This document shows positions 1 to 64,000 of a DNA stretch of 64,000 nt, in pieces. A program made the position numbers and the translations under genes. Numbering within the stretch: the first letter of the stretch is position 1; every line of letters begins with the position of its first letter. This stretch comes from a virus. Under the pieces are notes generated by a model that worked only from the letters and a program-made list of their open reading frames with translations, ran no database searches and had not been told where the DNA came from. The DNA lies in IMG/VR virus record IMGVR_UViG_3300045988_113168, one strand, 5' to 3'.

Positions 1-180
1 ATTTTTTTTGCCTTCGATTCCGTCAGATCGTCCACTCTTCGAGTGTACGTTTTCTACAATGCTCGCTTGTAGTCTCGTTTCAATTTCCGGCGCAACACCC
101 TCAAGGATATCTTGAACGCTGCTAACCACACCGGCCAGTAAATCATCAAAGTTTGTATACGAAGAAGCAAGACTTCCCAT
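1..180 (-). CDS. hypothetical protein, N-terminal part only (gene runs off left edge)
   Basis: ATG at 180-178 just after GGTGGAG; frame open to position 1 (MGSLASSYTNFDDLLAGVV...). Confidence 0.5.
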   Translation of the reverse strand, partial: MGSLASSYTNFDDLLAGVVSSVQDILEGVAPEIETRLQASIVENVHSKSGRSDGIEGKKN

Positions 181-190
181 TCACTCCACC

Positions 191-1180
191 TCAAATCTCA
201 AATCGATCCTTTGCAGACTGAATCTTTGTGGTATCCTTTTTGATGTAATACTTGTTGGTCACATCCGTGCCAGCATGGTTGAGCAGGGAAGAGACATCTT
301 CCAGACTCATGCCCGCGTTCTTCAGCAGGGTAGCACCACTATGCCGGAAGTCATGCGGGTGCAGCGTGGGCTCATCAATCATCTCACCAATTTTCTTACA
401 CCAATCACCAGCGGTGCTTGAAGTAATCGGCATCCATGCACCATTGGTTTTCGTACCAACAAACACATAGCCGCCATCCTCAATATCATGCTCAGTGCGG
501 TATTCCTTCAGCTCTTTCAAAAGCTCAAAAACCTCCTTGCTGAACATCAGATCAACGATTTTACCTTCCTTTTCCAGAACGTCATGCACCATGCGATTTT
601 CATAATCGATAGATTTCCAGAGTGTATTCCGCACAGCATTGACACGAGCCATCGTGGATAGCGAGAACAGTGCGTACAGACGCAGTGTCATCGCATTATC
701 CTTCATGTGAACTGTGGTCGCAGATTCAACCAGGGCGTTCAGCTTCTCTCGCATCAACTTAACCTCATCCGGCGTAAGGTACGTCTGCTTCACAACAGCC
801 ACGTCCTTTGTCGGTCGGTCAATGAACTCCATCGGATTCTCTTTGATGATTTTTTTCTTACGAAGATACCGATATAGCGCAGAAATTGTACTCATGCGCC
901 GCTTCATACGAGCAGAGTTATTTCCATGCTTCTTACAGTAGAACAGAAATTCCTCAATATCCTCTTCTTCAAGTTCCGTCACAGGAGCGTTGCCCTGATT
1001 ATCCAAAACATAAATCATCCACTGCTTGAAATCCGATTCATAATTGTAAACAGTAGACGGGCTGAGGTCACGGATGCCCATATCAGTCTCATATCTATCC
1101 CAGTATTTCAAAGACACTGGGTTTACGTTTTTGAACTTCTCAGCATCCCATAACTTCAGCGGTTTACTTCTTGTAGCCAT
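191..1180 (-). CDS. int: tyrosine recombinase / phage integrase
   Basis: 329 aa; C-terminal HPHDFRHSGATLL ... LLNHAGTDVTNKYY (HxxR ... H ... Y catalytic signature); SD GGAGGG before ATG. Confidence 0.85.
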   Translation of the reverse strand: MATRSKPLKLWDAEKFKNVNPVSLKYWDRYETDMGIRDLSPSTVYNYESDFKQWMIYVLDNQGNAPVTELEEEDIEEFLFYCKKHGNNSARMKRRMSTISALYRYLRKKKIIKENPMEFIDRPTKDVAVVKQTYLTPDEVKLMREKLNALVESATTVHMKDNAMTLRLYALFSLSTMARVNAVRNTLWKSIDYENRMVHDVLEKEGKIVDLMFSKEVFELLKELKEYRTEHDIEDGGYVFVGTKTNGAWMPITSSTAGDWCKKIGEMIDEPTLHPHDFRHSGATLLKNAGMSLEDVSSLLNHAGTDVTNKYYIKKDTTKIQSAKDRFEI

Positions 1181-1214
1181 ATTAAAATTCCCTCCAACCC
1201 ACCTCTAAAAGTGT

Positions 1215-1724
1215 TTATTCCTTTTTATCTTTTGCCAGCACAGCAGAGATCTCCTGCTTATTGTCCAGCAGGGCAGAAGTCACTTCAGAAAACTTCTCGA
1301 CGTCAAAGTCATTCAAGTTGCCCTTCACATCATTCAAATAGTTCTCCATAAAGTCAACGAAATCAGAAATAGGGTCAGGCTTCTCAATAATCTCGTTGAG
1401 CTTGCCACAGAGACCAAGAACAAGCCATTCCTTATGAGAACGATCAATCTGCTCATGAACGGCCTTCTCCAGAGAATCATACTGATCCCAGAACGCAGAA
1501 GTATCACAACCGGCCTTGTTAATCTTGAAATTGAAAGACTCGTAAGCAATACGAGGCCACTCACTCTGCGGCTCGCTACGATAGTCATAATCTGCAAAAT
1601 ACTTCAGGATAGTCAACCGGAACACAACATCGAGCAGTGCAGGCTGATAATCACCATCGATAGTACATGTCTTGACTACCTCATCAAGAAACTCATTTCG
1701 CTCCTGAAAATTTAAAACCTTCAT
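1215..1724 (-). CDS. hypothetical protein
   Basis: 169-aa ORF, SD AAGGGAG, tightly packed with neighbours. Confidence 0.6.
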   Translation of the reverse strand: MKVLNFQERNEFLDEVVKTCTIDGDYQPALLDVVFRLTILKYFADYDYRSEPQSEWPRIAYESFNFKINKAGCDTSAFWDQYDSLEKAVHEQIDRSHKEWLVLGLCGKLNEIIEKPDPISDFVDFMENYLNDVKGNLNDFDVEKFSEVTSALLDNKQEISAVLAKDKKE

Positions 1725-1725
1725 T

Positions 1726-2199
1726 TTATCTCCCTTTCGTCTGTGCTTGCTTTAATTTCTTTCGCTCTTTCCGAGCTTTTTTTAGGTCGTCATAATCGAC
1801 CCAGCCTCCATCGATTTTGGAGTATGTGATCCAGCGGTAATCTACATCAGGATACTTGAACCAGAACATCTTGCGCTTCATCAAAGCAACACTATCAGCG
1901 AATCCCTTCGTATCAATCACTTGTTTGCTGCCATCTCGATATGTAATTTCATAGTCCGCCACATAGTCAATCTTCCGCACCGCTACGTCCTTGCCGTCCT
2001 TATCGACCCGGCGGAACGATTCTTGCAGAAGAAATGGGACCTGCTTACGACACTCTACAATTTCGCCGCTTGCCAGCCTTGGCAATACAATATCTCGATA
2101 AAACAACATTTCTGCCTTACTATCATAAACTACGCCATCATATGTTCTATCTGCTGGATTCTTACTGACATTAAACTTCGTTCTGTTCTTTTTCTCCAT
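1726..2199 (-). CDS. DUF1064-family protein (nuclease-like fold)
   Basis: 157 aa; pattern YDGVVYDSKAE..Y...L......I......Q..F.L ... IDYVADY ... VIDTKG typical of DUF1064 as I recall it. Confidence 0.55.
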   Translation of the reverse strand: MEKKNRTKFNVSKNPADRTYDGVVYDSKAEMLFYRDIVLPRLASGEIVECRKQVPFLLQESFRRVDKDGKDVAVRKIDYVADYEITYRDGSKQVIDTKGFADSVALMKRKMFWFKYPDVDYRWITYSKIDGGWVDYDDLKKARKERKKLKQAQTKGR

Positions 2200-2227
2200 A
2201 AAATCACCACGAAAAATAAAGGGGCGG

Positions 2228-2611
2228 TTATGCCCGCCCCTTACGATTTGATGTTTTCTTAACTACCGGCTTCACGGGCGTTTCATCTTTTACATCACCA
2301 GATGACTCATTCTCTGCCTTTGCAGGCTCATCTATGATTTCATGGAAAATGTCACGAACAGCCGGGATGAAATTTTCCACCTCGGACTCCGTAATATTCT
2401 TGTACTTGCGTGTCAAAAGAGTAGTCAAGTCTGCCTTTGCAGTCTCTTTTGAAATAATTCCCTGGCGATACTGGTTTACAGCAGTCCACACAAGAAAGTG
2501 TGGCTCAGTGTCACAAATCATTCGCCAAGGGTTAAGACGCGCATCCTGCTCGCAATGCGGGCATACCGGATATTCTTTTCCGCAAGTACGGCACCAATTC
2601 AGATTTGCCAT
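2228..2611 (-). CDS. hypothetical zinc-ribbon protein
   Basis: 127 aa; CRTCGKEYPVCPHCEQ motif at N-terminus. Confidence 0.6.
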   Translation of the reverse strand: MANLNWCRTCGKEYPVCPHCEQDARLNPWRMICDTEPHFLVWTAVNQYRQGIISKETAKADLTTLLTRKYKNITESEVENFIPAVRDIFHEIIDEPAKAENESSGDVKDETPVKPVVKKTSNRKGRA

Positions 2612-3411
2612 TAGGCAGCAGCAGTCTCAATACGGAACAGGCGCTTGTCTTCAGAGCAGTATTCCTGAGTAGCGCTAATCTTGACCGGATGAGCCAGCTC
2701 ATTAGTGAAAGTCATATCGATAGCATTGTCCATCTTGGCATTCGGGAAGATGATACGCATCAGCTTCTTATTTGCCTTGTCGCAAGGATTGTAGCAGAAT
2801 GCCTCAATCACGAACTCGCCCTCGGTAGAGAACTTATTGGCGCTATCATTGATAGCAATGCCCTCCTCGCTCTCGTACTGATACTTCACAACAAAGCGGT
2901 CGCCAGCCTTCAGGTTTGCACCAGTGGGCAGAGTAACCTCAGTGCCAGAAACAGAGAACTGAGATTCGGCGGTCTCACCCAGCTCAAAGGTCTTTAGTGC
3001 ATTACCCTGACCATCGACCAGATCAATGTACTTAAAGGGGGCATTTGCAACAGCAGCCTTGGGGGTATGAGTCAGAGTCAGCTTCTGGCCGTCGGCAGAA
3101 GTCAGATACTCAACAGTGGTAAAGACCTGTTTTGCTGTAGAAGAAGCAACCTCCTTCTTGGAGCCCATCTGCTCTGCCAGAGCACCCAGATGCATCAGAG
3201 CATTAGACCAATCCGCCTCGGCAGTCTTGCTCTTGTCGAATGCCATGATGTTAACGCCCTGTGCATCCTGAGCATAAACGGTCTCGCCACCCAGAGTCAG
3301 CTTGAAATCCTTAACCTGATTCATGGTCCACAGGCGCTTGCCGTTCAGGTCATACTCGTGAATGCGATGAACGCGGTCAATAACGACCTCATTAAAATTA
3401 AAATCGCTCAT
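2611..3411 (-). CDS. putative major tail / tube-like structural protein
   Basis: 266 aa, follows a strong terminator in the late operon; size and position only, no motif proof. Confidence 0.35.
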   Translation of the reverse strand: MSDFNFNEVVIDRVHRIHEYDLNGKRLWTMNQVKDFKLTLGGETVYAQDAQGVNIMAFDKSKTAEADWSNALMHLGALAEQMGSKKEVASSTAKQVFTTVEYLTSADGQKLTLTHTPKAAVANAPFKYIDLVDGQGNALKTFELGETAESQFSVSGTEVTLPTGANLKAGDRFVVKYQYESEEGIAINDSANKFSTEGEFVIEAFCYNPCDKANKKLMRIIFPNAKMDNAIDMTFTNELAHPVKISATQEYCSEDKRLFRIETAAA

Positions 3412-3439
3412 AATTTTCTTCCTTTCAATTTATTTGGAT

Positions 3440-3477
3440 AAAATAAAAAGAGCAAGGTAAATCAGTTAACCTTGCTC
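3440..3477 (-). terminator. rho-independent terminator
   Basis: minus-sense GAGCAAGG-loop-CCTTGCTC followed by TTTTTATTTT; stop codon of upstream gene sits in the loop. Confidence 0.7.
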
Positions 3478-4199
3478 GTCCAATCCAGTTGTGATTTTGA
3501 AATCTTTCCAAACTCCACGGTGCCAGCATAAACGCCATGCATCGTATTGTCGTAGTTCTTTATTTGCTGAATCTTTCTTACATGATTCATAAACACACTC
3601 ATAGGGTAGTCCATAGCCTTGAAGTAATCCGCTTTAAAGCCGGAGGAGCACGCCATTGAGAGAACAAGCTCCGCAAGTCGTGGCTCATAACGCTTTATTT
3701 TCTGATACTCCAAATTATCTCTGGCTTCCTCTATCATTGCAATCCTTGTCGGTTCGTCAGCGGCAAATTCGGAATGCTTTTCAATTCCATTCGCAGCACA
3801 TAGGTACTGAGAAATTGTTTCATACACTACATGGTCAATACGGGTATCCGTAAGTCTGTTGTGTAACACAATTTCACCACTTATGTTATCTTTTGCCATT
3901 ACAAACCCGGAAATATCCATATCGCCAAACAAAATAGACATATCTTGATTTTTGTTGCCTATAAAGAGCTGCCGAAACATTTCAAAGTCCGAAATTTTTT
4001 GCCAATCAACCCCAACAGAGTCAAGTTGTGCTTTATAGTCGCTTGATGTAGAGCAGAACAAATAAACCAACTGAAAATACTTTTGCTCACCATAATCGAT
4101 AATATCACCAACAGACGGCATGTGAATCGTAATTTTGTCGTTGATTTTAAAGTCTCTTCCACGCATCAAGCTCGGCTCGTACATTTCTCTAAGCTCCAT
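3462..4199 (-). CDS. hypothetical structural-module protein
   Basis: ORF; ATG at 4199 overlaps upstream stop (TAATG). Confidence 0.6.
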   Translation of the reverse strand: MELREMYEPSLMRGRDFKINDKITIHMPSVGDIIDYGEQKYFQLVYLFCSTSSDYKAQLDSVGVDWQKISDFEMFRQLFIGNKNQDMSILFGDMDISGFVMAKDNISGEIVLHNRLTDTRIDHVVYETISQYLCAANGIEKHSEFAADEPTRIAMIEEARDNLEYQKIKRYEPRLAELVLSMACSSGFKADYFKAMDYPMSVFMNHVRKIQQIKNYDNTMHGVYAGTVEFGKISKSQLDWTSKVN

Positions 4200-4678
4200 T
4201 AACCACACCCCACAAGATCATCCAGATCCTGCGTCTTAAACGTCATAATTCGCACACGATGGTGTAAATCCATGTTGTCCTCGATATTGGATGTGATTTT
4301 AAGTTGCTTAATTCCAAAAATTGTACTGCCGTGTAATTCTTTCTCCACTAAACCGCTCAGATAGTCAACTCGTGTTGCTCCACCATGACCTTTCATCTTC
4401 ATCAACGCCTGATTCACAATAACCCACACAGTAAGCGTAAAGTTCTCGTACCAGTCATTAACATTACTGCGGTCAGTCATGTTTACCTTAAAACAAATAT
4501 AGCTGTGTGCTGCCTCAATCGTGTCGGGAATATGGAAGTATGGGAAGATATATGTATAAATTGCCTCATCTGGCTCTTCAATATCATCATTACCCATCGC
4601 TTCAACAAGCCCATCCGTATTGACCAACTTTAAAGCTAATTTGTTTTTATAGTCCGTAATCAATTCACTCGTTGTCAC
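4199..4678 (-). CDS. hypothetical structural-module protein
   Basis: 159 aa, GTG start overlapping upstream TGA (GTGA), SD AAGGTGG. Confidence 0.6.
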   Translation of the reverse strand: MTTSELITDYKNKLALKLVNTDGLVEAMGNDDIEEPDEAIYTYIFPYFHIPDTIEAAHSYICFKVNMTDRSNVNDWYENFTLTVWVIVNQALMKMKGHGGATRVDYLSGLVEKELHGSTIFGIKQLKITSNIEDNMDLHHRVRIMTFKTQDLDDLVGCG

Positions 4679-5700
4679 AGCAAGCTCACCACCTTACATT
4701 CAATGGATGTATTTGCCGTACCATCTGCATTTGTCAGAGAAATTCTAACAGTTACGCCATCCATGATGCTATTATTCAAAATACGAATTTTGAAAACACC
4801 ATCCGTAGCAACCTGTGTTTCAACAAAACTCTTAAACTCATCAAGGCAAATAAAGCTCCACTTTGCAACTTCCGCAACTTCTTCGCCCGTAATGCTTGTG
4901 AATACCGGAATGAATTTCTTCCAAGAACCGCCAACACGAACTTCTGGCCTGCCTGCATACTTAATAGTAGCTGTAATCTGAGAGTCCGCACCTGGCTCAT
5001 TACTCTTGTTTGGCTCAAAGTAGTCACAAATCATCTTCTCAGCATTGTCCGTCTTGCTGTTATACTGATCTTGCCGAATATTCAACACAAGGAATCCCTG
5101 TGTCTTACCGTGCAGTTCATAGCGCTCTGTACTCTGATCAACAGAAGTCGTAACATATGTTTTCGGCTCTCCATTGATAATTTCCAACATAAAGCGCTTA
5201 TCAAGGTCAATCAGCGCAGTTTCATCATCGAAAGGCATCTGTACCTTATACTCACGCTGGCTCAGTGAAGTCACAACAAGCTCCTTATTATTTGCGTAAT
5301 AAGGCTTACTCAGTGTTGCCCAACGAGATACTATCTCACCAGTAATCGGATTTTGCCATTGAATCTGGCGGTTACACAGCTCCATTTTCCCACGAAGAAA
5401 AATCTCATCGTTCGGTTCAATCTCAGTCACCAGCCATTTACAGTTGTAGCAGTCAACAATATCACCAAGATTCAAAGAATCACCGGGGTAAGCCCAAATC
5501 TTCTTCTCCTTGGCTACGCTGTTACTACGGCTAACAACCAGCTTCTGAGGCAAACCATTCACCAGAGTATTATCCTCATAGTCAACACTATCCTTGAAGT
5601 GTGCAGCGAAGTCACGTTTCGCAAAAGCAATTTTGACATCCTTTTTATTAGACATCTTTGCGGCACCGCCAACAGCTCGTACCCTCGTATAAAAGTCCAT
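4675..5700 (-). CDS. hypothetical structural-module protein
   Basis: 341 aa, SD AAGGAGG 7 nt before ATG. Confidence 0.65.
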   Translation of the reverse strand: MDFYTRVRAVGGAAKMSNKKDVKIAFAKRDFAAHFKDSVDYEDNTLVNGLPQKLVVSRSNSVAKEKKIWAYPGDSLNLGDIVDCYNCKWLVTEIEPNDEIFLRGKMELCNRQIQWQNPITGEIVSRWATLSKPYYANNKELVVTSLSQREYKVQMPFDDETALIDLDKRFMLEIINGEPKTYVTTSVDQSTERYELHGKTQGFLVLNIRQDQYNSKTDNAEKMICDYFEPNKSNEPGADSQITATIKYAGRPEVRVGGSWKKFIPVFTSITGEEVAEVAKWSFICLDEFKSFVETQVATDGVFKIRILNNSIMDGVTVRISLTNADGTANTSIECKVVSLL

Positions 5701-5712
5701 CGGTACACCTCC

Positions 5713-6213
5713 TTACTCAGAGTAGGAAGCGTATGTATCATAGTCGATGGTCTTACGCTTGCGGGTCGAGCGGTCTTTTGCCATATAGTTGTCCAACATC
5801 GTCATATTCTCCTCATGGATGTCTTTCACAAGAGCACGAATGCTCGTGCGCTCGTTAGCAGGGGAGAATACCTGTAAACTTGTAGGAAGGTCCTGTGCGC
5901 TAAATGCTTTCAACTTCCCAAACTCACGCTTAAAATGTTGCTCCAACATCAAATGCGCTAACATATCAATCTCATCGAATGTGAGATCTGAATTAAACTC
6001 TTCTAGTTCTGAATCGTAATCATCGAAACTAAAATCCTCTTCCGGTTCAATGTTTCTGGTAATCACAGAAAGTGACTCCATCAAATAACTTTTTGCACGG
6101 TCATGTACAAGATCTCGCACTTCATTCTCGGTTAAGTCGAAATACTGAAAGAAATTACTATCAGTCTCAACTAACTCGTAGAACTTATCATATACATCCG
6201 AAAATGCGGTCAC
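5713..6213 (-). CDS. hypothetical structural-module protein
   Basis: 166 aa, GTG start after GGAGGG. Confidence 0.6.
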   Translation of the reverse strand: MTAFSDVYDKFYELVETDSNFFQYFDLTENEVRDLVHDRAKSYLMESLSVITRNIEPEEDFSFDDYDSELEEFNSDLTFDEIDMLAHLMLEQHFKREFGKLKAFSAQDLPTSLQVFSPANERTSIRALVKDIHEENMTMLDNYMAKDRSTRKRKTIDYDTYASYSE

Positions 6214-6228
6214 ATTATCCCTCCAATC

Positions 6229-6930
6229 TTACTCGGCGGGAACGACCTCCGCCTTTTCTCCATCAGCCTTCTTACGGCTACGCTTAGTAGTCTTCTCAAC
6301 AGGAGTGTCCTGTGCCACAGGCTGTGCGCCAGACATCATAGCCTGCATCTGCGCCAATGCCGCCTGCATCTGCTTCTGCATTTCAGCAAGCTGGTTCTTT
6401 GCGGCCTCAAGCTCTGCCTGAACATCAGTAGGGGCAGACTTGGCTGCAGGCACAACAGACAGTTCACTATTACGCTTGCCAGCACGAAGCTCCTTATAAC
6501 GCTCATCAATCAGGCGCTTGACCTTAGTGGACAGGTCTTCACCGGCATTCGTCATGCGATAAAAGCGACCACGAATACGCTCAAACTGAGCACCATCCTT
6601 AATGTCAATCATTCGCTGAAGATTCTCGACAGTGGGATTCAGAATCGCATCATCGATATCTTCAATGAATAAAACATCATCGCCCTTAATGCCAATAGCC
6701 TTAAAGATTTCATTCTGCTCTTCAGGGCGAAAACGCAGAACACCATTCTTGAACGCAGAACAAGTGCTGTTCATATACATGATCTCCTCCGGCGGAATAG
6801 GAATTACACAAGGCTCTTCCACACTACCGGGCTCGAAAGTATAACCCTTACCGTTCAGTGACGAAATGGTAACCACGTTATCGTCGCAGTTCAGAACGTC
6901 AATAAACTTCTTTTCCATCACGGAACTCAT
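6229..6930 (-). CDS. hypothetical protein with C-terminal coiled-coil / basic tail
   Basis: 233 aa, SD AAAGGAGA; first gene after the capsid-gene terminator. Confidence 0.6.
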   Translation of the reverse strand: MSSVMEKKFIDVLNCDDNVVTISSLNGKGYTFEPGSVEEPCVIPIPPEEIMYMNSTCSAFKNGVLRFRPEEQNEIFKAIGIKGDDVLFIEDIDDAILNPTVENLQRMIDIKDGAQFERIRGRFYRMTNAGEDLSTKVKRLIDERYKELRAGKRNSELSVVPAAKSAPTDVQAELEAAKNQLAEMQKQMQAALAQMQAMMSGAQPVAQDTPVEKTTKRSRKKADGEKAEVVPAE

Positions 6931-6945
6931 AATTTGTCTCCTTTT

Positions 6946-6975
6946 CTATAAAAGCGGAGACTTTGCGGTCTCCGC
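6946..6975 (-). terminator. rho-independent terminator after capsid gene
   Basis: minus-sense GCGGAGAC-cgcaaa-GTCTCCGC then TTTTAT, 22 nt after the exon-2 stop. Confidence 0.75.
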
Positions 6976-6997
6976 CCAGATTTGCCTTTGGTAAAAA

Positions 6998-7171
6998 TTA
7001 CTGCAGAACAATCTTAGCAACGCGCTCGATATGATCAATGCTATAACCGAAGGTAAAGTCCTTGACCATCAGATGAATCTTCTCGTTATTGTTGTCGTGA
7101 TCCTCGTAAGTATGAGTCTCACCCTTCATGTCAAGGCGACCGATCTTGCCCGCGATACCATAAATTCTCTT
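6998..7171 (-). CDS. major capsid protein, exon 2 (C-terminal 57 aa)
   Basis: open frame KRIYGIAGKIGRLDMKGETHTYEDHDNNNEKIHLMVKDFTFGYSIDHIERVAKIVLQ* with no start codon or SD; continues exon 1 (..GSLLIPD) in frame after intron removal. Confidence 0.7.
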   Translation of the reverse strand, partial: KRIYGIAGKIGRLDMKGETHTYEDHDNNNEKIHLMVKDFTFGYSIDHIERVAKIVLQ

Positions 7172-8758
7172 CTGTTATTTTTAAGAAAAATGTTTATCTA
7201 AAATTGATTCAATGTTATCAAAATCCGTGTAGGGAATCCTGATAAGCTTAATGCCGTTATTTTGGCAATATTCGGTTTTAATGTTGTCATTCCGTTTCTG
7301 TGTCTCAAATTTATACTTGACACGTTCAGCAGATTCGCCGTCTCCAAACTTTACTGGCTCAAAATGTTGTTCTCCATCGTATTCGATGCAAGTGTTTTTG
7401 TCCTTGACGTAAAAATCAAATGGTAATGGACGAATATTCCTACAATCATCAAACTTAAATTCACGAGTGTAGTTTATTCCGTTGTCATCAAAATACTTTG
7501 CAATACGTAAAGCGCCATGCGATAGGTTGCATTTTGGGCAACCTCTTCCTGCTAAAACAGAACCAACAAGAGTGTGCCACTCATAACCACATTTTTTGCA
7601 TCGAAAATTCGCATGAGATGACATATCTTTATAACCATTTATGTATTCAATACGATCATTCGTTTTTGCAATTCTTTCAATAATTTCTGCCTCTGAGACA
7701 CGAGCCTTTCCAGCACATTTTGGGCAACCAGAATTTCTGTTATTAAGTATCGTATCAGGAATTGCAGTCCAATGATAACCGCAAACATCACATGCAAAGT
7801 CCACTTTTACGGCAATGCGAACGTATTTTGAAAGAACGCGGATAGTAGGAAACCGCTCGTGCATTTCTTTCAAAAACTCATCTTCTGTGCGTCTATTTGC
7901 AGCACGCCGATAACACTCCATACACCCATGACCTTCAAGCAAAGTGTGTGGAATGCCGTCCCACTCGTATCCGTCAATTTTACACTTACAGCGAACACGA
8001 GAATCGTTTTTCTCATACTCCGAAAGTAATTCGATGTTTGGATTTACTTTAAAAAGTTCTTCTTTAAATTGAGTAGGAGACTTTCGGTTAGACTTCCCTC
8101 GCTTTGAAGATGCACAAATTTGACACCCATGCCCTTCAAAAAGAATTCTGGCTTGAACTTCTCTAATATCTCCACATACTGTGCATTTTCTAAGAATTGG
8201 TTTCCTTGAGCCTTTATACTCAGAAAGCAACACAATAGTCGGATTTAATTCAAACACTTTCTTTTTAAACTCTTCGTTGGTTATTTTCGAACCCATTCTA
8301 CACACCTCCTTTCTTGCAAAATAAAAGCCAGATACTCTACACAGCATCTGGTTGAATCAAAATATTAGATAAACACTATAATCGGACGCTACTCCGTTCT
8401 TGTTGCATATAGCAACCTCGTACTCTCATACGAGCAAAGACTATATCTTCACCCAGTAAAACTGGGGCACACCACTTCGGATGCCAGACACTTGCATCCT
8501 AACCGCTCCCACGCGGATAGTCGTTGAACCTTCTCCTTTTCGGAGCTTGGCTGCTGATTGCCCATTATTTTTAATGTTTAGGTTTTAACCATGCATCATC
8601 TACAATTTTCTTTCTACTTTCGCAACCATCCATCTAGGTATATTTCATCCTTCTGTTTTGGTAATTGTAGTTTTAGGGTTTTCCAGCAATTCAATGTGTA
8701 TTTGTTATCGTGACTTACATCACGACTGGACTATATTACGTAAATTTACATAAATTTA
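7172..8758 (-). mobile_element. group I intron (IA-like) carrying a homing endonuclease ORF, inserted in the capsid gene
   Basis: 5' splice after U (..CCGGAU|UAAAUU). P1 can form GGAUUA/UAGUCC with a U.G wobble at the splice site. Core strands AACGACUAUCC and GUGAAGAUAUAGUCUUUGCUCG resemble P7/J8-7 of T4 td and Tetrahymena introns. Intron ends in G (..AACAG|AAGAGA). Confidence 0.75.
7181..8296 (-). CDS. intron-encoded homing endonuclease (4 zinc-ribbon repeats + Vsr/PD-(D/E)XK-like nuclease core)
   Basis: 371 aa from ATG after GAAAGGAGG. Four repeats of C-x2-C ... G-x-GC-x-x-C. C-terminus LPFDFYV ... CIEYDGEQHF ... IKLIRIPY. Confidence 0.7.
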   Translation of the reverse strand: MGSKITNEEFKKKVFELNPTIVLLSEYKGSRKPILRKCTVCGDIREVQARILFEGHGCQICASSKRGKSNRKSPTQFKEELFKVNPNIELLSEYEKNDSRVRCKCKIDGYEWDGIPHTLLEGHGCMECYRRAANRRTEDEFLKEMHERFPTIRVLSKYVRIAVKVDFACDVCGYHWTAIPDTILNNRNSGCPKCAGKARVSEAEIIERIAKTNDRIEYINGYKDMSSHANFRCKKCGYEWHTLVGSVLAGRGCPKCNLSHGALRIAKYFDDNGINYTREFKFDDCRNIRPLPFDFYVKDKNTCIEYDGEQHFEPVKFGDGESAERVKYKFETQKRNDNIKTEYCQNNGIKLIRIPYTDFDNIESILDKHFS

Positions 8759-9580
8759 ATCCGGGATCAGCAGGGAACCATCACCCAGCTTCTTGGCAGA
8801 GCTAATACCAGTAATAGCAACACCATCGTAAGTCTTAACCAGACCATAACGGTTAAACTCGTCCTTAGCTGCGTCAGACAGATACTCAGCGTAGCCGGTC
8901 ATACGACGCATCTTGGCACAATACTTCATCAGGCTGACAGTGAAGGGATTACCACCATCTGCGTACTCATTCAGATACAGAGCCAGAGCGTCCATATCCT
9001 GCATAGTGGGCTCCTTACCCTGTGCATCGATCTTCTGCTCGCCACCAGTGATAGCGTCATCAACCATGCTAAAGATGTCATAGAACATCTGGTTCTTCAG
9101 AGCCTCAGTCATAAAGGTGGTCAGAGTTGCCACACTCTTCCAAGCATTGCGTCTTACATCCACAAAGCTAAGATCAGCCTCGATCTGCTTATTACGCCAG
9201 ACGGGCTTAATGGTCTCGTAGTGCAGGTAAGACTTCGGCACGTTGCCGCCCTTAGCTGCATCATAAGCCTTCAGAGTGTTCTTAACAGTACGACCTGCCT
9301 CGTAATCATCAAACTCACCAACATTACCACGCTCAAACATGGAGTCCAGCAGCTCATCAGGTGCGCCATACAGCTCATCAGTCACGGTGCGGTTAACAAA
9401 CTGAGCAATCTCCTTGTTGGGGTCACCCTTGTCAATCAGCTCCTCAACATGAGCGCCAACAACCTCAGCAATCTCCTTATCCTCGGCATCCATAGCGCGA
9501 TTGTACTGAGTCTTCTCAGCAACTTCATAAACACGACCAGGCTGCTTCATCAGCTCGGCCACTTCAATATTCAGTGCCAT
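8759..9580 (-). CDS. major capsid protein, exon 1 (274 aa)
   Basis: position after scaffold/decoration genes and before a strong terminator; the TAA directly after ..LLIPD is the first intron codon. Confidence 0.65.
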
Positions 9581-9604
9581 AATTCATTTCCTTTCTCTTC
9601 GCGC

Positions 9605-9637
9605 AAAATAAAAGAGCTACCGCCAAAGACGATAGCC
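9605..9637 (-). terminator. probable rho-independent terminator
   Basis: imperfect stem GGCTATCG/CGGTAGCT followed by CTTTTATTTT on minus strand. Confidence 0.45.
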
Positions 9638-9676
9638 TTAAATTTCACGTATCATATTCAAGATTTTTTCTCTCAA

Positions 9677-10153
9677 TCAAGCAACAGTCTTTGCCTCGGG
9701 CAGCACACTGATCATAATCAGCTTATGGCCATTGTCATCCATCACACCAGCAAACTCAAAACGAGAAGTACCAGTAGTAGCAACCTGCCACTTACCGTCG
9801 GTATTAACCTCCAGCAGCTTGCCGATATTAGTGTCCTGTGCATCAGCAGTCTTGTACTGGTCAGTACCATACAGTTCGCCAGCATACAGAGGAACGCGCT
9901 TCACCAGCACACCTGCCTCAATCTTGGTGACCATCTTATCATAGTCATCAAAATTAGTCTGGCTTGCATAGATGCCCTCGGGAATAAACTCATGGGCAAC
10001 CATCTCGATGCCCTCAGCGGTAGCTGCATCAGGGAACTTAACCTGACCAGCCTTGTGGTCAACCTGAACACCCATACCGGTGACCATAGCGACCTTTGCG
10101 GCATAGTTAGCGGGAATATTCTTCGCGCCGTTCACCATCAGTTCACGAATCAT
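9677..10153 (-). CDS. putative head decoration-like protein
   Basis: 158 aa from ATG after GAAAGGA; sits between scaffold and capsid genes (lambda D-like position); function by synteny only. Confidence 0.35.
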   Translation of the reverse strand: MIRELMVNGAKNIPANYAAKVAMVTGMGVQVDHKAGQVKFPDAATAEGIEMVAHEFIPEGIYASQTNFDDYDKMVTKIEAGVLVKRVPLYAGELYGTDQYKTADAQDTNIGKLLEVNTDGKWQVATTGTSRFEFAGVMDDNGHKLIMISVLPEAKTVA

Positions 10154-10180
10154 AATATTTTTCCTTTCTCTCAAATGTTA

Positions 10181-11755
10181 TTACTTACCCAAATATTCCC
10201 GCCATGCGTCACGCTTGTTAGCGTTAGTGGTGTTATACTTGGTTTCATTCAAATTCAGCTTGATACTCTCAGGCTTATGTACCTCAGAAGTCTCAATATT
10301 CTTTTCAGCAGGCTTTGCATTCTTAGCGGCTTCAACACAGCGAGAAGCAATCACACCATTGATGCCAGCCTCATCCAGATTCTCAATCATACTTGCAAAT
10401 TCGCCCTCACCGGTCAGTTCAGCCTCAGTAATCATCTTGCTGGAAATAGCATACTGGCGCAGATTTTCCTTTTTCTGTGCAAGCTCGGCCTCCGCCTTTT
10501 CTGCAGCTGCCTTCTCCGCCTGTTCCTTGTACGGAGTCAGCTCCGCAATCTCATCCTTAGCAGACTGCAACTCTGTATTCAGGCTTGCGACAGTCTTGTT
10601 CAGCTCATCAATCTTGGTGTTGACCTGAGAAACAGAAACAGTCAGAGTAATATTCTGCGGCTCACCCAGAGAAACTTCATCACCCTCAACAGTATAAGGG
10701 AACATAATGTAATCCAACTCGTTCATGTAGCCCCACTTCTTGCACCAGATAGTGTGATCTTCAGGGAACATATCGGTCATGTAGTAATCAGAGCTAATCT
10801 TTGACACTGCATCTTCAAGCTTCATATACAGGTCACGACCGGTCAAACTGGAAGTCTCAGTGGTAGACTCCGGCTCTGGCTCACCAGCAGGCTCGGTGCT
10901 GGTTTCAGGCTCAGTCGGGGGAGGGGTTTCACCGCCTTCCTCAGAAGTCTGAACATCAGGCTCTGCCGGAGTGGTGGGCTCGGTGGTAGACTCAGTAGTG
11001 GTCTGTTCTGCCTGCTCAGTCTCGGTTTGATTCTCAACCTGTGCGGCCTGAGTCTCCTTGTCCTTATTCAGTTCCAAATTTTTTGCCTCCTTTTCATTAG
11101 ATTCTATATTTGAAATCTCTTTTGTGTCCTCGATATAGGCATTTGCCAATTCAAGACCAAAATCGGTTTCAGCGACTTCAAGCAGTTTAGAGCACTTATA
11201 TGCCGGTTCAACATTTGCACCAAGCAGACAATGTGCAGTAAACACGCCATCGTCAATAATTTTTGCCATGCGGCCACCCACGATTCCCTTATGAGCTTTT
11301 AGCACATCAATTTCCCAACTGGTATTTAATGTGCCACTCTCAATACGGCGCAGAATCGTCGCACAAGCTTTTGGATATCGCTTCCAGATCTTACAAGAGG
11401 CAACAATAAAGTCGGTATCGTCAATTTTCTCGATACCGACCGATTGAAAGCTACCGAACGCATCAGTGTCAAATTCGGCAGTCTTGTATTCATTGCCGTC
11501 AGCGTCTTTTCTGGTGACGACTTTCATATTGTGACCAGAAAAATCCAGTTCACCCTTTGGAGCTACGACCAACTTACCAACAAGCGGGTTGCCAACCAGT
11601 GTACTCATCCAACTTTCAATGGTTTCACGGTTCAAAGCAACCTGATTTCCATTTACTGAGAAATCACAAATGATAAACTTGGCAAGATAGTGGTCTGGAT
11701 GCTCCGTAATCTCAGAGCAACAGATGTTTCTACTATAGAAATACTCCTTACTCAT
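10181..11755 (-). CDS. putative prohead scaffold / protease-like protein
   Basis: 524 aa between portal and capsid genes; central acidic Thr/Glu/Pro-rich linker and C-terminal coiled coil (AELTPYKEQAEKAAAEKAEAELAQKKE). Confidence 0.45.
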   Translation of the reverse strand: MSKEYFYSRNICCSEITEHPDHYLAKFIICDFSVNGNQVALNRETIESWMSTLVGNPLVGKLVVAPKGELDFSGHNMKVVTRKDADGNEYKTAEFDTDAFGSFQSVGIEKIDDTDFIVASCKIWKRYPKACATILRRIESGTLNTSWEIDVLKAHKGIVGGRMAKIIDDGVFTAHCLLGANVEPAYKCSKLLEVAETDFGLELANAYIEDTKEISNIESNEKEAKNLELNKDKETQAAQVENQTETEQAEQTTTESTTEPTTPAEPDVQTSEEGGETPPPTEPETSTEPAGEPEPESTTETSSLTGRDLYMKLEDAVSKISSDYYMTDMFPEDHTIWCKKWGYMNELDYIMFPYTVEGDEVSLGEPQNITLTVSVSQVNTKIDELNKTVASLNTELQSAKDEIAELTPYKEQAEKAAAEKAEAELAQKKENLRQYAISSKMITEAELTGEGEFASMIENLDEAGINGVIASRCVEAAKNAKPAEKNIETSEVHKPESIKLNLNETKYNTTNANKRDAWREYLGK

Positions 11756-11766
11756 CGTTCATCACC

Positions 11767-13392
11767 TCACTTACTATCTTCATTTCTTTGCTGGTCATAA
11801 ATCTGTTTTTCAGTTTCCTCGCCCTTTGGACGGCCTGTCTTTTTATCACTGTCACCACCGCCTGGATTCCCAGTCGATGTATAAGAGGTCTGGCGAGCCA
11901 CAAACACATCGTCATAACCTTCCTCAGTTTCAGCCTGACGCTTGCGTAGTTCGTCCTCAGCATGAAGTCCCATGTACTCGTAAGCAGTCTTGTAAGAACA
12001 GTTCAAAGTGGTAAACAGGAACTGAGCAATCGCCTTCTTCATCTCCATACCCATCATTTCAGTAGTAGAGACCTTCACATCAGGGCAGTACATCGGGTCT
12101 ACACCTGCATCTTCAAGGCGAATACGATACCATCGCTTTAATACATCTTCAATCTGTTCTGCAATCTTACCGATATTTTTCATCAGCTGGTCAAGAGACA
12201 CCTTTGCAGTTGAAACAGTCTGTTGACCATCAGTATTCAAGAAACTAATACCCAAAGCAGCCATTTCTCGATTGCGATACTGTTTGACAGTCTCGATATT
12301 TGTCATCTCAACTTTTGGTTCAACATACTTGATATCCTTAACATAGGGAGCGGTCGTCACAAGCACGGTATTTTGCTTCCATGCACGTAGCAAATTGTCG
12401 TGTGCCGTCACCTGTTCAGAGAAGCCCTTTTTATCGTTATTTGGGCCCATCAATGCAGGATCAAGCTGTTGCCAGATGATTTTCTTTGCCTTTGCCTTAG
12501 CATTTACACGGTCTGAAGTATCAAAAGTCTCAAGCATCAATGCAGGACGTAAGGCGCGGAATAGGGGAGAGACACCATATTTCTGCCCCATATTGCCAAT
12601 ACGAATCACACCACAATGGTCAACATCCAATTTTGCATAGGTGTCACCATTCTTAAACGCTTGATACACCTCATCTGGATAGTTGTTTTGAATCTCAGTC
12701 TCCTGATTTTCAAAGAATAGTGCCTTATTCTTCTTGTCCTTCAGCATGGATTTGCTCAAAGCGGACTTCAATTTAGACATATTGATAAGCACAACAGGCT
12801 GTCCATTTGACAAATAATCACTGATTTCAGCAATACCAAGAGGGTAGTAGTCTACAATATAATTCTCATCTTTCTGGCGCAGATATGTAATGTAAGTGCC
12901 CTCGGCGTAAGTCATCGGAATGGCAGTACGCAACAGGCTTCGCACATTGATTTGTGTATTGAAATCATCAATCACTTCACGGGCATAGTTTACCTGTTTA
13001 GTTTTATTACGCTGTTCAGGGAACTGTGCGAAACTGCATTTGAACTCCGTATTAACATTCGCCTCAATCGCATCATAAGTAATGCCAATTAGGTCATCTT
13101 TATTGATGTAATTACGGATGATTCCATTGACCGTCTGCACATTCGTCAGGCTCGACTGTAACCCTCGCGCGAGCTCATCAATTCGGTCAACCGTCAGTGT
13201 CTCAGAGGAGGCTGAAATTTTCAGGTATGTACTATATTGCTTATTTTCTGGATCATATGACGCAACTGCATTTCGAATGACGTTGTTCATCCTCTCTTCT
13301 GAAAGTTCACTCAAAGAGGTTATAACAACAGTACCATCATCTGTCTGTGAAGCAGTCACGACATCAAAATCTTCCTTTTTCTTTCTTGCCAC
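11767..13392 (-). CDS. portal protein
   Basis: 541 aa immediately downstream of the large terminase; GTG start after GGAGGTG; call rests on size and synteny. Confidence 0.65.
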   Translation of the reverse strand: MARKKKEDFDVVTASQTDDGTVVITSLSELSEERMNNVIRNAVASYDPENKQYSTYLKISASSETLTVDRIDELARGLQSSLTNVQTVNGIIRNYINKDDLIGITYDAIEANVNTEFKCSFAQFPEQRNKTKQVNYAREVIDDFNTQINVRSLLRTAIPMTYAEGTYITYLRQKDENYIVDYYPLGIAEISDYLSNGQPVVLINMSKLKSALSKSMLKDKKNKALFFENQETEIQNNYPDEVYQAFKNGDTYAKLDVDHCGVIRIGNMGQKYGVSPLFRALRPALMLETFDTSDRVNAKAKAKKIIWQQLDPALMGPNNDKKGFSEQVTAHDNLLRAWKQNTVLVTTAPYVKDIKYVEPKVEMTNIETVKQYRNREMAALGISFLNTDGQQTVSTAKVSLDQLMKNIGKIAEQIEDVLKRWYRIRLEDAGVDPMYCPDVKVSTTEMMGMEMKKAIAQFLFTTLNCSYKTAYEYMGLHAEDELRKRQAETEEGYDDVFVARQTSYTSTGNPGGGDSDKKTGRPKGEETEKQIYDQQRNEDSK

Positions 13393-13409
13393 ATTTTCAC
13401 CTCCTCTGC

Positions 13410-15260
13410 TTAGAAGTCAATATTAGAAATACAAATTGGCGGTGCAGTCATTACCTCCACCGCAGACTGGCGCACTTTATCCTTACGACGTAATTCATAT
13501 AGACGATGAGCAAGCAAGATCGCAACATAGAACCTATCATCGTGGATTTTGTTGGCAACATCGGGCGCTAAAGCATACGTTACAGTCGTGTTTTCAGAGT
13601 TTGTCGTTTTCTGAATACTTGTAATCTCGTTCTTCATCAAGTCGATGTTAACCCACGCAGTTTGTTCTTCTAAAGTAAGTTCATGCGTCTTCAAAATTTC
13701 TTGACCAGTTGATTTATCCACGCCGTCTACTACCTGAACGTAATCTCCGCCGTTATATTCAAGAGGGAAGTGAATGACGCCAAGATTCATCAACTCAATA
13801 AATTCCTCAACCATGGCAGTACGGAATTTACGAGGACTAATTAGACGTAGCTTATCAACAGCATCTGGGTAACGGGCATCATATCCTTCATATAATTCAT
13901 GATTTGCGTCGATAAAACCACGATGTTCCGCACCTGTTTTATCGGTCCAATTATTAAGCAAACCGTCCGCATATGTGGAAGTACCACCGCCGCCAGCGCC
14001 TTGGTCAATCATCAATCTATCAATGTACTCGTAATCAGGATTTTGACCATTGTAATGTAGAATCAACTCATGTAACTGCTCAAGCTGACGATTAGAATCG
14101 AGCTTGAATTTTTTCTCATTTGCAATATCAACCATGTTCACGCAGTTGATAATATCTCCACACATGCCATTTTCTGGATCGTTATAAATACGCATAACAC
14201 CAACAATAGAATTATCCATTGTGCGGGCAGGATCAAACGCAAGAATATACTGATAGTTCTTATCCCAATAAAGCTGTGGGATATACTTTCGCTCATTGCG
14301 ACGAACTGTGCCCCATTTGATAATCTGGTTTACGCCACCATCACGGCTTGGGCGATTATAATATTCACGCAACGCCTTCATTTTATTTGACTTTAGAGCG
14401 GCTTCCACTTTGTCTCTTGTCAACAAAGCCTTGTATGGTTTACCATTCATATAGACCTGAATTGCAACATCGCAAATCATGTCGCAAACAAAATAATCAC
14501 GGTCACCGGCGATCATACGTTTTGCAAAGTTTTTGTAATAACGATAGAATAGTTTATCCATTGTATCCTGACTCGAAGCATACACAAGTTGTGTAGGAAC
14601 CTTGCGAGGCTGAGTTTCAGGATTATAAGAATCATCCGTATCAGTCACGAAGTCAGTATTCTGAGTGGCAAAAGCTTCACAGACAACAATCAGTTCGTCA
14701 GAGCAAAACGCAGCCTCGTCAAAAAACACAAGAGTTGCACGACGGGATCGGTTGGAATCCGGGTTGGAGTTTAGCGTGTTAATGGAGCTACCGTTGTAAA
14801 ACTCAACAACATACCCGGCGGGATTATGACTAAAGCCACTCTTATTGGTTGCAGACTTTTTCGTTTCTTTCTCTGCAATATCTTGCAGACTACGGATAGA
14901 CGCAGCTGTTTTACCAACACGAGTGACAATTTCTTCGATTTTATTAAAAGTTTCCTTACTCTGATCACCAACGCTACTTACGATGTAAATAGCTTGGTTT
15001 TCATACAACATAGCCTTCAGTAGAATAAAAACAGAACCTACAAAAGACTTACCAAAATTTCGACTACACGCCCAAAGAACATGACTTGCATTCCAGCTTT
15101 GTTCCAGCATATATGCCTGAGCGTCAAATAGTTGGATACCCAATAAATCTCTGGCCGCAATAACAGGATTACGCCGATAGAACGCAATCGTTGCCGCATC
15201 ACACTCATAAATCTTACGTTTTACGGCTGTGATAATAGGCGCTCTTTGCTTCATTCTCAT
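13410..15260 (-). CDS. terL: terminase large subunit
   Basis: 616 aa; Walker A-like SRNFGKSF, Walker B LVFFDEAAF, C-terminal nuclease-size domain; followed by portal. Confidence 0.8.
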   Translation of the reverse strand: MRMKQRAPIITAVKRKIYECDAATIAFYRRNPVIAARDLLGIQLFDAQAYMLEQSWNASHVLWACSRNFGKSFVGSVFILLKAMLYENQAIYIVSSVGDQSKETFNKIEEIVTRVGKTAASIRSLQDIAEKETKKSATNKSGFSHNPAGYVVEFYNGSSINTLNSNPDSNRSRRATLVFFDEAAFCSDELIVVCEAFATQNTDFVTDTDDSYNPETQPRKVPTQLVYASSQDTMDKLFYRYYKNFAKRMIAGDRDYFVCDMICDVAIQVYMNGKPYKALLTRDKVEAALKSNKMKALREYYNRPSRDGGVNQIIKWGTVRRNERKYIPQLYWDKNYQYILAFDPARTMDNSIVGVMRIYNDPENGMCGDIINCVNMVDIANEKKFKLDSNRQLEQLHELILHYNGQNPDYEYIDRLMIDQGAGGGGTSTYADGLLNNWTDKTGAEHRGFIDANHELYEGYDARYPDAVDKLRLISPRKFRTAMVEEFIELMNLGVIHFPLEYNGGDYVQVVDGVDKSTGQEILKTHELTLEEQTAWVNIDLMKNEITSIQKTTNSENTTVTYALAPDVANKIHDDRFYVAILLAHRLYELRRKDKVRQSAVEVMTAPPICISNIDF

Positions 15261-16378
15261 ACGGCATCACCATCCGTATCTTTTACGCTTGCGTCAATAC
15301 CGGCATCTTCCAACAGCTCCTTGAGCCGCTGATTCTCGATAAGAGACAGCCTGTATTTTTCCTTAGCGTCATCACTTTCTTTCTGGAACTTATCAATCAG
15401 TTCTCTTTGCGTATCGAAAATTTCCTGCATGTCATTTTCGTCAAAGAAAGCATTTTCCTTAATTGCCTTAACACTCATATCTGCCGCCCATTGAGTGCCC
15501 GGAGACCGTAACTGGTCGTAGAAGTTTGCTTCTGCGCCTGCAATATTTTTCTCTCGCATATCCTTCATTAAGAAGGTGAGAGTATTGCGTCCGGCATCCT
15601 TATTGGAACGGTTCTTGACAGAAATCTCATTTTCCTTTGCAATCTTGTCGTTATTAGAAACTAGCTTAACCTTGATATCATTCAGGCTCTTGATAGTGTC
15701 TGCTGAATTCATCGGGTCAAGCTGGGCAAGTCTGAAATCAATCTTACGAATCTGGCCGTTGTTGATGACAACCTGAATAATCTGAGATAGCTTATAAGGA
15801 TCGTCCTCAATACCATCTTCAAAATATTTGATAAGGTCACTAAACAAATAACGTCGGTCGTTTTCAGAGTGTCCTTCAAACGGGTCGTATCCGACAACCG
15901 AAATAACATCATCACGAGCTTGAATTTCAGCCTTTGACCATTTTTGTTCTTTTTCATCTCGAACATCCAGAGCATTCTTATTCAATTCACCATTTGTAAG
16001 AACGGTTGCAAATGTCTGGAATTGATACTGCCGACACGAGAGAGCCCTGGCGTACATTCCTGGTTTGCAAGAGCCGGAATTCTGCACAATAGAATCATAA
16101 AGACTGTTATAGAATGGAAAATCCAACATATGACAGAGAATCATACATGCTGTACGTTCACTCTCATATCGTTTCGTGTACTCATCGAATAATTCATTAA
16201 CACATTCCTTACAAAGAGTAGAGAACCCACCTCGATTTTTAAATAATTGAGAAAAACTATTTTTATAAAAATGTCCAGTGGGAGCTTCGTATGAGTGCTC
16301 ACAACGAGTACATTCCCATTTTTCCTTGGTAGGTATAGATGCCTCGACGGAATCTAATACCTTTTTCTTTCTCGGCAT
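15257..16378 (-). CDS. putative terminase small subunit / DNA-packaging accessory protein
   Basis: 373 aa from ATG after GGAGGTG (longer track ORF has no SD); CTRCEH...CKEC zinc motif; overlaps terL start. Confidence 0.4.
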   Translation of the reverse strand: MPRKKKVLDSVEASIPTKEKWECTRCEHSYEAPTGHFYKNSFSQLFKNRGGFSTLCKECVNELFDEYTKRYESERTACMILCHMLDFPFYNSLYDSIVQNSGSCKPGMYARALSCRQYQFQTFATVLTNGELNKNALDVRDEKEQKWSKAEIQARDDVISVVGYDPFEGHSENDRRYLFSDLIKYFEDGIEDDPYKLSQIIQVVINNGQIRKIDFRLAQLDPMNSADTIKSLNDIKVKLVSNNDKIAKENEISVKNRSNKDAGRNTLTFLMKDMREKNIAGAEANFYDQLRSPGTQWAADMSVKAIKENAFFDENDMQEIFDTQRELIDKFQKESDDAKEKYRLSLIENQRLKELLEDAGIDASVKDTDGDAV

Positions 16379-16660
16379 CAATACACCTCCAATCAAAATC
16401 AAAAATAAAAGCCGTAGAACGTGCGCACATTCCACGGCAAACAAAAGACACCCTCTAATGTGCTTGCGTAGCAGAGGCCAAGGGTGTTTCATTCACAAAA
16501 GACCCACCATGATACGCATCGTTGAGAGGCTTAGTGGGCTCAGGCGGCTCCGCCATTGTACGCTTCCATGAGAAGCGCGGCGGAGTCTTCATCATCTATA
16601 TAGGTTTGCTACGTCAACGACGTATCGCGCCCTGCTACCGAAGTGGCATAATAATCAATC

Positions 16661-16703
16661 AAAAACCTGAGTTATGGAGGGAGTAGTAAAGCCACAACTC
16701 AGG
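16661..16703 (-). terminator. terminator after leftward tRNA cluster
   Basis: minus-sense CCTGAGTT-22 nt loop-AACTCAGG then TTTTT. Confidence 0.5.
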
Positions 16704-16723
16704 CTTGCGAAAGGGGAGAATGC

Positions 16724-16799
16724 TGGCACGCCCACTCCGATTCGGACAGAGAACAAATGGTTTTAGAGACCACTGCTTTACCAATTAAGCTACGGGCGC
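16724..16799 (-). tRNA. suppressor tRNA, anticodon CUA (reads UAG), tRNA-Trp-like body, CCA encoded
   Basis: GCGCCCG-UA-GCUU-AAUUGGUA-AAGC-A-GUGGU-CUCUAAA-ACCAU-UUGUU-CUCUG-UCCGAAU-CGGAG-UGGGCGU-G-CCA. The 7-nt loop has U33 and A37, so positions 34-36 = CUA. Confidence 0.75.
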
Positions 16800-16820
16800 A
16801 TAAATATATCAGCATACAGG

Positions 16821-16900
16821 TGGGTGCAGCGGTTGGATTTGAACCAACGAATACACGGCTTATGAGGCCGGTGCCGTAGACCTGACTGGGCAACGCTGCG
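16821..16900 (-). tRNA. tRNA-Met (CAU), possibly initiator-like
   Basis: cloverleaf with loop CUCAUAA, T-loop UUCAAAU, encoded CCA; C1 x A72 mismatch is reminiscent of bacterial initiator tRNA. Confidence 0.65.
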
Positions 16901-17008
16901 TCATATGGTGCCTAAGTGTCTCAAGAAATAGAAAGTCATGTGTACATCATGATTCTAAAACCCAGACTTCGGACTTGCTATATGTCGCGCTCATATAGCC
17001 ATTTTCTT

Positions 17009-17116
17009 CGAGCTTGACAGGATTCGAACCTGCGCTGTATCCACGAATAAGCAATCTCGCTTCGTGCAGATGTCTGCTACCATCCGCTACGTTCAACCTC
17101 TTCGCATTACAAGCTC
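17009..17116 (-). ncRNA. atypical 108-nt tRNA-like RNA
   Basis: perfect 7-bp acceptor GAGCUUG/CAAGCUC, Ser-like D-arm (GCG-AAGAGGUUGAA-CGU) and canonical T-arm GCAGG-UUCGAAU-CCUGU. Two hairpins replace a standard anticodon arm. Confidence 0.4.
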
Positions 17117-17183
17117 ACAATAAAACCTACCTTTTAGCCGGTGGTAGGGAACCGGTATAATATAGGCCCTCCGGGAGAAGGAC

Positions 17184-17275
17184 TGGCGCGGTCTCAGAGA
17201 TTCGAACTCTGGCATCGGATTTACCGACCTAACGGTGTTCAAGACCGTTCTCTTCAACCACTTGAGTAAGACCGC
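17184..17275 (-). tRNA. tRNA-Ser (UGA), class II, CCA encoded
   Basis: GCGGUCU acceptor, loop CUUGAAC, long variable arm, T-loop UUCGAAU. Confidence 0.75.
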
Positions 17276-17387
17276 ACAATAAAAACAAGCATCCATCAAG
17301 CCACCCGAGCTAGTTGAATTGTTCTCGTGTTGATAAAACGCTTGTTTTAAACTTTAATGGTCCGCACTTACGGTGGCGGAACACCAA

Positions 17388-17461
17388 TGCCAGAGGTCGG
17401 GTACGATCCGACAGTCTGCTGATTACAGGTCAGCTGCATTATCCATTTATGCTACCCTGGC
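17388..17461 (-). tRNA. tRNA-Thr (UGU) with unusual loops
   Basis: GCCAGGG acceptor, anticodon loop CCUGUAA (C33), T-loop AUCGUAC (A54/U58 swap). Confidence 0.6.
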
Positions 17462-17489
17462 AAATAACCCGTAGACACTAGCCTACGGG
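17461..17489 (-). terminator. hairpin + U-tract upstream of tRNA-Thr (terminator or processing site)
   Basis: minus-sense CCCGTAG-gctagtgt-CTACGGG then TTATTTG. Confidence 0.45.
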
Positions 17490-17584
17490 CATAGAAAAGG
17501 AGACAATAAATGATGTCCCAAGCAGACCTTGCGGTCGTACTTCTTTTTTAATTACCCATTTAAATTGGTAGGGTCTCACCGTTT

Positions 17585-18580
17585 TTAATTCAAACGCACA
17601 ATATGCGTTTTACTCTCAATCAGCTTTCCATCCTTGTCCTGATAGACAACAATAAAACCCTCTCGCTGCGGAGTGGTTAGTTTACCGTCTGCATACTCCA
17701 TTTTTGAAGTATCACAACAACAGCCCTGCTCGTATAGATTGTACTTTCCAACAGAATAAGAGCCGACACGATGTACATGACTCATAACCAGCGAATCAAA
17801 ATCAAGTCCAATATCCTGAAAATAGCGTAGTGCTTTTTCGCTTGTTTTCAAAATTCCAGATGAGAATGCCATAGGATGACACAGAACAGTGCTTCCTATC
17901 TGGCTGTACCAACTGTCGTTGTAAATGATTTCAATATCTTCTGCACCAAACACCTCAATCAAAGGGTCATAATGAACCTTTGTATGAAGTTCCTTGTTAT
18001 AATGGTTAAATCCATCAACAAGAATCAATTCAAGTGCTGTCTTTGGCATCAAGGCAAGTAAATCCTCATCAATGTTCTTGGCAAGATAATTCTGAAAACG
18101 AATATCATGATTGCCGTAATTAACAACAACCTTCTTGGGTTGAAGCATTTCAATCAAGTCAATCAGATACTGTCTTGCCAACAAAATTTCATCCATTGGA
18201 CTTTGCCGATACACACGCGAAAAACGCGACAGGGCAGCGGCATCTACGCAATCTCCGTTTACCTGAAGAATATCAATCTTACCAGCGTACTCACTAAAAG
18301 TATCAATTGGCTTCTGAAATGGAATATGTAGGTCTGAAATGGACAGAATACAAGTACCTACATCTCTATTGGACAAGGATTCCTGATACTGCATACCCGC
18401 ACGGAATGCCTTAAAACGCTTGCGATATGCGCACTCACCAAAATTCTTGCCCAATTCATCGTTAAGCACTTTTGCTGCGCCATCCCAAGTCAATTCTCTA
18501 GCCAGAACAGCATTCCCGATTCTTACAAAGAAGTCATCGCTCGTTTCTTCTGGCCGTTTGTTATAGCAACCCATTGGCAT
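17585..18580 (-). CDS. calcineurin-like metallophosphoesterase
   Basis: 331 aa; ISDLHIP, NGDCVD, YGNHD, SHVH motifs. Confidence 0.75.
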   Translation of the reverse strand: MPMGCYNKRPEETSDDFFVRIGNAVLARELTWDGAAKVLNDELGKNFGECAYRKRFKAFRAGMQYQESLSNRDVGTCILSISDLHIPFQKPIDTFSEYAGKIDILQVNGDCVDAAALSRFSRVYRQSPMDEILLARQYLIDLIEMLQPKKVVVNYGNHDIRFQNYLAKNIDEDLLALMPKTALELILVDGFNHYNKELHTKVHYDPLIEVFGAEDIEIIYNDSWYSQIGSTVLCHPMAFSSGILKTSEKALRYFQDIGLDFDSLVMSHVHRVGSYSVGKYNLYEQGCCCDTSKMEYADGKLTTPQREGFIVVYQDKDGKLIESKTHIVRLN

Positions 18581-18768
18581 CAGGCGGGGTCGCCAAGCAG
18601 CTCATCAGAAGTGGAAATATTGATAGTGACACCCTCAATACCATCCCACTTTGCCAGAGCTTCCTTCAGATTAAAGACGTTCTCACCGTCCTTGGTAATT
18701 TCGGTGATGGTGCCCTCAACAGTATCAATAATAGCGTTCTTAAAAACAACACTCTTCTTAGTAACCAT
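18580..18768 (-). CDS. hypothetical protein
   Basis: 62 aa, SD AAGGGAGA. Confidence 0.55.
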   Translation of the reverse strand: MVTKKSVVFKNAIIDTVEGTITEITKDGENVFNLKEALAKWDGIEGVTINISTSDELLGDPA

Positions 18769-18794
18769 AATTTTATTCTCCCTTATATTTTATT

Positions 18795-19508
18795 TCAAAA
18801 TTCCAGCATATCAGCCCACTGACTAATCCATCCTCGATGGTTCGTTGTCAGTTCGCAAATTGCAGTCCTATCATGTCCACGAAAATGTTCAAGATAAACT
18901 TCAAAGCCTGAGTTTTCAGGATGCTTGTATAGATCACACTGTCCTGCATGACCGATACAGATCACCTTACAGTTCGATTTTGCTCTCGTAAGAACCTTCT
19001 TTAGATCGGAATTGTACATATTCTGCGTTTCGTCGGTCAAAATTACCTTGTTATCGAAGTTTATTCCTCGCATATAGGTATGAGTTGCAGCTTGAATATA
19101 CGCACCATACTTCTCACTTTCAGGATTATCCTCACTCTGGATAACCCTATCAGGATTTACACCAATGGTTTTTAAAGCTTCATATAGAGGTTCCATATAC
19201 GGAGCACTTTTTTGCTCCTGAGTTCCCGGAAGATAGCCCTGCTTTTCCTCCTGAGTGGGAGATACAATATAGACAATACCATCATACAGACCGTATTGCA
19301 CAAGCAAATTCGCTACGCCTACAGCGATAGTGGTTTTGCCAGTACCAGCACGGGCATTGCAGAAAACAACATCAATATTTGGGTCCCAAATACTGTCACG
19401 ATACACCTTCTGCTTCTCATCGAGCTCCATTCCATAAAAACTTGAGTAAACATCCAAACTTTGCGGAATATCCTTCTTCTTACGCATTTCAGTCTTATCA
19501 GAAGCCAT
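18795..19508 (-). CDS. phoH: PhoH-like ATPase
   Basis: 237 aa; Walker A ARAGTGKTT, Walker B ILTDETQN. Confidence 0.75.
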   Translation of the reverse strand: MASDKTEMRKKKDIPQSLDVYSSFYGMELDEKQKVYRDSIWDPNIDVVFCNARAGTGKTTIAVGVANLLVQYGLYDGIVYIVSPTQEEKQGYLPGTQEQKSAPYMEPLYEALKTIGVNPDRVIQSEDNPESEKYGAYIQAATHTYMRGINFDNKVILTDETQNMYNSDLKKVLTRAKSNCKVICIGHAGQCDLYKHPENSGFEVYLEHFRGHDRTAICELTTNHRGWISQWADMLEF

Positions 19509-19522
19509 ATATTTACTCTCCC

Positions 19523-20146
19523 TTAATTGAACTCATCCACATCATCGCAAATCTTATCGACGATACCAAAATTGACCTGCTCATTAGCATCCAGATACCA
19601 ATCCTTGGCCTTATTCTTTGTCATAGTCTTCTTGTCAATGGCAGAATGAGCCATAATATACTCACGCATCTTCACAACCTGCTTCTCGTAGTAGTCCATA
19701 GCCATCTTAGACTGCTCAAAAGTACCCTGCGTACCTCCAGAGCCACTGTGAATCAGCGCAGTAGAATGAGGCAGAGCAAAGCGCTTCTGACCAGACAGCA
19801 ACATCACAAGAGCAGCGCTCATTGCAATACCTGCGTTAATCGTCCAAACAGGAGTCTTGCTCAGTGCAACAACATCAATGAAACTGAACATAGCGTCCAA
19901 CTCACCACCATAGCTGTAAATAAACAGTTTAATGGGCTTGCGCTGCTCAACAGGGGTATTCTTATCGATACGATTGTATTGCAGAATTTTACGTTCAATT
20001 TCAATCAGAGACTGGTCAATCTCAAAGTCGATAAAAAAGATACGCTCTTTCTCATCAACATAGAAATTCATCATCTCAGGAGAGGGGAGACCACCCTTGT
20101 TCATCAGTTCAGTGATCTCTTCGGGCAGCTGAATCTCAAAATCCAA
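19523..20146 (-). CDS. clpP: ClpP-like serine protease
   Basis: 207 aa, TTG start; GIAMSAALVMLLSG (Ser) and ALIHSGSGG (His) motifs. Confidence 0.7.
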   Translation of the reverse strand: MDFEIQLPEEITELMNKGGLPSPEMMNFYVDEKERIFFIDFEIDQSLIEIERKILQYNRIDKNTPVEQRKPIKLFIYSYGGELDAMFSFIDVVALSKTPVWTINAGIAMSAALVMLLSGQKRFALPHSTALIHSGSGGTQGTFEQSKMAMDYYEKQVVKMREYIMAHSAIDKKTMTKNKAKDWYLDANEQVNFGIVDKICDDVDEFN

Positions 20147-20172
20147 ATTACTATACCTCGTTCTTTCAAAGA

Positions 20173-20352
20173 TTAGTAACGTGCGTTACGCTGCATCTGC
20201 TTTAGCATCTCGACAGCGGCAATATTAAAAGGAAGCAGCTCAAGATATCGAGCGGACTCTTCCAGATACCGCTTGTGACGGGTCTTTGCAATACAAGCAT
20301 GAGGGAAGACCTTTCGCACAGCCTTCGCTTCTGACTTAGTGATTTCAATCAT
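20173..20352 (-). CDS. hypothetical protein
   Basis: 59 aa from internal ATG with SD; the longer track ORF lacks an SD. Confidence 0.5.
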   Translation of the reverse strand: MIEITKSEAKAVRKVFPHACIAKTRHKRYLEESARYLELLPFNIAAVEMLKQMQRNARY

Positions 20353-20499
20353 TAGGTAAAACACCCTTTCAAAATAAAATAGGTAGGAAGAAAACAAGCA
20401 TCCTCGCTCTCTCCCTACCATAACTTTCCGCACTGTGTTTTACTCTATATATGTAAAATTATAACGTATCTACGTTAAAATATTGCGCTTTTTCGCATT

Positions 20500-21249
20500 T
20501 CATAAATCAAACATTTTTCTATTTTGCACGGTTTTCTCAATATTTACGTTTTTAGCGCACTTACGACAGTATTTTTGTCTGCGTCCGGTGCGAGCAACCA
20601 TCTTTCCGCAACAATCACACTTGATGTACTCTTTCCCACAATACTGGCTCCACAGAATACCAGCATTCTCAAAATCGTCCACGAAAATCTCATGAGGAGA
20701 ATCCGGCTCCGCAATCAAAACATGGATGTTCAAGTTGTCAATCTTTTTCAAGCTGGCAAACCCAATAAAGCCAAGATTATGTAACTCACAAATCATCTCG
20801 TTCTGTTTTTTTTCATTCGCGGATACGTTTGCCATCCTGAAAATATCAGCCGTATCTTCCGTAATCCAGTAGTTGCATTTTTCATTAACTGCAATATGAT
20901 ATTTTGCCAGACACAGCATCGTAAACATCAAGCGTTGCATCTGCTTGCCCTCAAGTGCTTGAATCTTCTCTACCTCTGCTTTTGTAATGCACACACCATC
21001 AAGTTCCACCATAGGACGGCCTTTAGCAGAAGCGATTGCTTTATCAATCAGTTCTCTATCCAGAACCTTGTTGTACCCTTCAAAATGACGCAACATATAC
21101 TCGTTGAGCTTTTCTCTTACATCATCCTTTGAGTACCCTTTGTAAAAATAGTACTTCGCAACATAATGCAAAACATGCCCCGCCCTTTTCCAAGGTACAT
21201 CCTTTTCTAGCCACTCTTCAGCGTAAAGAACTTCATTCAATACAATCAT
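20500..21249 (-). CDS. hypothetical protein with C-terminal zinc ribbon
   Basis: 249 aa; second ATG is properly spaced from AAGGAGG; CDCCGK...CRKC. Confidence 0.6.
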   Translation of the reverse strand: MIVLNEVLYAEEWLEKDVPWKRAGHVLHYVAKYYFYKGYSKDDVREKLNEYMLRHFEGYNKVLDRELIDKAIASAKGRPMVELDGVCITKAEVEKIQALEGKQMQRLMFTMLCLAKYHIAVNEKCNYWITEDTADIFRMANVSANEKKQNEMICELHNLGFIGFASLKKIDNLNIHVLIAEPDSPHEIFVDDFENAGILWSQYCGKEYIKCDCCGKMVARTGRRQKYCRKCAKNVNIEKTVQNRKMFDL

Positions 21250-24016
21250 CCGCATCCTCCTTGCTATTCATGTTAATCAACACATCCTTGAAACGCTTGC
21301 CATCATATTCAATATCGCCATTCTCGTCCTGCACAAGAGAATGCACCATACCGTCATGGCGTTCCAATAAGCGTTTAATCAAAGTATCATGAAACAGTTC
21401 CCAGACGATTGCAATACTGGATGCATTCTTCTTACAAAGATCAAGCATAATATCGCAAAGCACATCGTCATTGGAACATTTATCGTGAAGATTACGGAAC
21501 ATGCTTTCCTGATATAGCGCAATTCGTTCCTTGCGGTCTGCGCTGGTTTCTTTATTATTGTTTCCGTTGCCAGAATGGATTGCGTTGCCACGAGCAAATC
21601 TCAAGTAATCCTTAAAAATAGAGCGAATACCATAGTATTGAGAATTAGTGTACTCAATGCCAGACTTGAGCGAGTCGTAATCAAACTTGCGCTTTATCTT
21701 GAGTTCTTCTTCAAAATCTTCCAGCTCGTCCTCAACAGTCCAGCATAGGCGGTTCATGGTACAAGAATTGATTCCGACCGGCATCCGATAGAGGTAATAC
21801 TGGATAACCATTTCATCCACATCGTCCTTGACGGTCTTTTGCATAATCTCATCCAGACCAGCAAACCCATCCCACTTGATGCGCTTGCGAGCTGCGGCCA
21901 CATACTGCTTGTAGTCTCGCATCTGAGAAGGATAAATATAACTCATAAAGTACGGCTTTCGATAAGCACAAATACGAGCCAAGAATTTTTTATCCTCGAT
22001 AGTATCTGGGTTATCACCCTCGCTTGGAACGCAAGCTTTGTTGTCATACCAATATTTTGGCATAGGTACGCAGGAAATTCCCTTTATGCGATCAATCGTG
22101 TCCTGTTGATATTTCTGGCCAGAAATAATACGATATGTAAGCTCTTTATATTCTCTACTTTCTGGCTCAAATTTACTCTGTACATCAAACATCGTTGTAA
22201 TACGATTAGTTACCTTGCCGATATCATCACCAAATCCATTGATATTAGAGTCAATGAAATCCTGCTCGGTTGGAATTTTCTTTTCACCTTTTTTCTGAGC
22301 ACAAAGAATTACAGTCTCATCCCTCCATCTATCAAGGAGGACTCTGTTATCTGTGCTAAAGATGAGATCGCCATCCCAGTCCATTCCGTCGAGTGCTGCA
22401 CATGTGTTATCAAACGCACTTACGATAGCTACAGTCTTCATGTAACGATACCAGTTCTTACATTCGTCACTCGAATTTAAATTTAAGCACCGAATATTCG
22501 CCATCTGACTCATAGGAGCTCTAAAACAAGCCACTCGCTTAACATCTCTATCATTCCAAAAACGGCTGTAAACCTCACCGGCCTTTAACAGTCCAGTGAC
22601 TTCCATTCCAAAGATGGATTGGCAAAGTGCGTATGGATCTCCGCTTGCTACTTGAAAATTCCCTCGTACCTTCACAACACCCGTCTTTGCCTGAGAGATT
22701 CGCTTTTTAATAAAGTACCGAATTCGATTCTGCACATACGGGTCGTTAATCATGTCCGGCTCAATCATGAGAGCCTTAATGTAATCATTCTCAAGAGAGT
22801 TGACATACCCTGCGTCATCTCGCATCCCGCTTCCACGCAAATACAGCAACGCATCACGCCAGTCGCCGCCCATGACACCTTTGATTTCATCCAGAGTCGG
22901 CTTGACCAGTTCTCTAATCTCGTCATTCGTAAGCTGATAGCTTTGAATGAATTGATAATTCAAATTGCGTTCTTCATCAAGTTCCAACTCGCAGGTTTTC
23001 GTTACAGAGAAGTGATAATGGTTTTCCTGACAATTTTCAAAGTAATCCTCACAATTATGGTAACTATCCCATAGCTTTAACATCGACCCTGTAAGAATCA
23101 CTTGAACACGATTAACATCCTTATAGTTCCCCCAAATGTCCTTCACCATATTCTTTTTCGCAATCTTCTTTGCGAACTCACGGAAAGGGAAGGGGAATAG
23201 CATACCTTTACAAAAAGCGTTCCGTACACAGAAACCAGATGCTGTGGATGGCAGCTTTAAATCTTCGCTCCACTGTTGAGCAAGGTCATAGCTAATGAGT
23301 CCAAAACCATCGCTAGCGCACAACTCACAATCATGTTCCATATCCTCTACCATCGTAGGCTCACCGGATGCTCCATCGTCCAGAACGATTACATGGTCTT
23401 TGAAATGAGTGAAACAATCGTCTACGACCAGCACACCGTCTGGATCAGTGACCGGAATGGATGCAGAGCAGGCGAGTGCCCGATATGCTTCCAGCTTTGC
23501 CGGAATAAACTCCATTCCCTTGTTACGGCCATTGTCGATTCGTTTGCGGATCTCATCAACAAGACGGTCGCTCACAAACACAATCGTACTATTCTTGACA
23601 CCACCGGTAGTTCCAACCAAACGACGATATGTAATCCCATTGATTTTGAACCCTTTAGGAGAACATGCCCGGCGGTAATCATTCTTCTTGTCTACCACCA
23701 GACACATATAATCCGGCTTGAACTGAACTGCATCCAACTCAGTATACAATCTCCGAATCTCCCGGCGGTTCTCTAAACAAGATTGTTCATTCCGTAACAT
23801 CTTGATTCTACGCTTGATGCTCCGTGCCTTAGACTCTGCATCCGTAACACCATTCAACTCGTCAATCCATCGTAGAACAGTGCTATCAGCTAACGAGATG
23901 ATCTCGTGGTTTCGTCTGGCTTCATCCAATGGTAGGGTTAAATCCCATTTCGCTTCAACTAGACGCTTCGTATGAATCTTAAAAACAAACTTCTGACAAG
24001 TTTGCTGTTTTGCCAT
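21233..24016 (-). CDS. putative single-subunit RNA polymerase (YonO / RdRP-like two-barrel family)
   Basis: 927 aa; ALDGMDWDGDLIFS contains the DxDGD metal-binding signature of two-barrel RNAPs and cellular RdRPs. It is preceded by VACFRAPMSQMANIR (the R.P element seen in RdRP alignments). Confidence 0.55.
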   Translation of the reverse strand: MAKQQTCQKFVFKIHTKRLVEAKWDLTLPLDEARRNHEIISLADSTVLRWIDELNGVTDAESKARSIKRRIKMLRNEQSCLENRREIRRLYTELDAVQFKPDYMCLVVDKKNDYRRACSPKGFKINGITYRRLVGTTGGVKNSTIVFVSDRLVDEIRKRIDNGRNKGMEFIPAKLEAYRALACSASIPVTDPDGVLVVDDCFTHFKDHVIVLDDGASGEPTMVEDMEHDCELCASDGFGLISYDLAQQWSEDLKLPSTASGFCVRNAFCKGMLFPFPFREFAKKIAKKNMVKDIWGNYKDVNRVQVILTGSMLKLWDSYHNCEDYFENCQENHYHFSVTKTCELELDEERNLNYQFIQSYQLTNDEIRELVKPTLDEIKGVMGGDWRDALLYLRGSGMRDDAGYVNSLENDYIKALMIEPDMINDPYVQNRIRYFIKKRISQAKTGVVKVRGNFQVASGDPYALCQSIFGMEVTGLLKAGEVYSRFWNDRDVKRVACFRAPMSQMANIRCLNLNSSDECKNWYRYMKTVAIVSAFDNTCAALDGMDWDGDLIFSTDNRVLLDRWRDETVILCAQKKGEKKIPTEQDFIDSNINGFGDDIGKVTNRITTMFDVQSKFEPESREYKELTYRIISGQKYQQDTIDRIKGISCVPMPKYWYDNKACVPSEGDNPDTIEDKKFLARICAYRKPYFMSYIYPSQMRDYKQYVAAARKRIKWDGFAGLDEIMQKTVKDDVDEMVIQYYLYRMPVGINSCTMNRLCWTVEDELEDFEEELKIKRKFDYDSLKSGIEYTNSQYYGIRSIFKDYLRFARGNAIHSGNGNNNKETSADRKERIALYQESMFRNLHDKCSNDDVLCDIMLDLCKKNASSIAIVWELFHDTLIKRLLERHDGMVHSLVQDENGDIEYDGKRFKDVLINMNSKEDADDCIE

Positions 24017-24046
24017 TCGGCAGTCACCTCCGTGTTCTTCTTAAAC

Positions 24047-24068
24047 GTATCCTGTGATGTATAGCTAA
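24047..24068 (-). repeat. 22-nt motif copy I (minus sense TTAGCTATACATCACAGGATAC)
   Basis: 30 nt upstream of the RNAP-like gene start, just after a small hairpin + T-run. Confidence 0.8.
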
Positions 24069-24091
24069 AATGAAAATATAAAAGCAGGCTT

Positions 24092-24268
24092 TTACAGATA
24101 GCAGCTCTCACCATCTTCCATAGCCTTGAGCCAAAGCCGTTCACGCTCCTGATAGAGCTCATCCAGATAATCTTCAGCAGACTCATACTCCCGGCGGGTC
24201 AGACTTGCGTAGTTCATATCACGCACAAGCTGCTTGATTTCTGCATTAACATCCTCGTAAGTACGCAT
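24092..24268 (-). CDS. hypothetical protein
   Basis: 58-aa ORF (below track cut-off), ATGA overlap with upstream gene. Confidence 0.5.
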   Translation of the reverse strand: MRTYEDVNAEIKQLVRDMNYASLTRREYESAEDYLDELYQERERLWLKAMEDGESCYL

Positions 24269-24585
24269 CACTTATCAACCTCCGGTTCGTTCATATAATA
24301 ATATTTCTTTAACCACTCAATCCAACTAACCCATTTTCGGTATATCCGCTCTGCTAGTTCTCCCTCGACACAACTCCACTCACCAGTTTTCTTATTGTAG
24401 ATTTTACACAAATATGTGGCAGGGCCTTCCTTGGTAAACACTGGAACACCTTTTCGATAGCATGTCATGTAATCTTTATCTATCTGAATGTTTTCGGCGG
24501 AGTATTCCTTACCAATCATATTTGAGAGTTCTATGTTCAATAAGCGATACGCACGTTTACAAAGTTCTTCATCACTTAAATACAT
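24268..24585 (-). CDS. hypothetical protein
   Basis: 105 aa from ATG after GAGGTA; the longer track ORF overlaps the upstream gene. Confidence 0.55.
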   Translation of the reverse strand: MYLSDEELCKRAYRLLNIELSNMIGKEYSAENIQIDKDYMTCYRKGVPVFTKEGPATYLCKIYNKKTGEWSCVEGELAERIYRKWVSWIEWLKKYYYMNEPEVDK

Positions 24586-24595
24586 TGCTTTTACC

Positions 24596-24928
24596 TCAAC
24601 AATCTTGAACCATAACCGTTGGTTCATCCATAATAGCACCGCAAGCACCGCAGAACCGTGAGCAGTCAATTCCAGTAGAATCATGGCAACTGGAACACTC
24701 ACAATACAGTGATTCTCCAAAGTCAGCCTCATGCTCGATCCAGTGCGCGTGAACCACAGGTCTGACCTCGCCAACCTTCAATTCGTCCTGTACCATTTGC
24801 TTTGTCACACTAAGAGCTACCCAAACCACAACATCGCCTGTGGATTTGCCATTTCCACGCGGCGGAGTCTTTGCGAGTGCAGTATCAATATTTTTAATCA
24901 AATTAGTTGCGTTGATATATTTGTCCAT
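24596..24928 (-). CDS. hypothetical Cys-rich protein
   Basis: 110 aa, SD GGAGG; CECSSCH...CSRFCGAC. Confidence 0.6.
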   Translation of the reverse strand: MDKYINATNLIKNIDTALAKTPPRGNGKSTGDVVVWVALSVTKQMVQDELKVGEVRPVVHAHWIEHEADFGESLYCECSSCHDSTGIDCSRFCGACGAIMDEPTVMVQDC

Positions 24929-25207
24929 TTACTTAACCTCCTCGGCCACTTTCCTAATTGTCGCACCAATCTGTTCAAGCTCTGCCAGCAAGACATCCAC
25001 ATCCTCAGCATCACTCTCGGAAATATTCAAGTCCTTAATCTTATGTAATGCCCACTCAAGATTCGGATAATAGCCGACCGTAACTTCCTTTGTGCCAGTG
25101 CCTACCTCACCAGTCTTTGGATTCTTGCCAGCTGGTCTTTGCTCAATAATAATGAGATTTCGCTCATCGCAGTTCTTTATAATGTACTTGCCAATCTGAA
25201 TACGCAT
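24929..25207 (-). CDS. hypothetical protein
   Basis: 92 aa ORF with SD. Confidence 0.55.
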   Translation of the reverse strand: MRIQIGKYIIKNCDERNLIIIEQRPAGKNPKTGEVGTGTKEVTVGYYPNLEWALHKIKDLNISESDAEDVDVLLAELEQIGATIRKVAEEVK

Positions 25208-25210
25208 CAG

Positions 25211-26056
25211 TTAGATCTCCTTTACCTTACGGCTTGCCTCGGAACGGGGAAGAATACCCTCTTTCTTCAAACGCTTGTAAATATATGCCTTACCACGTTC
25301 AGTCCAACGCATGTGCTTACTAGATTTCTTTTTGCAGGTTTCCTTATCAAAGTAAGGAGTGGTCTCGTATTCAACAAAGCCCTCTCCGTCAAACTTACTG
25401 TAAAGATACCAGTGAGTGATCATCTTATCGCCACGTTTTGACTTGCAAAAATACTGGAGGCCGAGATCGTGAAGTTTCGTATTCATACGTGCTGCAGTCC
25501 AGCCATATTCCTTTGCAATATCAGTAACCGTATATGTGCTAGTAGACTGCAAAACCGCATCACAGTAGTCGGAACGAGGAGTCAAATATTCGTTTGTTTC
25601 CTTTAGCTGCTTATTTTTGCTAGAAAGGGCGGCGATACGCTTATCTCGTTCCGCAATCTTATTCTGCGCAACAATCAATGCAGCAGACAGAAGTTCGTCA
25701 TCAGTCATTTGCTCTTGACCAACAATGTAACCACCAGTCTTACGGACAGAAGGAATAATTTCATTAGCCACAAGTGCTTGGAACTTTTCTGCCACATCGT
25801 TTTTAGCCTTCATTGCCAGTCGATAAAAAATATTTTCAGGGATATAGCTTGGAAGATTTCCATCGACACTCGTGTCGATACCAAGATCGTGCAAATATTT
25901 ACGAACTCTCGTCCACTTTACACAAACATTTCCACTTGCGGCAACTTCTGTAAAACCAAGACCACGGGCAACATCTTCCAGTCGAAGATATGCAGTACCA
26001 TCTTGCTCATAGCAGGATACACCATACAAACTCACGATTTCAAAATTCTGACTCAT
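25211..26056 (-). CDS. antirepressor (Bro-N + KilA-C-like)
   Basis: 281 aa; N-terminal LRLEDVARGLGF ... IPENIFYRLAMKAKNDVAEKFQ..V..EIIPSVRKTGGY. Confidence 0.7.
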   Translation of the reverse strand: MSQNFEIVSLYGVSCYEQDGTAYLRLEDVARGLGFTEVAASGNVCVKWTRVRKYLHDLGIDTSVDGNLPSYIPENIFYRLAMKAKNDVAEKFQALVANEIIPSVRKTGGYIVGQEQMTDDELLSAALIVAQNKIAERDKRIAALSSKNKQLKETNEYLTPRSDYCDAVLQSTSTYTVTDIAKEYGWTAARMNTKLHDLGLQYFCKSKRGDKMITHWYLYSKFDGEGFVEYETTPYFDKETCKKKSSKHMRWTERGKAYIYKRLKKEGILPRSEASRKVKEI

Positions 26057-26116
26057 CAAATCTACTCCCTTTAATATGTATTTTATATTTCAAATAAGAG
26101 CCAAACAGACTCTTAT

Positions 26117-26383
26117 TTAATTCTCATTCATACGGCTGACCTCAAATGCAGCCACATCATTCATGAAATCATTGATATGTAGGTACTTATCAGCTTTCCG
26201 TACAGTCTTTGGCTTGAACTCTCGGCACTTGCATCGTACCTCGTCACAAGTAGTGAAACACGGGATCTCATACTGGCATTTAACACAAACATGCTTCTTG
26301 TAGAACTCAGGCAAGCGTCCAGCCGCTTGATAGTTCTCATAGGTTATTTTTAAATCAATCCAGTAGGGGTTATCAAAATTCAT
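26117..26383 (-). CDS. hypothetical Cys-rich protein
   Basis: 88 aa; CVKCQYEIPCFTTCDEVRCKC. Confidence 0.5.
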   Translation of the reverse strand: MNFDNPYWIDLKITYENYQAAGRLPEFYKKHVCVKCQYEIPCFTTCDEVRCKCREFKPKTVRKADKYLHINDFMNDVAAFEVSRMNEN

Positions 26384-26388
26384 TATGT

Positions 26389-27465
26389 TCAGCCTTCTTT
26401 CTTATAGACATTCAAACCATAGTTGCTATTATATTTTGGAGATCCCGCCATCTTAATATGATCAATCGCATTTTTAGATAATTGAACCATTTCTTCAATT
26501 AGATAATCATATTTCTTTAAATCAATTCTTTTGCACTTCAAAATATCACAAAAATCACTATTGGCAAGCATGAAATCACCTTTTAATGTGAAGTGAGTCA
26601 GTAGCAAATTTGTGTACTCTACAATTTCTGGACGAATCTCTATACCATAAGCAGGAAGAATACTTCTACATCCAAAATATCGATAACAAACATCGCTAAG
26701 TTGCTCATAAAAATATTTCGCATTTCCACTGCTATAAATATCATCATGATTTTTACAGGCAGAGCCGTCTTCGTTTTTGTATTCTAATAATAGCTTGTTC
26801 TCAAAAGTATGATACATATCCTCATCATTTTTTGAAAGCTTTATAGTTTTATACCTTACATTACCATCTTCTTCTGTAACGACTTTTCCAGTAGCAATCA
26901 AAACATTTTTAATCTTAATGATTCCTTTTTTTTGAAGAAAGTATAAAGCAGTTTCAAGATATTCTTTTGCAACGGATTTTGCATGATGCTTAAATGTTGA
27001 TGTATCTTTATAATTGACGCCATTAAGAATATCACACATAAAACCATATGTCTTTAAGTTGCAGTCCATCATCATTCCTGGAAGAGTCCAAAATACATCA
27101 ATAACATCATTATTAGATTTCTTATTATCAACATAAATATCCATAAGTTGATATGCAATTACTCGTTGAAACACGTCATAACAAGGAAGTTCTATCGGAC
27201 TATGGCTATTATACAGTTCATTTGTTTTATCATAATTTCGAATATACACAACCTTCATACCCCACGGAGTTCCATGAATGGCTTGGAAATCGACATATTT
27301 ATTAAGATCTAAAAAGAAATTATATCTTGTTTCTTTTCCGTATAATCTACCACCAGGAGTCGTCAGGCCAAGATATACCGCAATATCACGATAGCCATCA
27401 AATGTCTGTCCAACACGAAGCCGATTTACCATTTCCTTTGTGATTTCATAACGTTTATTTTCCAT
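26389..27465 (-). CDS. hypothetical protein (paralog of 27475..28644)
   Basis: 358 aa; N-terminus MENKRYEITKEMVNRLRVGQTF matches MDKKKYEVTSEIAGKLNDGQIF of the neighbour. Confidence 0.65.
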   Translation of the reverse strand: MENKRYEITKEMVNRLRVGQTFDGYRDIAVYLGLTTPGGRLYGKETRYNFFLDLNKYVDFQAIHGTPWGMKVVYIRNYDKTNELYNSHSPIELPCYDVFQRVIAYQLMDIYVDNKKSNNDVIDVFWTLPGMMMDCNLKTYGFMCDILNGVNYKDTSTFKHHAKSVAKEYLETALYFLQKKGIIKIKNVLIATGKVVTEEDGNVRYKTIKLSKNDEDMYHTFENKLLLEYKNEDGSACKNHDDIYSSGNAKYFYEQLSDVCYRYFGCRSILPAYGIEIRPEIVEYTNLLLTHFTLKGDFMLANSDFCDILKCKRIDLKKYDYLIEEMVQLSKNAIDHIKMAGSPKYNSNYGLNVYKKEG

Positions 27466-27474
27466 AAAGTCTCC

Positions 27475-28644
27475 TTACCTTTTATAAGAACCATACCATT
27501 TAAATCCAGCACGAGGAATTCCAGAATTCGCAGGAACACGAATCATTCCATCTATAAAGAGCTGAAGAACCTCATCACTCAACTGTCTATGCACAAAGCG
27601 AAATGGCGGCTGAGAAGCATCATTATAATATTCTGGATTTTCTTCCAACATCGCTCTACCTCTTCTGACGGCAGAAAGCGTTGGGATATTCTCACACATG
27701 GCGTCGTTCATCTCGTGGAAACTTTGCTGTTGCAATTTATATTCCGTCCGTGCCGCAGATCGCTTCAACGAGTTCGGCTCAATCGTAATATGATACATTG
27801 GTCGTGCTAGGTCGTATGTAAAGATTTCCTTGAATCTATTATCTAACTCTTCATAGAACTTATGAAGTCGTCCGGTTAAAAATACGTCTTGCTCACTCTG
27901 GCATACTCGCCCAGACGATGTGTAAAACTCATGAAGCACATTCGTATACATCTTCATATAAATGGCTTTTTGGTCTTCAGAAGGAATGTGGTACTCTTCT
28001 GGGTTGTGATTTATAAACACGGCAGGGCAGTCCTCAAAAAATATTTCTTTGTTTTTTGCCATGGATTTAAGTGCAGACTCAATATACCCAACCATTGTAG
28101 ATTTCGTACAATGCTGAAACGTCTCAGCGTCTGCTGCTAAATTCTCTCTAAACTCATCCATTTGCTCACGAGCAATATTTTCTAATGGTGTACCAACTAT
28201 CTCAGCCCAAAAGGTATCCTCACCATGTAGGTCTTCTGGATATTGATAAAAATTCTTATTGGTCATTCCACACGCTCGTAGTATTGCGGCTGGCGTCCAA
28301 AAGAACTCCATCCAACCACTTCCATCACATTCTCTAAGTAGGTGATAAGCAATCTGGTTCTGCAAACGCAAGGAGAACTTTCCTTTATTTCTTGTCGGTA
28401 GAGGAGGAAGTACCTCATTGTCTGGACGAATCTTTACAATGATAAAGTGCTTTCCTTCCTTTTTAAACTCAACGAATCGATTTAGCTCTTCAAGGAAGTG
28501 TTTTTTGCTAGTTCCATCTAGTGGCTTTCCATTTTTGCCAAAGACATTAAGATAAGTAGATAGTTCTAAAAAATTAGAAAAAATTTGACCATCATTCAAT
28601 TTGCCTGCTATCTCCGATGTAACCTCGTATTTTTTCTTGTCCAT
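27475..28644 (-). CDS. hypothetical protein (paralog of 26389..27465), first gene of leftward block
   Basis: 389 aa, SD GGAGG. Confidence 0.65.
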   Translation of the reverse strand: MDKKKYEVTSEIAGKLNDGQIFSNFLELSTYLNVFGKNGKPLDGTSKKHFLEELNRFVEFKKEGKHFIIVKIRPDNEVLPPLPTRNKGKFSLRLQNQIAYHLLRECDGSGWMEFFWTPAAILRACGMTNKNFYQYPEDLHGEDTFWAEIVGTPLENIAREQMDEFRENLAADAETFQHCTKSTMVGYIESALKSMAKNKEIFFEDCPAVFINHNPEEYHIPSEDQKAIYMKMYTNVLHEFYTSSGRVCQSEQDVFLTGRLHKFYEELDNRFKEIFTYDLARPMYHITIEPNSLKRSAARTEYKLQQQSFHEMNDAMCENIPTLSAVRRGRAMLEENPEYYNDASQPPFRFVHRQLSDEVLQLFIDGMIRVPANSGIPRAGFKWYGSYKR

Positions 28645-28918
28645 ATAACCTCCTACTCAATTTAGTTGGATTGACGAGTCTGTATTATATATATGTATGA
28701 AGATACATAGTCGTCAGTCCAAGTACAACTATCACAAAATATCTTTTAATGGTTTACTCGACTTGAAGCTATGGCGCGTAAGCGACATAGATTCAATTTG
28801 AGTAAACCTACGAGCGTCCGCAGACGCGAGATCCCTCTCTACGCCCTGTCCGGGAGGACTACTATAAATATCCATCGCAAACATCCACCACAGTCATTCC
28901 ATTACTAACTTCTTTGCG

Positions 28919-28940
28919 GTATCCTGTATTGTATAGCTAT
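28919..28940 (-). repeat. 22-nt motif copy A (points leftward)
   Basis: GTATCCTGTATTGTATAGCTAT; forms an imperfect inverted pair with copy B 36 nt away. Confidence 0.8.
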
Positions 28941-28976
28941 CTATACTCATTATACCATGAGATTGCCAAAAATTCA

Positions 28977-28998
28977 ATAGCTACATAATACAGGATAC
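28977..28998 (+). repeat. 22-nt motif copy B (points rightward)
   Basis: ATAGCTACATAATACAGGATAC. Confidence 0.8.
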
Positions 28999-29240
28999 GA
29001 ATGTTTCTAGCTTCTATTATAATAAGGTATGTTTCTTGGAGTGTCATCTACTGTAGTCTTTCCAGACAGTGACCGTCAGCTTACTTAGCTCAAGTCGCTA
29101 TTACACATTATTCTCCATGAAGAACATCTAGGTACTCTTGTGTGTTCTGTGTAAGCTGCCAGAGGCTACAATCATGCTCCTTGGAAGTCTCTGAAGTTTC
29201 TGAGAGTGCTGCTTAGATGCCAGATCAGTCCATTTATGGC

Positions 29241-29720
29241 GATAGGGGAGTACAGATAGGTACAAATAGGTATTTTATACTCCGAAGAATGGTCATTTTC
29301 GGTACATTTATGATACACATCGGGAAAACCCGCATAAATCCTAGACTTTTAAGCCTTTATTGGGTCAAAAAGGAACAAAAACATGGATAAAAAGGTACAA
29401 ATAAAAAGAAAAACTAGCCAAAATATAACGCAAATACGTTAAATTCTAGCTAATTACCGAATAAGCTACCGATTGAAAAATAGCGATTTTAAGCCATTTT
29501 TAGCTATTTTTAATGGAAAAGTGAATGATTTGTGGGTATATGTAGGAGATGGTATAGGGGTATATTTTGGGATGTTTTTGTCAGGGAGAAGTGTACCCCG
29601 GATAGGAGAGTAAAAGTGTCAAGGAATTATTTATTAACAGACTAGGAAGGTTAAAAAGTAGTAGTGTTGGTTGCCAATAGGAGAAGTATTGATGGAATTA
29701 TTGGAATTATTGGGAATTAA
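29241..29720. repeat. iteron-like short repeats in A-rich non-coding DNA
   Basis: RATAGG(R) words at about 29242, 29256, 29267, 29553, 29601 and 29677; AGGTACAAATA twice (29258, 29393); tandem GGAATTATT x3 at 29694-29720. Confidence 0.5.
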
Positions 29721-30138
29721 AGATAAAATAATATGTAAAATATTGCGATAAATCGTTATTAAATTGTTATTTCTTGAGGATGAATAAGAAAGATGTACTG
29801 GGGTTTCGGCCTGCTGCCGGGAACGTCCAAAAAATGAAAAGTATGCCCCATAGGTGCGAGTGCTGGAAATGCTCAAAATACGGCACTCGACAGGGCAAGG
29901 ACAAGGCGGGATTTTTGTCTGTATTGCTATCTGATAAAGTATCAACAGGTGCAGATAATGGTTAAAGAATTTTAATTGCTTGATAACGAACAAAAATGTT
30001 CGATACAAAACAAAATGTTATGTTGATTTAAAATCAACTTTAAATTATATATTGTTTCTTTTCAATCAACCATCAATTTTCCCTTATAAGGTAATTATAA
30101 TATAAAGCAAAAATCCATTTGTTGCACACGCAACATTT

Positions 30139-30180
30139 ACGGTGAAACCGCTTGACTTTCTACGGTGAAACCGTTATACT
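30139..30180 (+). promoter_or_regulatory. sigma70-type promoter P1 with two palindromic operators
   Basis: TTGACT(30152)-17 nt-TATACT(30175); ACGGTGAAACCG(T) at 30139 and 30162 (CGGT-N3-ACCG palindrome). Confidence 0.65.
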
Positions 30181-30262
30181 ACAGTCAAGCTCAAGGGCAA
30201 CACCGAAAAGCGGAAAACATGATGGTTCTGAAACACCGGAAAATTTCAGTTTCCACTTTTTG

Positions 30263-30325
30263 ACGTTTCACCGTTTGAGCGGTTCAAAAATAGGGCTTGA
30301 CAAAACGGTTAAACCGTGATACAAT
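30263..30325 (+). promoter_or_regulatory. sigma70-type promoter P2 with operators
   Basis: TTGACA(30297)-17 nt-TACAAT(30320); ACGGTTAAACCGT in the spacer, ACGTTTCACCGT at 30263. Confidence 0.65.
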
Positions 30326-30733
30326 ACAGTCAAGCTCAAGGGCGAAAGCCCAAAAGCAAAACCCAAAACCCAATAGCACATTGACAAGTCAAGATTTCTG
30401 ATTTTAACTTGTTTGGTTTAACTCTTGTTTAATTACAAGAAAAATCATGCAACAAAAGTCAAGATTAGAAGTCTACCATATCGGCAAAACTTTCGGGTTT
30501 TGTTGGTACGGTGCGACAAGTCACAATTTGCACCTTGAAAAACACGTTAAAGTAGAACGTTGTGAAACGCCGAAATTCCGTCAAATTGGCAAACAAGATG
30601 TTTTAGACGCAAGTCTTTCACTGGTCCCTAGGTAGACTATACCTAAGAGGATCAGCAAGGATGGTCAACAGTATGCACCTTGTATCAAAAGCGTACTGTA
30701 CCAGAACACTAAACAGAAAAGAGGTGTATTCAA

Positions 30734-30919
30734 GTGTTCAAAGAAAAGCTCAAAGCCGTTCTTTTTGTAGCTCTTTTTACTATTGGTTTCATTCTCATTA
30801 CCGCTGGTATGCTGGTTAGCTTTTGCGGATTGGCATACATGGGATATGCGGTTGTCTTAACCGTCTACGGCGGTTGTTCACTTCTTGCAACAGCTCTTGT
30901 TGAGGACATTCTCAAGTAA
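30734..30919 (+). CDS. small membrane protein
   Basis: 61 aa, GTG start after AGAGGTG, two hydrophobic helices. Confidence 0.5.
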   Translation: MFKEKLKAVLFVALFTIGFILITAGMLVSFCGLAYMGYAVVLTVYGGCSLLATALVEDILK

Positions 30920-30984
30920 GTCTATCCGGCAAAAGCCGTCACATCAATACACAATAAGTATAACACAAGTAAAGGAGAAATACT

Positions 30985-31848
30985 ATGTCTAACCTGTCTA
31001 ACGTCTGTCTGTCCATTCGTAAATCTTGCCGTGCAAGCTCTGAGAAAAAAGGCTATGCAAGCAATGGCAAGATGCTCATTTCCTACACCGTCAAGAACGG
31101 TCTGAACACGCTCAAGGCATACCCTAAAAAAGTGCCTGAGTACCTTCTCATGGACGAAAAAGAGTACAACGCATATGGCAAGGCTGTCCAGTACGTCTAC
31201 AACACGGCTTGCAATCTTAACAAGAGCAAGAGCAAGGGAGAAAATGCGGCTATTGTTAAGGTCTACACCGATAACTTCTATGAGTGCCTGAATGAGCTTG
31301 CAATCATCGTCTTTGGCGATACGTTCAAGATGGCGGAAACGTCCGATCTGGGTGGAAAGATTTTGTCTATGGCGGAAGCATACCTTCCCAACATGGACGG
31401 CGATTATAACCCTAGCAACCTTCCTATCAACAAGTTCGTCAAGGCTCTTGAGCCTATGCTTGAAGCGGTAGCAGCTCAGACCGTCTACCTTGAGGACTAT
31501 CAGCGGGATTATAACCTTGCTGAGAAGCGTTGCAAGGCACGTTTGGCAAAGGCAAATTCTCAGTTCTCCAACGCTCAGAATGCCCTTGATGATGCTCAGA
31601 AAGAGCTTGATAAGTGCAAGGCTCAGTGTGAGAAAGACGCAAGCGATAACACTATTAAGGATGCCACCAAAGAGAAGCATAATAAGGCTATGCTGTCCGC
31701 TCAGACCGTCTACGACGAAAAGAAAGCCGTTGTTGATACCATCAAGAACACTATCAGCTCTTGGAATATCAAACTTGAGGAAGCACGCAAGACTTTTGAG
31801 GAAGCAGACAAGGCTTTTAAGGCAAGTTCTAATAAAGTTGCCGCTTGA
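30985..31848 (+). CDS. hypothetical protein with C-terminal coiled coil
   Basis: 287 aa, SD AAAGGAGA. Confidence 0.65.
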   Translation: MSNLSNVCLSIRKSCRASSEKKGYASNGKMLISYTVKNGLNTLKAYPKKVPEYLLMDEKEYNAYGKAVQYVYNTACNLNKSKSKGENAAIVKVYTDNFYECLNELAIIVFGDTFKMAETSDLGGKILSMAEAYLPNMDGDYNPSNLPINKFVKALEPMLEAVAAQTVYLEDYQRDYNLAEKRCKARLAKANSQFSNAQNALDDAQKELDKCKAQCEKDASDNTIKDATKEKHNKAMLSAQTVYDEKKAVVDTIKNTISSWNIKLEEARKTFEEADKAFKASSNKVAA

Positions 31849-31960
31849 GTTAGTTACCGCTGACAGACCGGATAAAAGTCTGTCCCTGTCGGGCGGTAGA
31901 AGTCCGTCCCCTGATGATGGCATGAGCCGAAACAGGATTCTAAGAAAGAGGTGAAATATC

Positions 31961-32632
31961 TTGAAATCCTATCAGAATACGATGGGAGAAGTGCGTCAGA
32001 ACACTTCTGGACACTCTATCATTTACAACGGCACAGAAGTCAAAGAGCTTGATCTTTACGGCACATTTGACGGCGTTGTGTTTGTCAGTCGTCCGTTTAT
32101 CGCAATGGAAACAGGCTTTATGCCTATGTACGTCAAAACATCTATGGGATGGACTTCTATCCATCCTTGCAAGATTGTTGACTTCCTCAAAGAAGCATAC
32201 AAGGCAAGAAGTGTTTCCCTTTATGACTGGAATGCCTATCAGCAGAGCAAGAAAGAAAAGCGTCTTGCAATGGAAAAGGTCAAACAACAGCAGAGTGAAA
32301 CGGCTTTTCTCAGAGCGTCACAAACTAATGCAGAGGGCTCTTTGCGCTATCATAAGAGCAAGAAACGGCTGGATGACCGTTATAATGAAGTCGGTAAACC
32401 GATCCAGAAGAAACGTTCTCAGCGTGTCGTGTTTGGTTCTAATGAATACGTTACTGTTTCCGGCTGGATTTATGGCAGAACGATTTCGATGAATAATCAT
32501 AGTTTTGTCATGAACGAAAAAGTTTCGTATTATATGGACGGCACTGGATGCTGTGCCCGTGATTTTGATAACAGAGATATGCGCCCTTTGAATGACGTAT
32601 TCCCTGTGAAATCTGGCAAGAAAGCAAGGTGA
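31961..32632 (+). CDS. hypothetical protein
   Basis: 223 aa, TTG start 7 nt after AGAGGTG. Confidence 0.55.
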   Translation: MKSYQNTMGEVRQNTSGHSIIYNGTEVKELDLYGTFDGVVFVSRPFIAMETGFMPMYVKTSMGWTSIHPCKIVDFLKEAYKARSVSLYDWNAYQQSKKEKRLAMEKVKQQQSETAFLRASQTNAEGSLRYHKSKKRLDDRYNEVGKPIQKKRSQRVVFGSNEYVTVSGWIYGRTISMNNHSFVMNEKVSYYMDGTGCCARDFDNRDMRPLNDVFPVKSGKKAR

Positions 32633-32700
32633 TAACTTTGAGTTTGACAGCAATTCGTCAGAATGATATAATTGTACCATTAAGAAAAGGCGGTGCAATT

Positions 32701-32916
32701 ATGGCAAATCGTGATTATAAAAAAGAGTACGCCAGAGAAAAGGATCAATCGAAGCATATCGGCCTGAAGGTTGAGCCCACTCTCTTTGAAGCGTTCACGG
32801 CGAAAACAGAGCTAAATGGAACGACGAAAAACGCCGTTTTGAAAGCCTGTGCGGAAGCATACACTTATGGCAATCTCATTATTGATGAGAATGGAAAGCC
32901 TAAGATCAAAGGTTGA
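32701..32916 (+). CDS. ribbon-helix-helix (CopG/Arc-like) DNA-binding protein
   Basis: 71 aa; beta strand HIGLKV, then two helices PTLFEAFTAKTELNG / TKNAVLKACAEAY. Confidence 0.5.
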   Translation: MANRDYKKEYAREKDQSKHIGLKVEPTLFEAFTAKTELNGTTKNAVLKACAEAYTYGNLIIDENGKPKIKG

Positions 32917-32996
32917 TTCAAGCGCAAAGTGAACACCGATTCGTCAAACACTTTATGAGCTCAAAAATCATAGGGTGTTTTCTTTTTGCTCTAAAT

Positions 32997-33030
32997 TGCA
33001 TATTTATGCAAATAATATGCAGAATATGCA
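32997..33030. promoter_or_regulatory. operator-like TGCA repeats
   Basis: perfect palindrome TGCATATTTATGCA (32997-33010) plus ATATGCA at 33015 and 33024. Confidence 0.5.
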
Positions 33031-33182
33031 AAACGAAAATTCAGTAAAACCTCACATTTATGCCGTGCGATTAGCGGTCATGGGGAAGATAGTATACCGC
33101 TACCAGCCCAACAGGGTGCGCAATAGCGTTATAAAAACGAATTGGTAAAGCCTGGTTTGTCCTGGCAGAAAGGATGTTTGTT

Positions 33183-33311
33183 ATGAAATCGCTTCTCATG
33201 TTCTTTGGTTACTCTGCTTATCAGGCAAGCTGTGTTGCTCCTGTGATGTGGATGTTCGTTGTTGGTGTCATCGCTATGGGCGTGGCAGAATGGAAAGGGT
33301 GGTTGAACTAA
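33183..33311 (+). CDS. small membrane peptide
   Basis: 42 aa, SD GAAAGGA, hydrophobic; 1-nt stop/start overlap (TAATG) with next gene. Confidence 0.45.
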   Translation: MKSLLMFFGYSAYQASCVAPVMWMFVVGVIAMGVAEWKGWLN

Positions 33312-33583
33312 TGAAACTCGATCCTGTTTATTCCGATATTGTTAATCGCTTTCAGTATGTGAAAACGACTAACGCAGACGCTTGGCAGAAATATGTTAAG
33401 AGCGTCATTGCAGAGCATGAGTACAATGATCTGTTAACCCGGATTGCGTGGGATTTGCTCAGGTATGTGTACACTTCTGGTACGATTTGTGAGTGGTACG
33501 ATAAGTACAACGTACATGATTCCCATATCACAACGGCAGTCAAGAAGGCTTATGTTGAAGTCTTTGGAGTACCGTCAGAATAA
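33311..33583 (+). CDS. hypothetical protein
   Basis: 90 aa from MKLDPVY. Confidence 0.55.
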   Translation: MKLDPVYSDIVNRFQYVKTTNADAWQKYVKSVIAEHEYNDLLTRIAWDLLRYVYTSGTICEWYDKYNVHDSHITTAVKKAYVEVFGVPSE

Positions 33584-33639
33584 AAGATATGTTTTAAGGA
33601 AAGTTTGTTATGACCGCAAAAGAATAAGGAGAATGCAAA

Positions 33640-33780
33640 ATGAAAAAAGGTCAGTATTTTATGAACGATGAAACCGGTGTTATCACCAACATTCACAGGG
33701 AAGCTGTTGAATGGTTTCGGCAGGGTTCGAATGTTTCCATCTGGATTAACGGTGTTTTTGTATGCCGTTGGGGTCACTAA
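33640..33780 (+). CDS. hypothetical protein
   Basis: 46 aa, SD AAGGAGA. Confidence 0.45.
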   Translation: MKKGQYFMNDETGVITNIHREAVEWFRQGSNVSIWINGVFVCRWGH

Positions 33781-33796
33781 GAAAGGAGAACATAAA

Positions 33797-34120
33797 ATGA
33801 GAGCAAGTGTTGAAGTGTACGAGAACAATGCAGGCGGTATCTTTGTTGCTGTCTTTGGTCAGAACGGCCTGGAAAATATCATTCCGGGGTTTTATCATGA
33901 AATGATTTCTACGGCAGAATTCATTGACCAGTGCCTGCATGGGTGCTATGAATCGGATGATTTCAATCCGGCAGAATTTTCCGGCATGGATATGGATTCT
34001 GTTTACAATGAAATCAGCAGTCAGGATGACTTGATTGCAGAGTTTTTCGACAACAAAGAAATCATCCTGTATCCGGCAGACATGGGTGTTGCCGGAATGA
34101 AACTGTTTGGCATGGCTTGA
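33797..34120 (+). CDS. hypothetical protein
   Basis: 107 aa, SD GAAAGGAGA. Confidence 0.6.
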   Translation: MRASVEVYENNAGGIFVAVFGQNGLENIIPGFYHEMISTAEFIDQCLHGCYESDDFNPAEFSGMDMDSVYNEISSQDDLIAEFFDNKEIILYPADMGVAGMKLFGMA

Positions 34121-34202
34121 CCGTATGTTCACAAAATGTTCGCAGAAATAAAACGTATCAACGCATTAAAATGTGACGTTAATAAAATCTACATTTTAGT
34201 GC

Positions 34203-34231
34203 TTGACAAAATTATCGGTATCCTGTATTAT
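34203..34231 (+). promoter_or_regulatory. consensus sigma70 promoter overlapping reversed motif copy C
   Basis: TTGACA-17 nt-TATTAT; the spacer and -10 are part of GTATCCTGTATTATGTAGCTAA (34218-34239). Confidence 0.65.
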
Positions 34232-34239
34232 GTAGCTAA
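34218..34239 (-). repeat. 22-nt motif copy C (reverse orientation)
   Basis: GTATCCTGTATTATGTAGCTAA; inverted partner of copy D 38 nt away. Confidence 0.8.
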
Positions 34240-34246
34240 GAAAGGC

Positions 34247-34271
34247 AGTCCGTTAGAGGACTTTTATTTTT
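34247..34271 (+). terminator. small terminator-like hairpin between motif copies C and D
   Basis: AGTCC-gttaga-GGACT followed by TTTTATTTTT. Confidence 0.5.
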
Positions 34272-34277
34272 ACCGTT

Positions 34278-34298
34278 CAGCTATATAACACAGGATAC
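34278..34298 (+). repeat. 22-nt motif copy D
   Basis: CAGCTATATAACACAGGATAC, 17 nt before the start of gene 34316. Confidence 0.8.
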
Positions 34299-34315
34299 GA
34301 AAGAGAGGCTATAAA

Positions 34316-34549
34316 ATGGAACGGAATTGGAAACTTGGTGACGATATGGTTGTGAGCGACAATCTTCTGGATGGTATTACGTTTGATGATTTGATACTGA
34401 CAGTGCATTGCAACTGTCCCAAAATTACAGAACAGGCTGTAAAAAAAGAGCTGAAAGAAATTCTTGCGATTCATATGCAGGATATGGAATTTTTACTCGA
34501 AAACAATATCGACAAGATAATTGAGATGGCAAGTAAAAACAGAGAATAA
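34316..34549 (+). CDS. hypothetical protein
   Basis: 77 aa with SD. Confidence 0.6.
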   Translation: MERNWKLGDDMVVSDNLLDGITFDDLILTVHCNCPKITEQAVKKELKEILAIHMQDMEFLLENNIDKIIEMASKNRE

Positions 34550-34561
34550 GGAGAACTGGTT

Positions 34562-35059
34562 ATGAAACGCAATGACTATAATTACGAGAGCTTTTACTAC
34601 ACAAGCGACAGCTGCCTAATTCTTATGAATGAGGTTCGTTATAAGAAAAATGATTTCGGGGAGATGATTCTTGTACCGGATGAAACAAAGGAAGAAGTGA
34701 TTTCACCTACGTTTTACACAAACTATATCACAGCAATTCCGTTCTTTAATGATGATTTCTTTGGCCCTCATGCTTCTTGTGAAGCTAAATGGGATAGAAC
34801 GCCGGCAGGAGCTGTGCCTACTGTGGTAACAACGATCAATGGTGCAGGTGATGAAAAGATTGTCGCCACATTTACATTCATCAGCAAAAGTAAGCTTTTG
34901 GATACTGCTGGATGGCGTGAAAAGGAAGTCATCAAAAATGCAAAATACTTCCATATTGAAAGAATTGACGGTGCAGATATGATTTACTTCTACACTGAAA
35001 GTGATGGCGATACGGCAGAAGGCATTTTTGATACTAAGAGATCTATTTGGAGGGGTTAA
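34562..35059 (+). CDS. hypothetical protein
   Basis: 165 aa, SD AAGGAGA. Confidence 0.65.
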   Translation: MKRNDYNYESFYYTSDSCLILMNEVRYKKNDFGEMILVPDETKEEVISPTFYTNYITAIPFFNDDFFGPHASCEAKWDRTPAGAVPTVVTTINGAGDEKIVATFTFISKSKLLDTAGWREKEVIKNAKYFHIERIDGADMIYFYTESDGDTAEGIFDTKRSIWRG

Positions 35060-35063
35060 AATA

Positions 35064-35219
35064 ATGACTGATATTCAGAAAAAGATGTGGGATGCTCTTT
35101 GCAAAATGTCTGGTGAAGATGTCGCAAGGCTGTTTGTGAATTGGTGTGGAGAGCAAATTCTGGACAATGACTTCTACAAAAATATGGTTGATGAGGGAGA
35201 GATTGAAGATGAAGAATGA
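35064..35219 (+). CDS. hypothetical protein
   Basis: 51 aa from MTDIQKK after GGAGGGG. Confidence 0.5.
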   Translation: MTDIQKKMWDALCKMSGEDVARLFVNWCGEQILDNDFYKNMVDEGEIEDEE

Positions 35220-35643
35220 TTTTTACTGGAACAAGAACTATATGACTATTGCAAAGAATATTACAGAAAGGCATCGCACAAAAATTATAATACATAAAAG
35301 CTGGCAGTGGTATCTTGCTGAGTTTGATTCGCTTGAACAGCTACATTTCTTTGAAAACGTAGTTGGGTTCAAAACTCATTTTATTGAAATGGAAAATGGA
35401 ATTGCAAGATTTTCATTAAGCCATGAGTTTAAAGAAGAAAAGTATTTCTGGAAATTGTCTGAGCTTCCGGCTGGTGTAAAGCCCATCAAAGCATTATGTA
35501 ATGGTAGTATTGTTACCTGCTATTTTTTGAATGATGGAAAAATCATTCATTGGTATCGTCCAAATCCTAATGCACGAAATGTTTATAAACCAATGACAAT
35601 ACAACAGCATATTAAGCACCGTGAGGTATTTGGTTCATATTGA
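35209..35643 (+). CDS. hypothetical protein
   Basis: 144 aa from MKNDFYW after GAGGGAGAG. Confidence 0.6.
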   Translation: MKNDFYWNKNYMTIAKNITERHRTKIIIHKSWQWYLAEFDSLEQLHFFENVVGFKTHFIEMENGIARFSLSHEFKEEKYFWKLSELPAGVKPIKALCNGSIVTCYFLNDGKIIHWYRPNPNARNVYKPMTIQQHIKHREVFGSY

Positions 35644-35664
35644 AACGAAATAGGAGGACGAAGA

Positions 35665-35904
35665 GTGATTATTGATTCTATTCTTGACCGTAAAAACGGC
35701 AGGCGATACAGCGCACATGACTTCTATCTTGAAGTCAGAAAGTATGAGAGTCTGGGTGTAGGCACTCACGGTGAAGATATTTCAATCGCTATAGATTATG
35801 GCGATAACAAAGATGTGCAGCGTGTTCTGTGTCAGTACATCCAGCGCAATGGATACCCAACAGATATTGAGGACTACATAAGAAGTCAAGTCTGGGTGGT
35901 ATAA
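35665..35904 (+). CDS. hypothetical protein
   Basis: 79 aa, GTG start after AGGAGGA. Confidence 0.55.
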   Translation: MIIDSILDRKNGRRYSAHDFYLEVRKYESLGVGTHGEDISIAIDYGDNKDVQRVLCQYIQRNGYPTDIEDYIRSQVWVV

Positions 35905-35993
35905 GTAGTGGATGCAGGTGATTAGCGGTACTAGGGCAGACATAACCGCTATCAGAATGCGAAAGCATAAAAATATTAAAAGGAGTGTTTGAC

Positions 35994-36284
35994 ATGAAGA
36001 AGTTTAATTCGACCTTAAATAAAGGGTTCAATATGACTTTTGCAAATGGTATTACTGCAAGCGTCCAGTGGGGAGCTGGGAATTATTGCGATAATTATTT
36101 TAGCAAAGACTTCTTTTTCTCAAAAGAAGCAAGTTCTAATACAGCAGAAGTGGCCGCATGGAATGAAAGCGGCGAATGGGTTACAAATAAGCTCTACGAC
36201 ACCTTGGATGATGTTGCTGGGTATCTTTCACCAAATGAAGTGTTACAGTTTTTGAATAACTGTGCGAATTACAAAACGGTTTAA
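35994..36284 (+). CDS. hypothetical protein
   Basis: 96 aa, SD AAGGAG 8 nt upstream. Confidence 0.6.
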   Translation: MKKFNSTLNKGFNMTFANGITASVQWGAGNYCDNYFSKDFFFSKEASSNTAEVAAWNESGEWVTNKLYDTLDDVAGYLSPNEVLQFLNNCANYKTV

Positions 36285-36314
36285 AATCATGCTTTTATAA
36301 AGGAGTAAAACATC

Positions 36315-36620
36315 ATGACTATTGAAGAAGCAGTAAAGGATTTCATTGCAAAAGCAAACCCTTCTAAGTGGGAAGGATATAACGATGAGTCTCCCGAATG
36401 GGGAGATATTGTCCCCAGAGACGTTAACCTAAATGATTTTGAATATGATGTTGAAAATCGAAAAATTATTTTATCTTTTGTTTTTGATGACTACGGTCGG
36501 TTAGTAACATACTGTCGGATTTTTAACAAGAAGAAAGATGAATTGATGAATGCAGGCTATATTGGCAGCATTTGTTTTGCCGACATTATGTCAAATACAA
36601 TTCGTGGAATATTTTATTAA
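36315..36620 (+). CDS. hypothetical protein (paralog of 43395..43712)
   Basis: 101 aa; MTIEEAVKDFIAKANPSKWEG matches MTAREIARDFISKMNPCRWNG. Confidence 0.6.
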   Translation: MTIEEAVKDFIAKANPSKWEGYNDESPEWGDIVPRDVNLNDFEYDVENRKIILSFVFDDYGRLVTYCRIFNKKKDELMNAGYIGSICFADIMSNTIRGIFY

Positions 36621-36636
36621 CGAAAGGAAAATAAAA

Positions 36637-36792
36637 ATGAAGTATACCGTGAGCCTTGAAACAAAAGAAGTTTACGAAGTTGAAATCGAAGCGTCGGATG
36701 CAAATGTAGCCGAAAGAATTGCAATGGATATGTGGGAGGACGGGACATTAAAGCGAATGGATGGACTTATTGATTTTATTTCTAGTAAATGA
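36637..36792 (+). CDS. hypothetical protein
   Basis: 51 aa from MKYTVSLE with SD. Confidence 0.5.
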   Translation: MKYTVSLETKEVYEVEIEASDANVAERIAMDMWEDGTLKRMDGLIDFISSK

Positions 36793-36812
36793 TAAAAGGA
36801 GAAAATAAAAAA

Positions 36813-36962
36813 ATGTATACAGTAGAAGATTTTTATAAAGCGTATTCATGTTTGTACAAAACAACTAAAGAAGAAGCTATTGAAGTATATAAAAATTGCA
36901 GCGAGGAATTTGCTTATGAAACGATTTGTCGTTATAGATACCCTGATAAATATCCTTTCTAA
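36813..36962 (+). CDS. hypothetical protein
   Basis: 49 aa ORF, SD AAAGGAGA. Confidence 0.45.
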   Translation: MYTVEDFYKAYSCLYKTTKEEAIEVYKNCSEEFAYETICRYRYPDKYPF

Positions 36963-36995
36963 GGGAATATTCCTTATCAAAATTGAGGTGATAAT

Positions 36996-37241
36996 ATGAT
37001 GCGTAATTGTTGGATTGTCACATACAAAGATTATCACGGAGAATATAGCTAGTGTGTTTTTTATAAAAAAGAGGATGCAGAAAAATGTATCAAAGAGGAT
37101 TTTGAAAACGCGTTGCATGACTTAAAAAAAGATGGGTGGTATGACCCGTACACGGTTGATGGAACGTATTGGAAGACAATATTTATTCCGAATACCGATA
37201 TTGATTATGAATGGAATCTTAAGATTTCAACCATTAGATGA
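36996..37241 (+). CDS. hypothetical protein with in-frame TAG (codon 19, 37050-37052)
   Basis: SD TTGAGGTGATAAT-ATG is identical in style to neighbouring genes. Coding-like sequence on both sides of the TAG (..YKDYHGEYS-x-CVFYKKEDAEKCIKEDFENAL..). It fills an otherwise empty 250-nt gap. Confidence 0.6.
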
Positions 37242-37281
37242 CGAATAAAACAGATATTTTACAATGATTGAGGTGATAAAT

Positions 37282-37515
37282 ATGACCGAAAAAGATAAGC
37301 GTATTTTAAAATATGCGATTGATAATCTGATTGCAAGAGAGAATAGTTTGTGCGATGGATTTTGTAAGAATAATCCTACACATAAAGCAGAGCGTGAACG
37401 TGATAGAGATTTGATTATCTTTGGTATTCGTGATGTTTTATGTGAAGTTGAGCGTCTTGAAGAACAGGAAAAAGAGATGCTTGAAAATTCTAAACATGAA
37501 GTGGTTCAGTTTTGA
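37282..37515 (+). CDS. hypothetical protein
   Basis: 77 aa after GAGGTGA. Confidence 0.6.
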   Translation: MTEKDKRILKYAIDNLIARENSLCDGFCKNNPTHKAERERDRDLIIFGIRDVLCEVERLEEQEKEMLENSKHEVVQF

Positions 37516-37529
37516 TTGGAGTGATAAAA

Positions 37530-37838
37530 ATGTATAGTAGTGAAACTGTAAAACAAGTTAATGATTGGATGATTAACAATATTTCCGACTGGATGGTTGA
37601 GAATGGAACGGAAAACACCACAGAGGGTAATTGGATTATTTACACTGATGAAATTGTGAAGAAGTTCAATGTGACAAAGAATTGGATTACTGCATTTCGT
37701 GATGAAATCATCGATGCTCTTTATGAACACGAAGCAGTTGCAGATGTAACTTATGGATGGTTTCCCGATGGCGATGTAGAATGTTTCGACATTGATTTTT
37801 ATACAAGTTTTTGCCTAAACCTGAGTAGTGAAGATTGA
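37530..37838 (+). CDS. hypothetical protein (paralog of 41690..42184)
   Basis: 102 aa; shared ..W(M/Y)V E(N/Y)GT.NT..G.W ... KKFN(V/I)T..WI ... EVADV ... (I/V)DFYT..C.N. Confidence 0.6.
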   Translation: MYSSETVKQVNDWMINNISDWMVENGTENTTEGNWIIYTDEIVKKFNVTKNWITAFRDEIIDALYEHEAVADVTYGWFPDGDVECFDIDFYTSFCLNLSSED

Positions 37839-37850
37839 GGTAATAAAAAA

Positions 37851-38192
37851 ATGAGTAGTTATAAACCGGAAGAAATCTGGACTGCATTTGATGTTTTATC
37901 AAGCAGAATTGCCGATTCTGATGAAATCGGACAGAAGCGTTTAAGACAAATCAAAATCACTCTTACAGAATACTTTGGAATGACTAGACATCTAAAGAAA
38001 ACTCCTTTATGGGATATTTTTGAGTATGAAAAGAAGCTGGAACAGCCGCTTGGCCTTCTGGTTTATGAAAATAATCATCTCAAAGAAGAAATCAATAAAC
38101 TTCATAAAAAGCTGGGTATTAAAGAAAAGTATAAAACAAATCCATACGATTATATGTTCCAAGATGAAGATGGATTTAGAGACAAGGAATGA
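37851..38192 (+). CDS. hypothetical protein
   Basis: 113 aa with SD. Confidence 0.6.
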   Translation: MSSYKPEEIWTAFDVLSSRIADSDEIGQKRLRQIKITLTEYFGMTRHLKKTPLWDIFEYEKKLEQPLGLLVYENNHLKEEINKLHKKLGIKEKYKTNPYDYMFQDEDGFRDKE

Positions 38193-38196
38193 AAAT

Positions 38197-38382
38197 ATGA
38201 CAAACACTGAAAAGAATATCGTTCTCGCAGCTCTTTCTTCTTATCGGCGTAAGCTGATGGATCAGAGTGTTTCATTCCTTAGAGCTGGCAATCACGAGGA
38301 TGCAAAGCAGTCAACGATAGAAGCGGCCAACGTGAATGCATTGGTGATTAAGTTTACAAGAGAAAAGGAGTTTGCAATATGA
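38197..38382 (+). CDS. hypothetical protein
   Basis: 61 aa from MTNTEKN. Confidence 0.5.
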   Translation: MTNTEKNIVLAALSSYRRKLMDQSVSFLRAGNHEDAKQSTIEAANVNALVIKFTREKEFAI

Positions 38383-38666
38383 GAAACCTGTCTAAGCAGA
38401 ACCGTAAGAAAATTTTTGATTTGATTCGTCGGGATTGTGATTTCGTTGGTTCTTACGATTTGGAACATTCTGAAGAAAGTGTTTTGACCTATCTTCCGAA
38501 GCGTGGAACACAGATCTACAAAGATGTTGAAGAAGTTCGTGTCGTAAAAAATCGCAAGACCGGAAACTGGGTTGAGTCCATTATTGATGTGCGTTGGCAG
38601 TACGGTATGACTTGCGCTGATGCAGAGATGATTGAACGTAAGTATCAGTGTAAGTCTAATAAGTAA
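38379..38666 (+). CDS. hypothetical protein
   Basis: 95 aa, ATGA overlap, SD AAGGAG. Confidence 0.6.
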   Translation: MRNLSKQNRKKIFDLIRRDCDFVGSYDLEHSEESVLTYLPKRGTQIYKDVEEVRVVKNRKTGNWVESIIDVRWQYGMTCADAEMIERKYQCKSNK

Positions 38667-38678
38667 GGAGTTTGCAGT

Positions 38679-38999
38679 ATGAATAACGAAAATAAGATTG
38701 TTGTGACTAGTTGGGATGGTAAGTCTTGGGAAATGACTCCTGAACAGATTGAGGCGGCTTACCGTTACAAAGAACGTCAGTATCGCATTGAGGATGCTAA
38801 GAATCAGCTTGAATTTTACGCGGATTGGATTAAAGAAAAATACGGCTATTCCTACGATGAAGTTATTGAACATGCAGAGGAGTTGGCTGAATGTTTTCAG
38901 GACAATTTTGATTGTGATATGTCGGAAAATAGCTTATGGTCTAGTTTTATCACGGAAATGTTTGACGGACTTAGCAGAAAGGAAAATAACGATGACTGA
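38679..38999 (+). CDS. hypothetical protein
   Basis: 106 aa, SD AAGGAG. Confidence 0.6.
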   Translation: MNNENKIVVTSWDGKSWEMTPEQIEAAYRYKERQYRIEDAKNQLEFYADWIKEKYGYSYDEVIEHAEELAECFQDNFDCDMSENSLWSSFITEMFDGLSRKENNDD

Positions 39000-39222
39000 C
39001 CCCTGTCGTTATTGTGTAGCGCCGGAGCGTTATCCTGGTTGTCACGACCATTGTGAGAAGCTGAAGGCTCATCGTGAAAGTGACGAGTATAAAAAGCTGT
39101 GTGAGTATAAAGATACATATTTCAAAAGTCACCTTTGCAAGAATACGGTAGCAATCTATCACGATATGCGTCGCAGAAAACACAAAGGAATGTCTTGCCT
39201 TGGATATAAAGGAATAGGTTAA
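38992..39222 (+). CDS. hypothetical Cys/His-rich protein
   Basis: 76 aa from MTDPCRYC; CRYC...CHDHC. Confidence 0.5.
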   Translation: MTDPCRYCVAPERYPGCHDHCEKLKAHRESDEYKKLCEYKDTYFKSHLCKNTVAIYHDMRRRKHKGMSCLGYKGIG

Positions 39223-39234
39223 GGAGGAAATAAA

Positions 39235-39477
39235 ATGTGGGATTTAATTGAAGATGAATACTCTGAAGAATATAAAATCGGAAGAGCAAAATTCAAGAAC
39301 AAACAAACAGGTCATTACTTTACAATCATGTATAGGATATTTAGCTTTGACATTTCTTTTTATTATCCAGAGTATTCTTTCTCTATCACTCTTACTACCG
39401 TAAGAGATAAAGAAGAAATGAAAGGAATTATTATTTTAAGACATTCTAAAGCTTTGGCTAAAACTTTGGAGGATTAA
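39235..39477 (+). CDS. hypothetical protein
   Basis: 80 aa, SD AAGGAGG; shares the MWDL N-terminus with the next gene. Confidence 0.6.
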   Translation: MWDLIEDEYSEEYKIGRAKFKNKQTGHYFTIMYRIFSFDISFYYPEYSFSITLTTVRDKEEMKGIIILRHSKALAKTLED

Positions 39478-39479
39478 CT

Positions 39480-39728
39480 ATGTGGGATTTAAGAGAAGTT
39501 CATGCACTGTACGATGGTGAATGTTGGGTCTGGAATGAATCTTTCCATCACAAGAATGTGTTCGTAGACGAGAATGAAGATCCGAAAGAAATCTTTTGGC
39601 AGGAATGTCAGATGTTCTTCCTTCAGGACTATCTAAGCAGGTGTGAAATCGTGGATGATGGCGATATCCTGGAACTTCAGTTGAAGGATTCCGGTGAGCC
39701 GGTTCTCGCTATGATTATTGAAGAGTAA
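39480..39728 (+). CDS. hypothetical protein
   Basis: 82 aa. Confidence 0.6.
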   Translation: MWDLREVHALYDGECWVWNESFHHKNVFVDENEDPKEIFWQECQMFFLQDYLSRCEIVDDGDILELQLKDSGEPVLAMIIEE

Positions 39729-39741
39729 AGGAGAATGAGTT

Positions 39742-39912
39742 ATGCAGCAATACGAAATTGTATTTTACCGCAATGATATTCTCGATGAGTTAATTCCGTT
39801 TAAGAAAATGCATAAGGAATTTAATTCATATCAGGAAGCAAGAGTGTGGGCGCAAAATGAATTGTATGACTTGCCTACGGCAGTCGCAATGAATGTGTTT
39901 ATGGACATTTGA
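39742..39912 (+). CDS. hypothetical protein
   Basis: 56 aa, SD AAAGGAGA. Confidence 0.5.
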   Translation: MQQYEIVFYRNDILDELIPFKKMHKEFNSYQEARVWAQNELYDLPTAVAMNVFMDI

Positions 39913-39921
39913 GGTGACAAT

Positions 39922-40167
39922 ATGGACGCCTTACATACGATTATAAAAGAACTGAGAGCAGGTAAGGTTTATGGTAAAACCTATGAGGGTCGAATCGAAC
40001 CGTATTTCTGGTTTGTTATGTATAAAGATGGCAACCTTATCCGTTGGAGACATTTTGGTGAAAGTTCAAACCGTTGCAATTTGAAAGACCTCAAATGGAT
40101 AATAAAGGTCATCTTCAAGACAACGCCAGAGAAGTTTATTGAAGAGTACGAATGTAAATACTGGTGA
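39922..40167 (+). CDS. hypothetical protein
   Basis: 81 aa, SD GAGGTGA. Confidence 0.6.
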   Translation: MDALHTIIKELRAGKVYGKTYEGRIEPYFWFVMYKDGNLIRWRHFGESSNRCNLKDLKWIIKVIFKTTPEKFIEEYECKYW

Positions 40168-40186
40168 TAAAAGGGAGATTTTAGAT

Positions 40187-40684
40187 ATGAGTAAGTATAT
40201 TTTGATTACCGTCAACGAACGTAAAATTTTTGAGCCTAGCTATTTTGAAGCTCTTGATGAAGCTCAAATAGAAATGAGAAAACGTGTTAACCAGATTGTA
40301 AATCAGTCTGGTGGAGAAAATTGCGTAGATTTTAAAATCTTCTCTGAAGAAGCTTATGTGACGGACGCTCATTTTGAGCGTGGTGATGGAAATTGGGATT
40401 TCGCTATCTGTGAAATGGCTGATGCGAAAAACGCTGAAAACATTAAAGACGCCAAATTTACTTCTGTGTGGGATGGTGGTTTTGAAATCACCACAACTTG
40501 CAAAGTGAATATGGAGTCGAAAGAGATTTTTGATATTGAAGTGTCGGAATCGAACTCGGATATGGTAGAACAACTTGATGGCGAATGCGTCACTATTGAT
40601 GGAATTGACTATCGCGCAGTTACCGCAGAATATGCCAATCTATATCCAGAAGAGATGGATGAGGAGACCTTCTGGTATGAATGA
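40187..40684 (+). CDS. hypothetical acidic protein
   Basis: 165 aa from MSKYILI after AAGGGAGA. Confidence 0.6.
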   Translation: MSKYILITVNERKIFEPSYFEALDEAQIEMRKRVNQIVNQSGGENCVDFKIFSEEAYVTDAHFERGDGNWDFAICEMADAKNAENIKDAKFTSVWDGGFEITTTCKVNMESKEIFDIEVSESNSDMVEQLDGECVTIDGIDYRAVTAEYANLYPEEMDEETFWYE

Positions 40685-40802
40685 GAGAGGCACGAGATGG
40701 AGTATATGAAGAGGATGTCTAATTTGAAAATTATAATATGAGAGAAAATTGGGATTTTAAGATTTTCGAAATCTCTAAATAAATTGAAAGGATGTTTTAG
40801 AT

Positions 40803-41669
40803 ATGACTAATTTATATTGCTATGACAATGAGATTATAAAATGGACTTACGACGACAATCTATATTGTTTGCATATTCAGCACGACGACATTGCAGATAA
40901 CAATCCTCGTTGGTGGGATGACCATGATTCTGTAATGGCCTGTTTTCATCCACGTTATCGTCTTGGCGACAAGATTGATGCGAGTACGGCAGAAGAGTTT
41001 TGGAACGATCTGGTTTACAAATATTGTTATGATGATGAAGTTCTTGATGCGCTTTTTAATATGAAGCTGGAAGATACCTGTGTCGTTGTTGATGAGAATT
41101 ACAGTGACGAAAAACGATATGCTATCTGTGGTATCGGAACTCTTTTTAATGAAAAGGTTTCTAATAATCCAATGTATGTTGGATTGAAGTATAACGAAAT
41201 TGCTACATATGTTGCTGGTGAGTTTTCGATTCGCGATTGTCAGATTCTTCTTGATAAGTATATTGCATGGCTTCCTCTTTGGTTGCATGATCATTCTGAT
41301 TTGTCTATGGATTGCGATACGCGATTCAGAGGTTCATGGGATGATAGTAATGTTGGTTGGATTGTGACAGCTATTACGGATGGTTCAGATAATACCAAAA
41401 ATGAAGCAGAACGAATCATGCGTGATGAGGTAAAGGAATACAGTGACTATCTTTCTGGTGAGAACTATGGCTATACGCTTTATCGAGAAGAACACGGAGA
41501 ATGGAAAGAGATTGACAGAGCATTCGGATTTATCGGTTCTGACGTGTTTGAAAACGGTATCACATACAGTGCAGGCTATGGTCTTGAAAAGGAATTAAGG
41601 GAAGATCGATGCCGTATTGGTGATGCAGAAAAGGTTGTGACGGTCACTTATAAATTTGATAAATGTTGA
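40803..41669 (+). CDS. hypothetical protein
   Basis: 288 aa, SD GAAAGGA. Confidence 0.65.
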   Translation: MTNLYCYDNEIIKWTYDDNLYCLHIQHDDIADNNPRWWDDHDSVMACFHPRYRLGDKIDASTAEEFWNDLVYKYCYDDEVLDALFNMKLEDTCVVVDENYSDEKRYAICGIGTLFNEKVSNNPMYVGLKYNEIATYVAGEFSIRDCQILLDKYIAWLPLWLHDHSDLSMDCDTRFRGSWDDSNVGWIVTAITDGSDNTKNEAERIMRDEVKEYSDYLSGENYGYTLYREEHGEWKEIDRAFGFIGSDVFENGITYSAGYGLEKELREDRCRIGDAEKVVTVTYKFDKC

Positions 41670-41689
41670 ATTTTAGGAGGAAAATAAAG

Positions 41690-42184
41690 ATGGATGACAA
41701 CATGATGGAACGTCAGATTGCTGATTATATGGTAGAGTATGGCACTAAGAATACAAATTATGGCACATGGGTATTTGAGGTTGATGAACTGGCGAAAAAG
41801 TTCAATATTACAGAGAAATGGATTCAGGAACATGAAGACGGTATTATGTCTGAGCTGTATCTCAGAGAAGAAGTGGCTGACGTTGAACGTGAATTAAGCG
41901 GCAATGATATGACTATCACACTTTTTGATGTGAATTTCTACACCGACTATTGCCCTAACTATATTGAAGACGAACAGGAAAAGGATGATGGCGTAAATCA
42001 ATATTGGTTTGCTGAAACTCGTTGGTGTATCGATGATATTATCGGTATTGCAAAAGACAATGGAATTGAAATGACTCCGCAGCAAGCAGAACAGTGGTGG
42101 AAAAAGAATGAAAATTGGTTCAGAAACGCTCTTGTTGAATATGGTAATGAGATTCTTTTTAATGCAAATTTTAACGAGGTGTAA
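41690..42184 (+). CDS. hypothetical protein (paralog of 37530..37838)
   Basis: 164 aa after AGGAGGA. Confidence 0.6.
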   Translation: MDDNMMERQIADYMVEYGTKNTNYGTWVFEVDELAKKFNITEKWIQEHEDGIMSELYLREEVADVERELSGNDMTITLFDVNFYTDYCPNYIEDEQEKDDGVNQYWFAETRWCIDDIIGIAKDNGIEMTPQQAEQWWKKNENWFRNALVEYGNEILFNANFNEV

Positions 42185-42187
42185 GGT

Positions 42188-42502
42188 ATGTTTGTGGTGG
42201 TTAGAGATTATTACGATGAGGATGTAATGGCTTTTCCTAAATTCGAAATTTGTAAGACGTTTATTGATGCTCGATTTGCAGTTGGTTACGCCGACAATCT
42301 ATATTCTGATTATAAAAATGAAAATCGAGATGAAGATGCGAGTTACGACTTGGATAAGATTGATTTATATCCTTCAAAAGATGATTGTGAAAACATTTGT
42401 GGTTTGCGAGTAAAACCGAACCCCAAATATATTGTTGGTGAATATGCTACGAATTGTTTTGGTGATGGATACCATAATTACTATTGTGTTGTTGAAGTAT
42501 AA
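42188..42502 (+). CDS. hypothetical protein
   Basis: 104 aa. Confidence 0.6.
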   Translation: MFVVVRDYYDEDVMAFPKFEICKTFIDARFAVGYADNLYSDYKNENRDEDASYDLDKIDLYPSKDDCENICGLRVKPNPKYIVGEYATNCFGDGYHNYYCVVEV

Positions 42503-42517
42503 AAGGAGAGTTTTATT

Positions 42518-42703
42518 ATGAAATACGACACTCAAGCGATGGCTGAGGTCCTTTGTAAAACAGCAGGCGTTGAATATAGCTCTGATTTGGAAAAATTGCT
42601 ATACCATTTAGATATTCAAGCACAAAATCCTTACAATGCAGATTTTCGGCGTACAGGTTTGGCTATCATTGTAAAAGTGTGTGAGGAGTTGGAAAAACGA
42701 TAA
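42518..42703 (+). CDS. hypothetical protein
   Basis: 61 aa, SD AAGGAGA. Confidence 0.55.
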   Translation: MKYDTQAMAEVLCKTAGVEYSSDLEKLLYHLDIQAQNPYNADFRRTGLAIIVKVCEELEKR

Positions 42704-42897
42704 TGTATTATCATCTTGAATACTCTGTCAGACACTTTATGTACGGCGATACATATAGAGGACATGAAATATATCCAACAAAAGAACTGCGTGATGCAGA
42801 GATTGACTGGATGAAAACGTGTTACAGCAGACTGACCGAGCTTGTCTATGCAACGTATGAAACCGAAACGCTTGGTGAAGATAAGATAATAATATAA
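42703..42897 (+). CDS. hypothetical protein
   Basis: 64 aa, 1-nt stop/start overlap (TAATG). Confidence 0.55.
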   Translation: MYYHLEYSVRHFMYGDTYRGHEIYPTKELRDAEIDWMKTCYSRLTELVYATYETETLGEDKIII

Positions 42898-42910
42898 AGG
42901 AGAAAGATAT

Positions 42911-43171
42911 ATGTATAATGTTGATGAACATGATTTCAAAGTCAAAATTCATGATGGCTGGCTGATTGCTACGGAATCGGCAGATAAAGAAAGCTATCCA
43001 GGAATGGGAATTTTTTACTCGAAAGACGGGGAAACATTTTCATGGAACGATTTGATTACAATTGTTGAACAGGATGCAGAAAATGATAAGATTCGGACTG
43101 ATCTATATAAGAAAGGCCGCGAAGATTGTTGCTATGTTTTTGATTACGAAGATGGAGAATTGATAGAGTGA
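42911..43171 (+). CDS. hypothetical protein
   Basis: 86 aa, SD AAGGAGA. Confidence 0.6.
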   Translation: MYNVDEHDFKVKIHDGWLIATESADKESYPGMGIFYSKDGETFSWNDLITIVEQDAENDKIRTDLYKKGREDCCYVFDYEDGELIE

Positions 43172-43389
43172 ACGTTATGATGAAAAGTTGCTTCAATAGA
43201 AATTTCTTCAAATTTAAAACAAGGTCTGGGTACATTATTATTTTGACTTCAACGGATAAAAATGGGCACATGACTGCATTTGCATTTAGCTCAGTCGATG
43301 GAAAAACTTTTCATCCGTGGGATTTGATTAAGGTTTTTGATAACGAGGACGAGCGTATGGCAGATTTCAATTATGACGACATGAGGTGA
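43168..43389 (+). CDS. hypothetical protein
   Basis: 73 aa; start uncertain (GTG 43168 or ATG 43177). Confidence 0.45.
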   Translation: MNVMMKSCFNRNFFKFKTRSGYIIILTSTDKNGHMTAFAFSSVDGKTFHPWDLIKVFDNEDERMADFNYDDMR

Positions 43390-43394
43390 GAGTT

Positions 43395-43712
43395 ATGACT
43401 GCACGTGAAATTGCAAGAGATTTTATTTCTAAGATGAATCCATGTAGATGGAATGGACGTGGATACAAACCGGATACATTTAATGATAAAGATCAGATTA
43501 AATATCATGTAGATGGTCACCCTGAAATTGATGTGGATGTTTATTATGAATATGATGCTGGCGATAATAGCTGGTGGCATTTTTGTGATGCACGTGATAA
43601 TGCTTCTGGCGATAAAATTCTTGGTGTATGTAATCCTAATGTTTGGTCTATTGATGCAATTGAAGAATCTGTTAAATATTTATTTAACAAAATGAATATT
43701 GAAATTAAATAA
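43395..43712 (+). CDS. hypothetical protein (paralog of 36315..36620)
   Basis: 105 aa after GAGGTGAGA. Confidence 0.6.
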   Translation: MTAREIARDFISKMNPCRWNGRGYKPDTFNDKDQIKYHVDGHPEIDVDVYYEYDAGDNSWWHFCDARDNASGDKILGVCNPNVWSIDAIEESVKYLFNKMNIEIK

Positions 43713-43728
43713 AATCGAGGTTTTAAAA

Positions 43729-43974
43729 ATGTGGACTTTTAATAGGATTTATTTTCGGGAAAGTTGTATTTTGCTTGTTGAGGAGGACGGAGAAAAGAGT
43801 GCGATCACAACAAGTGTATATGACTTAATAAGAATGTACAATAACGGTGAGAGTGAATGTCCTAGTGATAACGCAAAGGTTATTTATTGCTCGATTTTTA
43901 ATGTAAAAATGAAATGTAAAACGTTCAAAGATTTTATGGATATGCTTGAGAAAATTGTAGCTGATTGTTGTTGA
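43729..43974 (+). CDS. hypothetical protein
   Basis: 81 aa from MWTFNRI. Confidence 0.55.
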   Translation: MWTFNRIYFRESCILLVEEDGEKSAITTSVYDLIRMYNNGESECPSDNAKVIYCSIFNVKMKCKTFKDFMDMLEKIVADCC

Positions 43975-43984
43975 GGTTTTAGAT

Positions 43985-44242
43985 ATGAAAAGTTATTTAT
44001 TTGATATGAATAATGTATTTTGTATTACGACAGAAGCAAGCAAAAAGATTGTTGTTTTTGATGAAGATTTTACAAGCAAGGATGTAGTTCTTTATTATTT
44101 GTGTAAACGAATTGTTGACCTCGAAAATGCTGGTTATTTAGTTTGCGGGGTCACAGAATTAAATCCAGATGGTTCTCATCCGAAGGTTGCGTTTCGTAAT
44201 ACGAAAGAATATAAGAGAGCTAAAAAGGAGTATAAATTGTGA
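43985..44242 (+). CDS. hypothetical protein
   Basis: 85 aa. Confidence 0.6.
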   Translation: MKSYLFDMNNVFCITTEASKKIVVFDEDFTSKDVVLYYLCKRIVDLENAGYLVCGVTELNPDGSHPKVAFRNTKEYKRAKKEYKL

Positions 44243-44448
44243 TGAATGTCAATGAAATTCGTTACTTTGAACGCAAGATGACCGACAGTGCATTCGACGA
44301 TGCGGTGAAATACGATCCAGCGATTGCAGTTCGTGCAAAGCGAGCATGGGTTATGAAGATGCAAGGGCTGATTTCGTTCCGGGAGTACATTTCTTGTTTG
44401 CAAGATATCACAGGCAATGCACGACTGTTCTGGAAATACCAGTTTTGA
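44242..44448 (+). CDS. hypothetical protein
   Basis: 68 aa, SD AAGGAG. Confidence 0.55.
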   Translation: MNVNEIRYFERKMTDSAFDDAVKYDPAIAVRAKRAWVMKMQGLISFREYISCLQDITGNARLFWKYQF

Positions 44449-44478
44449 TAAAACAGTTCTTTTAGGAGGAAAAATAAT

Positions 44479-44724
44479 ATGAACGAGAAGCGATTTGCAA
44501 TCGATACACCAATTGGGAAGATCGTGGCAGAGGGTTTGATCGAACCATATCCTGAGATTGTGATTTACCTTAAAAGAAACGATGGAGAGGTAATCAGTCT
44601 GTCCAGTATCAATTATGACATTGGTGGTAATATTGAAAGTTATCTTTGGATGGATGTACTCAGTGATGAATATACAGACCATAAGACCTGGCCGTTTGAA
44701 GAGTTGACCGTAGATTTTTCTTAA
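44479..44724 (+). CDS. hypothetical protein
   Basis: 81 aa, SD AGGAGGA. Confidence 0.6.
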   Translation: MNEKRFAIDTPIGKIVAEGLIEPYPEIVIYLKRNDGEVISLSSINYDIGGNIESYLWMDVLSDEYTDHKTWPFEELTVDFS

Positions 44725-44747
44725 CAAATAAAAAGGAGTAAAACAAA

Positions 44748-46052
44748 ATGGCTACTAACAATTCTATGACCAAAATAACATCTAAGCCCTTTGGTGTACT
44801 GAATGTGGATGTTTATCAGAATGATAAGCACCAGTATTACATGACCCGTGAACAAATTGGTGCGGCGCTGGAGTACAGTGATCCTAGAATTGCTATTTAC
44901 AAAATTCATCAGCGCAATGCAGACCGCCTTGATCCATTGAGCTCCGTAACCAAACTGGTTACTCAGGTTGGAAATCATACAGAAGAACGCGAATTGTTCT
45001 GTTACAATCTGCGTGGCGTAATGGAAATCTGCCGCTTCTCTCGCCAGCCGAAGGCTGATGCGTTCATGGATTTCTGCTGGGACATTATGGAATCCTTGAT
45101 GCGTGGTGATTCTGTTCTGGCTACTCCTAAGATGGATGCTGTGTTGAGCAAGGAGTTTATTGACGTAAGACTTCACGCTTTGTTTGATAGCATGAAGAAT
45201 CTTCAGAGTGAACTTGATTCCACTCGTAAGGAGCTCAGTGAACAGATTGAGGAAGCTCGTGCTACTAGCAACGAAGCGCTGAATGTAATCAGCAGCGTAT
45301 CTCAGTGTGTCCATCAGATTAAGGACAAGCAAATGGATAACGCGATTCGTGCTAAAAACTATACTCCTCGCAATGGTTTTCAGGATGAAATGAGTGACTG
45401 GCGTAAAGATTTGTATAGCAAGATTGGTGTGATTGCAAACACCAAAGGCTACACGAACAAAGAGACGCTTCACAAAATCTATGAATATCTGAATCGTAAT
45501 TATGGTTTCGTTTTGGAAGATGCTCGTGCAAAGTATATTAAGAGAACGAATCGTAGCGGGAAAATCTCTACGATTGACATTATTGAAGAGGATTCTACTT
45601 GGAAATCTATTATGGGTGCTGTTGTTGAAGATATGTACGCGGCATCTATTGAGCGTCTGCATCAGAATCAGAATGAACTTCGTCCGGTTTTGAAAACTAT
45701 TGAAGCAGCTCCAGAAGTGAATGTAAACGACGATCCTGTGGTTGAAGTTGAAGTTAAAGAAGTTGTGGATGAGAAGCCTAAGAAACAGAGTGAAATGGCA
45801 ACTCGTCTGGTTCCGATTATTGAACCGTTGGCTCAAAAACTCGGTGATAAAACTATTCATTATCATAAAACCTATCGTATGGTTTACAACAAGATTGGAT
45901 TCACTAAGATGGAAAACATGATGAAGCAGTATAAGCGTATTCATGGTCGTGTTCCGAGTCCCAAGACAAAAGTATTCCTTGAGAATGACAAGGCTATGCG
46001 GATGTTCAAGAAAGCGGTTAAAGAGCTGATGAAAGAGCAGGAGAGTAAGTAA
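44748..46052 (+). CDS. antirepressor (Bro-N domain + C-terminal extension)
   Basis: 434 aa; FGVLNVDVYQNDKHQYYMTREQIGAALEY ... LFCYNLRGVMEICRFSRQPKADAFMDFCWDIMESL. Confidence 0.65.
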   Translation: MATNNSMTKITSKPFGVLNVDVYQNDKHQYYMTREQIGAALEYSDPRIAIYKIHQRNADRLDPLSSVTKLVTQVGNHTEERELFCYNLRGVMEICRFSRQPKADAFMDFCWDIMESLMRGDSVLATPKMDAVLSKEFIDVRLHALFDSMKNLQSELDSTRKELSEQIEEARATSNEALNVISSVSQCVHQIKDKQMDNAIRAKNYTPRNGFQDEMSDWRKDLYSKIGVIANTKGYTNKETLHKIYEYLNRNYGFVLEDARAKYIKRTNRSGKISTIDIIEEDSTWKSIMGAVVEDMYAASIERLHQNQNELRPVLKTIEAAPEVNVNDDPVVEVEVKEVVDEKPKKQSEMATRLVPIIEPLAQKLGDKTIHYHKTYRMVYNKIGFTKMENMMKQYKRIHGRVPSPKTKVFLENDKAMRMFKKAVKELMKEQESK

Positions 46053-46672
46053 TGTATGTAATCTCGAATGGTCACAACTATATTATGAAACGGAAGGGAG
46101 GTCGAATTTGCGCCACCTGTGATATCAATCTGGCATTACAGTTTGAATCTAAGGGACTGGCGATTTGTGAGATCAACAAGCTTCCCGCCGGATATAAGAA
46201 TGGACACTACGCGCCAAAGTCTATAGATAAGGCTACCATCGCTGGCAAGAGTCTGAATATAACGGCTCCGGCTGACAAGCAGAATACATACGCATTTCAG
46301 ATTGAAGATTCCGAATGGCTTGCGAAACTTAAAAAGGATTTGGTTATTACGGATAGGACTATGTGTAATCTGAATGAAACGTATTCAAAAGTGTATGGTG
46401 ACCTGACTGCCGCAGGCGACGAGATTGATGATTTGGAACACGCTATTGAGTTCAAGATTGTAAATGCAGCGCAAGGTTATCAGCTTATGGCAGAACTTAA
46501 AAGGGCTCGCCAGAAGCGTAGGGAAGCTAAGGATGCAAAGTTTTTGCTTGAAATCATTATGAATGAAAAAGATAAGGGCTGGGTAGATGGTAGGTTGGAA
46601 ACTGCTATTGAACAACTTGGCAATCGTAAGTTTACTCCGAAGATTCGTAACGATTTGTTTGAAAAGAATTGA
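46052..46672 (+). CDS. hypothetical protein
   Basis: 206 aa, 1-nt stop/start overlap (TAATG). Confidence 0.6.
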   Translation: MYVISNGHNYIMKRKGGRICATCDINLALQFESKGLAICEINKLPAGYKNGHYAPKSIDKATIAGKSLNITAPADKQNTYAFQIEDSEWLAKLKKDLVITDRTMCNLNETYSKVYGDLTAAGDEIDDLEHAIEFKIVNAAQGYQLMAELKRARQKRREAKDAKFLLEIIMNEKDKGWVDGRLETAIEQLGNRKFTPKIRNDLFEKN

Positions 46673-46681
46673 GGTACATAA

Positions 46682-46834
46682 ATGCCTACTATTAGAGGAA
46701 ATGGACACTGTAAGGTTTGTGGCTCTCCTGCCGCTGTAAATCATGAGTATTGCGATCATTGCCGTAGAATGGTAAGAATCGAAGCACGACAGGCTTACGA
46801 AAGAAAGAAAGAGACGAGAACAGAAACGAAATGA
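46682..46834 (+). CDS. zinc-ribbon protein (possible frameshift extension to 46923)
   Basis: 50 aa; CKVCGS...CDHC. The +1 frame stays open and encodes an HTH-like PVLTFSDVVKLANAEGLSYGKYCLKYGI with no start of its own. Confidence 0.5.
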   Translation: MPTIRGNGHCKVCGSPAAVNHEYCDHCRRMVRIEARQAYERKKETRTETK

Positions 46835-46935
46835 AAAGCCGGTATTGACATTCAGTGATGTTGTAAAACTTGCAAATGCTGAAGGATTGTCTTACGGAAA
46901 ATATTGCTTAAAGTATGGAATTTGAGGTGAATATA

Positions 46936-47754
46936 ATGAGTGCAGCTGTTGAAAGAAAAGAAGAACAGATATCTAAATTGATTTATTTTAATCCGAAGCC
47001 TTCTGTTCCGGCTAAAAAACGTGGTGCTACAAAAAGTAAGCAGAAGCGTAAGCGTAATATTTCTCCAATTAGAAGCTTGGATGATGTTCAAATGATTTCA
47101 GAATACTTCTGGGATAAAAAGCAATATCGCAATTGGTGTCTATTTAATGTCGGTATTGCAACTGGGTTGCGTGCTAGTGACTTGCTTAAATTGAAAGTTT
47201 CTGATATGTCTTACTGTCTTTATAATGGAAAAATTGAGGTGGTTGAAGACGCTGGAGTATGCATCGTTGAAGAAAAAACATCCAAGTATCGCGAAATTAT
47301 TCTTACTCCAGAAGCGAGGGACATTGTTGAAACATACATCAAGATTGTGAATCTTGGATATGATGATTGGATGTTTCCGTCTCGACAAGGGAGTTGGAAA
47401 AAGTCGTTGAGGACAAATGGTGGAGATGGGAAAACTGGTATTCCTCATATTGCAGAACCTAAAAAGGCCGGTGATCCTATTGATGTTGATTCTTTTGCTC
47501 GTATTCTTCGTAATGCTGGTAAGGATTTAGGTCTTAATTATAAGATTGCTTCTCACTCTTGCCGTAAGACGTTTGGTTATCGTGAAATGTGCCTTAACAA
47601 GGATGACAATCAGGCACTGTCTTGGATTCAGAGTCAGTTGAATCATAGTAGCCAGGATATTACATTACGGTACGTTGGTTTTGATGAGGATAAGACAAAA
47701 GAATATTATAAGAAGACTTTTTATGGTGTGAATACACACAGCTTGGAAGACTGA
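46936..47754 (+). CDS. tyrosine recombinase (second integrase-family gene)
   Basis: 272 aa; ATGLRASDLL, HSCRKTFGY, LNHSSQDITLRYVG. Confidence 0.8.
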   Translation: MSAAVERKEEQISKLIYFNPKPSVPAKKRGATKSKQKRKRNISPIRSLDDVQMISEYFWDKKQYRNWCLFNVGIATGLRASDLLKLKVSDMSYCLYNGKIEVVEDAGVCIVEEKTSKYREIILTPEARDIVETYIKIVNLGYDDWMFPSRQGSWKKSLRTNGGDGKTGIPHIAEPKKAGDPIDVDSFARILRNAGKDLGLNYKIASHSCRKTFGYREMCLNKDDNQALSWIQSQLNHSSQDITLRYVGFDEDKTKEYYKKTFYGVNTHSLED

Positions 47755-47759
47755 GGTGT

Positions 47760-48437
47760 ATGATGGCTGATACTTATATTAAAATCTGGGATACTTATGA
47801 GAGCTACTTTGAACCCCTTAGTGCTGCAGAGGTGGGGCGTCTGGTACTGGCGATGATGAAATATAAATCGTCTGGAACGGAGCCTGAACTCAACGGAAAT
47901 GAGCGGTATGTGTGGCCTGCCGTGAAGAGAGATTTGGATAAAGATGCCGAATACATCGAAGGTAAGAGAATTTCTGGTAAAGCTGGTGGCTCATCAAGCA
48001 AGCGTAAGCAAAACGAAGCAAACGCAAGCAAAACAAAGCTAGAAAAAGAAAAAGAGAAAGAAAAAGATAAGATATCGTCTTCGTCTTGTGATGAGACGAC
48101 AACGACGAAACCTATCGAGGATGTTTTCCGAGAGAATATCGGGAAGCTTGGTGCTACTGGTCGAAAGGCTTTAGCAGAATATGTTGAGCGCATGGGTGAC
48201 GAACTTGTGCTTGCTGTGATTGGTAAGTGTTCTGATCTCGGCGGTAGCACATGGGCTTATGTGCGAAAAGCTCTGGATGAAGCAGAATCTCTTGGTTGCA
48301 AGACTGCTGATGATTATCGCCGGGCTTGTCCGATAGGGAGTGGTCGTAATCTTAGAGTGAGTAAGGAGATGCCTAGTTGTGGTGATTGGCTGAAGAACGC
48401 GACGCATAGACGTCCGCTGATAAAGAAAGACGCTTAA
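47760..48437 (+). CDS. DnaD-like replication / replisome-organizer protein
   Basis: 225 aa; N-terminal helical domain, K/E-rich linker, C-terminal FRENIGKL....ALAEYVERMGDELVLAVIGKC......WAYVRKALDEAE resembling the DnaD C-domain. Confidence 0.5.
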   Translation: MMADTYIKIWDTYESYFEPLSAAEVGRLVLAMMKYKSSGTEPELNGNERYVWPAVKRDLDKDAEYIEGKRISGKAGGSSSKRKQNEANASKTKLEKEKEKEKDKISSSSCDETTTTKPIEDVFRENIGKLGATGRKALAEYVERMGDELVLAVIGKCSDLGGSTWAYVRKALDEAESLGCKTADDYRRACPIGSGRNLRVSKEMPSCGDWLKNATHRRPLIKKDA

Positions 48438-48460
48438 AAGTAATATTTTAGGAGGAGCTT

Positions 48461-48652
48461 ATGGGTAATTGGTACAAAGTATCAGGTCAATACGATGACG
48501 GTTGTAAGGTGTATAAGAAAGACTATATCGTCTTTGCAGAGTCCAGCTCTGATGCAGAACAAAAGATTTTTCACTTGAAATTGCCGTATGATTGTTCTTT
48601 TTTTCCTTGCACGGTAACTCAGTTGATTAAAAATATTATTTATGAATTTTAA
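48461..48652 (+). CDS. hypothetical protein
   Basis: 63 aa, SD AGGAGGAG. Confidence 0.55.
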   Translation: MGNWYKVSGQYDDGCKVYKKDYIVFAESSSDAEQKIFHLKLPYDCSFFPCTVTQLIKNIIYEF

Positions 48653-48680
48653 TAAAAGAGTGATTTTAGTGGAGGAGAGT

Positions 48681-48851
48681 ATGAGTGAAGCTGAATATAT
48701 TGAGAAAATCAGACGCTTAGAGATGACGGTTGAAGAACAAAATAAACTGATCAGAAAAGCTTATTGCGATTGGGTGGCGCTAGTAGCCTTTTTAACAGCA
48801 GTTATGTTGTCATATTATATTTTCTTTGGAGTTATTGTTTCTTTAAGTTGA
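48681..48851 (+). CDS. small tail-anchored membrane protein
   Basis: 56 aa after GGAGGAG; C-terminal TM helix. Confidence 0.5.
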   Translation: MSEAEYIEKIRRLEMTVEEQNKLIRKAYCDWVALVAFLTAVMLSYYIFFGVIVSLS

Positions 48852-48866
48852 TTGGAGGTTTGAATT

Positions 48867-49268
48867 ATGGGACTGTTACTTGGTTTGGGTCTGCTTGGCG
48901 CAGCGTTTGGTATTGACGCAGTAAAGCAAGCGCCGTTTGATAGAGCGTATCGCCGTCTCGAAAACGAATGGGGCACTTGTACATCAGAGGAGAATAAGCG
49001 GTGCGACGCTCTAAAGTATGCTGTACAGAACGGCTTGTGTTTCGAGGACGAGAAGAAGCCTGTTATCGAATGGAAGAAACTGAGAGATCTTCAGTGGAAG
49101 TATCAGTTGGCCGGTATTTCTTGGCCGAGAGAATCTGCAATTCGAGATGTGTGTCGTTTGGCGGCTCGTGACCGTGGATTTGAGTATAAAGGGTATCTGC
49201 GAAACACATTGACGTTTGGTTATATCACTGATCCGAAAAACATTTGCAAGCTTGGTATTGTAGATTGA
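48867..49268 (+). CDS. hypothetical protein with N-terminal TM/signal segment
   Basis: 133 aa; MGLLLGLGLLGAAFG. Confidence 0.6.
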   Translation: MGLLLGLGLLGAAFGIDAVKQAPFDRAYRRLENEWGTCTSEENKRCDALKYAVQNGLCFEDEKKPVIEWKKLRDLQWKYQLAGISWPRESAIRDVCRLAARDRGFEYKGYLRNTLTFGYITDPKNICKLGIVD

Positions 49269-49282
49269 GAGGAGATTTGAAA

Positions 49283-49588
49283 ATGAATAACACTCGTAGA
49301 AAAGCTATAAAACAGACCATTGACCGCTTTGATTCCATCCGTAAGAAGCTGGATGAGCTGGTGTCGGAGTTCGAAAGTGTAAAATCAGACGTTGAGGATA
49401 TTCAGTGGGAAGAAGAAGAGTATCGTGATAACATGCCGGAGAACCTACAGGGAAGTGAACGGTATGACAAAGCAGATGAAGCTTGCACAAACCTGTCTGA
49501 TGCAGTGGAAGCTTTGGATGATATGATTAGCGCTCTGGATTTCGATTTTGGTGATGTGACTACATCTTTGGAGGAAGCAATGGAATGA
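49283..49588 (+). CDS. hypothetical acidic protein
   Basis: 101 aa from MNNTRRK, SD GAGAGGAG. Confidence 0.55.
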   Translation: MNNTRRKAIKQTIDRFDSIRKKLDELVSEFESVKSDVEDIQWEEEEYRDNMPENLQGSERYDKADEACTNLSDAVEALDDMISALDFDFGDVTTSLEEAME

Positions 49589-49773
49589 TTAAGACCACAA
49601 ACCCATTAAAGAGAAATGCATGGGCTGTGTTCTTGTACAGAGGTAGGCAAGTTGGTTCATATCTACTGCGTAATAGCAATCTTGGCGACAAGGAGCGTAT
49701 GGTAGAATTGCTGGCACGAAAGTACATGACAGAGCCAGAAAATATTGTTGTCGATATTGAATTTAAAGATTGA
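49585..49773 (+). CDS. hypothetical protein
   Basis: 62 aa, ATGA overlap. Confidence 0.55.
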   Translation: MIKTTNPLKRNAWAVFLYRGRQVGSYLLRNSNLGDKERMVELLARKYMTEPENIVVDIEFKD

Positions 49774-49873
49774 GGTGATAGAGAATGACCGCGTTTGCAA
49801 TGTTTGCTTTTAATGTGGCATTGATAATAGCAGTGAATAATAGTCCGTTTGTATTTTAAGTGGAGGTGAGAAT

Positions 49874-50101
49874 ATGAAAGAACTGGAAGAAATTTACAAT
49901 CGATTATATGATGAATACATTGACGCTAGACGAGAGCATTTTGAGTCTGCTCTCGATATGAAAAAGAATGGTGACAGAATATATCTACATGGTAAAGTGC
50001 ATGGGTTAGAAATTGCTATTAACATCGTCGATGAAGTGCTCGAAAGGGTTAAGGAAGAATATATCAAGGAAGCTTTTGACGTAGACCCATATAAAACCTA
50101 A
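49874..50101 (+). CDS. hypothetical protein
   Basis: 75 aa, SD GGAGGTGA. Confidence 0.6.
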   Translation: MKELEEIYNRLYDEYIDARREHFESALDMKKNGDRIYLHGKVHGLEIAINIVDEVLERVKEEYIKEAFDVDPYKT

Positions 50102-50118
50102 ATTCTTTGAAAGGATAA

Positions 50119-50370
50119 ATGGGAATGGATAGTAAGAAAACAAAAGAACTGCGGGCTGGTGTTATGAAAGTTGTCAGCTGGTTGGATAATAATTGGCGTT
50201 GGATTCATACCAATGATTTTGGAAATGAAGAAAAGGCAATGGATTCCGTTGAGATTTACCATACAGTCTTGAATACTGTTGAGATGCTTGGTGGTGATTG
50301 GCAGCGTGACGAGAATGGAAAGCATCGGGTGTTTATCGCCGGAGTTGGTGGAAAGGCAGAGACGGAGTAA
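50119..50370 (+). CDS. hypothetical protein
   Basis: 83 aa; start 50119 or 50125. Confidence 0.55.
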   Translation: MGMDSKKTKELRAGVMKVVSWLDNNWRWIHTNDFGNEEKAMDSVEIYHTVLNTVEMLGGDWQRDENGKHRVFIAGVGGKAETE

Positions 50371-50727
50371 AATCCGGGTTCTTGTGGATACTTAACAAAA
50401 GGATGTGTAGACCGATGATATAACTATTGATGACGTAGGATTATTAGTAAAATTTTGGTAATTTTGATAATTGTGTTGAATAATATCTTTATGCGGTGTA
50501 TGCTTGAGACGACCTCAATACAAGATAATCAAGCCAAAAGAAATGTGAGGGTAGTATAATGTGGACTATGATAGTTTTTGCTTATGGTGGCTAATATCGT
50601 GCTTGTGTATAGTATGATGAAAGTAGCCTCTCTTGCTGATGCTCAGAGTGAGCGGAAGGTGATTAAGCTTGACGATGCTCAAAATGAGCGGTTAACAAGG
50701 GAACATGGCCGGAAGGAGTGATATAAA

Positions 50728-50937
50728 ATGGATAGTAAAATCATTGGATGGTTAAGCACAACCGATGGAAAATATAATGTTGACATTTGTATTTCTACGC
50801 CAGATAATAATATCACGCTGGGATATTTCAGTGATGCTCCAGATATGGAATTAAGTTCTGTGACATTAACAAAAGAAAATGCTCAATTATTGATTTCTTT
50901 TTTGAATGTTGCGATTGATACGACTGATAAAAGTTAA
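50728..50937 (+). CDS. hypothetical protein
   Basis: 69 aa, SD GAAGGAG. Confidence 0.6.
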   Translation: MDSKIIGWLSTTDGKYNVDICISTPDNNITLGYFSDAPDMELSSVTLTKENAQLLISFLNVAIDTTDKS

Positions 50938-50955
50938 GTTCTAGGAGAGTTTTAT

Positions 50956-51204
50956 ATGATTGCTACAGAGTTAATTAAGATTTTGGAAAAGCTACCAAGT
51001 GATGTTTTTATCGAAACGGATAGCGGCTGGGAATGTGATGCAACAGAGGTGAATGCTGCTTATTATAGCAGTCAAAAAAATGTTTTGGTTTTAACATGGA
51101 AACCGCAAGGAAACTATAAATATTACGAGGAATCTCCAAAATGGGAGTGCGTGTTCTGCAATGTAGACAGTCATTCCCCGGTAGTGCTGCATTCTGATTT
51201 TTGA
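50956..51204 (+). CDS. hypothetical protein
   Basis: 82 aa. Confidence 0.6.
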   Translation: MIATELIKILEKLPSDVFIETDSGWECDATEVNAAYYSSQKNVLVLTWKPQGNYKYYEESPKWECVFCNVDSHSPVVLHSDF

Positions 51205-51235
51205 TAAAAGCTGAGATTTAAGGAGGATTTTATTT

Positions 51236-51487
51236 ATGCTTTTTGAAAAGAATATGTTTGCTGACTGTTCTAAGGCTGAACTTGAGATGATGGTTAGAGC
51301 AATTGAAAAAGACGAAAGTTGCGGCCTACTTACTTTTGGATATGAAGCAATGGCCCGTCAAATTGAACGAATCCAAAGATACCTTAGTATTGATTACGAA
51401 AAGAAACGCTTCGATTCCGCTTCGGCATATAACATGGCGCAGAAAGAATTGTATGAAGAAATCTCTAAAAGATATTTTGAAAGCTAA
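51236..51487 (+). CDS. hypothetical protein
   Basis: 83 aa, SD AAGGAGG. Confidence 0.6.
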   Translation: MLFEKNMFADCSKAELEMMVRAIEKDESCGLLTFGYEAMARQIERIQRYLSIDYEKKRFDSASAYNMAQKELYEEISKRYFES

Positions 51488-51525
51488 TAGGAGCCTAAGA
51501 TTTCCTGAACTTTAAGGAGGTTACA

Positions 51526-51774
51526 ATGAATATAGTTGGACATTCCGTTTTAGAACGAGCAGAAAGAGAGCTCCGGGGCCAGTTTTCTGATACTGATGTT
51601 GAATTTTTCCGCAGGGGAGATGGCATAGACGAACCAATTCACTTGGTCGTTTCGTTGCCCGGAATCACAAAAGAACCAGATGAGACAATTTTGATTGGTG
51701 AAGCCTTAATTGTTGCCGGTAAGGCAGCAAAAGAATTTAAGTACAACGGATATTTTGTCGATTACAATGTTTGA
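51526..51774 (+). CDS. hypothetical protein
   Basis: 82 aa, SD AAGGAGG. Confidence 0.6.
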   Translation: MNIVGHSVLERAERELRGQFSDTDVEFFRRGDGIDEPIHLVVSLPGITKEPDETILIGEALIVAGKAAKEFKYNGYFVDYNV

Positions 51775-51803
51775 TAAAAACTAAGATTTAGAAGGAGATA
51801 ATA

Positions 51804-51956
51804 ATGGGCGTATTAGTAGACCGGGAAACGGCAAAGAAAGTCGAAAGAATCTTTGAACATCCAAACGAAATTTACTCTGTATATCTCAAATCGTCTGACG
51901 AAGCAGTCTGGCTCCAAGGAAAAGTTGAACTATACAAATATTTAAGAAGCTTGTAA
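51804..51956 (+). CDS. hypothetical protein
   Basis: 50 aa, SD GAAGGAGA. Confidence 0.45.
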   Translation: MGVLVDRETAKKVERIFEHPNEIYSVYLKSSDEAVWLQGKVELYKYLRSL

Positions 51957-51983
51957 AACCAAGTTCTACGGAGGAAATACATT

Positions 51984-52181
51984 ATGAAAAAGTTCGTTGC
52001 TCTTTTTGAAGGTTGGAATGATAAACACGACCATGAATGTATGTGCTATGTTATTGATGTGGATGATGACTTTGAAAGCATTTTGAGTGTTGAAGAACAG
52101 GCAGAGAAGATGGCTCGAAACGAGTATCCTCATCTGAAAAGTTTTGAGACGCTTTACATCAAAGAACTGCTTAACAGATAA
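51984..52181 (+). CDS. hypothetical protein
   Basis: 65 aa, SD GGAGGAA. Confidence 0.55.
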   Translation: MKKFVALFEGWNDKHDHECMCYVIDVDDDFESILSVEEQAEKMARNEYPHLKSFETLYIKELLNR

Positions 52182-52200
52182 AACTAATCTTTTATAGGAG

Positions 52201-52779
52201 ATGACTTCGGTGATACTAACATTAGGTATCGACAATTTTGATAAAGACAAATTTGAAATTCCTCATAATTCAGAAAAATCACAGTTCTTGAATAAGCCGG
52301 CAGGAGGTTTGTGGGGTTCAACTTTTACTCCAAATTATAATTATGTAAGTGATTGGGCGATGTTTGTTTTTGAAAACGATTTTGCCACTTCTATATACCG
52401 CAATGGAATCGCATACGAGCTAAATTCTAACGCCAGAGTTTTAGACGTTGATACTCGTTATGATTTCGTCAAACTGTTGAAGAACTTTGGGTGCCTTTGG
52501 CTTCCTGGATGTGCTTTAATTTGCATTCAAAACAAACGATTTATAGATTGGGACAAGATTGTTAAGCTTTATGACGCAGTTCATTTTAGTCGAGAAGCGA
52601 TTATATCTTGTCGTTTTATAATGAATGAGGAACGATTGGATAATGGCAAAGTGTTTACTGTGTCCAATTTGTACTCGTATGATTGCGAGAGTTGGGTAGT
52701 GTGTAACCCCGATGTGATTGATATGAAATCGATTCGCAAGATCGAATTAGATAGTGAAGGACGATTGGTGAAAAGCTAA
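52201..52779 (+). CDS. hypothetical protein
   Basis: 192 aa; start uncertain (ATG 52201 abuts the SD, GTG 52210 is better spaced). Confidence 0.6.
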   Translation: MTSVILTLGIDNFDKDKFEIPHNSEKSQFLNKPAGGLWGSTFTPNYNYVSDWAMFVFENDFATSIYRNGIAYELNSNARVLDVDTRYDFVKLLKNFGCLWLPGCALICIQNKRFIDWDKIVKLYDAVHFSREAIISCRFIMNEERLDNGKVFTVSNLYSYDCESWVVCNPDVIDMKSIRKIELDSEGRLVKS

Positions 52780-52798
52780 GTAAAAGGAGATGGCTACA

Positions 52799-53107
52799 AT
52801 GAAGCGAAGAGTAAATGGAGATAAGTTCAAACGTGCAAAACAGTACATTGACAATAATCTGGGGCCAACTGAATTTTTGGCTTTGTGTTATGACTTGTAT
52901 GATTTTGAGCATGGAGTAAATAATAAGCCGAGTGGTCCATTTAATAAGACTCTGGATGTTCTTGGAATGTGGGATGAAACAGACTCTGTGGCCGCAGCAA
53001 TCATGGACTCTGCACACAAGATGTTTGGAAAAATGGTGTTTATGCTGCTGGAAGACAATGTGACGGAATATCTGGACTATGATGTGGATTGTTTGCACAG
53101 TGATTGA
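52799..53107 (+). CDS. hypothetical protein
   Basis: 102 aa from the second ATG, 9 nt after AAGGAGA. Confidence 0.55.
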   Translation: MKRRVNGDKFKRAKQYIDNNLGPTEFLALCYDLYDFEHGVNNKPSGPFNKTLDVLGMWDETDSVAAAIMDSAHKMFGKMVFMLLEDNVTEYLDYDVDCLHSD

Positions 53108-53134
53108 TAAAACCAATATTTTAGGAGTAATATT

Positions 53135-53314
53135 ATGAAAACTTTTGATGTTTTAAAAGCTGGACAGACTATTGTGGCCGAAGACGGGGACACAATGAAA
53201 GTTATTGATTATGATTTTTATGGAACGGGGCAGAAGATCATGTGCTTCATGTCGGATCATTGTGTATATCCATCAACTGAGTTTAATGCAGGCGATTGGG
53301 AGATTGAAAGTTGA
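53135..53314 (+). CDS. hypothetical protein
   Basis: 59 aa, SD AGGAG. Confidence 0.5.
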   Translation: MKTFDVLKAGQTIVAEDGDTMKVIDYDFYGTGQKIMCFMSDHCVYPSTEFNAGDWEIES

Positions 53315-53329
53315 GAGGAGGTTTTATTT

Positions 53330-53956
53330 ATCACTAATAAATTGTTAATAAATCGTGAGCAAAGCGTTGCTATTGTATGTATAATGTGCTTGCTGGCAGG
53401 GAATCTAGTAGCGAAAACGTTACCAAATGTTGGAGCTGAAAGCACGTATACATATTATAATGGTCAATTTACTTCAAATGTTGCACAAGCAACAAAAGAG
53501 GATGAGAATGACGAGCCTGTGATCTTCGTAAAGGAAATCGTTGAGACGCGAGTTGTGAATTTCAGCCAGGGTAAACATGAACTCACAGATGACGAGCGTG
53601 CTCTTGCTGAACAGATTGTTGCTTGTGAAGCAGGTGCTGACAGCCTGGAAGGCCAGATGGCCGTAGCTCAATGCCTTTATAATTCTGCCGTGCTTGATGG
53701 CTTAACCATCCAACAGGTCTTCAAGAAGTATGGGTACAGTACCTTATATAATAGGAAGGTGACGGCAGAGAACGAACTGGCCGTGTCTATGGTGTTTGAT
53801 TATGGCGCTAAAATTTCAGACAAGCCAATCCAATGGTTTGTGACCCCGGCAGCTGCTCCTAGCAGTTGGCACGAGCAAGGGGCAACGTTCGCGGGTAAAT
53901 TTGGCGCACATAGGTTCTATTATAACGCAAAGTTGGTTGTGGATGATGCCGAGTAA
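53330..53956 (+). CDS. SleB/CwlJ-like cell-wall hydrolase with N-terminal signal anchor
   Basis: LAEQIVACEAGADSLEGQMAVAQCLYNSA matches the Hydrolase_2 motif as I recall it. The SD GAGAGGAGG is 8 nt before an in-frame ATC (53330); the first canonical start (TTG 53342) has no SD. Confidence 0.6.
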   Translation: MTNKLLINREQSVAIVCIMCLLAGNLVAKTLPNVGAESTYTYYNGQFTSNVAQATKEDENDEPVIFVKEIVETRVVNFSQGKHELTDDERALAEQIVACEAGADSLEGQMAVAQCLYNSAVLDGLTIQQVFKKYGYSTLYNRKVTAENELAVSMVFDYGAKISDKPIQWFVTPAAAPSSWHEQGATFAGKFGAHRFYYNAKLVVDDAE

Positions 53957-54010
53957 ATGGTATCATCTAAAATTTTGATAAAACAGCACAACAAAAAGAT
54001 GTGAAATATA

Positions 54011-54038
54011 TTGACTAAAACAAAAGGCTGTGTATAAT
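54011..54038 (+). promoter_or_regulatory. sigma70 promoter with extended -10
   Basis: TTGACT-16 nt-(TG)TATAAT. Confidence 0.6.
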
Positions 54039-54080
54039 ATATCTTGAAAGTTGTTTGCGTAAGTGGAAGGCGGTATTGTG

Positions 54081-54407
54081 ATGAGTGAGAGAAAGGTTCT
54101 GAAGATTATACGGGTTGATGATTTTTTAAAGTACATAAGAAAAAAGCGAGTGTGGGTTTGCTTTGTTTGCAATGGTGTGGATGTTCATATGGTTTGTAAC
54201 AAAATGGCCGACATTAGCGCAGAGACGCATGGTGTTGTCAAAGGTGTTGGCTTTTTCGGGAACGAGAATCATGTTGAACTGCAGCAAGAATGTCACGAAG
54301 TAAGAATGGTGGAGCTTAGACCTACCAGCAAAGAAAAAGCCTATGAGATGATCTTCAGCAGTACCAATGTGATTGTGTCAGAGAATCCTGAGTTGTACGG
54401 GCACTAA
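54081..54407 (+). CDS. hypothetical protein
   Basis: 108 aa from MSERKVL. Confidence 0.55.
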   Translation: MSERKVLKIIRVDDFLKYIRKKRVWVCFVCNGVDVHMVCNKMADISAETHGVVKGVGFFGNENHVELQQECHEVRMVELRPTSKEKAYEMIFSSTNVIVSENPELYGH

Positions 54408-54425
54408 AAATATTTAAAAAACCTC

Positions 54426-54454
54426 TTGACTTCTGCAAAGGTATCCTGTATAAT
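54426..54454 (+). promoter_or_regulatory. consensus sigma70 promoter overlapping reversed motif copy E
   Basis: TTGACT-17 nt-TATAAT; drives the MazF-like gene. Confidence 0.7.
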
Positions 54455-54462
54455 ATAGCTAT
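54441..54462 (-). repeat. 22-nt motif copy E (reverse orientation)
   Basis: GTATCCTGTATAATATAGCTAT; inverted partner is copy F, 1.47 kb away. Confidence 0.8.
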
Positions 54463-54497
54463 GGAACGGAGCTACACTATTATAGAGGAGAAAGACT

Positions 54498-54917
54498 ATG
54501 GACAACAATATTGACCCGAAGGTCGGAGAGGTTTGGTTGGTTGATCTATCTAATGCGACGGGCCATCAGCAGCGCGGTATTCGACCGTTTGTTGTGACAA
54601 GCAACAACAAGCGCAACTTCTTCAGTCCCACAATCAAAGGGAATCCGTTGTCTTCCAGAATATACAAGCGTTCTCCGGTTCATGTCCTGCTCTCAAAGGA
54701 AGATTGCGATTTTCTGGAAGTTGACAGTATCGTTCTCTGCGAAGAGACTGATACGCTTAACAAAGGGCAGTTCATCAAAAAGCTTGGTGTCTTGTCTGAG
54801 CGTCATATGAATATGATCGCAATGGCCAGATGCAAGGATGAACCGTTTTTGCTCGCAGCATTCCTAAGCGGCGTACAACATACTATGGAATTTCAGAATT
54901 TTGCCGCATTTGCTTGA
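54498..54917 (+). CDS. mazF: MazF/EndoA (PemK)-family endoribonuclease toxin
   Basis: 139 aa; GEVWLVDLSNATGHQQRGIRPFVV.SNN..N.FSPT ... DSIVLCEETDTLNKGQFIKKLG.LSERHM aligns with B. subtilis EndoA as I recall it. Confidence 0.75.
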   Translation: MDNNIDPKVGEVWLVDLSNATGHQQRGIRPFVVTSNNKRNFFSPTIKGNPLSSRIYKRSPVHVLLSKEDCDFLEVDSIVLCEETDTLNKGQFIKKLGVLSERHMNMIAMARCKDEPFLLAAFLSGVQHTMEFQNFAAFA

Positions 54918-54970
54918 TTTTTTATAAGGGTTAATGGTACACTACATATAATAAGAAGGAGTGTGCCATT

Positions 54971-55897
54971 ATGCTTACTGAAGAAAAGATCAACGCTTTT
55001 GCTGAAAAGTATTCTGATAGAAGCGGCGAGTTTGTTATATCGACACTTAACCATGTTATGGACTACGAAGCGGAGTGCGGGTATGAGCTATTCGACTTCA
55101 TAAAAGATGACTTTGTAAAGATGTTTGCCAAATACAATTGGGTAAACTCAAGTCGTTCGTTTAAAAATGTGAAGTCGATAATCACTGGCTACATCAAGAG
55201 CGAAAATCGTACAAGCGTGTATGATTTGGCTGAATTTTCAGAGAGTGATGTGAGCTCAGACAATATGTACGAGGACAAGTATTTTGCATCGGTTGATGAG
55301 TTTGTTGACTTCTTAAACAAGTATGAAGAAGCGTATCAGGTTCGTATGAATGTGATTGCTGTTTTGTACTGGATTGGGCTCACCTCTGAGGAAGTTTCTA
55401 ATCTAACAATTAACGATGTGGATTTTGAATCTCGTACTGTTCTTGACAAGACTGATGTTGATGGAAGGCTGATGGATATCATTAAACAGTGTTATGAGAT
55501 GAAACAATATGATGCGCCCAATATGGGAGGATACAGAACATTTTATGTCATAAACGGTGATTACATCCTTCGCAAAACAGAGGATAGAACTGGTGCAGAC
55601 AGTGATTCAAGAATGTCTACAAACACAATTCATAGTTATTTCACGCGCTTGAATGATATTCTCGAAAGAAGATATCATTCAAAGGCTTTAGACCGAAGAC
55701 ATCTGACCAGAAACGGCGAGTATGTCAAGGTTTATAACTACTGTAAAACTCATCCAGAATTTAATCTTGCAGAACTTAGTTTCGGAAATGGTAAAGATCC
55801 TCTTGCGGACATTATCGGAAGAAAGTGCAGCAAGGTTGCCTACATTAGTTTCCGGCAAGGATACAAGGGCTGGATCGAATACTTCCACAAAAATTAA
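54971..55897 (+). CDS. tyrosine-recombinase-like protein with degenerate active site
   Basis: 308 aa; box I-like VLYWIGLTSEEVSNLTINDVDF (Thr where the catalytic Arg is expected) and RRHLTRNG (HxxR-like). Confidence 0.4.
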   Translation: MLTEEKINAFAEKYSDRSGEFVISTLNHVMDYEAECGYELFDFIKDDFVKMFAKYNWVNSSRSFKNVKSIITGYIKSENRTSVYDLAEFSESDVSSDNMYEDKYFASVDEFVDFLNKYEEAYQVRMNVIAVLYWIGLTSEEVSNLTINDVDFESRTVLDKTDVDGRLMDIIKQCYEMKQYDAPNMGGYRTFYVINGDYILRKTEDRTGADSDSRMSTNTIHSYFTRLNDILERRYHSKALDRRHLTRNGEYVKVYNYCKTHPEFNLAELSFGNGKDPLADIIGRKCSKVAYISFRQGYKGWIEYFHKN

Positions 55898-55901
55898 AAA
55901 C

Positions 55902-55927
55902 AGGGGGCTTCGGCCCCTTGATTTTAA
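55902..55927 (+). terminator. rho-independent terminator
   Basis: GGGGC-UUCG-GCCCC followed by TTGATTTT. Confidence 0.7.
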
Positions 55928-55932
55928 CACGG

Positions 55933-55953
55933 TAACTATATAACACAGGATAC
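55933..55953 (+). repeat. 22-nt motif copy F
   Basis: TAACTATATAACACAGGATAC, upstream of the RNA-repair gene. Confidence 0.8.
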
Positions 55954-56031
55954 TCAACTAAAATAGACATTTTATGAAGAATTGGAAATGAATAAATAAC
56001 GATAATACGTTAACCAAAAGGAGAGAAAACG

Positions 56032-58242
56032 ATGAGAACTTTGCTTCTTTTCCGTGGAGCACCAGGATGCGGGAAGTCCACCTATATTAAAGAGCATGAT
56101 CTGGAAAAGTATACGCTTAGTGCCGATACGATTCGCCTTATGTGTCAGGGTGGTCAGGAAACCCCGGCTGGCACAATGGAAATCTCTCCCCAGAACGATG
56201 ATGTTGTCTGGGATATGCTCTTTAAACTGTTGGAGGTTCGGATGTCTCACGGTGAATTTACCGTGATTGATGCAACGAACTCTAAAACTGTCGAAATCAA
56301 TCGCTATAAGAATCTTGCCAAGCAGTACAGGTACAGAATGTACATCATCGACATGACTGATTTGCCCATTAGTGAGTGTAAACGGCGTAATTCGCTTCGC
56401 ACTCTTCTGAAGAGAGTCCCGGATGCTGCCATTGATAAGATGTATGCACGATTCGCAACGCAGAAGATTCCGTCTGGTGTGACTGTACTCTCGTCAGATG
56501 TAAATATCCTTGAGAAATTGAACTATGTTCCGCAGGACTTTAACAACTGGAGCAAAATTCATATCATCGGTGATGTGCATGGGTGTTACAGTTGCTTGAA
56601 AGAGTATCTTGGCGACCTGAAGGATGATGAACTGTACATTTTTGTTGGCGATTATCTGGATCGTGGAATTGAAAATGTAGAGATGTTCAAGTTCCTTTGT
56701 GATGTTGTAGACAATAATCGGAAGAATGTGATCCTTTTGGAAGGAAATCACGAGCGTTGGCTGAACAAGTGGGGGCATGATGAACCGGTTCAGAGTGAAG
56801 AATTTGCAAACTACACTCGTCCGCAGCTCTTTAAAGCCGGTATTGACAAGAACACTGCTCGTAAGATCTATTCCAGAGTCGGCCAATGTGCCTACTTTGA
56901 GTATGATGGGAAACGGTATTTTGTGAGCCACGGTGGTTTGAGTTATCTGCCTTATTTTCTTCCTTTTGTATCTGCTGATCAGATGATTAAAGGCGTAGGT
57001 CGCTATCCTGATATGCTAACCGTGGCTGAGTCTTGGGAAAAATCGATGCCGGATAGCTGCATTCAGATCTTCGGTCATCGAAATGTGCAGGATGTTCCCA
57101 TTGATATGGGGCATCGGTGCTACAACCTCGAAGGAAAAATCGAGTTTGGTGGATATCTCCGTTGCGTGGAACTTGAACACGGTCAGTCAATCAAATGTGT
57201 AGAAACCAAGAACGATGTGTTCCGAAAAGAGGAGCCAAAGACTGAAACTGCCGTTGAAATGAAAACTGAGTTCGATAACGCAGAACTTGTTAGTAAGATG
57301 CGCAAAAGCAAATATGTGTTTGAGAAGCGATTCGGAGATATTTCTTCTTTCAACTTCTCTCGTGAAGCATTTTACAAGAAGCACTGGGATGAGGTTTCTA
57401 CCAAAGCAAGGGGATTGTTCATTAACACAAAGACGAATAAGATTGTAGCTCGAAGCTATGATAAGTTCTTTGCGGTTGATGAGCGGAATGAAACGAGAAT
57501 TGGAAACCTACAGAACACTTTGAAGTTCCCGGTGACTGCATATCTAAAAGAGAATGGATTTCTCGGTATCATTTCGTATGATGCAGAACAGGATGGTCTG
57601 TTCATTGCAAGTAAATCTACTCCTGAAGGGCCTTTTGCAGATATGTTCCGAAAGATTTTCATGGATACGACTTCTGATGAAGACCGTAAGAATCTAAAGG
57701 AAGTTGCAAAAGAGAATGGTTCCATCATTTTTGAGGTAATTGATCCTGTAAATGATGCTCATATCATCGAATACAAGACACCACATATTGTTTTGCTGGA
57801 TATTATTGCGAATGATATGAACTTCAGTGTGATGGATTACGATGATCTGAAGCGTGTTGCTGAAAAGTGTCATTTGCAGATTAAGGAGAAGGTTAAGATC
57901 TTTGAGAGCTGGAGTGAATTCTATCCTTGGTATGAAGAAGTCATGAATGAGAATTATCTGTACCATGGCATCGAGCATATTGAAGGTTTTGTTTTGAGAG
58001 ATAACAACAATTTTATGTTTAAGCTGAAGCTTCCTTATTATAAGCACTGGAAGTTCTTGCGTGGTGTTATGCAGAGCGTACAGAAGCGTGGCTATTACGA
58101 AAACACTGCCAAGCTGTTTACTGCTGAAGATAATTTATTCTATGGTTGGATGCGTGAACAACGAGAGAAAGAAAAAGAGTCTTTCTGCAAGAAGGGTATT
58201 ATTCAGTTACGGAATGAATTCTATGAGAATCGGCACGAATAA
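56032..58242 (+). CDS. trifunctional RNA-repair enzyme: polynucleotide kinase + metallophosphatase + ligase-like adenylyltransferase (Pnkp-like)
   Basis: 736 aa; P-loop GAPGCGKST, phosphoesterase motifs GDVHGC / GDYLDRG / GNHE, and a C-terminal KENG (KxNG nucleotidyltransferase motif I). Same domain order as Clostridium thermocellum Pnkp. Confidence 0.7.
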   Translation: MRTLLLFRGAPGCGKSTYIKEHDLEKYTLSADTIRLMCQGGQETPAGTMEISPQNDDVVWDMLFKLLEVRMSHGEFTVIDATNSKTVEINRYKNLAKQYRYRMYIIDMTDLPISECKRRNSLRTLLKRVPDAAIDKMYARFATQKIPSGVTVLSSDVNILEKLNYVPQDFNNWSKIHIIGDVHGCYSCLKEYLGDLKDDELYIFVGDYLDRGIENVEMFKFLCDVVDNNRKNVILLEGNHERWLNKWGHDEPVQSEEFANYTRPQLFKAGIDKNTARKIYSRVGQCAYFEYDGKRYFVSHGGLSYLPYFLPFVSADQMIKGVGRYPDMLTVAESWEKSMPDSCIQIFGHRNVQDVPIDMGHRCYNLEGKIEFGGYLRCVELEHGQSIKCVETKNDVFRKEEPKTETAVEMKTEFDNAELVSKMRKSKYVFEKRFGDISSFNFSREAFYKKHWDEVSTKARGLFINTKTNKIVARSYDKFFAVDERNETRIGNLQNTLKFPVTAYLKENGFLGIISYDAEQDGLFIASKSTPEGPFADMFRKIFMDTTSDEDRKNLKEVAKENGSIIFEVIDPVNDAHIIEYKTPHIVLLDIIANDMNFSVMDYDDLKRVAEKCHLQIKEKVKIFESWSEFYPWYEEVMNENYLYHGIEHIEGFVLRDNNNFMFKLKLPYYKHWKFLRGVMQSVQKRGYYENTAKLFTAEDNLFYGWMREQREKEKESFCKKGIIQLRNEFYENRHE

Positions 58243-58308
58243 CTAAGATATTTTCTTCCTCCGAAAATGCCCTGCGCGGGGCTGACAGCCGGGAAAGACC
58301 GGCAATAT

Positions 58309-58387
58309 GGCCCTATGGCGGAACGAGGCATACGCAACAAGCTCAAACCTTGTAAAATTCTCAGTTCAAATCTGAGTAGGGCTACCA
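58309..58387 (+). tRNA. tRNA with anticodon CAA but class I (short variable arm) architecture, CCA encoded
   Basis: GGCCCUA acceptor, loop CUCAAAC, T-arm CUCAG-UUCAAAU-CUGAG, A73. Confidence 0.5.
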
Positions 58388-58466
58388 ACCCATTTGCAGA
58401 TGGGTAAGTGCTAGAATATTGGCAAATCGGAAAGACGGTTGACTGCTGGACAGACAGCTTTGATAT

Positions 58467-58551
58467 GTCACTATGGCGAAATTGGCGAGACGCATCGGAC
58501 TTAAGTTCCGACGGTAGCGATACCATCTGGGTTCGACTCCCAGTAGTGACA
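58467..58551 (+). tRNA. tRNA-Leu (UAA), class II
   Basis: GUCACUA/UAGUGAC acceptor, loop CUUAAGU, long variable arm, T-loop UUCGACU. Confidence 0.75.
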
Positions 58552-58558
58552 CTGATAT

Positions 58559-58634
58559 CCGGGTGTAGCTCAGTTGGAAGAGCGCGTGCTTTGGGAGCAT
58601 GAGGCCGCAGGATCGTGACCTGTCACTCGGACCA
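58559..58634 (+). tRNA. tRNA-Pro (UGG), CCA encoded
   Basis: loop UUUGGGA; T-loop AUCGUGA (A54/U58). Confidence 0.7.
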
Positions 58635-58666
58635 GCCCGAAAGGGCATGTAGAATTTTTCATTCAC

Positions 58667-58722
58667 ATTATTCCCAGCTCTCTGGAAACAGAGCAGTGTG
58701 GCGTAGCAAGCTGGGTAGATTA
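58667..58722 (+). repeat. 56-nt structured tRNA leader element, copy 1
   Basis: ATTATTCCCAGCTC..; 7-bp stem CCCAGCT/AGCTGGG enclosing CTCTG-GAAA-CAGAG; abuts tRNA-Gln. Confidence 0.7.
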
Positions 58723-58794
58723 CGAGGATTAGCCAAGCGGATAAGGCAGTGGAATTTGACTCCACGACCGCAGGTTCGATTCCTGTATCCTCGA
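58723..58794 (+). tRNA. tRNA-Gln (UUG)
   Basis: CGAGGAU/AUCCUCG acceptor, loop AUUUGAC, T-loop UUCGAUU. Confidence 0.7.
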
Positions 58795-58801
58795 TTTATA
58801 T

Positions 58802-58886
58802 GCGGGTATGGTGTAACTGGCAGCCACGCGGATTTTAGGTGTCCGTGCCGAAAGGCGTGAGGGATCGTGCCCCTCTACCCGTACCA
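58802..58886 (+). tRNA. tRNA-Leu (UAG), class II, CCA encoded
   Basis: loop UUUAGGU, variable arm UGCCGAAAGGCGU, T-loop AUCGUGC. Confidence 0.7.
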
Positions 58887-58933
58887 CGGTCATAGAATGG
58901 TTGCGTACCGTTTGTTGATCTCCTTTGACCACT

Positions 58934-58989
58934 ATTATTCCCAGCTCGCTCGTAAGAGTGCAGTAGTGCTTTGTAAGCTGAGTGATTGT
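58934..58989 (+). repeat. 56-nt structured tRNA leader element, copy 2
   Basis: ATTATTCCCAGCTCGCTCGTAAGAGTGCAGTAGTG..TAAGCTGAGTGATTGT; same architecture (GNRA hairpin CTC-GTAA-GAG). Confidence 0.7.
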
Positions 58990-59061
58990 GCAGTTATGGT
59001 GTAGTTGGTAAGCACGCTTGCTGATGAAGTAAGAGGATGAGTTCAAAACTCATTGACTGCA
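58990..59061 (+). ncRNA. tRNA-like gene with aberrant anticodon loop
   Basis: good acceptor, D and T arms (AUGAG-UUCAAAA-CUCAU), but the loop is UGAUGAA (G33) and the variable region is 3 nt; anticodon not assignable by eye. Confidence 0.4.
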
Positions 59062-59065
59062 AAAT

Positions 59066-59258
59066 ATGAAATCAGTTGTTCTAGCTCGTTCGTGGATTGG
59101 CCGTACATTGGCGACCGGAAAGACGTCATACCGGTAAAGGACGTCAAGCCAGACAAGAAGAGAAATAAGGTGTAAGCCGACTAGCTATCGGATAAATACT
59201 CTTCGGTTCGCCAGAAAACTAGAATGTAAAACGAATGGTTGGCTGTTTCTGATTTCAT
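59066..59258 (+). ncRNA. unclassified ~193-nt structured RNA inside the tRNA array
   Basis: closed by a 10-bp stem ATGAAATCAG/CTGATTTCAT, then TTCTAG/CTAGAA. Internal GGCGACCGGA/TCTTCGG(T)TCGCC, GACGTC/GACGTC and CCGA/TCGG helices. No ORF. Confidence 0.45.
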
Positions 59259-59264
59259 TTATAT

Positions 59265-59340
59265 GCGACTGTAGTTCAATTGGCAGAGCGTCAGATTTCC
59301 AATCTGAATGTTGCGGGATCGTGCCCCGTCAGTCGCTCCA
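59265..59340 (+). tRNA. tRNA-Gly (UCC), CCA encoded
   Basis: GCGACUG/CAGUCGC acceptor, loop UUUCCAA, T-loop AUCGUGC. Confidence 0.7.
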
Positions 59341-59471
59341 CACGCAGCCCCTTACGCTGCACCGGTTGCTCAGAGCCGAAAGAAACCTATATGTTACGAC
59401 ATGGTTGCCAAGAGTGATCATATTGGAACGCGACGTAGCTTGGATAGTGAGAATTAAATTCTGAGGTATAC

Positions 59472-59540
59472 TGCTGGATAGCTTAATGGTAAAAGCGCTC
59501 GGAAACGCCGAGAGATAAGGTTCGATTCCTTCACTGGCAT
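59472..59540 (+). ncRNA. 69-nt tRNA-like RNA with 5-nt anticodon-position loop
   Basis: D-arm GCUU-AAUGGUAA-AAGC and T-loop UUCGAUU are present, but the anticodon arm is CUCGG-AAACG-CCGAG. Confidence 0.35.
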
Positions 59541-59567
59541 CACGCCGATGAAAGTCGGCGTTTGCAT

Positions 59568-59644
59568 GGGATAGTAGCTCAGTTGGTCAGAGCTGGCGGC
59601 TCATAACCGCTTGGTCGCGAGTTCAAATCTTGCCTGTCCCACCA
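59568..59644 (+). tRNA. tRNA-Met (CAU) (elongator or Ile2-type), CCA encoded
   Basis: GGGAUAG acceptor, loop CUCAUAA, T-loop UUCAAAU. Confidence 0.7.
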
Positions 59645-59705
59645 GCCCGATAGGGCATACATAAAATCTGCTAGAACTTTTGTTTTATAAGCGAATGAAT
59701 AATAT

Positions 59706-59730
59706 GACGTTAATACGTCTATTATTTTTC
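59706..59730 (+). terminator. terminator after tRNA array
   Basis: GACGT-taat-ACGTC then TATTATTTTT. Confidence 0.55.
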
Positions 59731-59746
59731 GCTCATTTTTAAAGTT

Positions 59747-59768
59747 TTAGCTATATAATACAGGATAC
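59747..59768 (+). repeat. 22-nt motif copy G
   Basis: TTAGCTATATAATACAGGATAC, 17 nt before the methyltransferase-like gene. Confidence 0.8.
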
Positions 59769-59785
59769 AAAAAGGAGGAGTTGTA

Positions 59786-60478
59786 ATCTTACGAGTTCTA
59801 ATTGCCTGTGAAGAATCACAGGAAGTTTGTAAAGCATTTCGATTGCTTGGTCATGAAGCGTATTCTTGCGATATTCAACCTCCGTCCGGTGGTTGCCCAG
59901 AGTGGCATATTTTGGGTGACGCACTGGCAGCTCTACAGGGTGGGCAGATAGTCACAATGGATGGCACACAACACTATGTTGAGCAGTGGGATCTATTGAT
60001 TGCACATCCTCCGTGTACATATTTATCAAACGCTGGCGCACGATGGTTATGGGCTGGACACAAATTGAATCAAGAACGGTATCAACGAGGATTGGAAGCT
60101 AAGGAGTTTTTTATGGCGTTTTATAACGCACCGATCAAACACATTTGTGTTGAGAATCCAATTCCGAGTGCTGTTTATGAAATGCCAAAACCATCGCAGA
60201 TGATTCAGCCATATGAATTTTATGGTAAGGACCATCCATGGACAAAGAAGACCTGTTTATGGCTGAAAGGTCTTCCTAATCTGGCTCCGGTTGAAGCGGT
60301 TGAACCGAAGGGTCCGTATTGTCCGTGTGGAACTTCCGCTAATAAAGGTAATGTAAGAAATCGTGGCGCAGCTAAACGTGGTGAGGATGCAAAGAATAGG
60401 GCTAAGACCTTCCATGGGATTGCTCGTGCTTTTGCAGAACAGTTCTCAGAGTACATTGAAAATGAAGGAGATGAGTAA
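59786..60478 (+). CDS. C5-cytosine-methyltransferase-like protein (PPC / ENP motifs, atypical N-terminus)
   Basis: LLIAHPPCTYLS (motif IV-like) and ICVENPIPS (motif VI-like). The conserved-looking N-terminus LRVLIACEESQEVCKAF lies upstream of the first canonical start. AAAGGAGGAG is 7 nt before an in-frame ATC at 59786. Confidence 0.55.
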   Translation: MLRVLIACEESQEVCKAFRLLGHEAYSCDIQPPSGGCPEWHILGDALAALQGGQIVTMDGTQHYVEQWDLLIAHPPCTYLSNAGARWLWAGHKLNQERYQRGLEAKEFFMAFYNAPIKHICVENPIPSAVYEMPKPSQMIQPYEFYGKDHPWTKKTCLWLKGLPNLAPVEAVEPKGPYCPCGTSANKGNVRNRGAAKRGEDAKNRAKTFHGIARAFAEQFSEYIENEGDE

Positions 60479-61592
60479 AAATTTGGTCTCAAACATCAAG
60501 ACTTTTAATCCATTAAATGTGTCCAGTAAGTTCGCCATATGCGGACTTCCCATCAGAATAGACTCATACAAGACCTGCTCTTTTGGTTGTAAATACTGTT
60601 TTGCAGAAAACCGAAAGATAATGGAGTACGACAAACACATACAGATCGGAAACGTAAGACAAGTAAAACAAAAGTTACATAGGATTTTTGATGAACGAAC
60701 TGTTGATGCCACAAAACTTCTTGATGTTTTGATTGCAGATGGAATTACGTGGCATTGCGGAGGAATGAGTGACCCATTCCAGCCATGCGAGCAAAAGTAT
60801 CATATTACAAAGCAAATTGTCGATATAGCGAATGAATATAATGTGAGTATTTTATTCTCGACAAAAAGCAATTGTTTGTATGGTGCCGATGTTAAACCTG
60901 ACCTACATACATTTCAATTGAGCGTTAGCAATGTTGATGACAGGCGAGATATCGAGCCAAATGTACCAAGTATCGCTGAGAGATATAGATTCTTTTGTGA
61001 TTTAAAGAATGCTGGATTTAGAGTTGGTATCCGAATCCAACCTTTCATCCCTAATGTTTCTACATTAAAAATTGTAGAGATGTTCAAGGACGCAGACCAG
61101 TTTACAATCGAAGGCGTGAAAATCGTACCACAGAATAAAGAGTGTAAGGAATTTATTTTGGAGCACTTGGGCTTAAATCGATGCGATTTTACCCAAATGG
61201 GGTTACTGAATCTAAAACCAGAGGTTCGGCTGCAGCTCTATAAGCCGTTTATTGATTATTTCAAGCAGAATGATATTCCTTATTCGATTGCAGACAATGA
61301 CTTGCGCTGGATTGGAAATAACAAATGTTGCTGTGGAGATAGGCTAGTAAAGAAAAGCACGAATTTTAATACCACTCGTATGATTATGGATTATGGTATC
61401 GACTACAGCAAAGAACAGCTTGACGAAGAACTTGGATGTTCTGGGTGTGGAGATTGTAAATGCAATAATCTTTTTACGTCTAATAGACAAGAAGGCTGTA
61501 TTACCGTCAGTGACTTCTATGGTAAAAGGTTTGAGCGAAAGTCTAGTCCGTTCTCACCGAAGTTTCAGTACATTTCTGAAACAATCTCATAA
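60471..61592 (+). CDS. radical SAM enzyme (SplB / DNA-photolyase-like COG1533 type)
   Basis: 373 aa from MSKNLVS; CSFGCKYC = CxxxCxxC cluster near the N-terminus; overlaps the stop of the upstream gene. Confidence 0.65.
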   Translation: MSKNLVSNIKTFNPLNVSSKFAICGLPIRIDSYKTCSFGCKYCFAENRKIMEYDKHIQIGNVRQVKQKLHRIFDERTVDATKLLDVLIADGITWHCGGMSDPFQPCEQKYHITKQIVDIANEYNVSILFSTKSNCLYGADVKPDLHTFQLSVSNVDDRRDIEPNVPSIAERYRFFCDLKNAGFRVGIRIQPFIPNVSTLKIVEMFKDADQFTIEGVKIVPQNKECKEFILEHLGLNRCDFTQMGLLNLKPEVRLQLYKPFIDYFKQNDIPYSIADNDLRWIGNNKCCCGDRLVKKSTNFNTTRMIMDYGIDYSKEQLDEELGCSGCGDCKCNNLFTSNRQEGCITVSDFYGKRFERKSSPFSPKFQYISETIS

Positions 61593-61620
61593 AAGGCTAA
61601 TTCAAATAAGAGGTGACACG

Positions 61621-61827
61621 ATGAACAGCAAAATTTCTATCAATGCAACCATCGACCCCGGTTCTTTGAGTATTCCGGCAAGTCCTATCTTCCAACAGGA
61701 AAAGAATACATATTTTTGTCCGTTTTGTGTGACGAAGCTGTAGAAGTTCGAGCGTGAATGTTCTGATTGTCATCGCAAGATGGATTGGAGTAGGTTCACT
61801 GAAAAGAAGGAGGAGGTGTTCACTTGA
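61621..61827 (+). CDS. zinc-ribbon protein with in-frame TAG (codon 41, 61741-61743)
   Basis: reading through the TAG completes a CPFC-x10-CSDC zinc ribbon. The extended frame ends in a TGA that overlaps the TTG start of the next gene (TTGA) behind AAGGAGGAGG. Confidence 0.65.
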
Positions 61828-62102
61828 ATATAGATTTCTTCCGACGGCGCAAGACTCAGCTTGAAGATACGCTTCTTTTGAAAAATCAGGCCGTCGATAT
61901 GCTTGATTATCTAAAGACGCACTGCATCAACAATGACCAGTATTGTGTAATTCGGGATTATATTGAAGAAGCTGCGAAGATTCTGGAGAGCGATCTCGAA
62001 TATGCAAATAACAAACTGCAGTCTGCATTTAGACCTAAGCATGGTCGGAACAACAGATTGACTCGTGCTCAATCTAAGATGTTCCGTGATAGGGAATATT
62101 AA
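61824..62102 (+). CDS. hypothetical protein
   Basis: 92 aa, TTG start after GAAGGAGGAGG. Confidence 0.55.
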   Translation: MNIDFFRRRKTQLEDTLLLKNQAVDMLDYLKTHCINNDQYCVIRDYIEEAAKILESDLEYANNKLQSAFRPKHGRNNRLTRAQSKMFRDREY

Positions 62103-62118
62103 AATGGGGTGATGCCGT

Positions 62119-62331
62119 ATGAACACATGTAAGAAAATATGTAACTGGTGTGGTCGTGAAATCAAGCCGATAGGCAGCGAGCAGGGAATCAGTTTTGAAC
62201 ATCAATACTCTTACGGTAGCCAACTTGATGGTTCGCTTTTGAGTTTTGATCTGTGTCCTGAATGTTCAGAACGGCTCCCGGTAGTGCTCGGCGCGATGTT
62301 TTTACATAATCCCTTAAAGGACGATTTCTAA
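62119..62331 (+). CDS. hypothetical zinc-ribbon protein
   Basis: 70 aa; CNWCGRE ... CPEC. Confidence 0.55.
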   Translation: MNTCKKICNWCGREIKPIGSEQGISFEHQYSYGSQLDGSLLSFDLCPECSERLPVVLGAMFLHNPLKDDF

Positions 62332-62476
62332 CGGTAAAAGCCGTATGAAATATAAGCCATCAATAAGCCAGACGGAGGATAATACATAGAATGAATAGTG
62401 CATGAATTGATTTAAGACAGCATAAAGAAACATAAGTGATTGTTAATGAAACAAAATTACATAAAGGAGACTTGAT

Positions 62477-63580
62477 ATGGCAGATAGAATTTTTAATCTT
62501 CCTCAGACCCGTGGCTCTTTTGAGATGGCTGGTAAGGTCACCGGCACTCAGCGTAGCAACTTCTATAATGAGAAGGAGACAAAGAGTGGTGCTATGCGCC
62601 GTGTCTTGAGCTTTGGCGTTCAGACCTCTAACGAGAACACTTTCTATATTGATCTGGCTGGTATGCCTCGTGACAAGGTTTACTTCTTCCGACGTGCCGA
62701 TAAGGACAAGGGCATTGAGAAGGACAAGAAGGAAGTCGCTTGGAAGGATCGCATGACCTATGTTGCACCGGAAGGCTATGACATGATTGGCGTTAAGGTC
62801 GGTGTTACCAAGAAGACGAATGAGTCCGGCAAGGTTGTCAACGATAACAAGACTCTGACTGACTTCGATGCAGCTAAAGAGATTTCTGAGAACCTGCATG
62901 ACGGCGATAATGTGTATGTCCGTGGTAACATTGAGTACAGCACTTACAATGGTAAGCACCAGATTCGTTTTGTTCCTACTCAGGTGTCGCTGAGTTCTAA
63001 GGAAATCGACTTCGATGCAGAGGGTTTTGAGGAACTGGCTCTGTTCACTCAGACCATTGTGTACACTGGTTGCCGCAAGAGCGATGAGGGTGATGAAGTA
63101 GTTGTCGATGCGAAGATCGTAAACTATAACACCATCGAGGATGCAGAGTTCTTCATTGATTATAAGGCAAACGCTCAGAATAAGGTCCTGGCTGATTCTA
63201 TTCGTAAGCGTCTGAAGCCTTATACTAGCTTCGAGTGTTTTGGTCCCATCGTTAATCAGCAGAAGGTTGAGGAAGTTGAGACCGAGAATATCTGGGGTGG
63301 TCCCAACAAGATGAAGCGCCAGAGCACTCCGGCGGTTCGCAAGCTGTATATCGAGGGTGTTAATCCTGATTCCTTTGATCCGAATCCCGGCGAGAAGGAT
63401 GCAGAGCCTACTTACACCGAGGACAATATCTCTGAGGCACGTGCAAAGATTGCCGCTAATGCTCAGGCCAAGAAGGATTTTGACGGCAAGGCTGCTGAGA
63501 ACGACACTTCTTGGTGGGGTGGTTCTAACAAGTCTACTGTAACTCCTGTAGACGAGGAAGAGGATGACTGGGGAGTGTAA
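62477..63580 (+). CDS. putative ssDNA-binding protein
   Basis: 367 aa, SD AAAGGAGA; acidic C-terminal tip EEEDDWGV; next to a recombination ATPase. Confidence 0.45.
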   Translation: MADRIFNLPQTRGSFEMAGKVTGTQRSNFYNEKETKSGAMRRVLSFGVQTSNENTFYIDLAGMPRDKVYFFRRADKDKGIEKDKKEVAWKDRMTYVAPEGYDMIGVKVGVTKKTNESGKVVNDNKTLTDFDAAKEISENLHDGDNVYVRGNIEYSTYNGKHQIRFVPTQVSLSSKEIDFDAEGFEELALFTQTIVYTGCRKSDEGDEVVVDAKIVNYNTIEDAEFFIDYKANAQNKVLADSIRKRLKPYTSFECFGPIVNQQKVEEVETENIWGGPNKMKRQSTPAVRKLYIEGVNPDSFDPNPGEKDAEPTYTEDNISEARAKIAANAQAKKDFDGKAAENDTSWWGGSNKSTVTPVDEEEDDWGV

Positions 63581-63589
63581 TTTTTAGTC

Positions 63590-63611
63590 TTAGCTAAGTA
63601 ACACAGGATAC
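63590..63611 (+). repeat. 22-nt motif copy H
   Basis: TTAGCTAAGTAACACAGGATAC. Confidence 0.8.
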
Positions 63612-63647
63612 TAATAAAAGAAAAGATTTGGAGAGGAATTTACATAT

Positions 63648-64000
63648 ATGGCTATGATTCGTAAGGCATCTGCTGTTCGTAAGAAGCTTCATATGCTGAT
63701 TTATGGCGAACAGGGAACTGGTAAGTCTCGTACTGCTATGCAGCTGTGCTATTTGAAAAATGCAGACGGTAAGCCGTTCCGTGTTCTGTATTTGGATACC
63801 GAGAATGGTTCTATTGATAATTACACCGAGGAGCTGGAAGCCAATGGTGTGAATCCTGATAATCTGCTGATTGTTTACACACAGTCTCTAGCAGAGGTTC
63901 AGGATTATATCAAGATGGTTACCAACGATGAGGATATTGAGGATGAGAATGGAGATGTTTATCTGGATGCAGATGGCAAGCCGTTCCGTGCAGACGCTCT
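63648..64000 (+). CDS. AAA-family (Sak4/AAA_24-like) recombination ATPase, N-terminal part
   Basis: LHMLIYGEQGTGKSRTA Walker A then VLYLDTENG; runs off the right edge. Confidence 0.6.
   Translation, partial: MAMIRKASAVRKKLHMLIYGEQGTGKSRTAMQLCYLKNADGKPFRVLYLDTENGSIDNYTEELEANGVNPDNLLIVYTQSLAEVQDYIKMVTNDEDIEDENGDVYLDADGKPFRADA

What the first reader, a model, noticed from the sequence alone, without database searches (positions are those of the whole stretch)
61621..61827. Gene with in-frame TAG #2: TAG sits inside a CxxC-x10-CxxC zinc ribbon
The standard-code ORF stops at TAG (61741) right after FCPFCVTKL. Read-through gives KFERECSDCHRKMDW..., which completes a four-Cys zinc ribbon. The extended frame ends at a TGA overlapping the TTG start of the next gene (TTGA), directly behind its SD. 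This is the translational-coupling geometry used throughout the operon, and both facts argue that the TAG is translated.
Basis: seen in the sequence. Interest (0 to 1): 0.75.

Follow-up and report, generated by a model that had tools for sequence, protein, structure and literature searches.

The report
Amber codon inside phage zinc-ribbon gene
A small, conserved phage zinc-ribbon gene carries a recent Glu-to-TAG mutation in a gut phage that has its own tRNA-Trp-derived amber-suppressor tRNA, so the stop is probably read through at least in part; this is a sparse, early-stage case of the known phenomenon of stop-codon recoding in phages.

Summary
The ATG at 61621 opens a frame that meets TAG at 61741-61743 between two CxxC motifs. 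The frame ends at TGA 61825-61827, which overlaps the TTG start of the next gene.

- **Orthologues:** the gene is real and conserved. About 126 orthologues are full length, all four Cys are invariant in 80 of 80 IMG/VR copies, and codons 42-57 are under purifying selection (pN/pS 0.19).
- **The TAG is not conserved:** 80 of 80 IMG/VR orthologues have Glu (GAA or GAG) there, including an otherwise identical protein. It is a recent GAG-to-TAG change. It is fixed in a strain found on at least 24 contigs from independent samples, so it is not a sequencing error.
- **Suppressor tRNA:** the phage is SPβ-like, about 137 kb. It encodes a tRNA with anticodon CUA that is clearly derived from tRNA-Trp and sits on a ~97-nt cassette present in 10 of 26 related contigs.
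- **TAG usage:** TAG is essentially never a terminator here. Every in-frame TAG found, including one in the terminase of four relatives, lies in a genome that carries this tRNA.

Read-through to the 68-aa protein is therefore likely but unproven. A truncated null allele remains a serious rival, and the inserted amino acid (Trp or Gln) is unresolved.

The parts
61621..61827 (+). Zinc-ribbon ORF of 68 codons including the in-frame TAG. The standard-code product is 40 aa and the read-through product is 68 aa.
   Evidence: Searches give the sequence. One search gives pN/pS of 0.13 for codons 1-40 and 0.19 for codons 42-57.
61741..61743 (+). In-frame TAG (codon 41), derived from GAG (Glu).
   Evidence: 80 of 80 IMG/VR orthologues have GAA (43) or GAG (37). 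L017 encodes the identical protein with GAG; the TAG allele is on at least 24 contigs from independent samples.
61610..61615 (+). Shine-Dalgarno GAGGTG of the zinc-ribbon gene.
61824..62102 (+). Downstream 92-aa gene. Its TTG start overlaps the TGA of the extended frame (TTGA), and its own SD AAGGAGGAGG lies at 61807-61816.
   Evidence: The TTGA overlap is conserved in most orthologous loci.
16724..16799 (-). Phage tRNA with anticodon CUA, an amber suppressor with a tRNA-Trp-derived body, G73 and an encoded CCA end.
   Evidence: ARAGORN (its 'Pyl' label reflects only the anticodon). Rfam tRNA model, 56 bits. Trp-like body. Cassette present or absent.
36996..37241 (+). Second gene of the window with an in-frame TAG (37050-37052). 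It has 81 codons and unknown function.
   Evidence: Orthologues have AAG (Lys) at this codon. The TAG is reproduced in a Logan contig that is 99.8% identical.
15072..15074 (-). TGG (Trp) codon of the terminase large subunit (gene 13410-15254) just before the Walker A motif. It is TAG in four related tRNA-CUA-bearing contigs.
   Evidence: TerL is identified.

Best explanation
The gene encodes a small conserved Cys4 zinc-ribbon protein of unknown function. It lies in the early/DNA-metabolism operon of an SPβ-like gut phage of about 137 kb.

In this strain, codon 41 mutated from GAG to TAG. Codon 41 is an otherwise invariant Glu in the linker between the two zinc knuckles. The strain also carries an amber-suppressor tRNA (anticodon CUA), which arose from the clade's tRNA-Trp by a C35-to-U change and sits on a ~97-nt cassette after tRNA-Met.

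When that tRNA is expressed and charged by a host synthetase, a fraction of ribosomes reads the TAG. They then complete the second CxxC and terminate at the TGA that overlaps the next gene's start. The remaining ribosomes release a 40-aa fragment.

The TAG is therefore best seen as a nonsense mutation made tolerable by the phage's own suppressor. This is the early 'accumulation' step of stop-codon recoding, not a designed recoding site.

- **Shown:** the sequence anatomy, conservation of the downstream half, the derived status and reality of the TAG, the tRNA and its Trp origin, the avoidance of TAG terminators, and the co-occurrence of in-frame TAGs with the tRNA.
- **Inferred:** that the tRNA is expressed, charged and active on this codon, and which amino acid it inserts (Trp and/or Gln).
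For: - **The gene is real and constrained beyond the TAG.** 46 database homologues and 80 IMG/VR loci are full length. C33, C36, C47 and C50 are invariant in 80 of 80, with synonymous TGT/TGC variation. pN/pS is 0.19 for codons 42-57.
- **The TAG allele is real.** Identical 210 nt occur on contigs from ERZ28658762, SRR32792899, ERZ27266271, ERZ25083963, SRR32792875, ERZ27274551 and ERZ925405, with two different upstream cassettes.
- **The tRNA looks functional and conserved.** tRNA-CUA is called by ARAGORN and by Rfam at 56 bits. It is conserved in 10 IMG/VR contigs, identical apart from G46A in five of them.
- **TAG is not used as a terminator.** In the window, stops are TAA 63, TGA 49 and TAG 3. 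The three TAGs are this gene and two spurious ORFs. Across the clade, unique proteins end in TAA 318, TGA 153 and TAG 7, and 3 of those 7 are in-frame sites. A distant relative, L003, has 4 TAG stops in 22 genes.
- **Other in-frame TAGs occur in tRNA-bearing genomes.** The sites are the terminase (four contigs, one apparent event), a ClpP-like protease, one further gene and window gene 36996-37241. None was found in 138 kb of contigs that lack the tRNA cassette.
- **In-frame TGA and TAA are rarer.** There are 5 in-frame TAG events against 1-2 TGA and about 0 TAA.
- **No alternative expression route.** There is no start codon or SD that could express the C-terminal half separately.
Against: - The TAG replaces a Glu that is invariant in 80 of 80 orthologues with mixed GAA/GAG codons. 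Even a read-through product, with Trp or Gln at that position, may be impaired.
- The family tolerates C-terminal damage elsewhere, so the gene may be dispensable. Examples are frameshifted or ribbon-less variants P0028, P0036, P0043 and P0046 and a TGA in the tail in L002.
- All TAG-allele copies are identical, so there is no evolutionary signal of constraint on the downstream half after the mutation.
- TAG terminators are avoided even in clade members without the tRNA cassette. Avoidance alone therefore does not prove that the suppressor is active.
- The tRNA lies in the opposite-strand structural block and its timing relative to this operon is unknown. It also has an unusual C55 in the T-loop.
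- There are no expression or proteomic data.
Confidence: 0.6

Rival explanations
1. Null or truncated allele. The TAG terminates translation, and the strain makes only the 40-aa N-terminal fragment with half a ribbon. The gene is dispensable or decaying, and the intact downstream frame simply reflects how recent the mutation is.
For: - The TAG is unique to one near-clonal strain, and the downstream sequence shows zero divergence.
- It hits a strictly conserved Glu.
- Other lineages carry disrupted or ribbon-less versions, while the N-terminal ~31 aa are kept.
- L002 has a TGA in the tail, and L035 has a TGA in a methylase. Ordinary nonsense alleles therefore do occur in this clade.
- The downstream gene has its own strong SD, so it does not need coupling.
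Against: - The strain carries a conserved amber-suppressor tRNA.
- Relatives with that tRNA keep TAG in the essential terminase, so TAG must be readable in this system.
- Both interrupted genes of the window are interrupted by TAG, not by the more mutationally accessible TAA or TGA.
- The closest GAG-bearing relative, contig 088812, lacks the tRNA cassette.
Confidence: 0.3
2. Designed recoding. The phage uses a reassigned code (code-15-like), and the TAG is a conserved, regulated sense codon that ties expression of this gene to the phage tRNA. This is essentially the first reader's view.
For: The phage has a tRNA-CUA and avoids TAG terminators. This is the known paradigm in recoded gut phages (bioRxiv 10.1101/2021.08.26.457843; PMC10607447).
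Against: - 0 of about 126 orthologues have TAG at this site.
- Only 2 in-frame TAGs occur in about 84 kb of this genome, both in small accessory genes and none in structural or lysis genes.
- The tRNA is a cassette that is present in some clade members and absent in others.
- Residues aligned with clade TAGs are E, K, Q, Q and W, which is not one consistent amino acid.
Confidence: 0.07
3. Sequencing or assembly artefact. The true base is G (GAG).
For: It is a single-base difference from the nearest relative, L017.
Against: The exact TAG-terminated 40-aa product is indexed in 27 blocks of the collection (24 contigs read). It comes from independent ENA and Logan assemblies, and all seven inspected (six, L138) carry TAG.
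Confidence: 0.02

Closest known systems
TAG-recoded (code-15-type) gut phages with phage-encoded tRNA-Sup(CTA), such as crAss-like, Lak and phAss-1/Phassvirus (Borges et al., bioRxiv 10.1101/2021.08.26.457843; Babkin et al. 2023, PMC10607447; Peters et al. 2022, PMC9523058)
   Same: Phage-encoded tRNA with anticodon CUA, TAG abandoned as a terminator, and in-frame TAG in genes whose homologues have sense codons. The setting is the human gut, and the genome size is about 135 kb, like phAss-1.
   Different: - Recoding is very sparse: 2 sites in about 84 kb, against 41 of 147 ORFs in phAss-1.
- The sites are strain-specific and lie in small accessory genes, not in late or lysis genes.
- Aligned residues are E, K, Q and W rather than consistently Gln.
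- The tRNA is Trp-derived, whereas phAss-1's was typed as Gln by tRNAscan-SE.
- The tRNA cassette is polymorphic within the clade.
- There is no nucleotide similarity to any INPHARED phage.
Borges et al. model of the route to recoding: rare stop codon, then suppressor tRNA acquisition, then accumulation of in-frame stops
   Same: All three stages are visible within one clade:
- TAG-free termination in members with and without the tRNA.
- A discrete tRNA-CUA gain/loss cassette.
- Sporadic in-frame TAGs only in tRNA-bearing genomes.
   Different: Their example of a standard-code phage with a newly acquired suppressor concerned TGA in Agate phages. Here the codon is TAG, in an SPβ-like clade, and GC content is not especially low (41%).
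E. coli Su7 (supU), the tRNA-Trp CCA-to-CUA amber suppressor (classical genetics, recalled from own knowledge)
   Same: Same origin: a tRNA-Trp body with the single anticodon change C35 to U and G73 retained.
   Different: Su7 is a laboratory chromosomal mutant that is charged mainly with Gln by GlnRS. Here the tRNA is a natural phage gene, and its charging is unknown. The host is probably a Bacillota species, many of which lack GlnRS (inference).
Small Cys4 zinc ribbons (Pfam A2L_zn_ribbon, DZR and Zn_ribbon_6; the TFIIE-alpha, eL43 and RanBP2-type ribbons)
   Same: A CxxC-x10-CxxC pattern with two predicted beta-hairpin knuckles. The weak profile and fold hits are all to zinc ribbons.
   Different: No hit reaches a curated threshold or significance. 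No PHROG family matches, and the function is unknown.

Membership tests
Stop-codon-recoded (TAG-suppressing) phage | Phage-encoded suppressor tRNA with anticodon CUA | tested here: met
   16724-16799(-). Conserved in 10 related contigs.
Stop-codon-recoded (TAG-suppressing) phage | TAG not used as a terminator of genuine genes | tested here: met
   In the window, 0 genuine TAG stops among about 112 genes. In the clade, at most 4 of 478 unique proteins, against 4 of 22 in the distant relative L003.
Stop-codon-recoded (TAG-suppressing) phage | Many genes, typically late or essential ones, need TAG read as sense | tested here: not met
   Only 2 small accessory genes in about 84 kb of this genome. 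Relatives show single sites in the terminase and a ClpP-like protease.
Stop-codon-recoded (TAG-suppressing) phage | In-frame TAG aligns with one amino acid (Gln for code 15) in homologues | tested here: not met
   This site aligns with Glu in the 80 IMG/VR orthologous loci and in 82 aligned clade copies. Other clade sites align with Lys, Gln, Gln and Trp.
Stop-codon-recoded (TAG-suppressing) phage | TAG actually translated (protein evidence) | not testable with these tools
   No proteomic or reporter data are available.
Cys4 zinc ribbon | Two CxxC knuckles, with all four Cys conserved in homologues | tested here: met
   C33, C36, C47 and C50 are invariant in 80 of 80, with synonymous codon variation.
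Cys4 zinc ribbon | Significant match to a curated zinc-ribbon family or solved structure | tested here: not met
   Pfam hits are below the cut-offs (best is A2L_zn_ribbon at 20.4 bits against a cut-off of 22.9). The best PDB profile hit has E 0.1 and the best Foldseek hit has E 0.098.
Cys4 zinc ribbon | Predicted two-hairpin ribbon fold | tested here: inconclusive
   In the AF2 model of orthologue P0002, residues 31-60 have pLDDT 76-82 with short paired strands, but the overall mean is 62.
tRNA-Trp-derived amber suppressor (Su7 type) | tRNA-Trp body differing from tRNA-Trp(CCA) at anticodon position 35 | tested here: met
   - All significant annotated blastn hits are tRNA-Trp.
- A 23-nt D-stem/anticodon-arm segment is identical to tRNA-Trp(CCA) genes except at position 35.
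- The acceptor stem, G73 and CCA end match the clade's own tRNA-Trp(CCA).
tRNA-Trp-derived amber suppressor (Su7 type) | Charged with Trp and/or Gln and active in suppression | not testable with these tools
   This needs aminoacylation or reporter assays.
Pyrrolysine decoding (ARAGORN label 'tRNA-Pyl') | Pyl-type tRNA architecture (rather than a canonical cloverleaf) | tested here: not met
   The tRNA is an ordinary 76-nt cloverleaf with a 5-nt variable loop and a Trp-like sequence. The label reflects only the anticodon.
Pyrrolysine decoding (ARAGORN label 'tRNA-Pyl') | pylS and pylBCD genes present | not tested
   No search for pyl genes was run; only a subset of the window's proteins was scanned against Pfam/PHROGs, and none of those matched a pyl family.
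Programmed stop-codon read-through (conserved leaky stop with extension domain) | Stop codon conserved among orthologues | tested here: not met
   0 of about 126 orthologues have a stop at codon 41.

The most novel reading that the evidence does not exclude
This SPβ-like gut phage clade may be a natural snapshot of amber-codon capture in progress.

- A tRNA-Trp duplicate mutated to anticodon CUA segregates as a ~97-nt presence/absence cassette.
- TAG had already been purged as a terminator.
- In-frame TAGs, including one at a conserved Trp codon of the terminase, arise only in cassette-bearing genomes.

If the tRNA is still charged by TrpRS, this would be a TAG-to-Trp (or ambiguous Trp/Gln) reassignment. 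Only TAG-to-Gln has so far been reported for phages that differ in code from their hosts.
Probability: 0.25. Interest if true: 0.7.

Novelty: new member of a known kind. Interest (0 to 1): 0.5.

Why it matters
Taken alone, the site is one more in-frame amber codon in a phage that carries a suppressor tRNA. Annotation pipelines split or truncate such genes: public gene calls list a 40-aa product here.

The clade around it is more useful. It combines three things in closely related genomes:
- TAG-free termination.
- A gain/loss-polymorphic suppressor that is visibly derived from tRNA-Trp.
- A handful of very young in-frame TAGs at Glu, Lys, Gln and Trp codons.

That makes the proposed route to stop-codon reassignment directly testable. 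It also raises the question of which amino acid such a tRNA inserts in a host that probably lacks GlnRS.

Tried and rejected
- **Known phages:** megablast of 60300-63600 and tblastn of the 68-aa product against INPHARED phages found nothing. The phage could not be tied to a described genus by nucleotide similarity.
- **Function of the two TAG-containing genes:** PHROGs gave no family for either. Pfam gave only sub-threshold zinc-ribbon hits for the 68-aa product and nothing for 36996-37241.
- **Host:** a scan of genome contigs with the family alignment found no relative, so there is no prophage-based host assignment.
- **E. coli tRNAs:** blastn of the tRNA against E. coli genomes found nothing.
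- **First in-frame stop census:** the version with fixed coding-score thresholds was noisy. It missed known sites and picked up antisense frames and gene boundaries. I replaced it with a best-of-six-frames filter.
- **Independent translation of the C-terminal part:** rejected. The only in-frame start is ATG at codon 54, and it has no SD.
- **The 'tRNA-Pyl' label:** rejected as anticodon-only.
- **The coupling geometry:** rejected as evidence for read-through, because it predates the mutation.
- **More TAG sites in the same genome:** scanning about 10 kb beyond each end of the window found none.

Full report
**1. The observation**

The sequence is as described. GAGGTG lies at 61610-61615 and ATG at 61621. 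Forty sense codons end in ...FCPFCVTKL and are followed by TAG at 61741-61743. Another 27 open codons (KFERECSDCHRKMDWSRFTEKKEEVFT) follow, and then TGA at 61825-61827. The four cysteines give C33xxC36-x10-C47xxC50, with the TAG as residue 41 in the linker. The TGA overlaps TTG 61824-61826, the start of a 92-aa ORF that has its own AAGGAGGAGG at 61807-61816. After the TAG, the only in-frame start codon is ATG at codon 54, and it has no SD. The C-terminal part therefore cannot be expressed on its own.

**2. The gene is real and its second half is constrained**

A search with the 68-aa read-through product found 46 cluster representatives (E down to 6e-32). Most are full length at 63-76 aa. A scan of IMG/VR confirmed 123 related stretches, of which 80 loci were kept.

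In all 80 loci:
- C33, C36, C47 and C50 are invariant, with synonymous TGT/TGC variation.
- H51 and W56 are invariant.
- pN/pS is 0.13 for codons 1-40 and 0.19 for codons 42-57.

Functionally the protein remains anonymous:
- Pfam hits to zinc-ribbon families are all below threshold, and no PHROG matches.
- PDB profile hits are insignificant but go to the TFIIE-alpha and eL43 ribbons.
- An AlphaFold model of orthologue P0002 is moderately confident only for residues 31-60 (pLDDT 76-82).
- Its Foldseek neighbours are all small Cys4 fingers, with E of 0.1 or worse.

**3. The TAG is a young, strain-specific substitution but a real one**

Every one of the 80 IMG/VR orthologues has Glu at codon 41 (GAA 43, GAG 37). 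The database proteins have Glu, or rarely Lys. Locus L017 (contig 3300045988_088812) encodes exactly the window's protein, but with GAG. It differs from the window at 22 of 2418 flanking bases. The window's codon therefore arose by GAG to TAG.

It is not an error. The exact 40-aa standard-code product is indexed in 27 blocks of the collection (24 contigs read), from independent ENA and Logan assemblies. All seven copies inspected carry TAG: six loci have the identical 210 nt and L138 shows the same TAG and flanking codons. The copies occur in two upstream contexts: the window's, and one with a different methylase cassette. The window itself is 100% identical over the 5,380 bp compared to ENA ERZ28658762 scaffold_68, which is 137,766 bp long. 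Because all copies are identical, there is no post-mutation signal of selection on the downstream half.

**4. What kind of phage, and how it treats TAG**

Neighbouring genes carry Pfam families named after Bacillus phage SPβ (YonD_N, YonB, YomW, YomU_Tube). The genome also encodes a DNA pol III alpha subunit, a RecJ-like protein and a terminase large subunit. Nearly all genes have strong GGAGG-type SDs. I infer that this is an SPβ-like siphovirus of a Bacillota host from the human gut.

A simple gene model built on codon score and SD gives 115 genes in the window, ending in TAA 63, TGA 49 and TAG 3. The three TAGs are this gene, an ORF lying over tRNA genes, and a 46-aa ORF without an SD. Across the clade loci, unique predicted proteins end in TAA 318, TGA 153 and TAG 7. 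Three of those seven are in fact in-frame sites. A distant relative, L003, has 4 TAG stops in 22 genes.

Only two TAGs in the window have coding potential on both sides: 61741, and 37050 in an 81-codon gene. At 37050 the orthologues have AAG (Lys). That TAG is also reproduced in an independent Logan contig, whose gene caller translated it as Gln. About 10 kb beyond each end of the window contains no further site.

**5. The suppressor tRNA**

ARAGORN and Rfam both call a 76-nt tRNA with anticodon CTA at 16724-16799(-). The 'Pyl' label reflects only the anticodon.

Its body is tRNA-Trp:
- Every significant annotated blastn hit in phage genomes is a tRNA-Trp, from Pakpunavirus, mycobacteriophages and Cellulophaga phages.
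- The 23-nt segment TAAAGCAGTGGTCTC-N-AAAACCA recurs in bona fide tRNA-Trp(CCA) genes of unrelated phages, with N = C.
- The clade's own tRNA-Trp(CCA), seen in L128 and L135, shares the acceptor stem (GCGCCC... / ...GGnCGT), G73 and the CCA end.
- It is unlike the window's tRNA-Gln(TTG).

A homologous CTA tRNA occurs in a human faecal phage contig, MT835556.

In the clade, the tRNA plus a 21-nt spacer is a clean ~97-nt insertion or deletion between tRNA-Met and a hairpin. It is present in 10 of 26 contigs that share that tRNA-Met. It is identical among them apart from G46A in five. The nearest GAG-bearing relative of the zinc-ribbon gene, contig 088812, lacks the cassette.

**6. Is TAG read in this system?**

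Indirect evidence says yes.
- Four cassette-bearing contigs (L009, L010, L011, L013) have TAG in the terminase large subunit. It lies one residue before the Walker A segment (…NASHVL*ACSRNFGKSF), where the window and six others have TGG (Trp).
- Contig 112453, which also carries the cassette, has TAG at Gln positions of a ClpP-like protease and of another gene.
- With a best-of-six-frames filter, the census gives 5 independent in-frame TAG events, 1-2 TGA and about 0 TAA.
- No in-frame TAG was found in 138 kb from cassette-lacking contigs.

The numbers are small, at roughly p of 0.03-0.05 on simple binomial reasoning. The sampling is also uneven, because loci were partly fetched through the tRNA. 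An essential terminase interrupted by TAG in four assemblies is nevertheless hard to explain without suppression.

The aligned residues are E, K, Q, Q and W. All are one substitution away from TAG, so they look like random nonsense hits that survived rather than a consistent reassignment. They do not settle the inserted amino acid. From general knowledge, the E. coli tRNA-Trp(CUA) suppressor Su7 is charged largely with Gln. Many Bacillota lack GlnRS, however, so Trp is a live possibility here.

**7. Interpretation**

- **Most likely (about 0.6):** the TAG is a recent nonsense substitution that persists because the phage's own amber suppressor lets some ribosomes complete the ribbon. The result is a mixture of 40-aa and 68-aa products.
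- **Main rival (about 0.3):** it is simply a null or truncating allele of a dispensable gene. It hits an invariant Glu, other lineages carry damaged or ribbon-less versions, and ordinary TGA nonsense alleles exist in the clade.
- **Designed or conserved recoding (about 0.07):** disfavoured, because no orthologue shares the TAG.
- **Artefact:** excluded.

TAG-terminator avoidance extends to members without the cassette, so on its own it does not prove suppressor activity.

**8. Comparison with what is known**

The mechanism is the known one of phage-encoded suppressor tRNAs and TAG recoding in gut phages (bioRxiv 10.1101/2021.08.26.457843; PMC10607447; PMC9523058). This case differs from typical code-15 phages in four ways:
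- Recoding is sparse and strain-specific.
- In-frame TAGs are absent from this genome's structural genes.
- The residues aligned with TAG are not Gln.
- The suppressor is visibly Trp-derived and segregates as a cassette.

It fits the route proposed by Borges et al. (rare stop codon, then suppressor acquisition, then accumulation of in-frame stops) and illustrates its early stage for TAG. I file it as a new member of a known kind. The less certain possibility is that the clade documents an ambiguous or TAG-to-Trp reassignment.

**9. Verdict**

| Item | Verdict |
|---|---|
| Observation | Confirmed |
| Interest | 0.5: ordinary as a single site, but the surrounding clade is a good natural system for studying the onset of recoding |

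Noticed in passing
window 6229-9580 (-): A group I intron (Rfam RF00028, 75 bits, 8417-8759) and an HNH homing-endonuclease ORF (7181-8296; phrog_559, E 3e-87) interrupt a structural-block gene. The upstream part is 8756-9580 (YonB-like) and the downstream ORF is 6229-6930. A long antisense ORF at 8744-10804(+), 687 aa, has no family hit and is probably spurious.
   Followed up: partly
window 56032-58242 (+) and 58309-59644: A fused polynucleotide kinase, phosphoesterase and T4 Rnl1-type RNA ligase (Pfam AAA_33, Metallophos and RNA_lig_T4_1) lies directly upstream of an 8-9-gene tRNA cluster. This suggests a tRNA-repair function.
   Followed up: partly
L009 3380, L010 2360, L011 2760, L013 5862 (window equivalent: 15072-15074, -): The terminase large subunit of four related contigs has an in-frame TAG where the window and six others have TGG (Trp), one residue before the Walker A-like ACSRNFGKS segment.
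   Followed up: yes
L016 5796 (-), L099 19539 (+) (both from contig 3300045988_112453): In-frame TAGs at Gln positions of a ClpP-like protease and of a protein of about 270 aa, in a contig that carries the tRNA-CUA cassette.
   Followed up: partly
window 16724-16820 compared with L121-L136: The tRNA-CUA plus a 21-nt spacer is a clean ~97-nt presence/absence polymorphism after tRNA-Met, present in 10 of 26 contigs. Contigs L128 and L135 lack it and instead have a tRNA-Trp(CCA) with the same acceptor stem on the other side of tRNA-Met.
   Followed up: yes
L110 10551-10649, L112 12126-12224, L118 334-432, L120 5085-5183: Other phage contigs (three of 134-141 kb; L120's is 54 kb) carry a 99-nt tRNA-like gene. 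It has the same CTCTAAAAC anticodon loop, a long variable arm and an A73-CCA end, and it sits next to tRNA-Gln and tRNA-Trp genes. ARAGORN could not type it. It may be a second class of amber suppressor.
   Followed up: no
window 58989-59062 (+) and 59472-59540 (+): ARAGORN calls a tRNA-His with the unusual anticodon ATG. Rfam finds an additional weak tRNA (32 bits) at 59472-59540 that ARAGORN does not report.
   Followed up: no
L035 841 (+); L002 7430 (+); L072 (zinc-ribbon tail): Ordinary non-TAG nonsense codons occur in relatives. L035 has TGA at a Gly that is conserved in 61 orthologues of a C5-methylase-like gene. L002 has TGA at an Arg position, and L072 has a stop, in the variable C-terminal tail of the zinc-ribbon gene.
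   Followed up: partly
window 59779-61582 compared with L017, L103 and L106: The segment upstream of the zinc-ribbon gene holds a DNA methyltransferase (59843-60478) and a 409-aa DUF1848/photolyase-like protein. It is a swappable cassette, and near-identical strains carry a 460-aa DNA methylase plus a 91-aa ORF instead.
   Followed up: partly
window 191-1180 (-), 46936-47754 (+), 54498-54917 (+): The window has two tyrosine-recombinase (Phage_integrase) genes. A public gene call also marks a PemK-toxin-like ORF. Together these hint at a temperate or plasmid-like lifestyle.
   Followed up: no
window 16901-17183 (-): The 283-nt gap between tRNA-Ser and tRNA-Met contains a GGTTCGAATCC T-loop-like motif near 17030 but no called tRNA. 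Relatives L128 and L135 have tRNA-Trp(CCA) at the equivalent place, so this may be a degenerate tRNA remnant.
   Followed up: no
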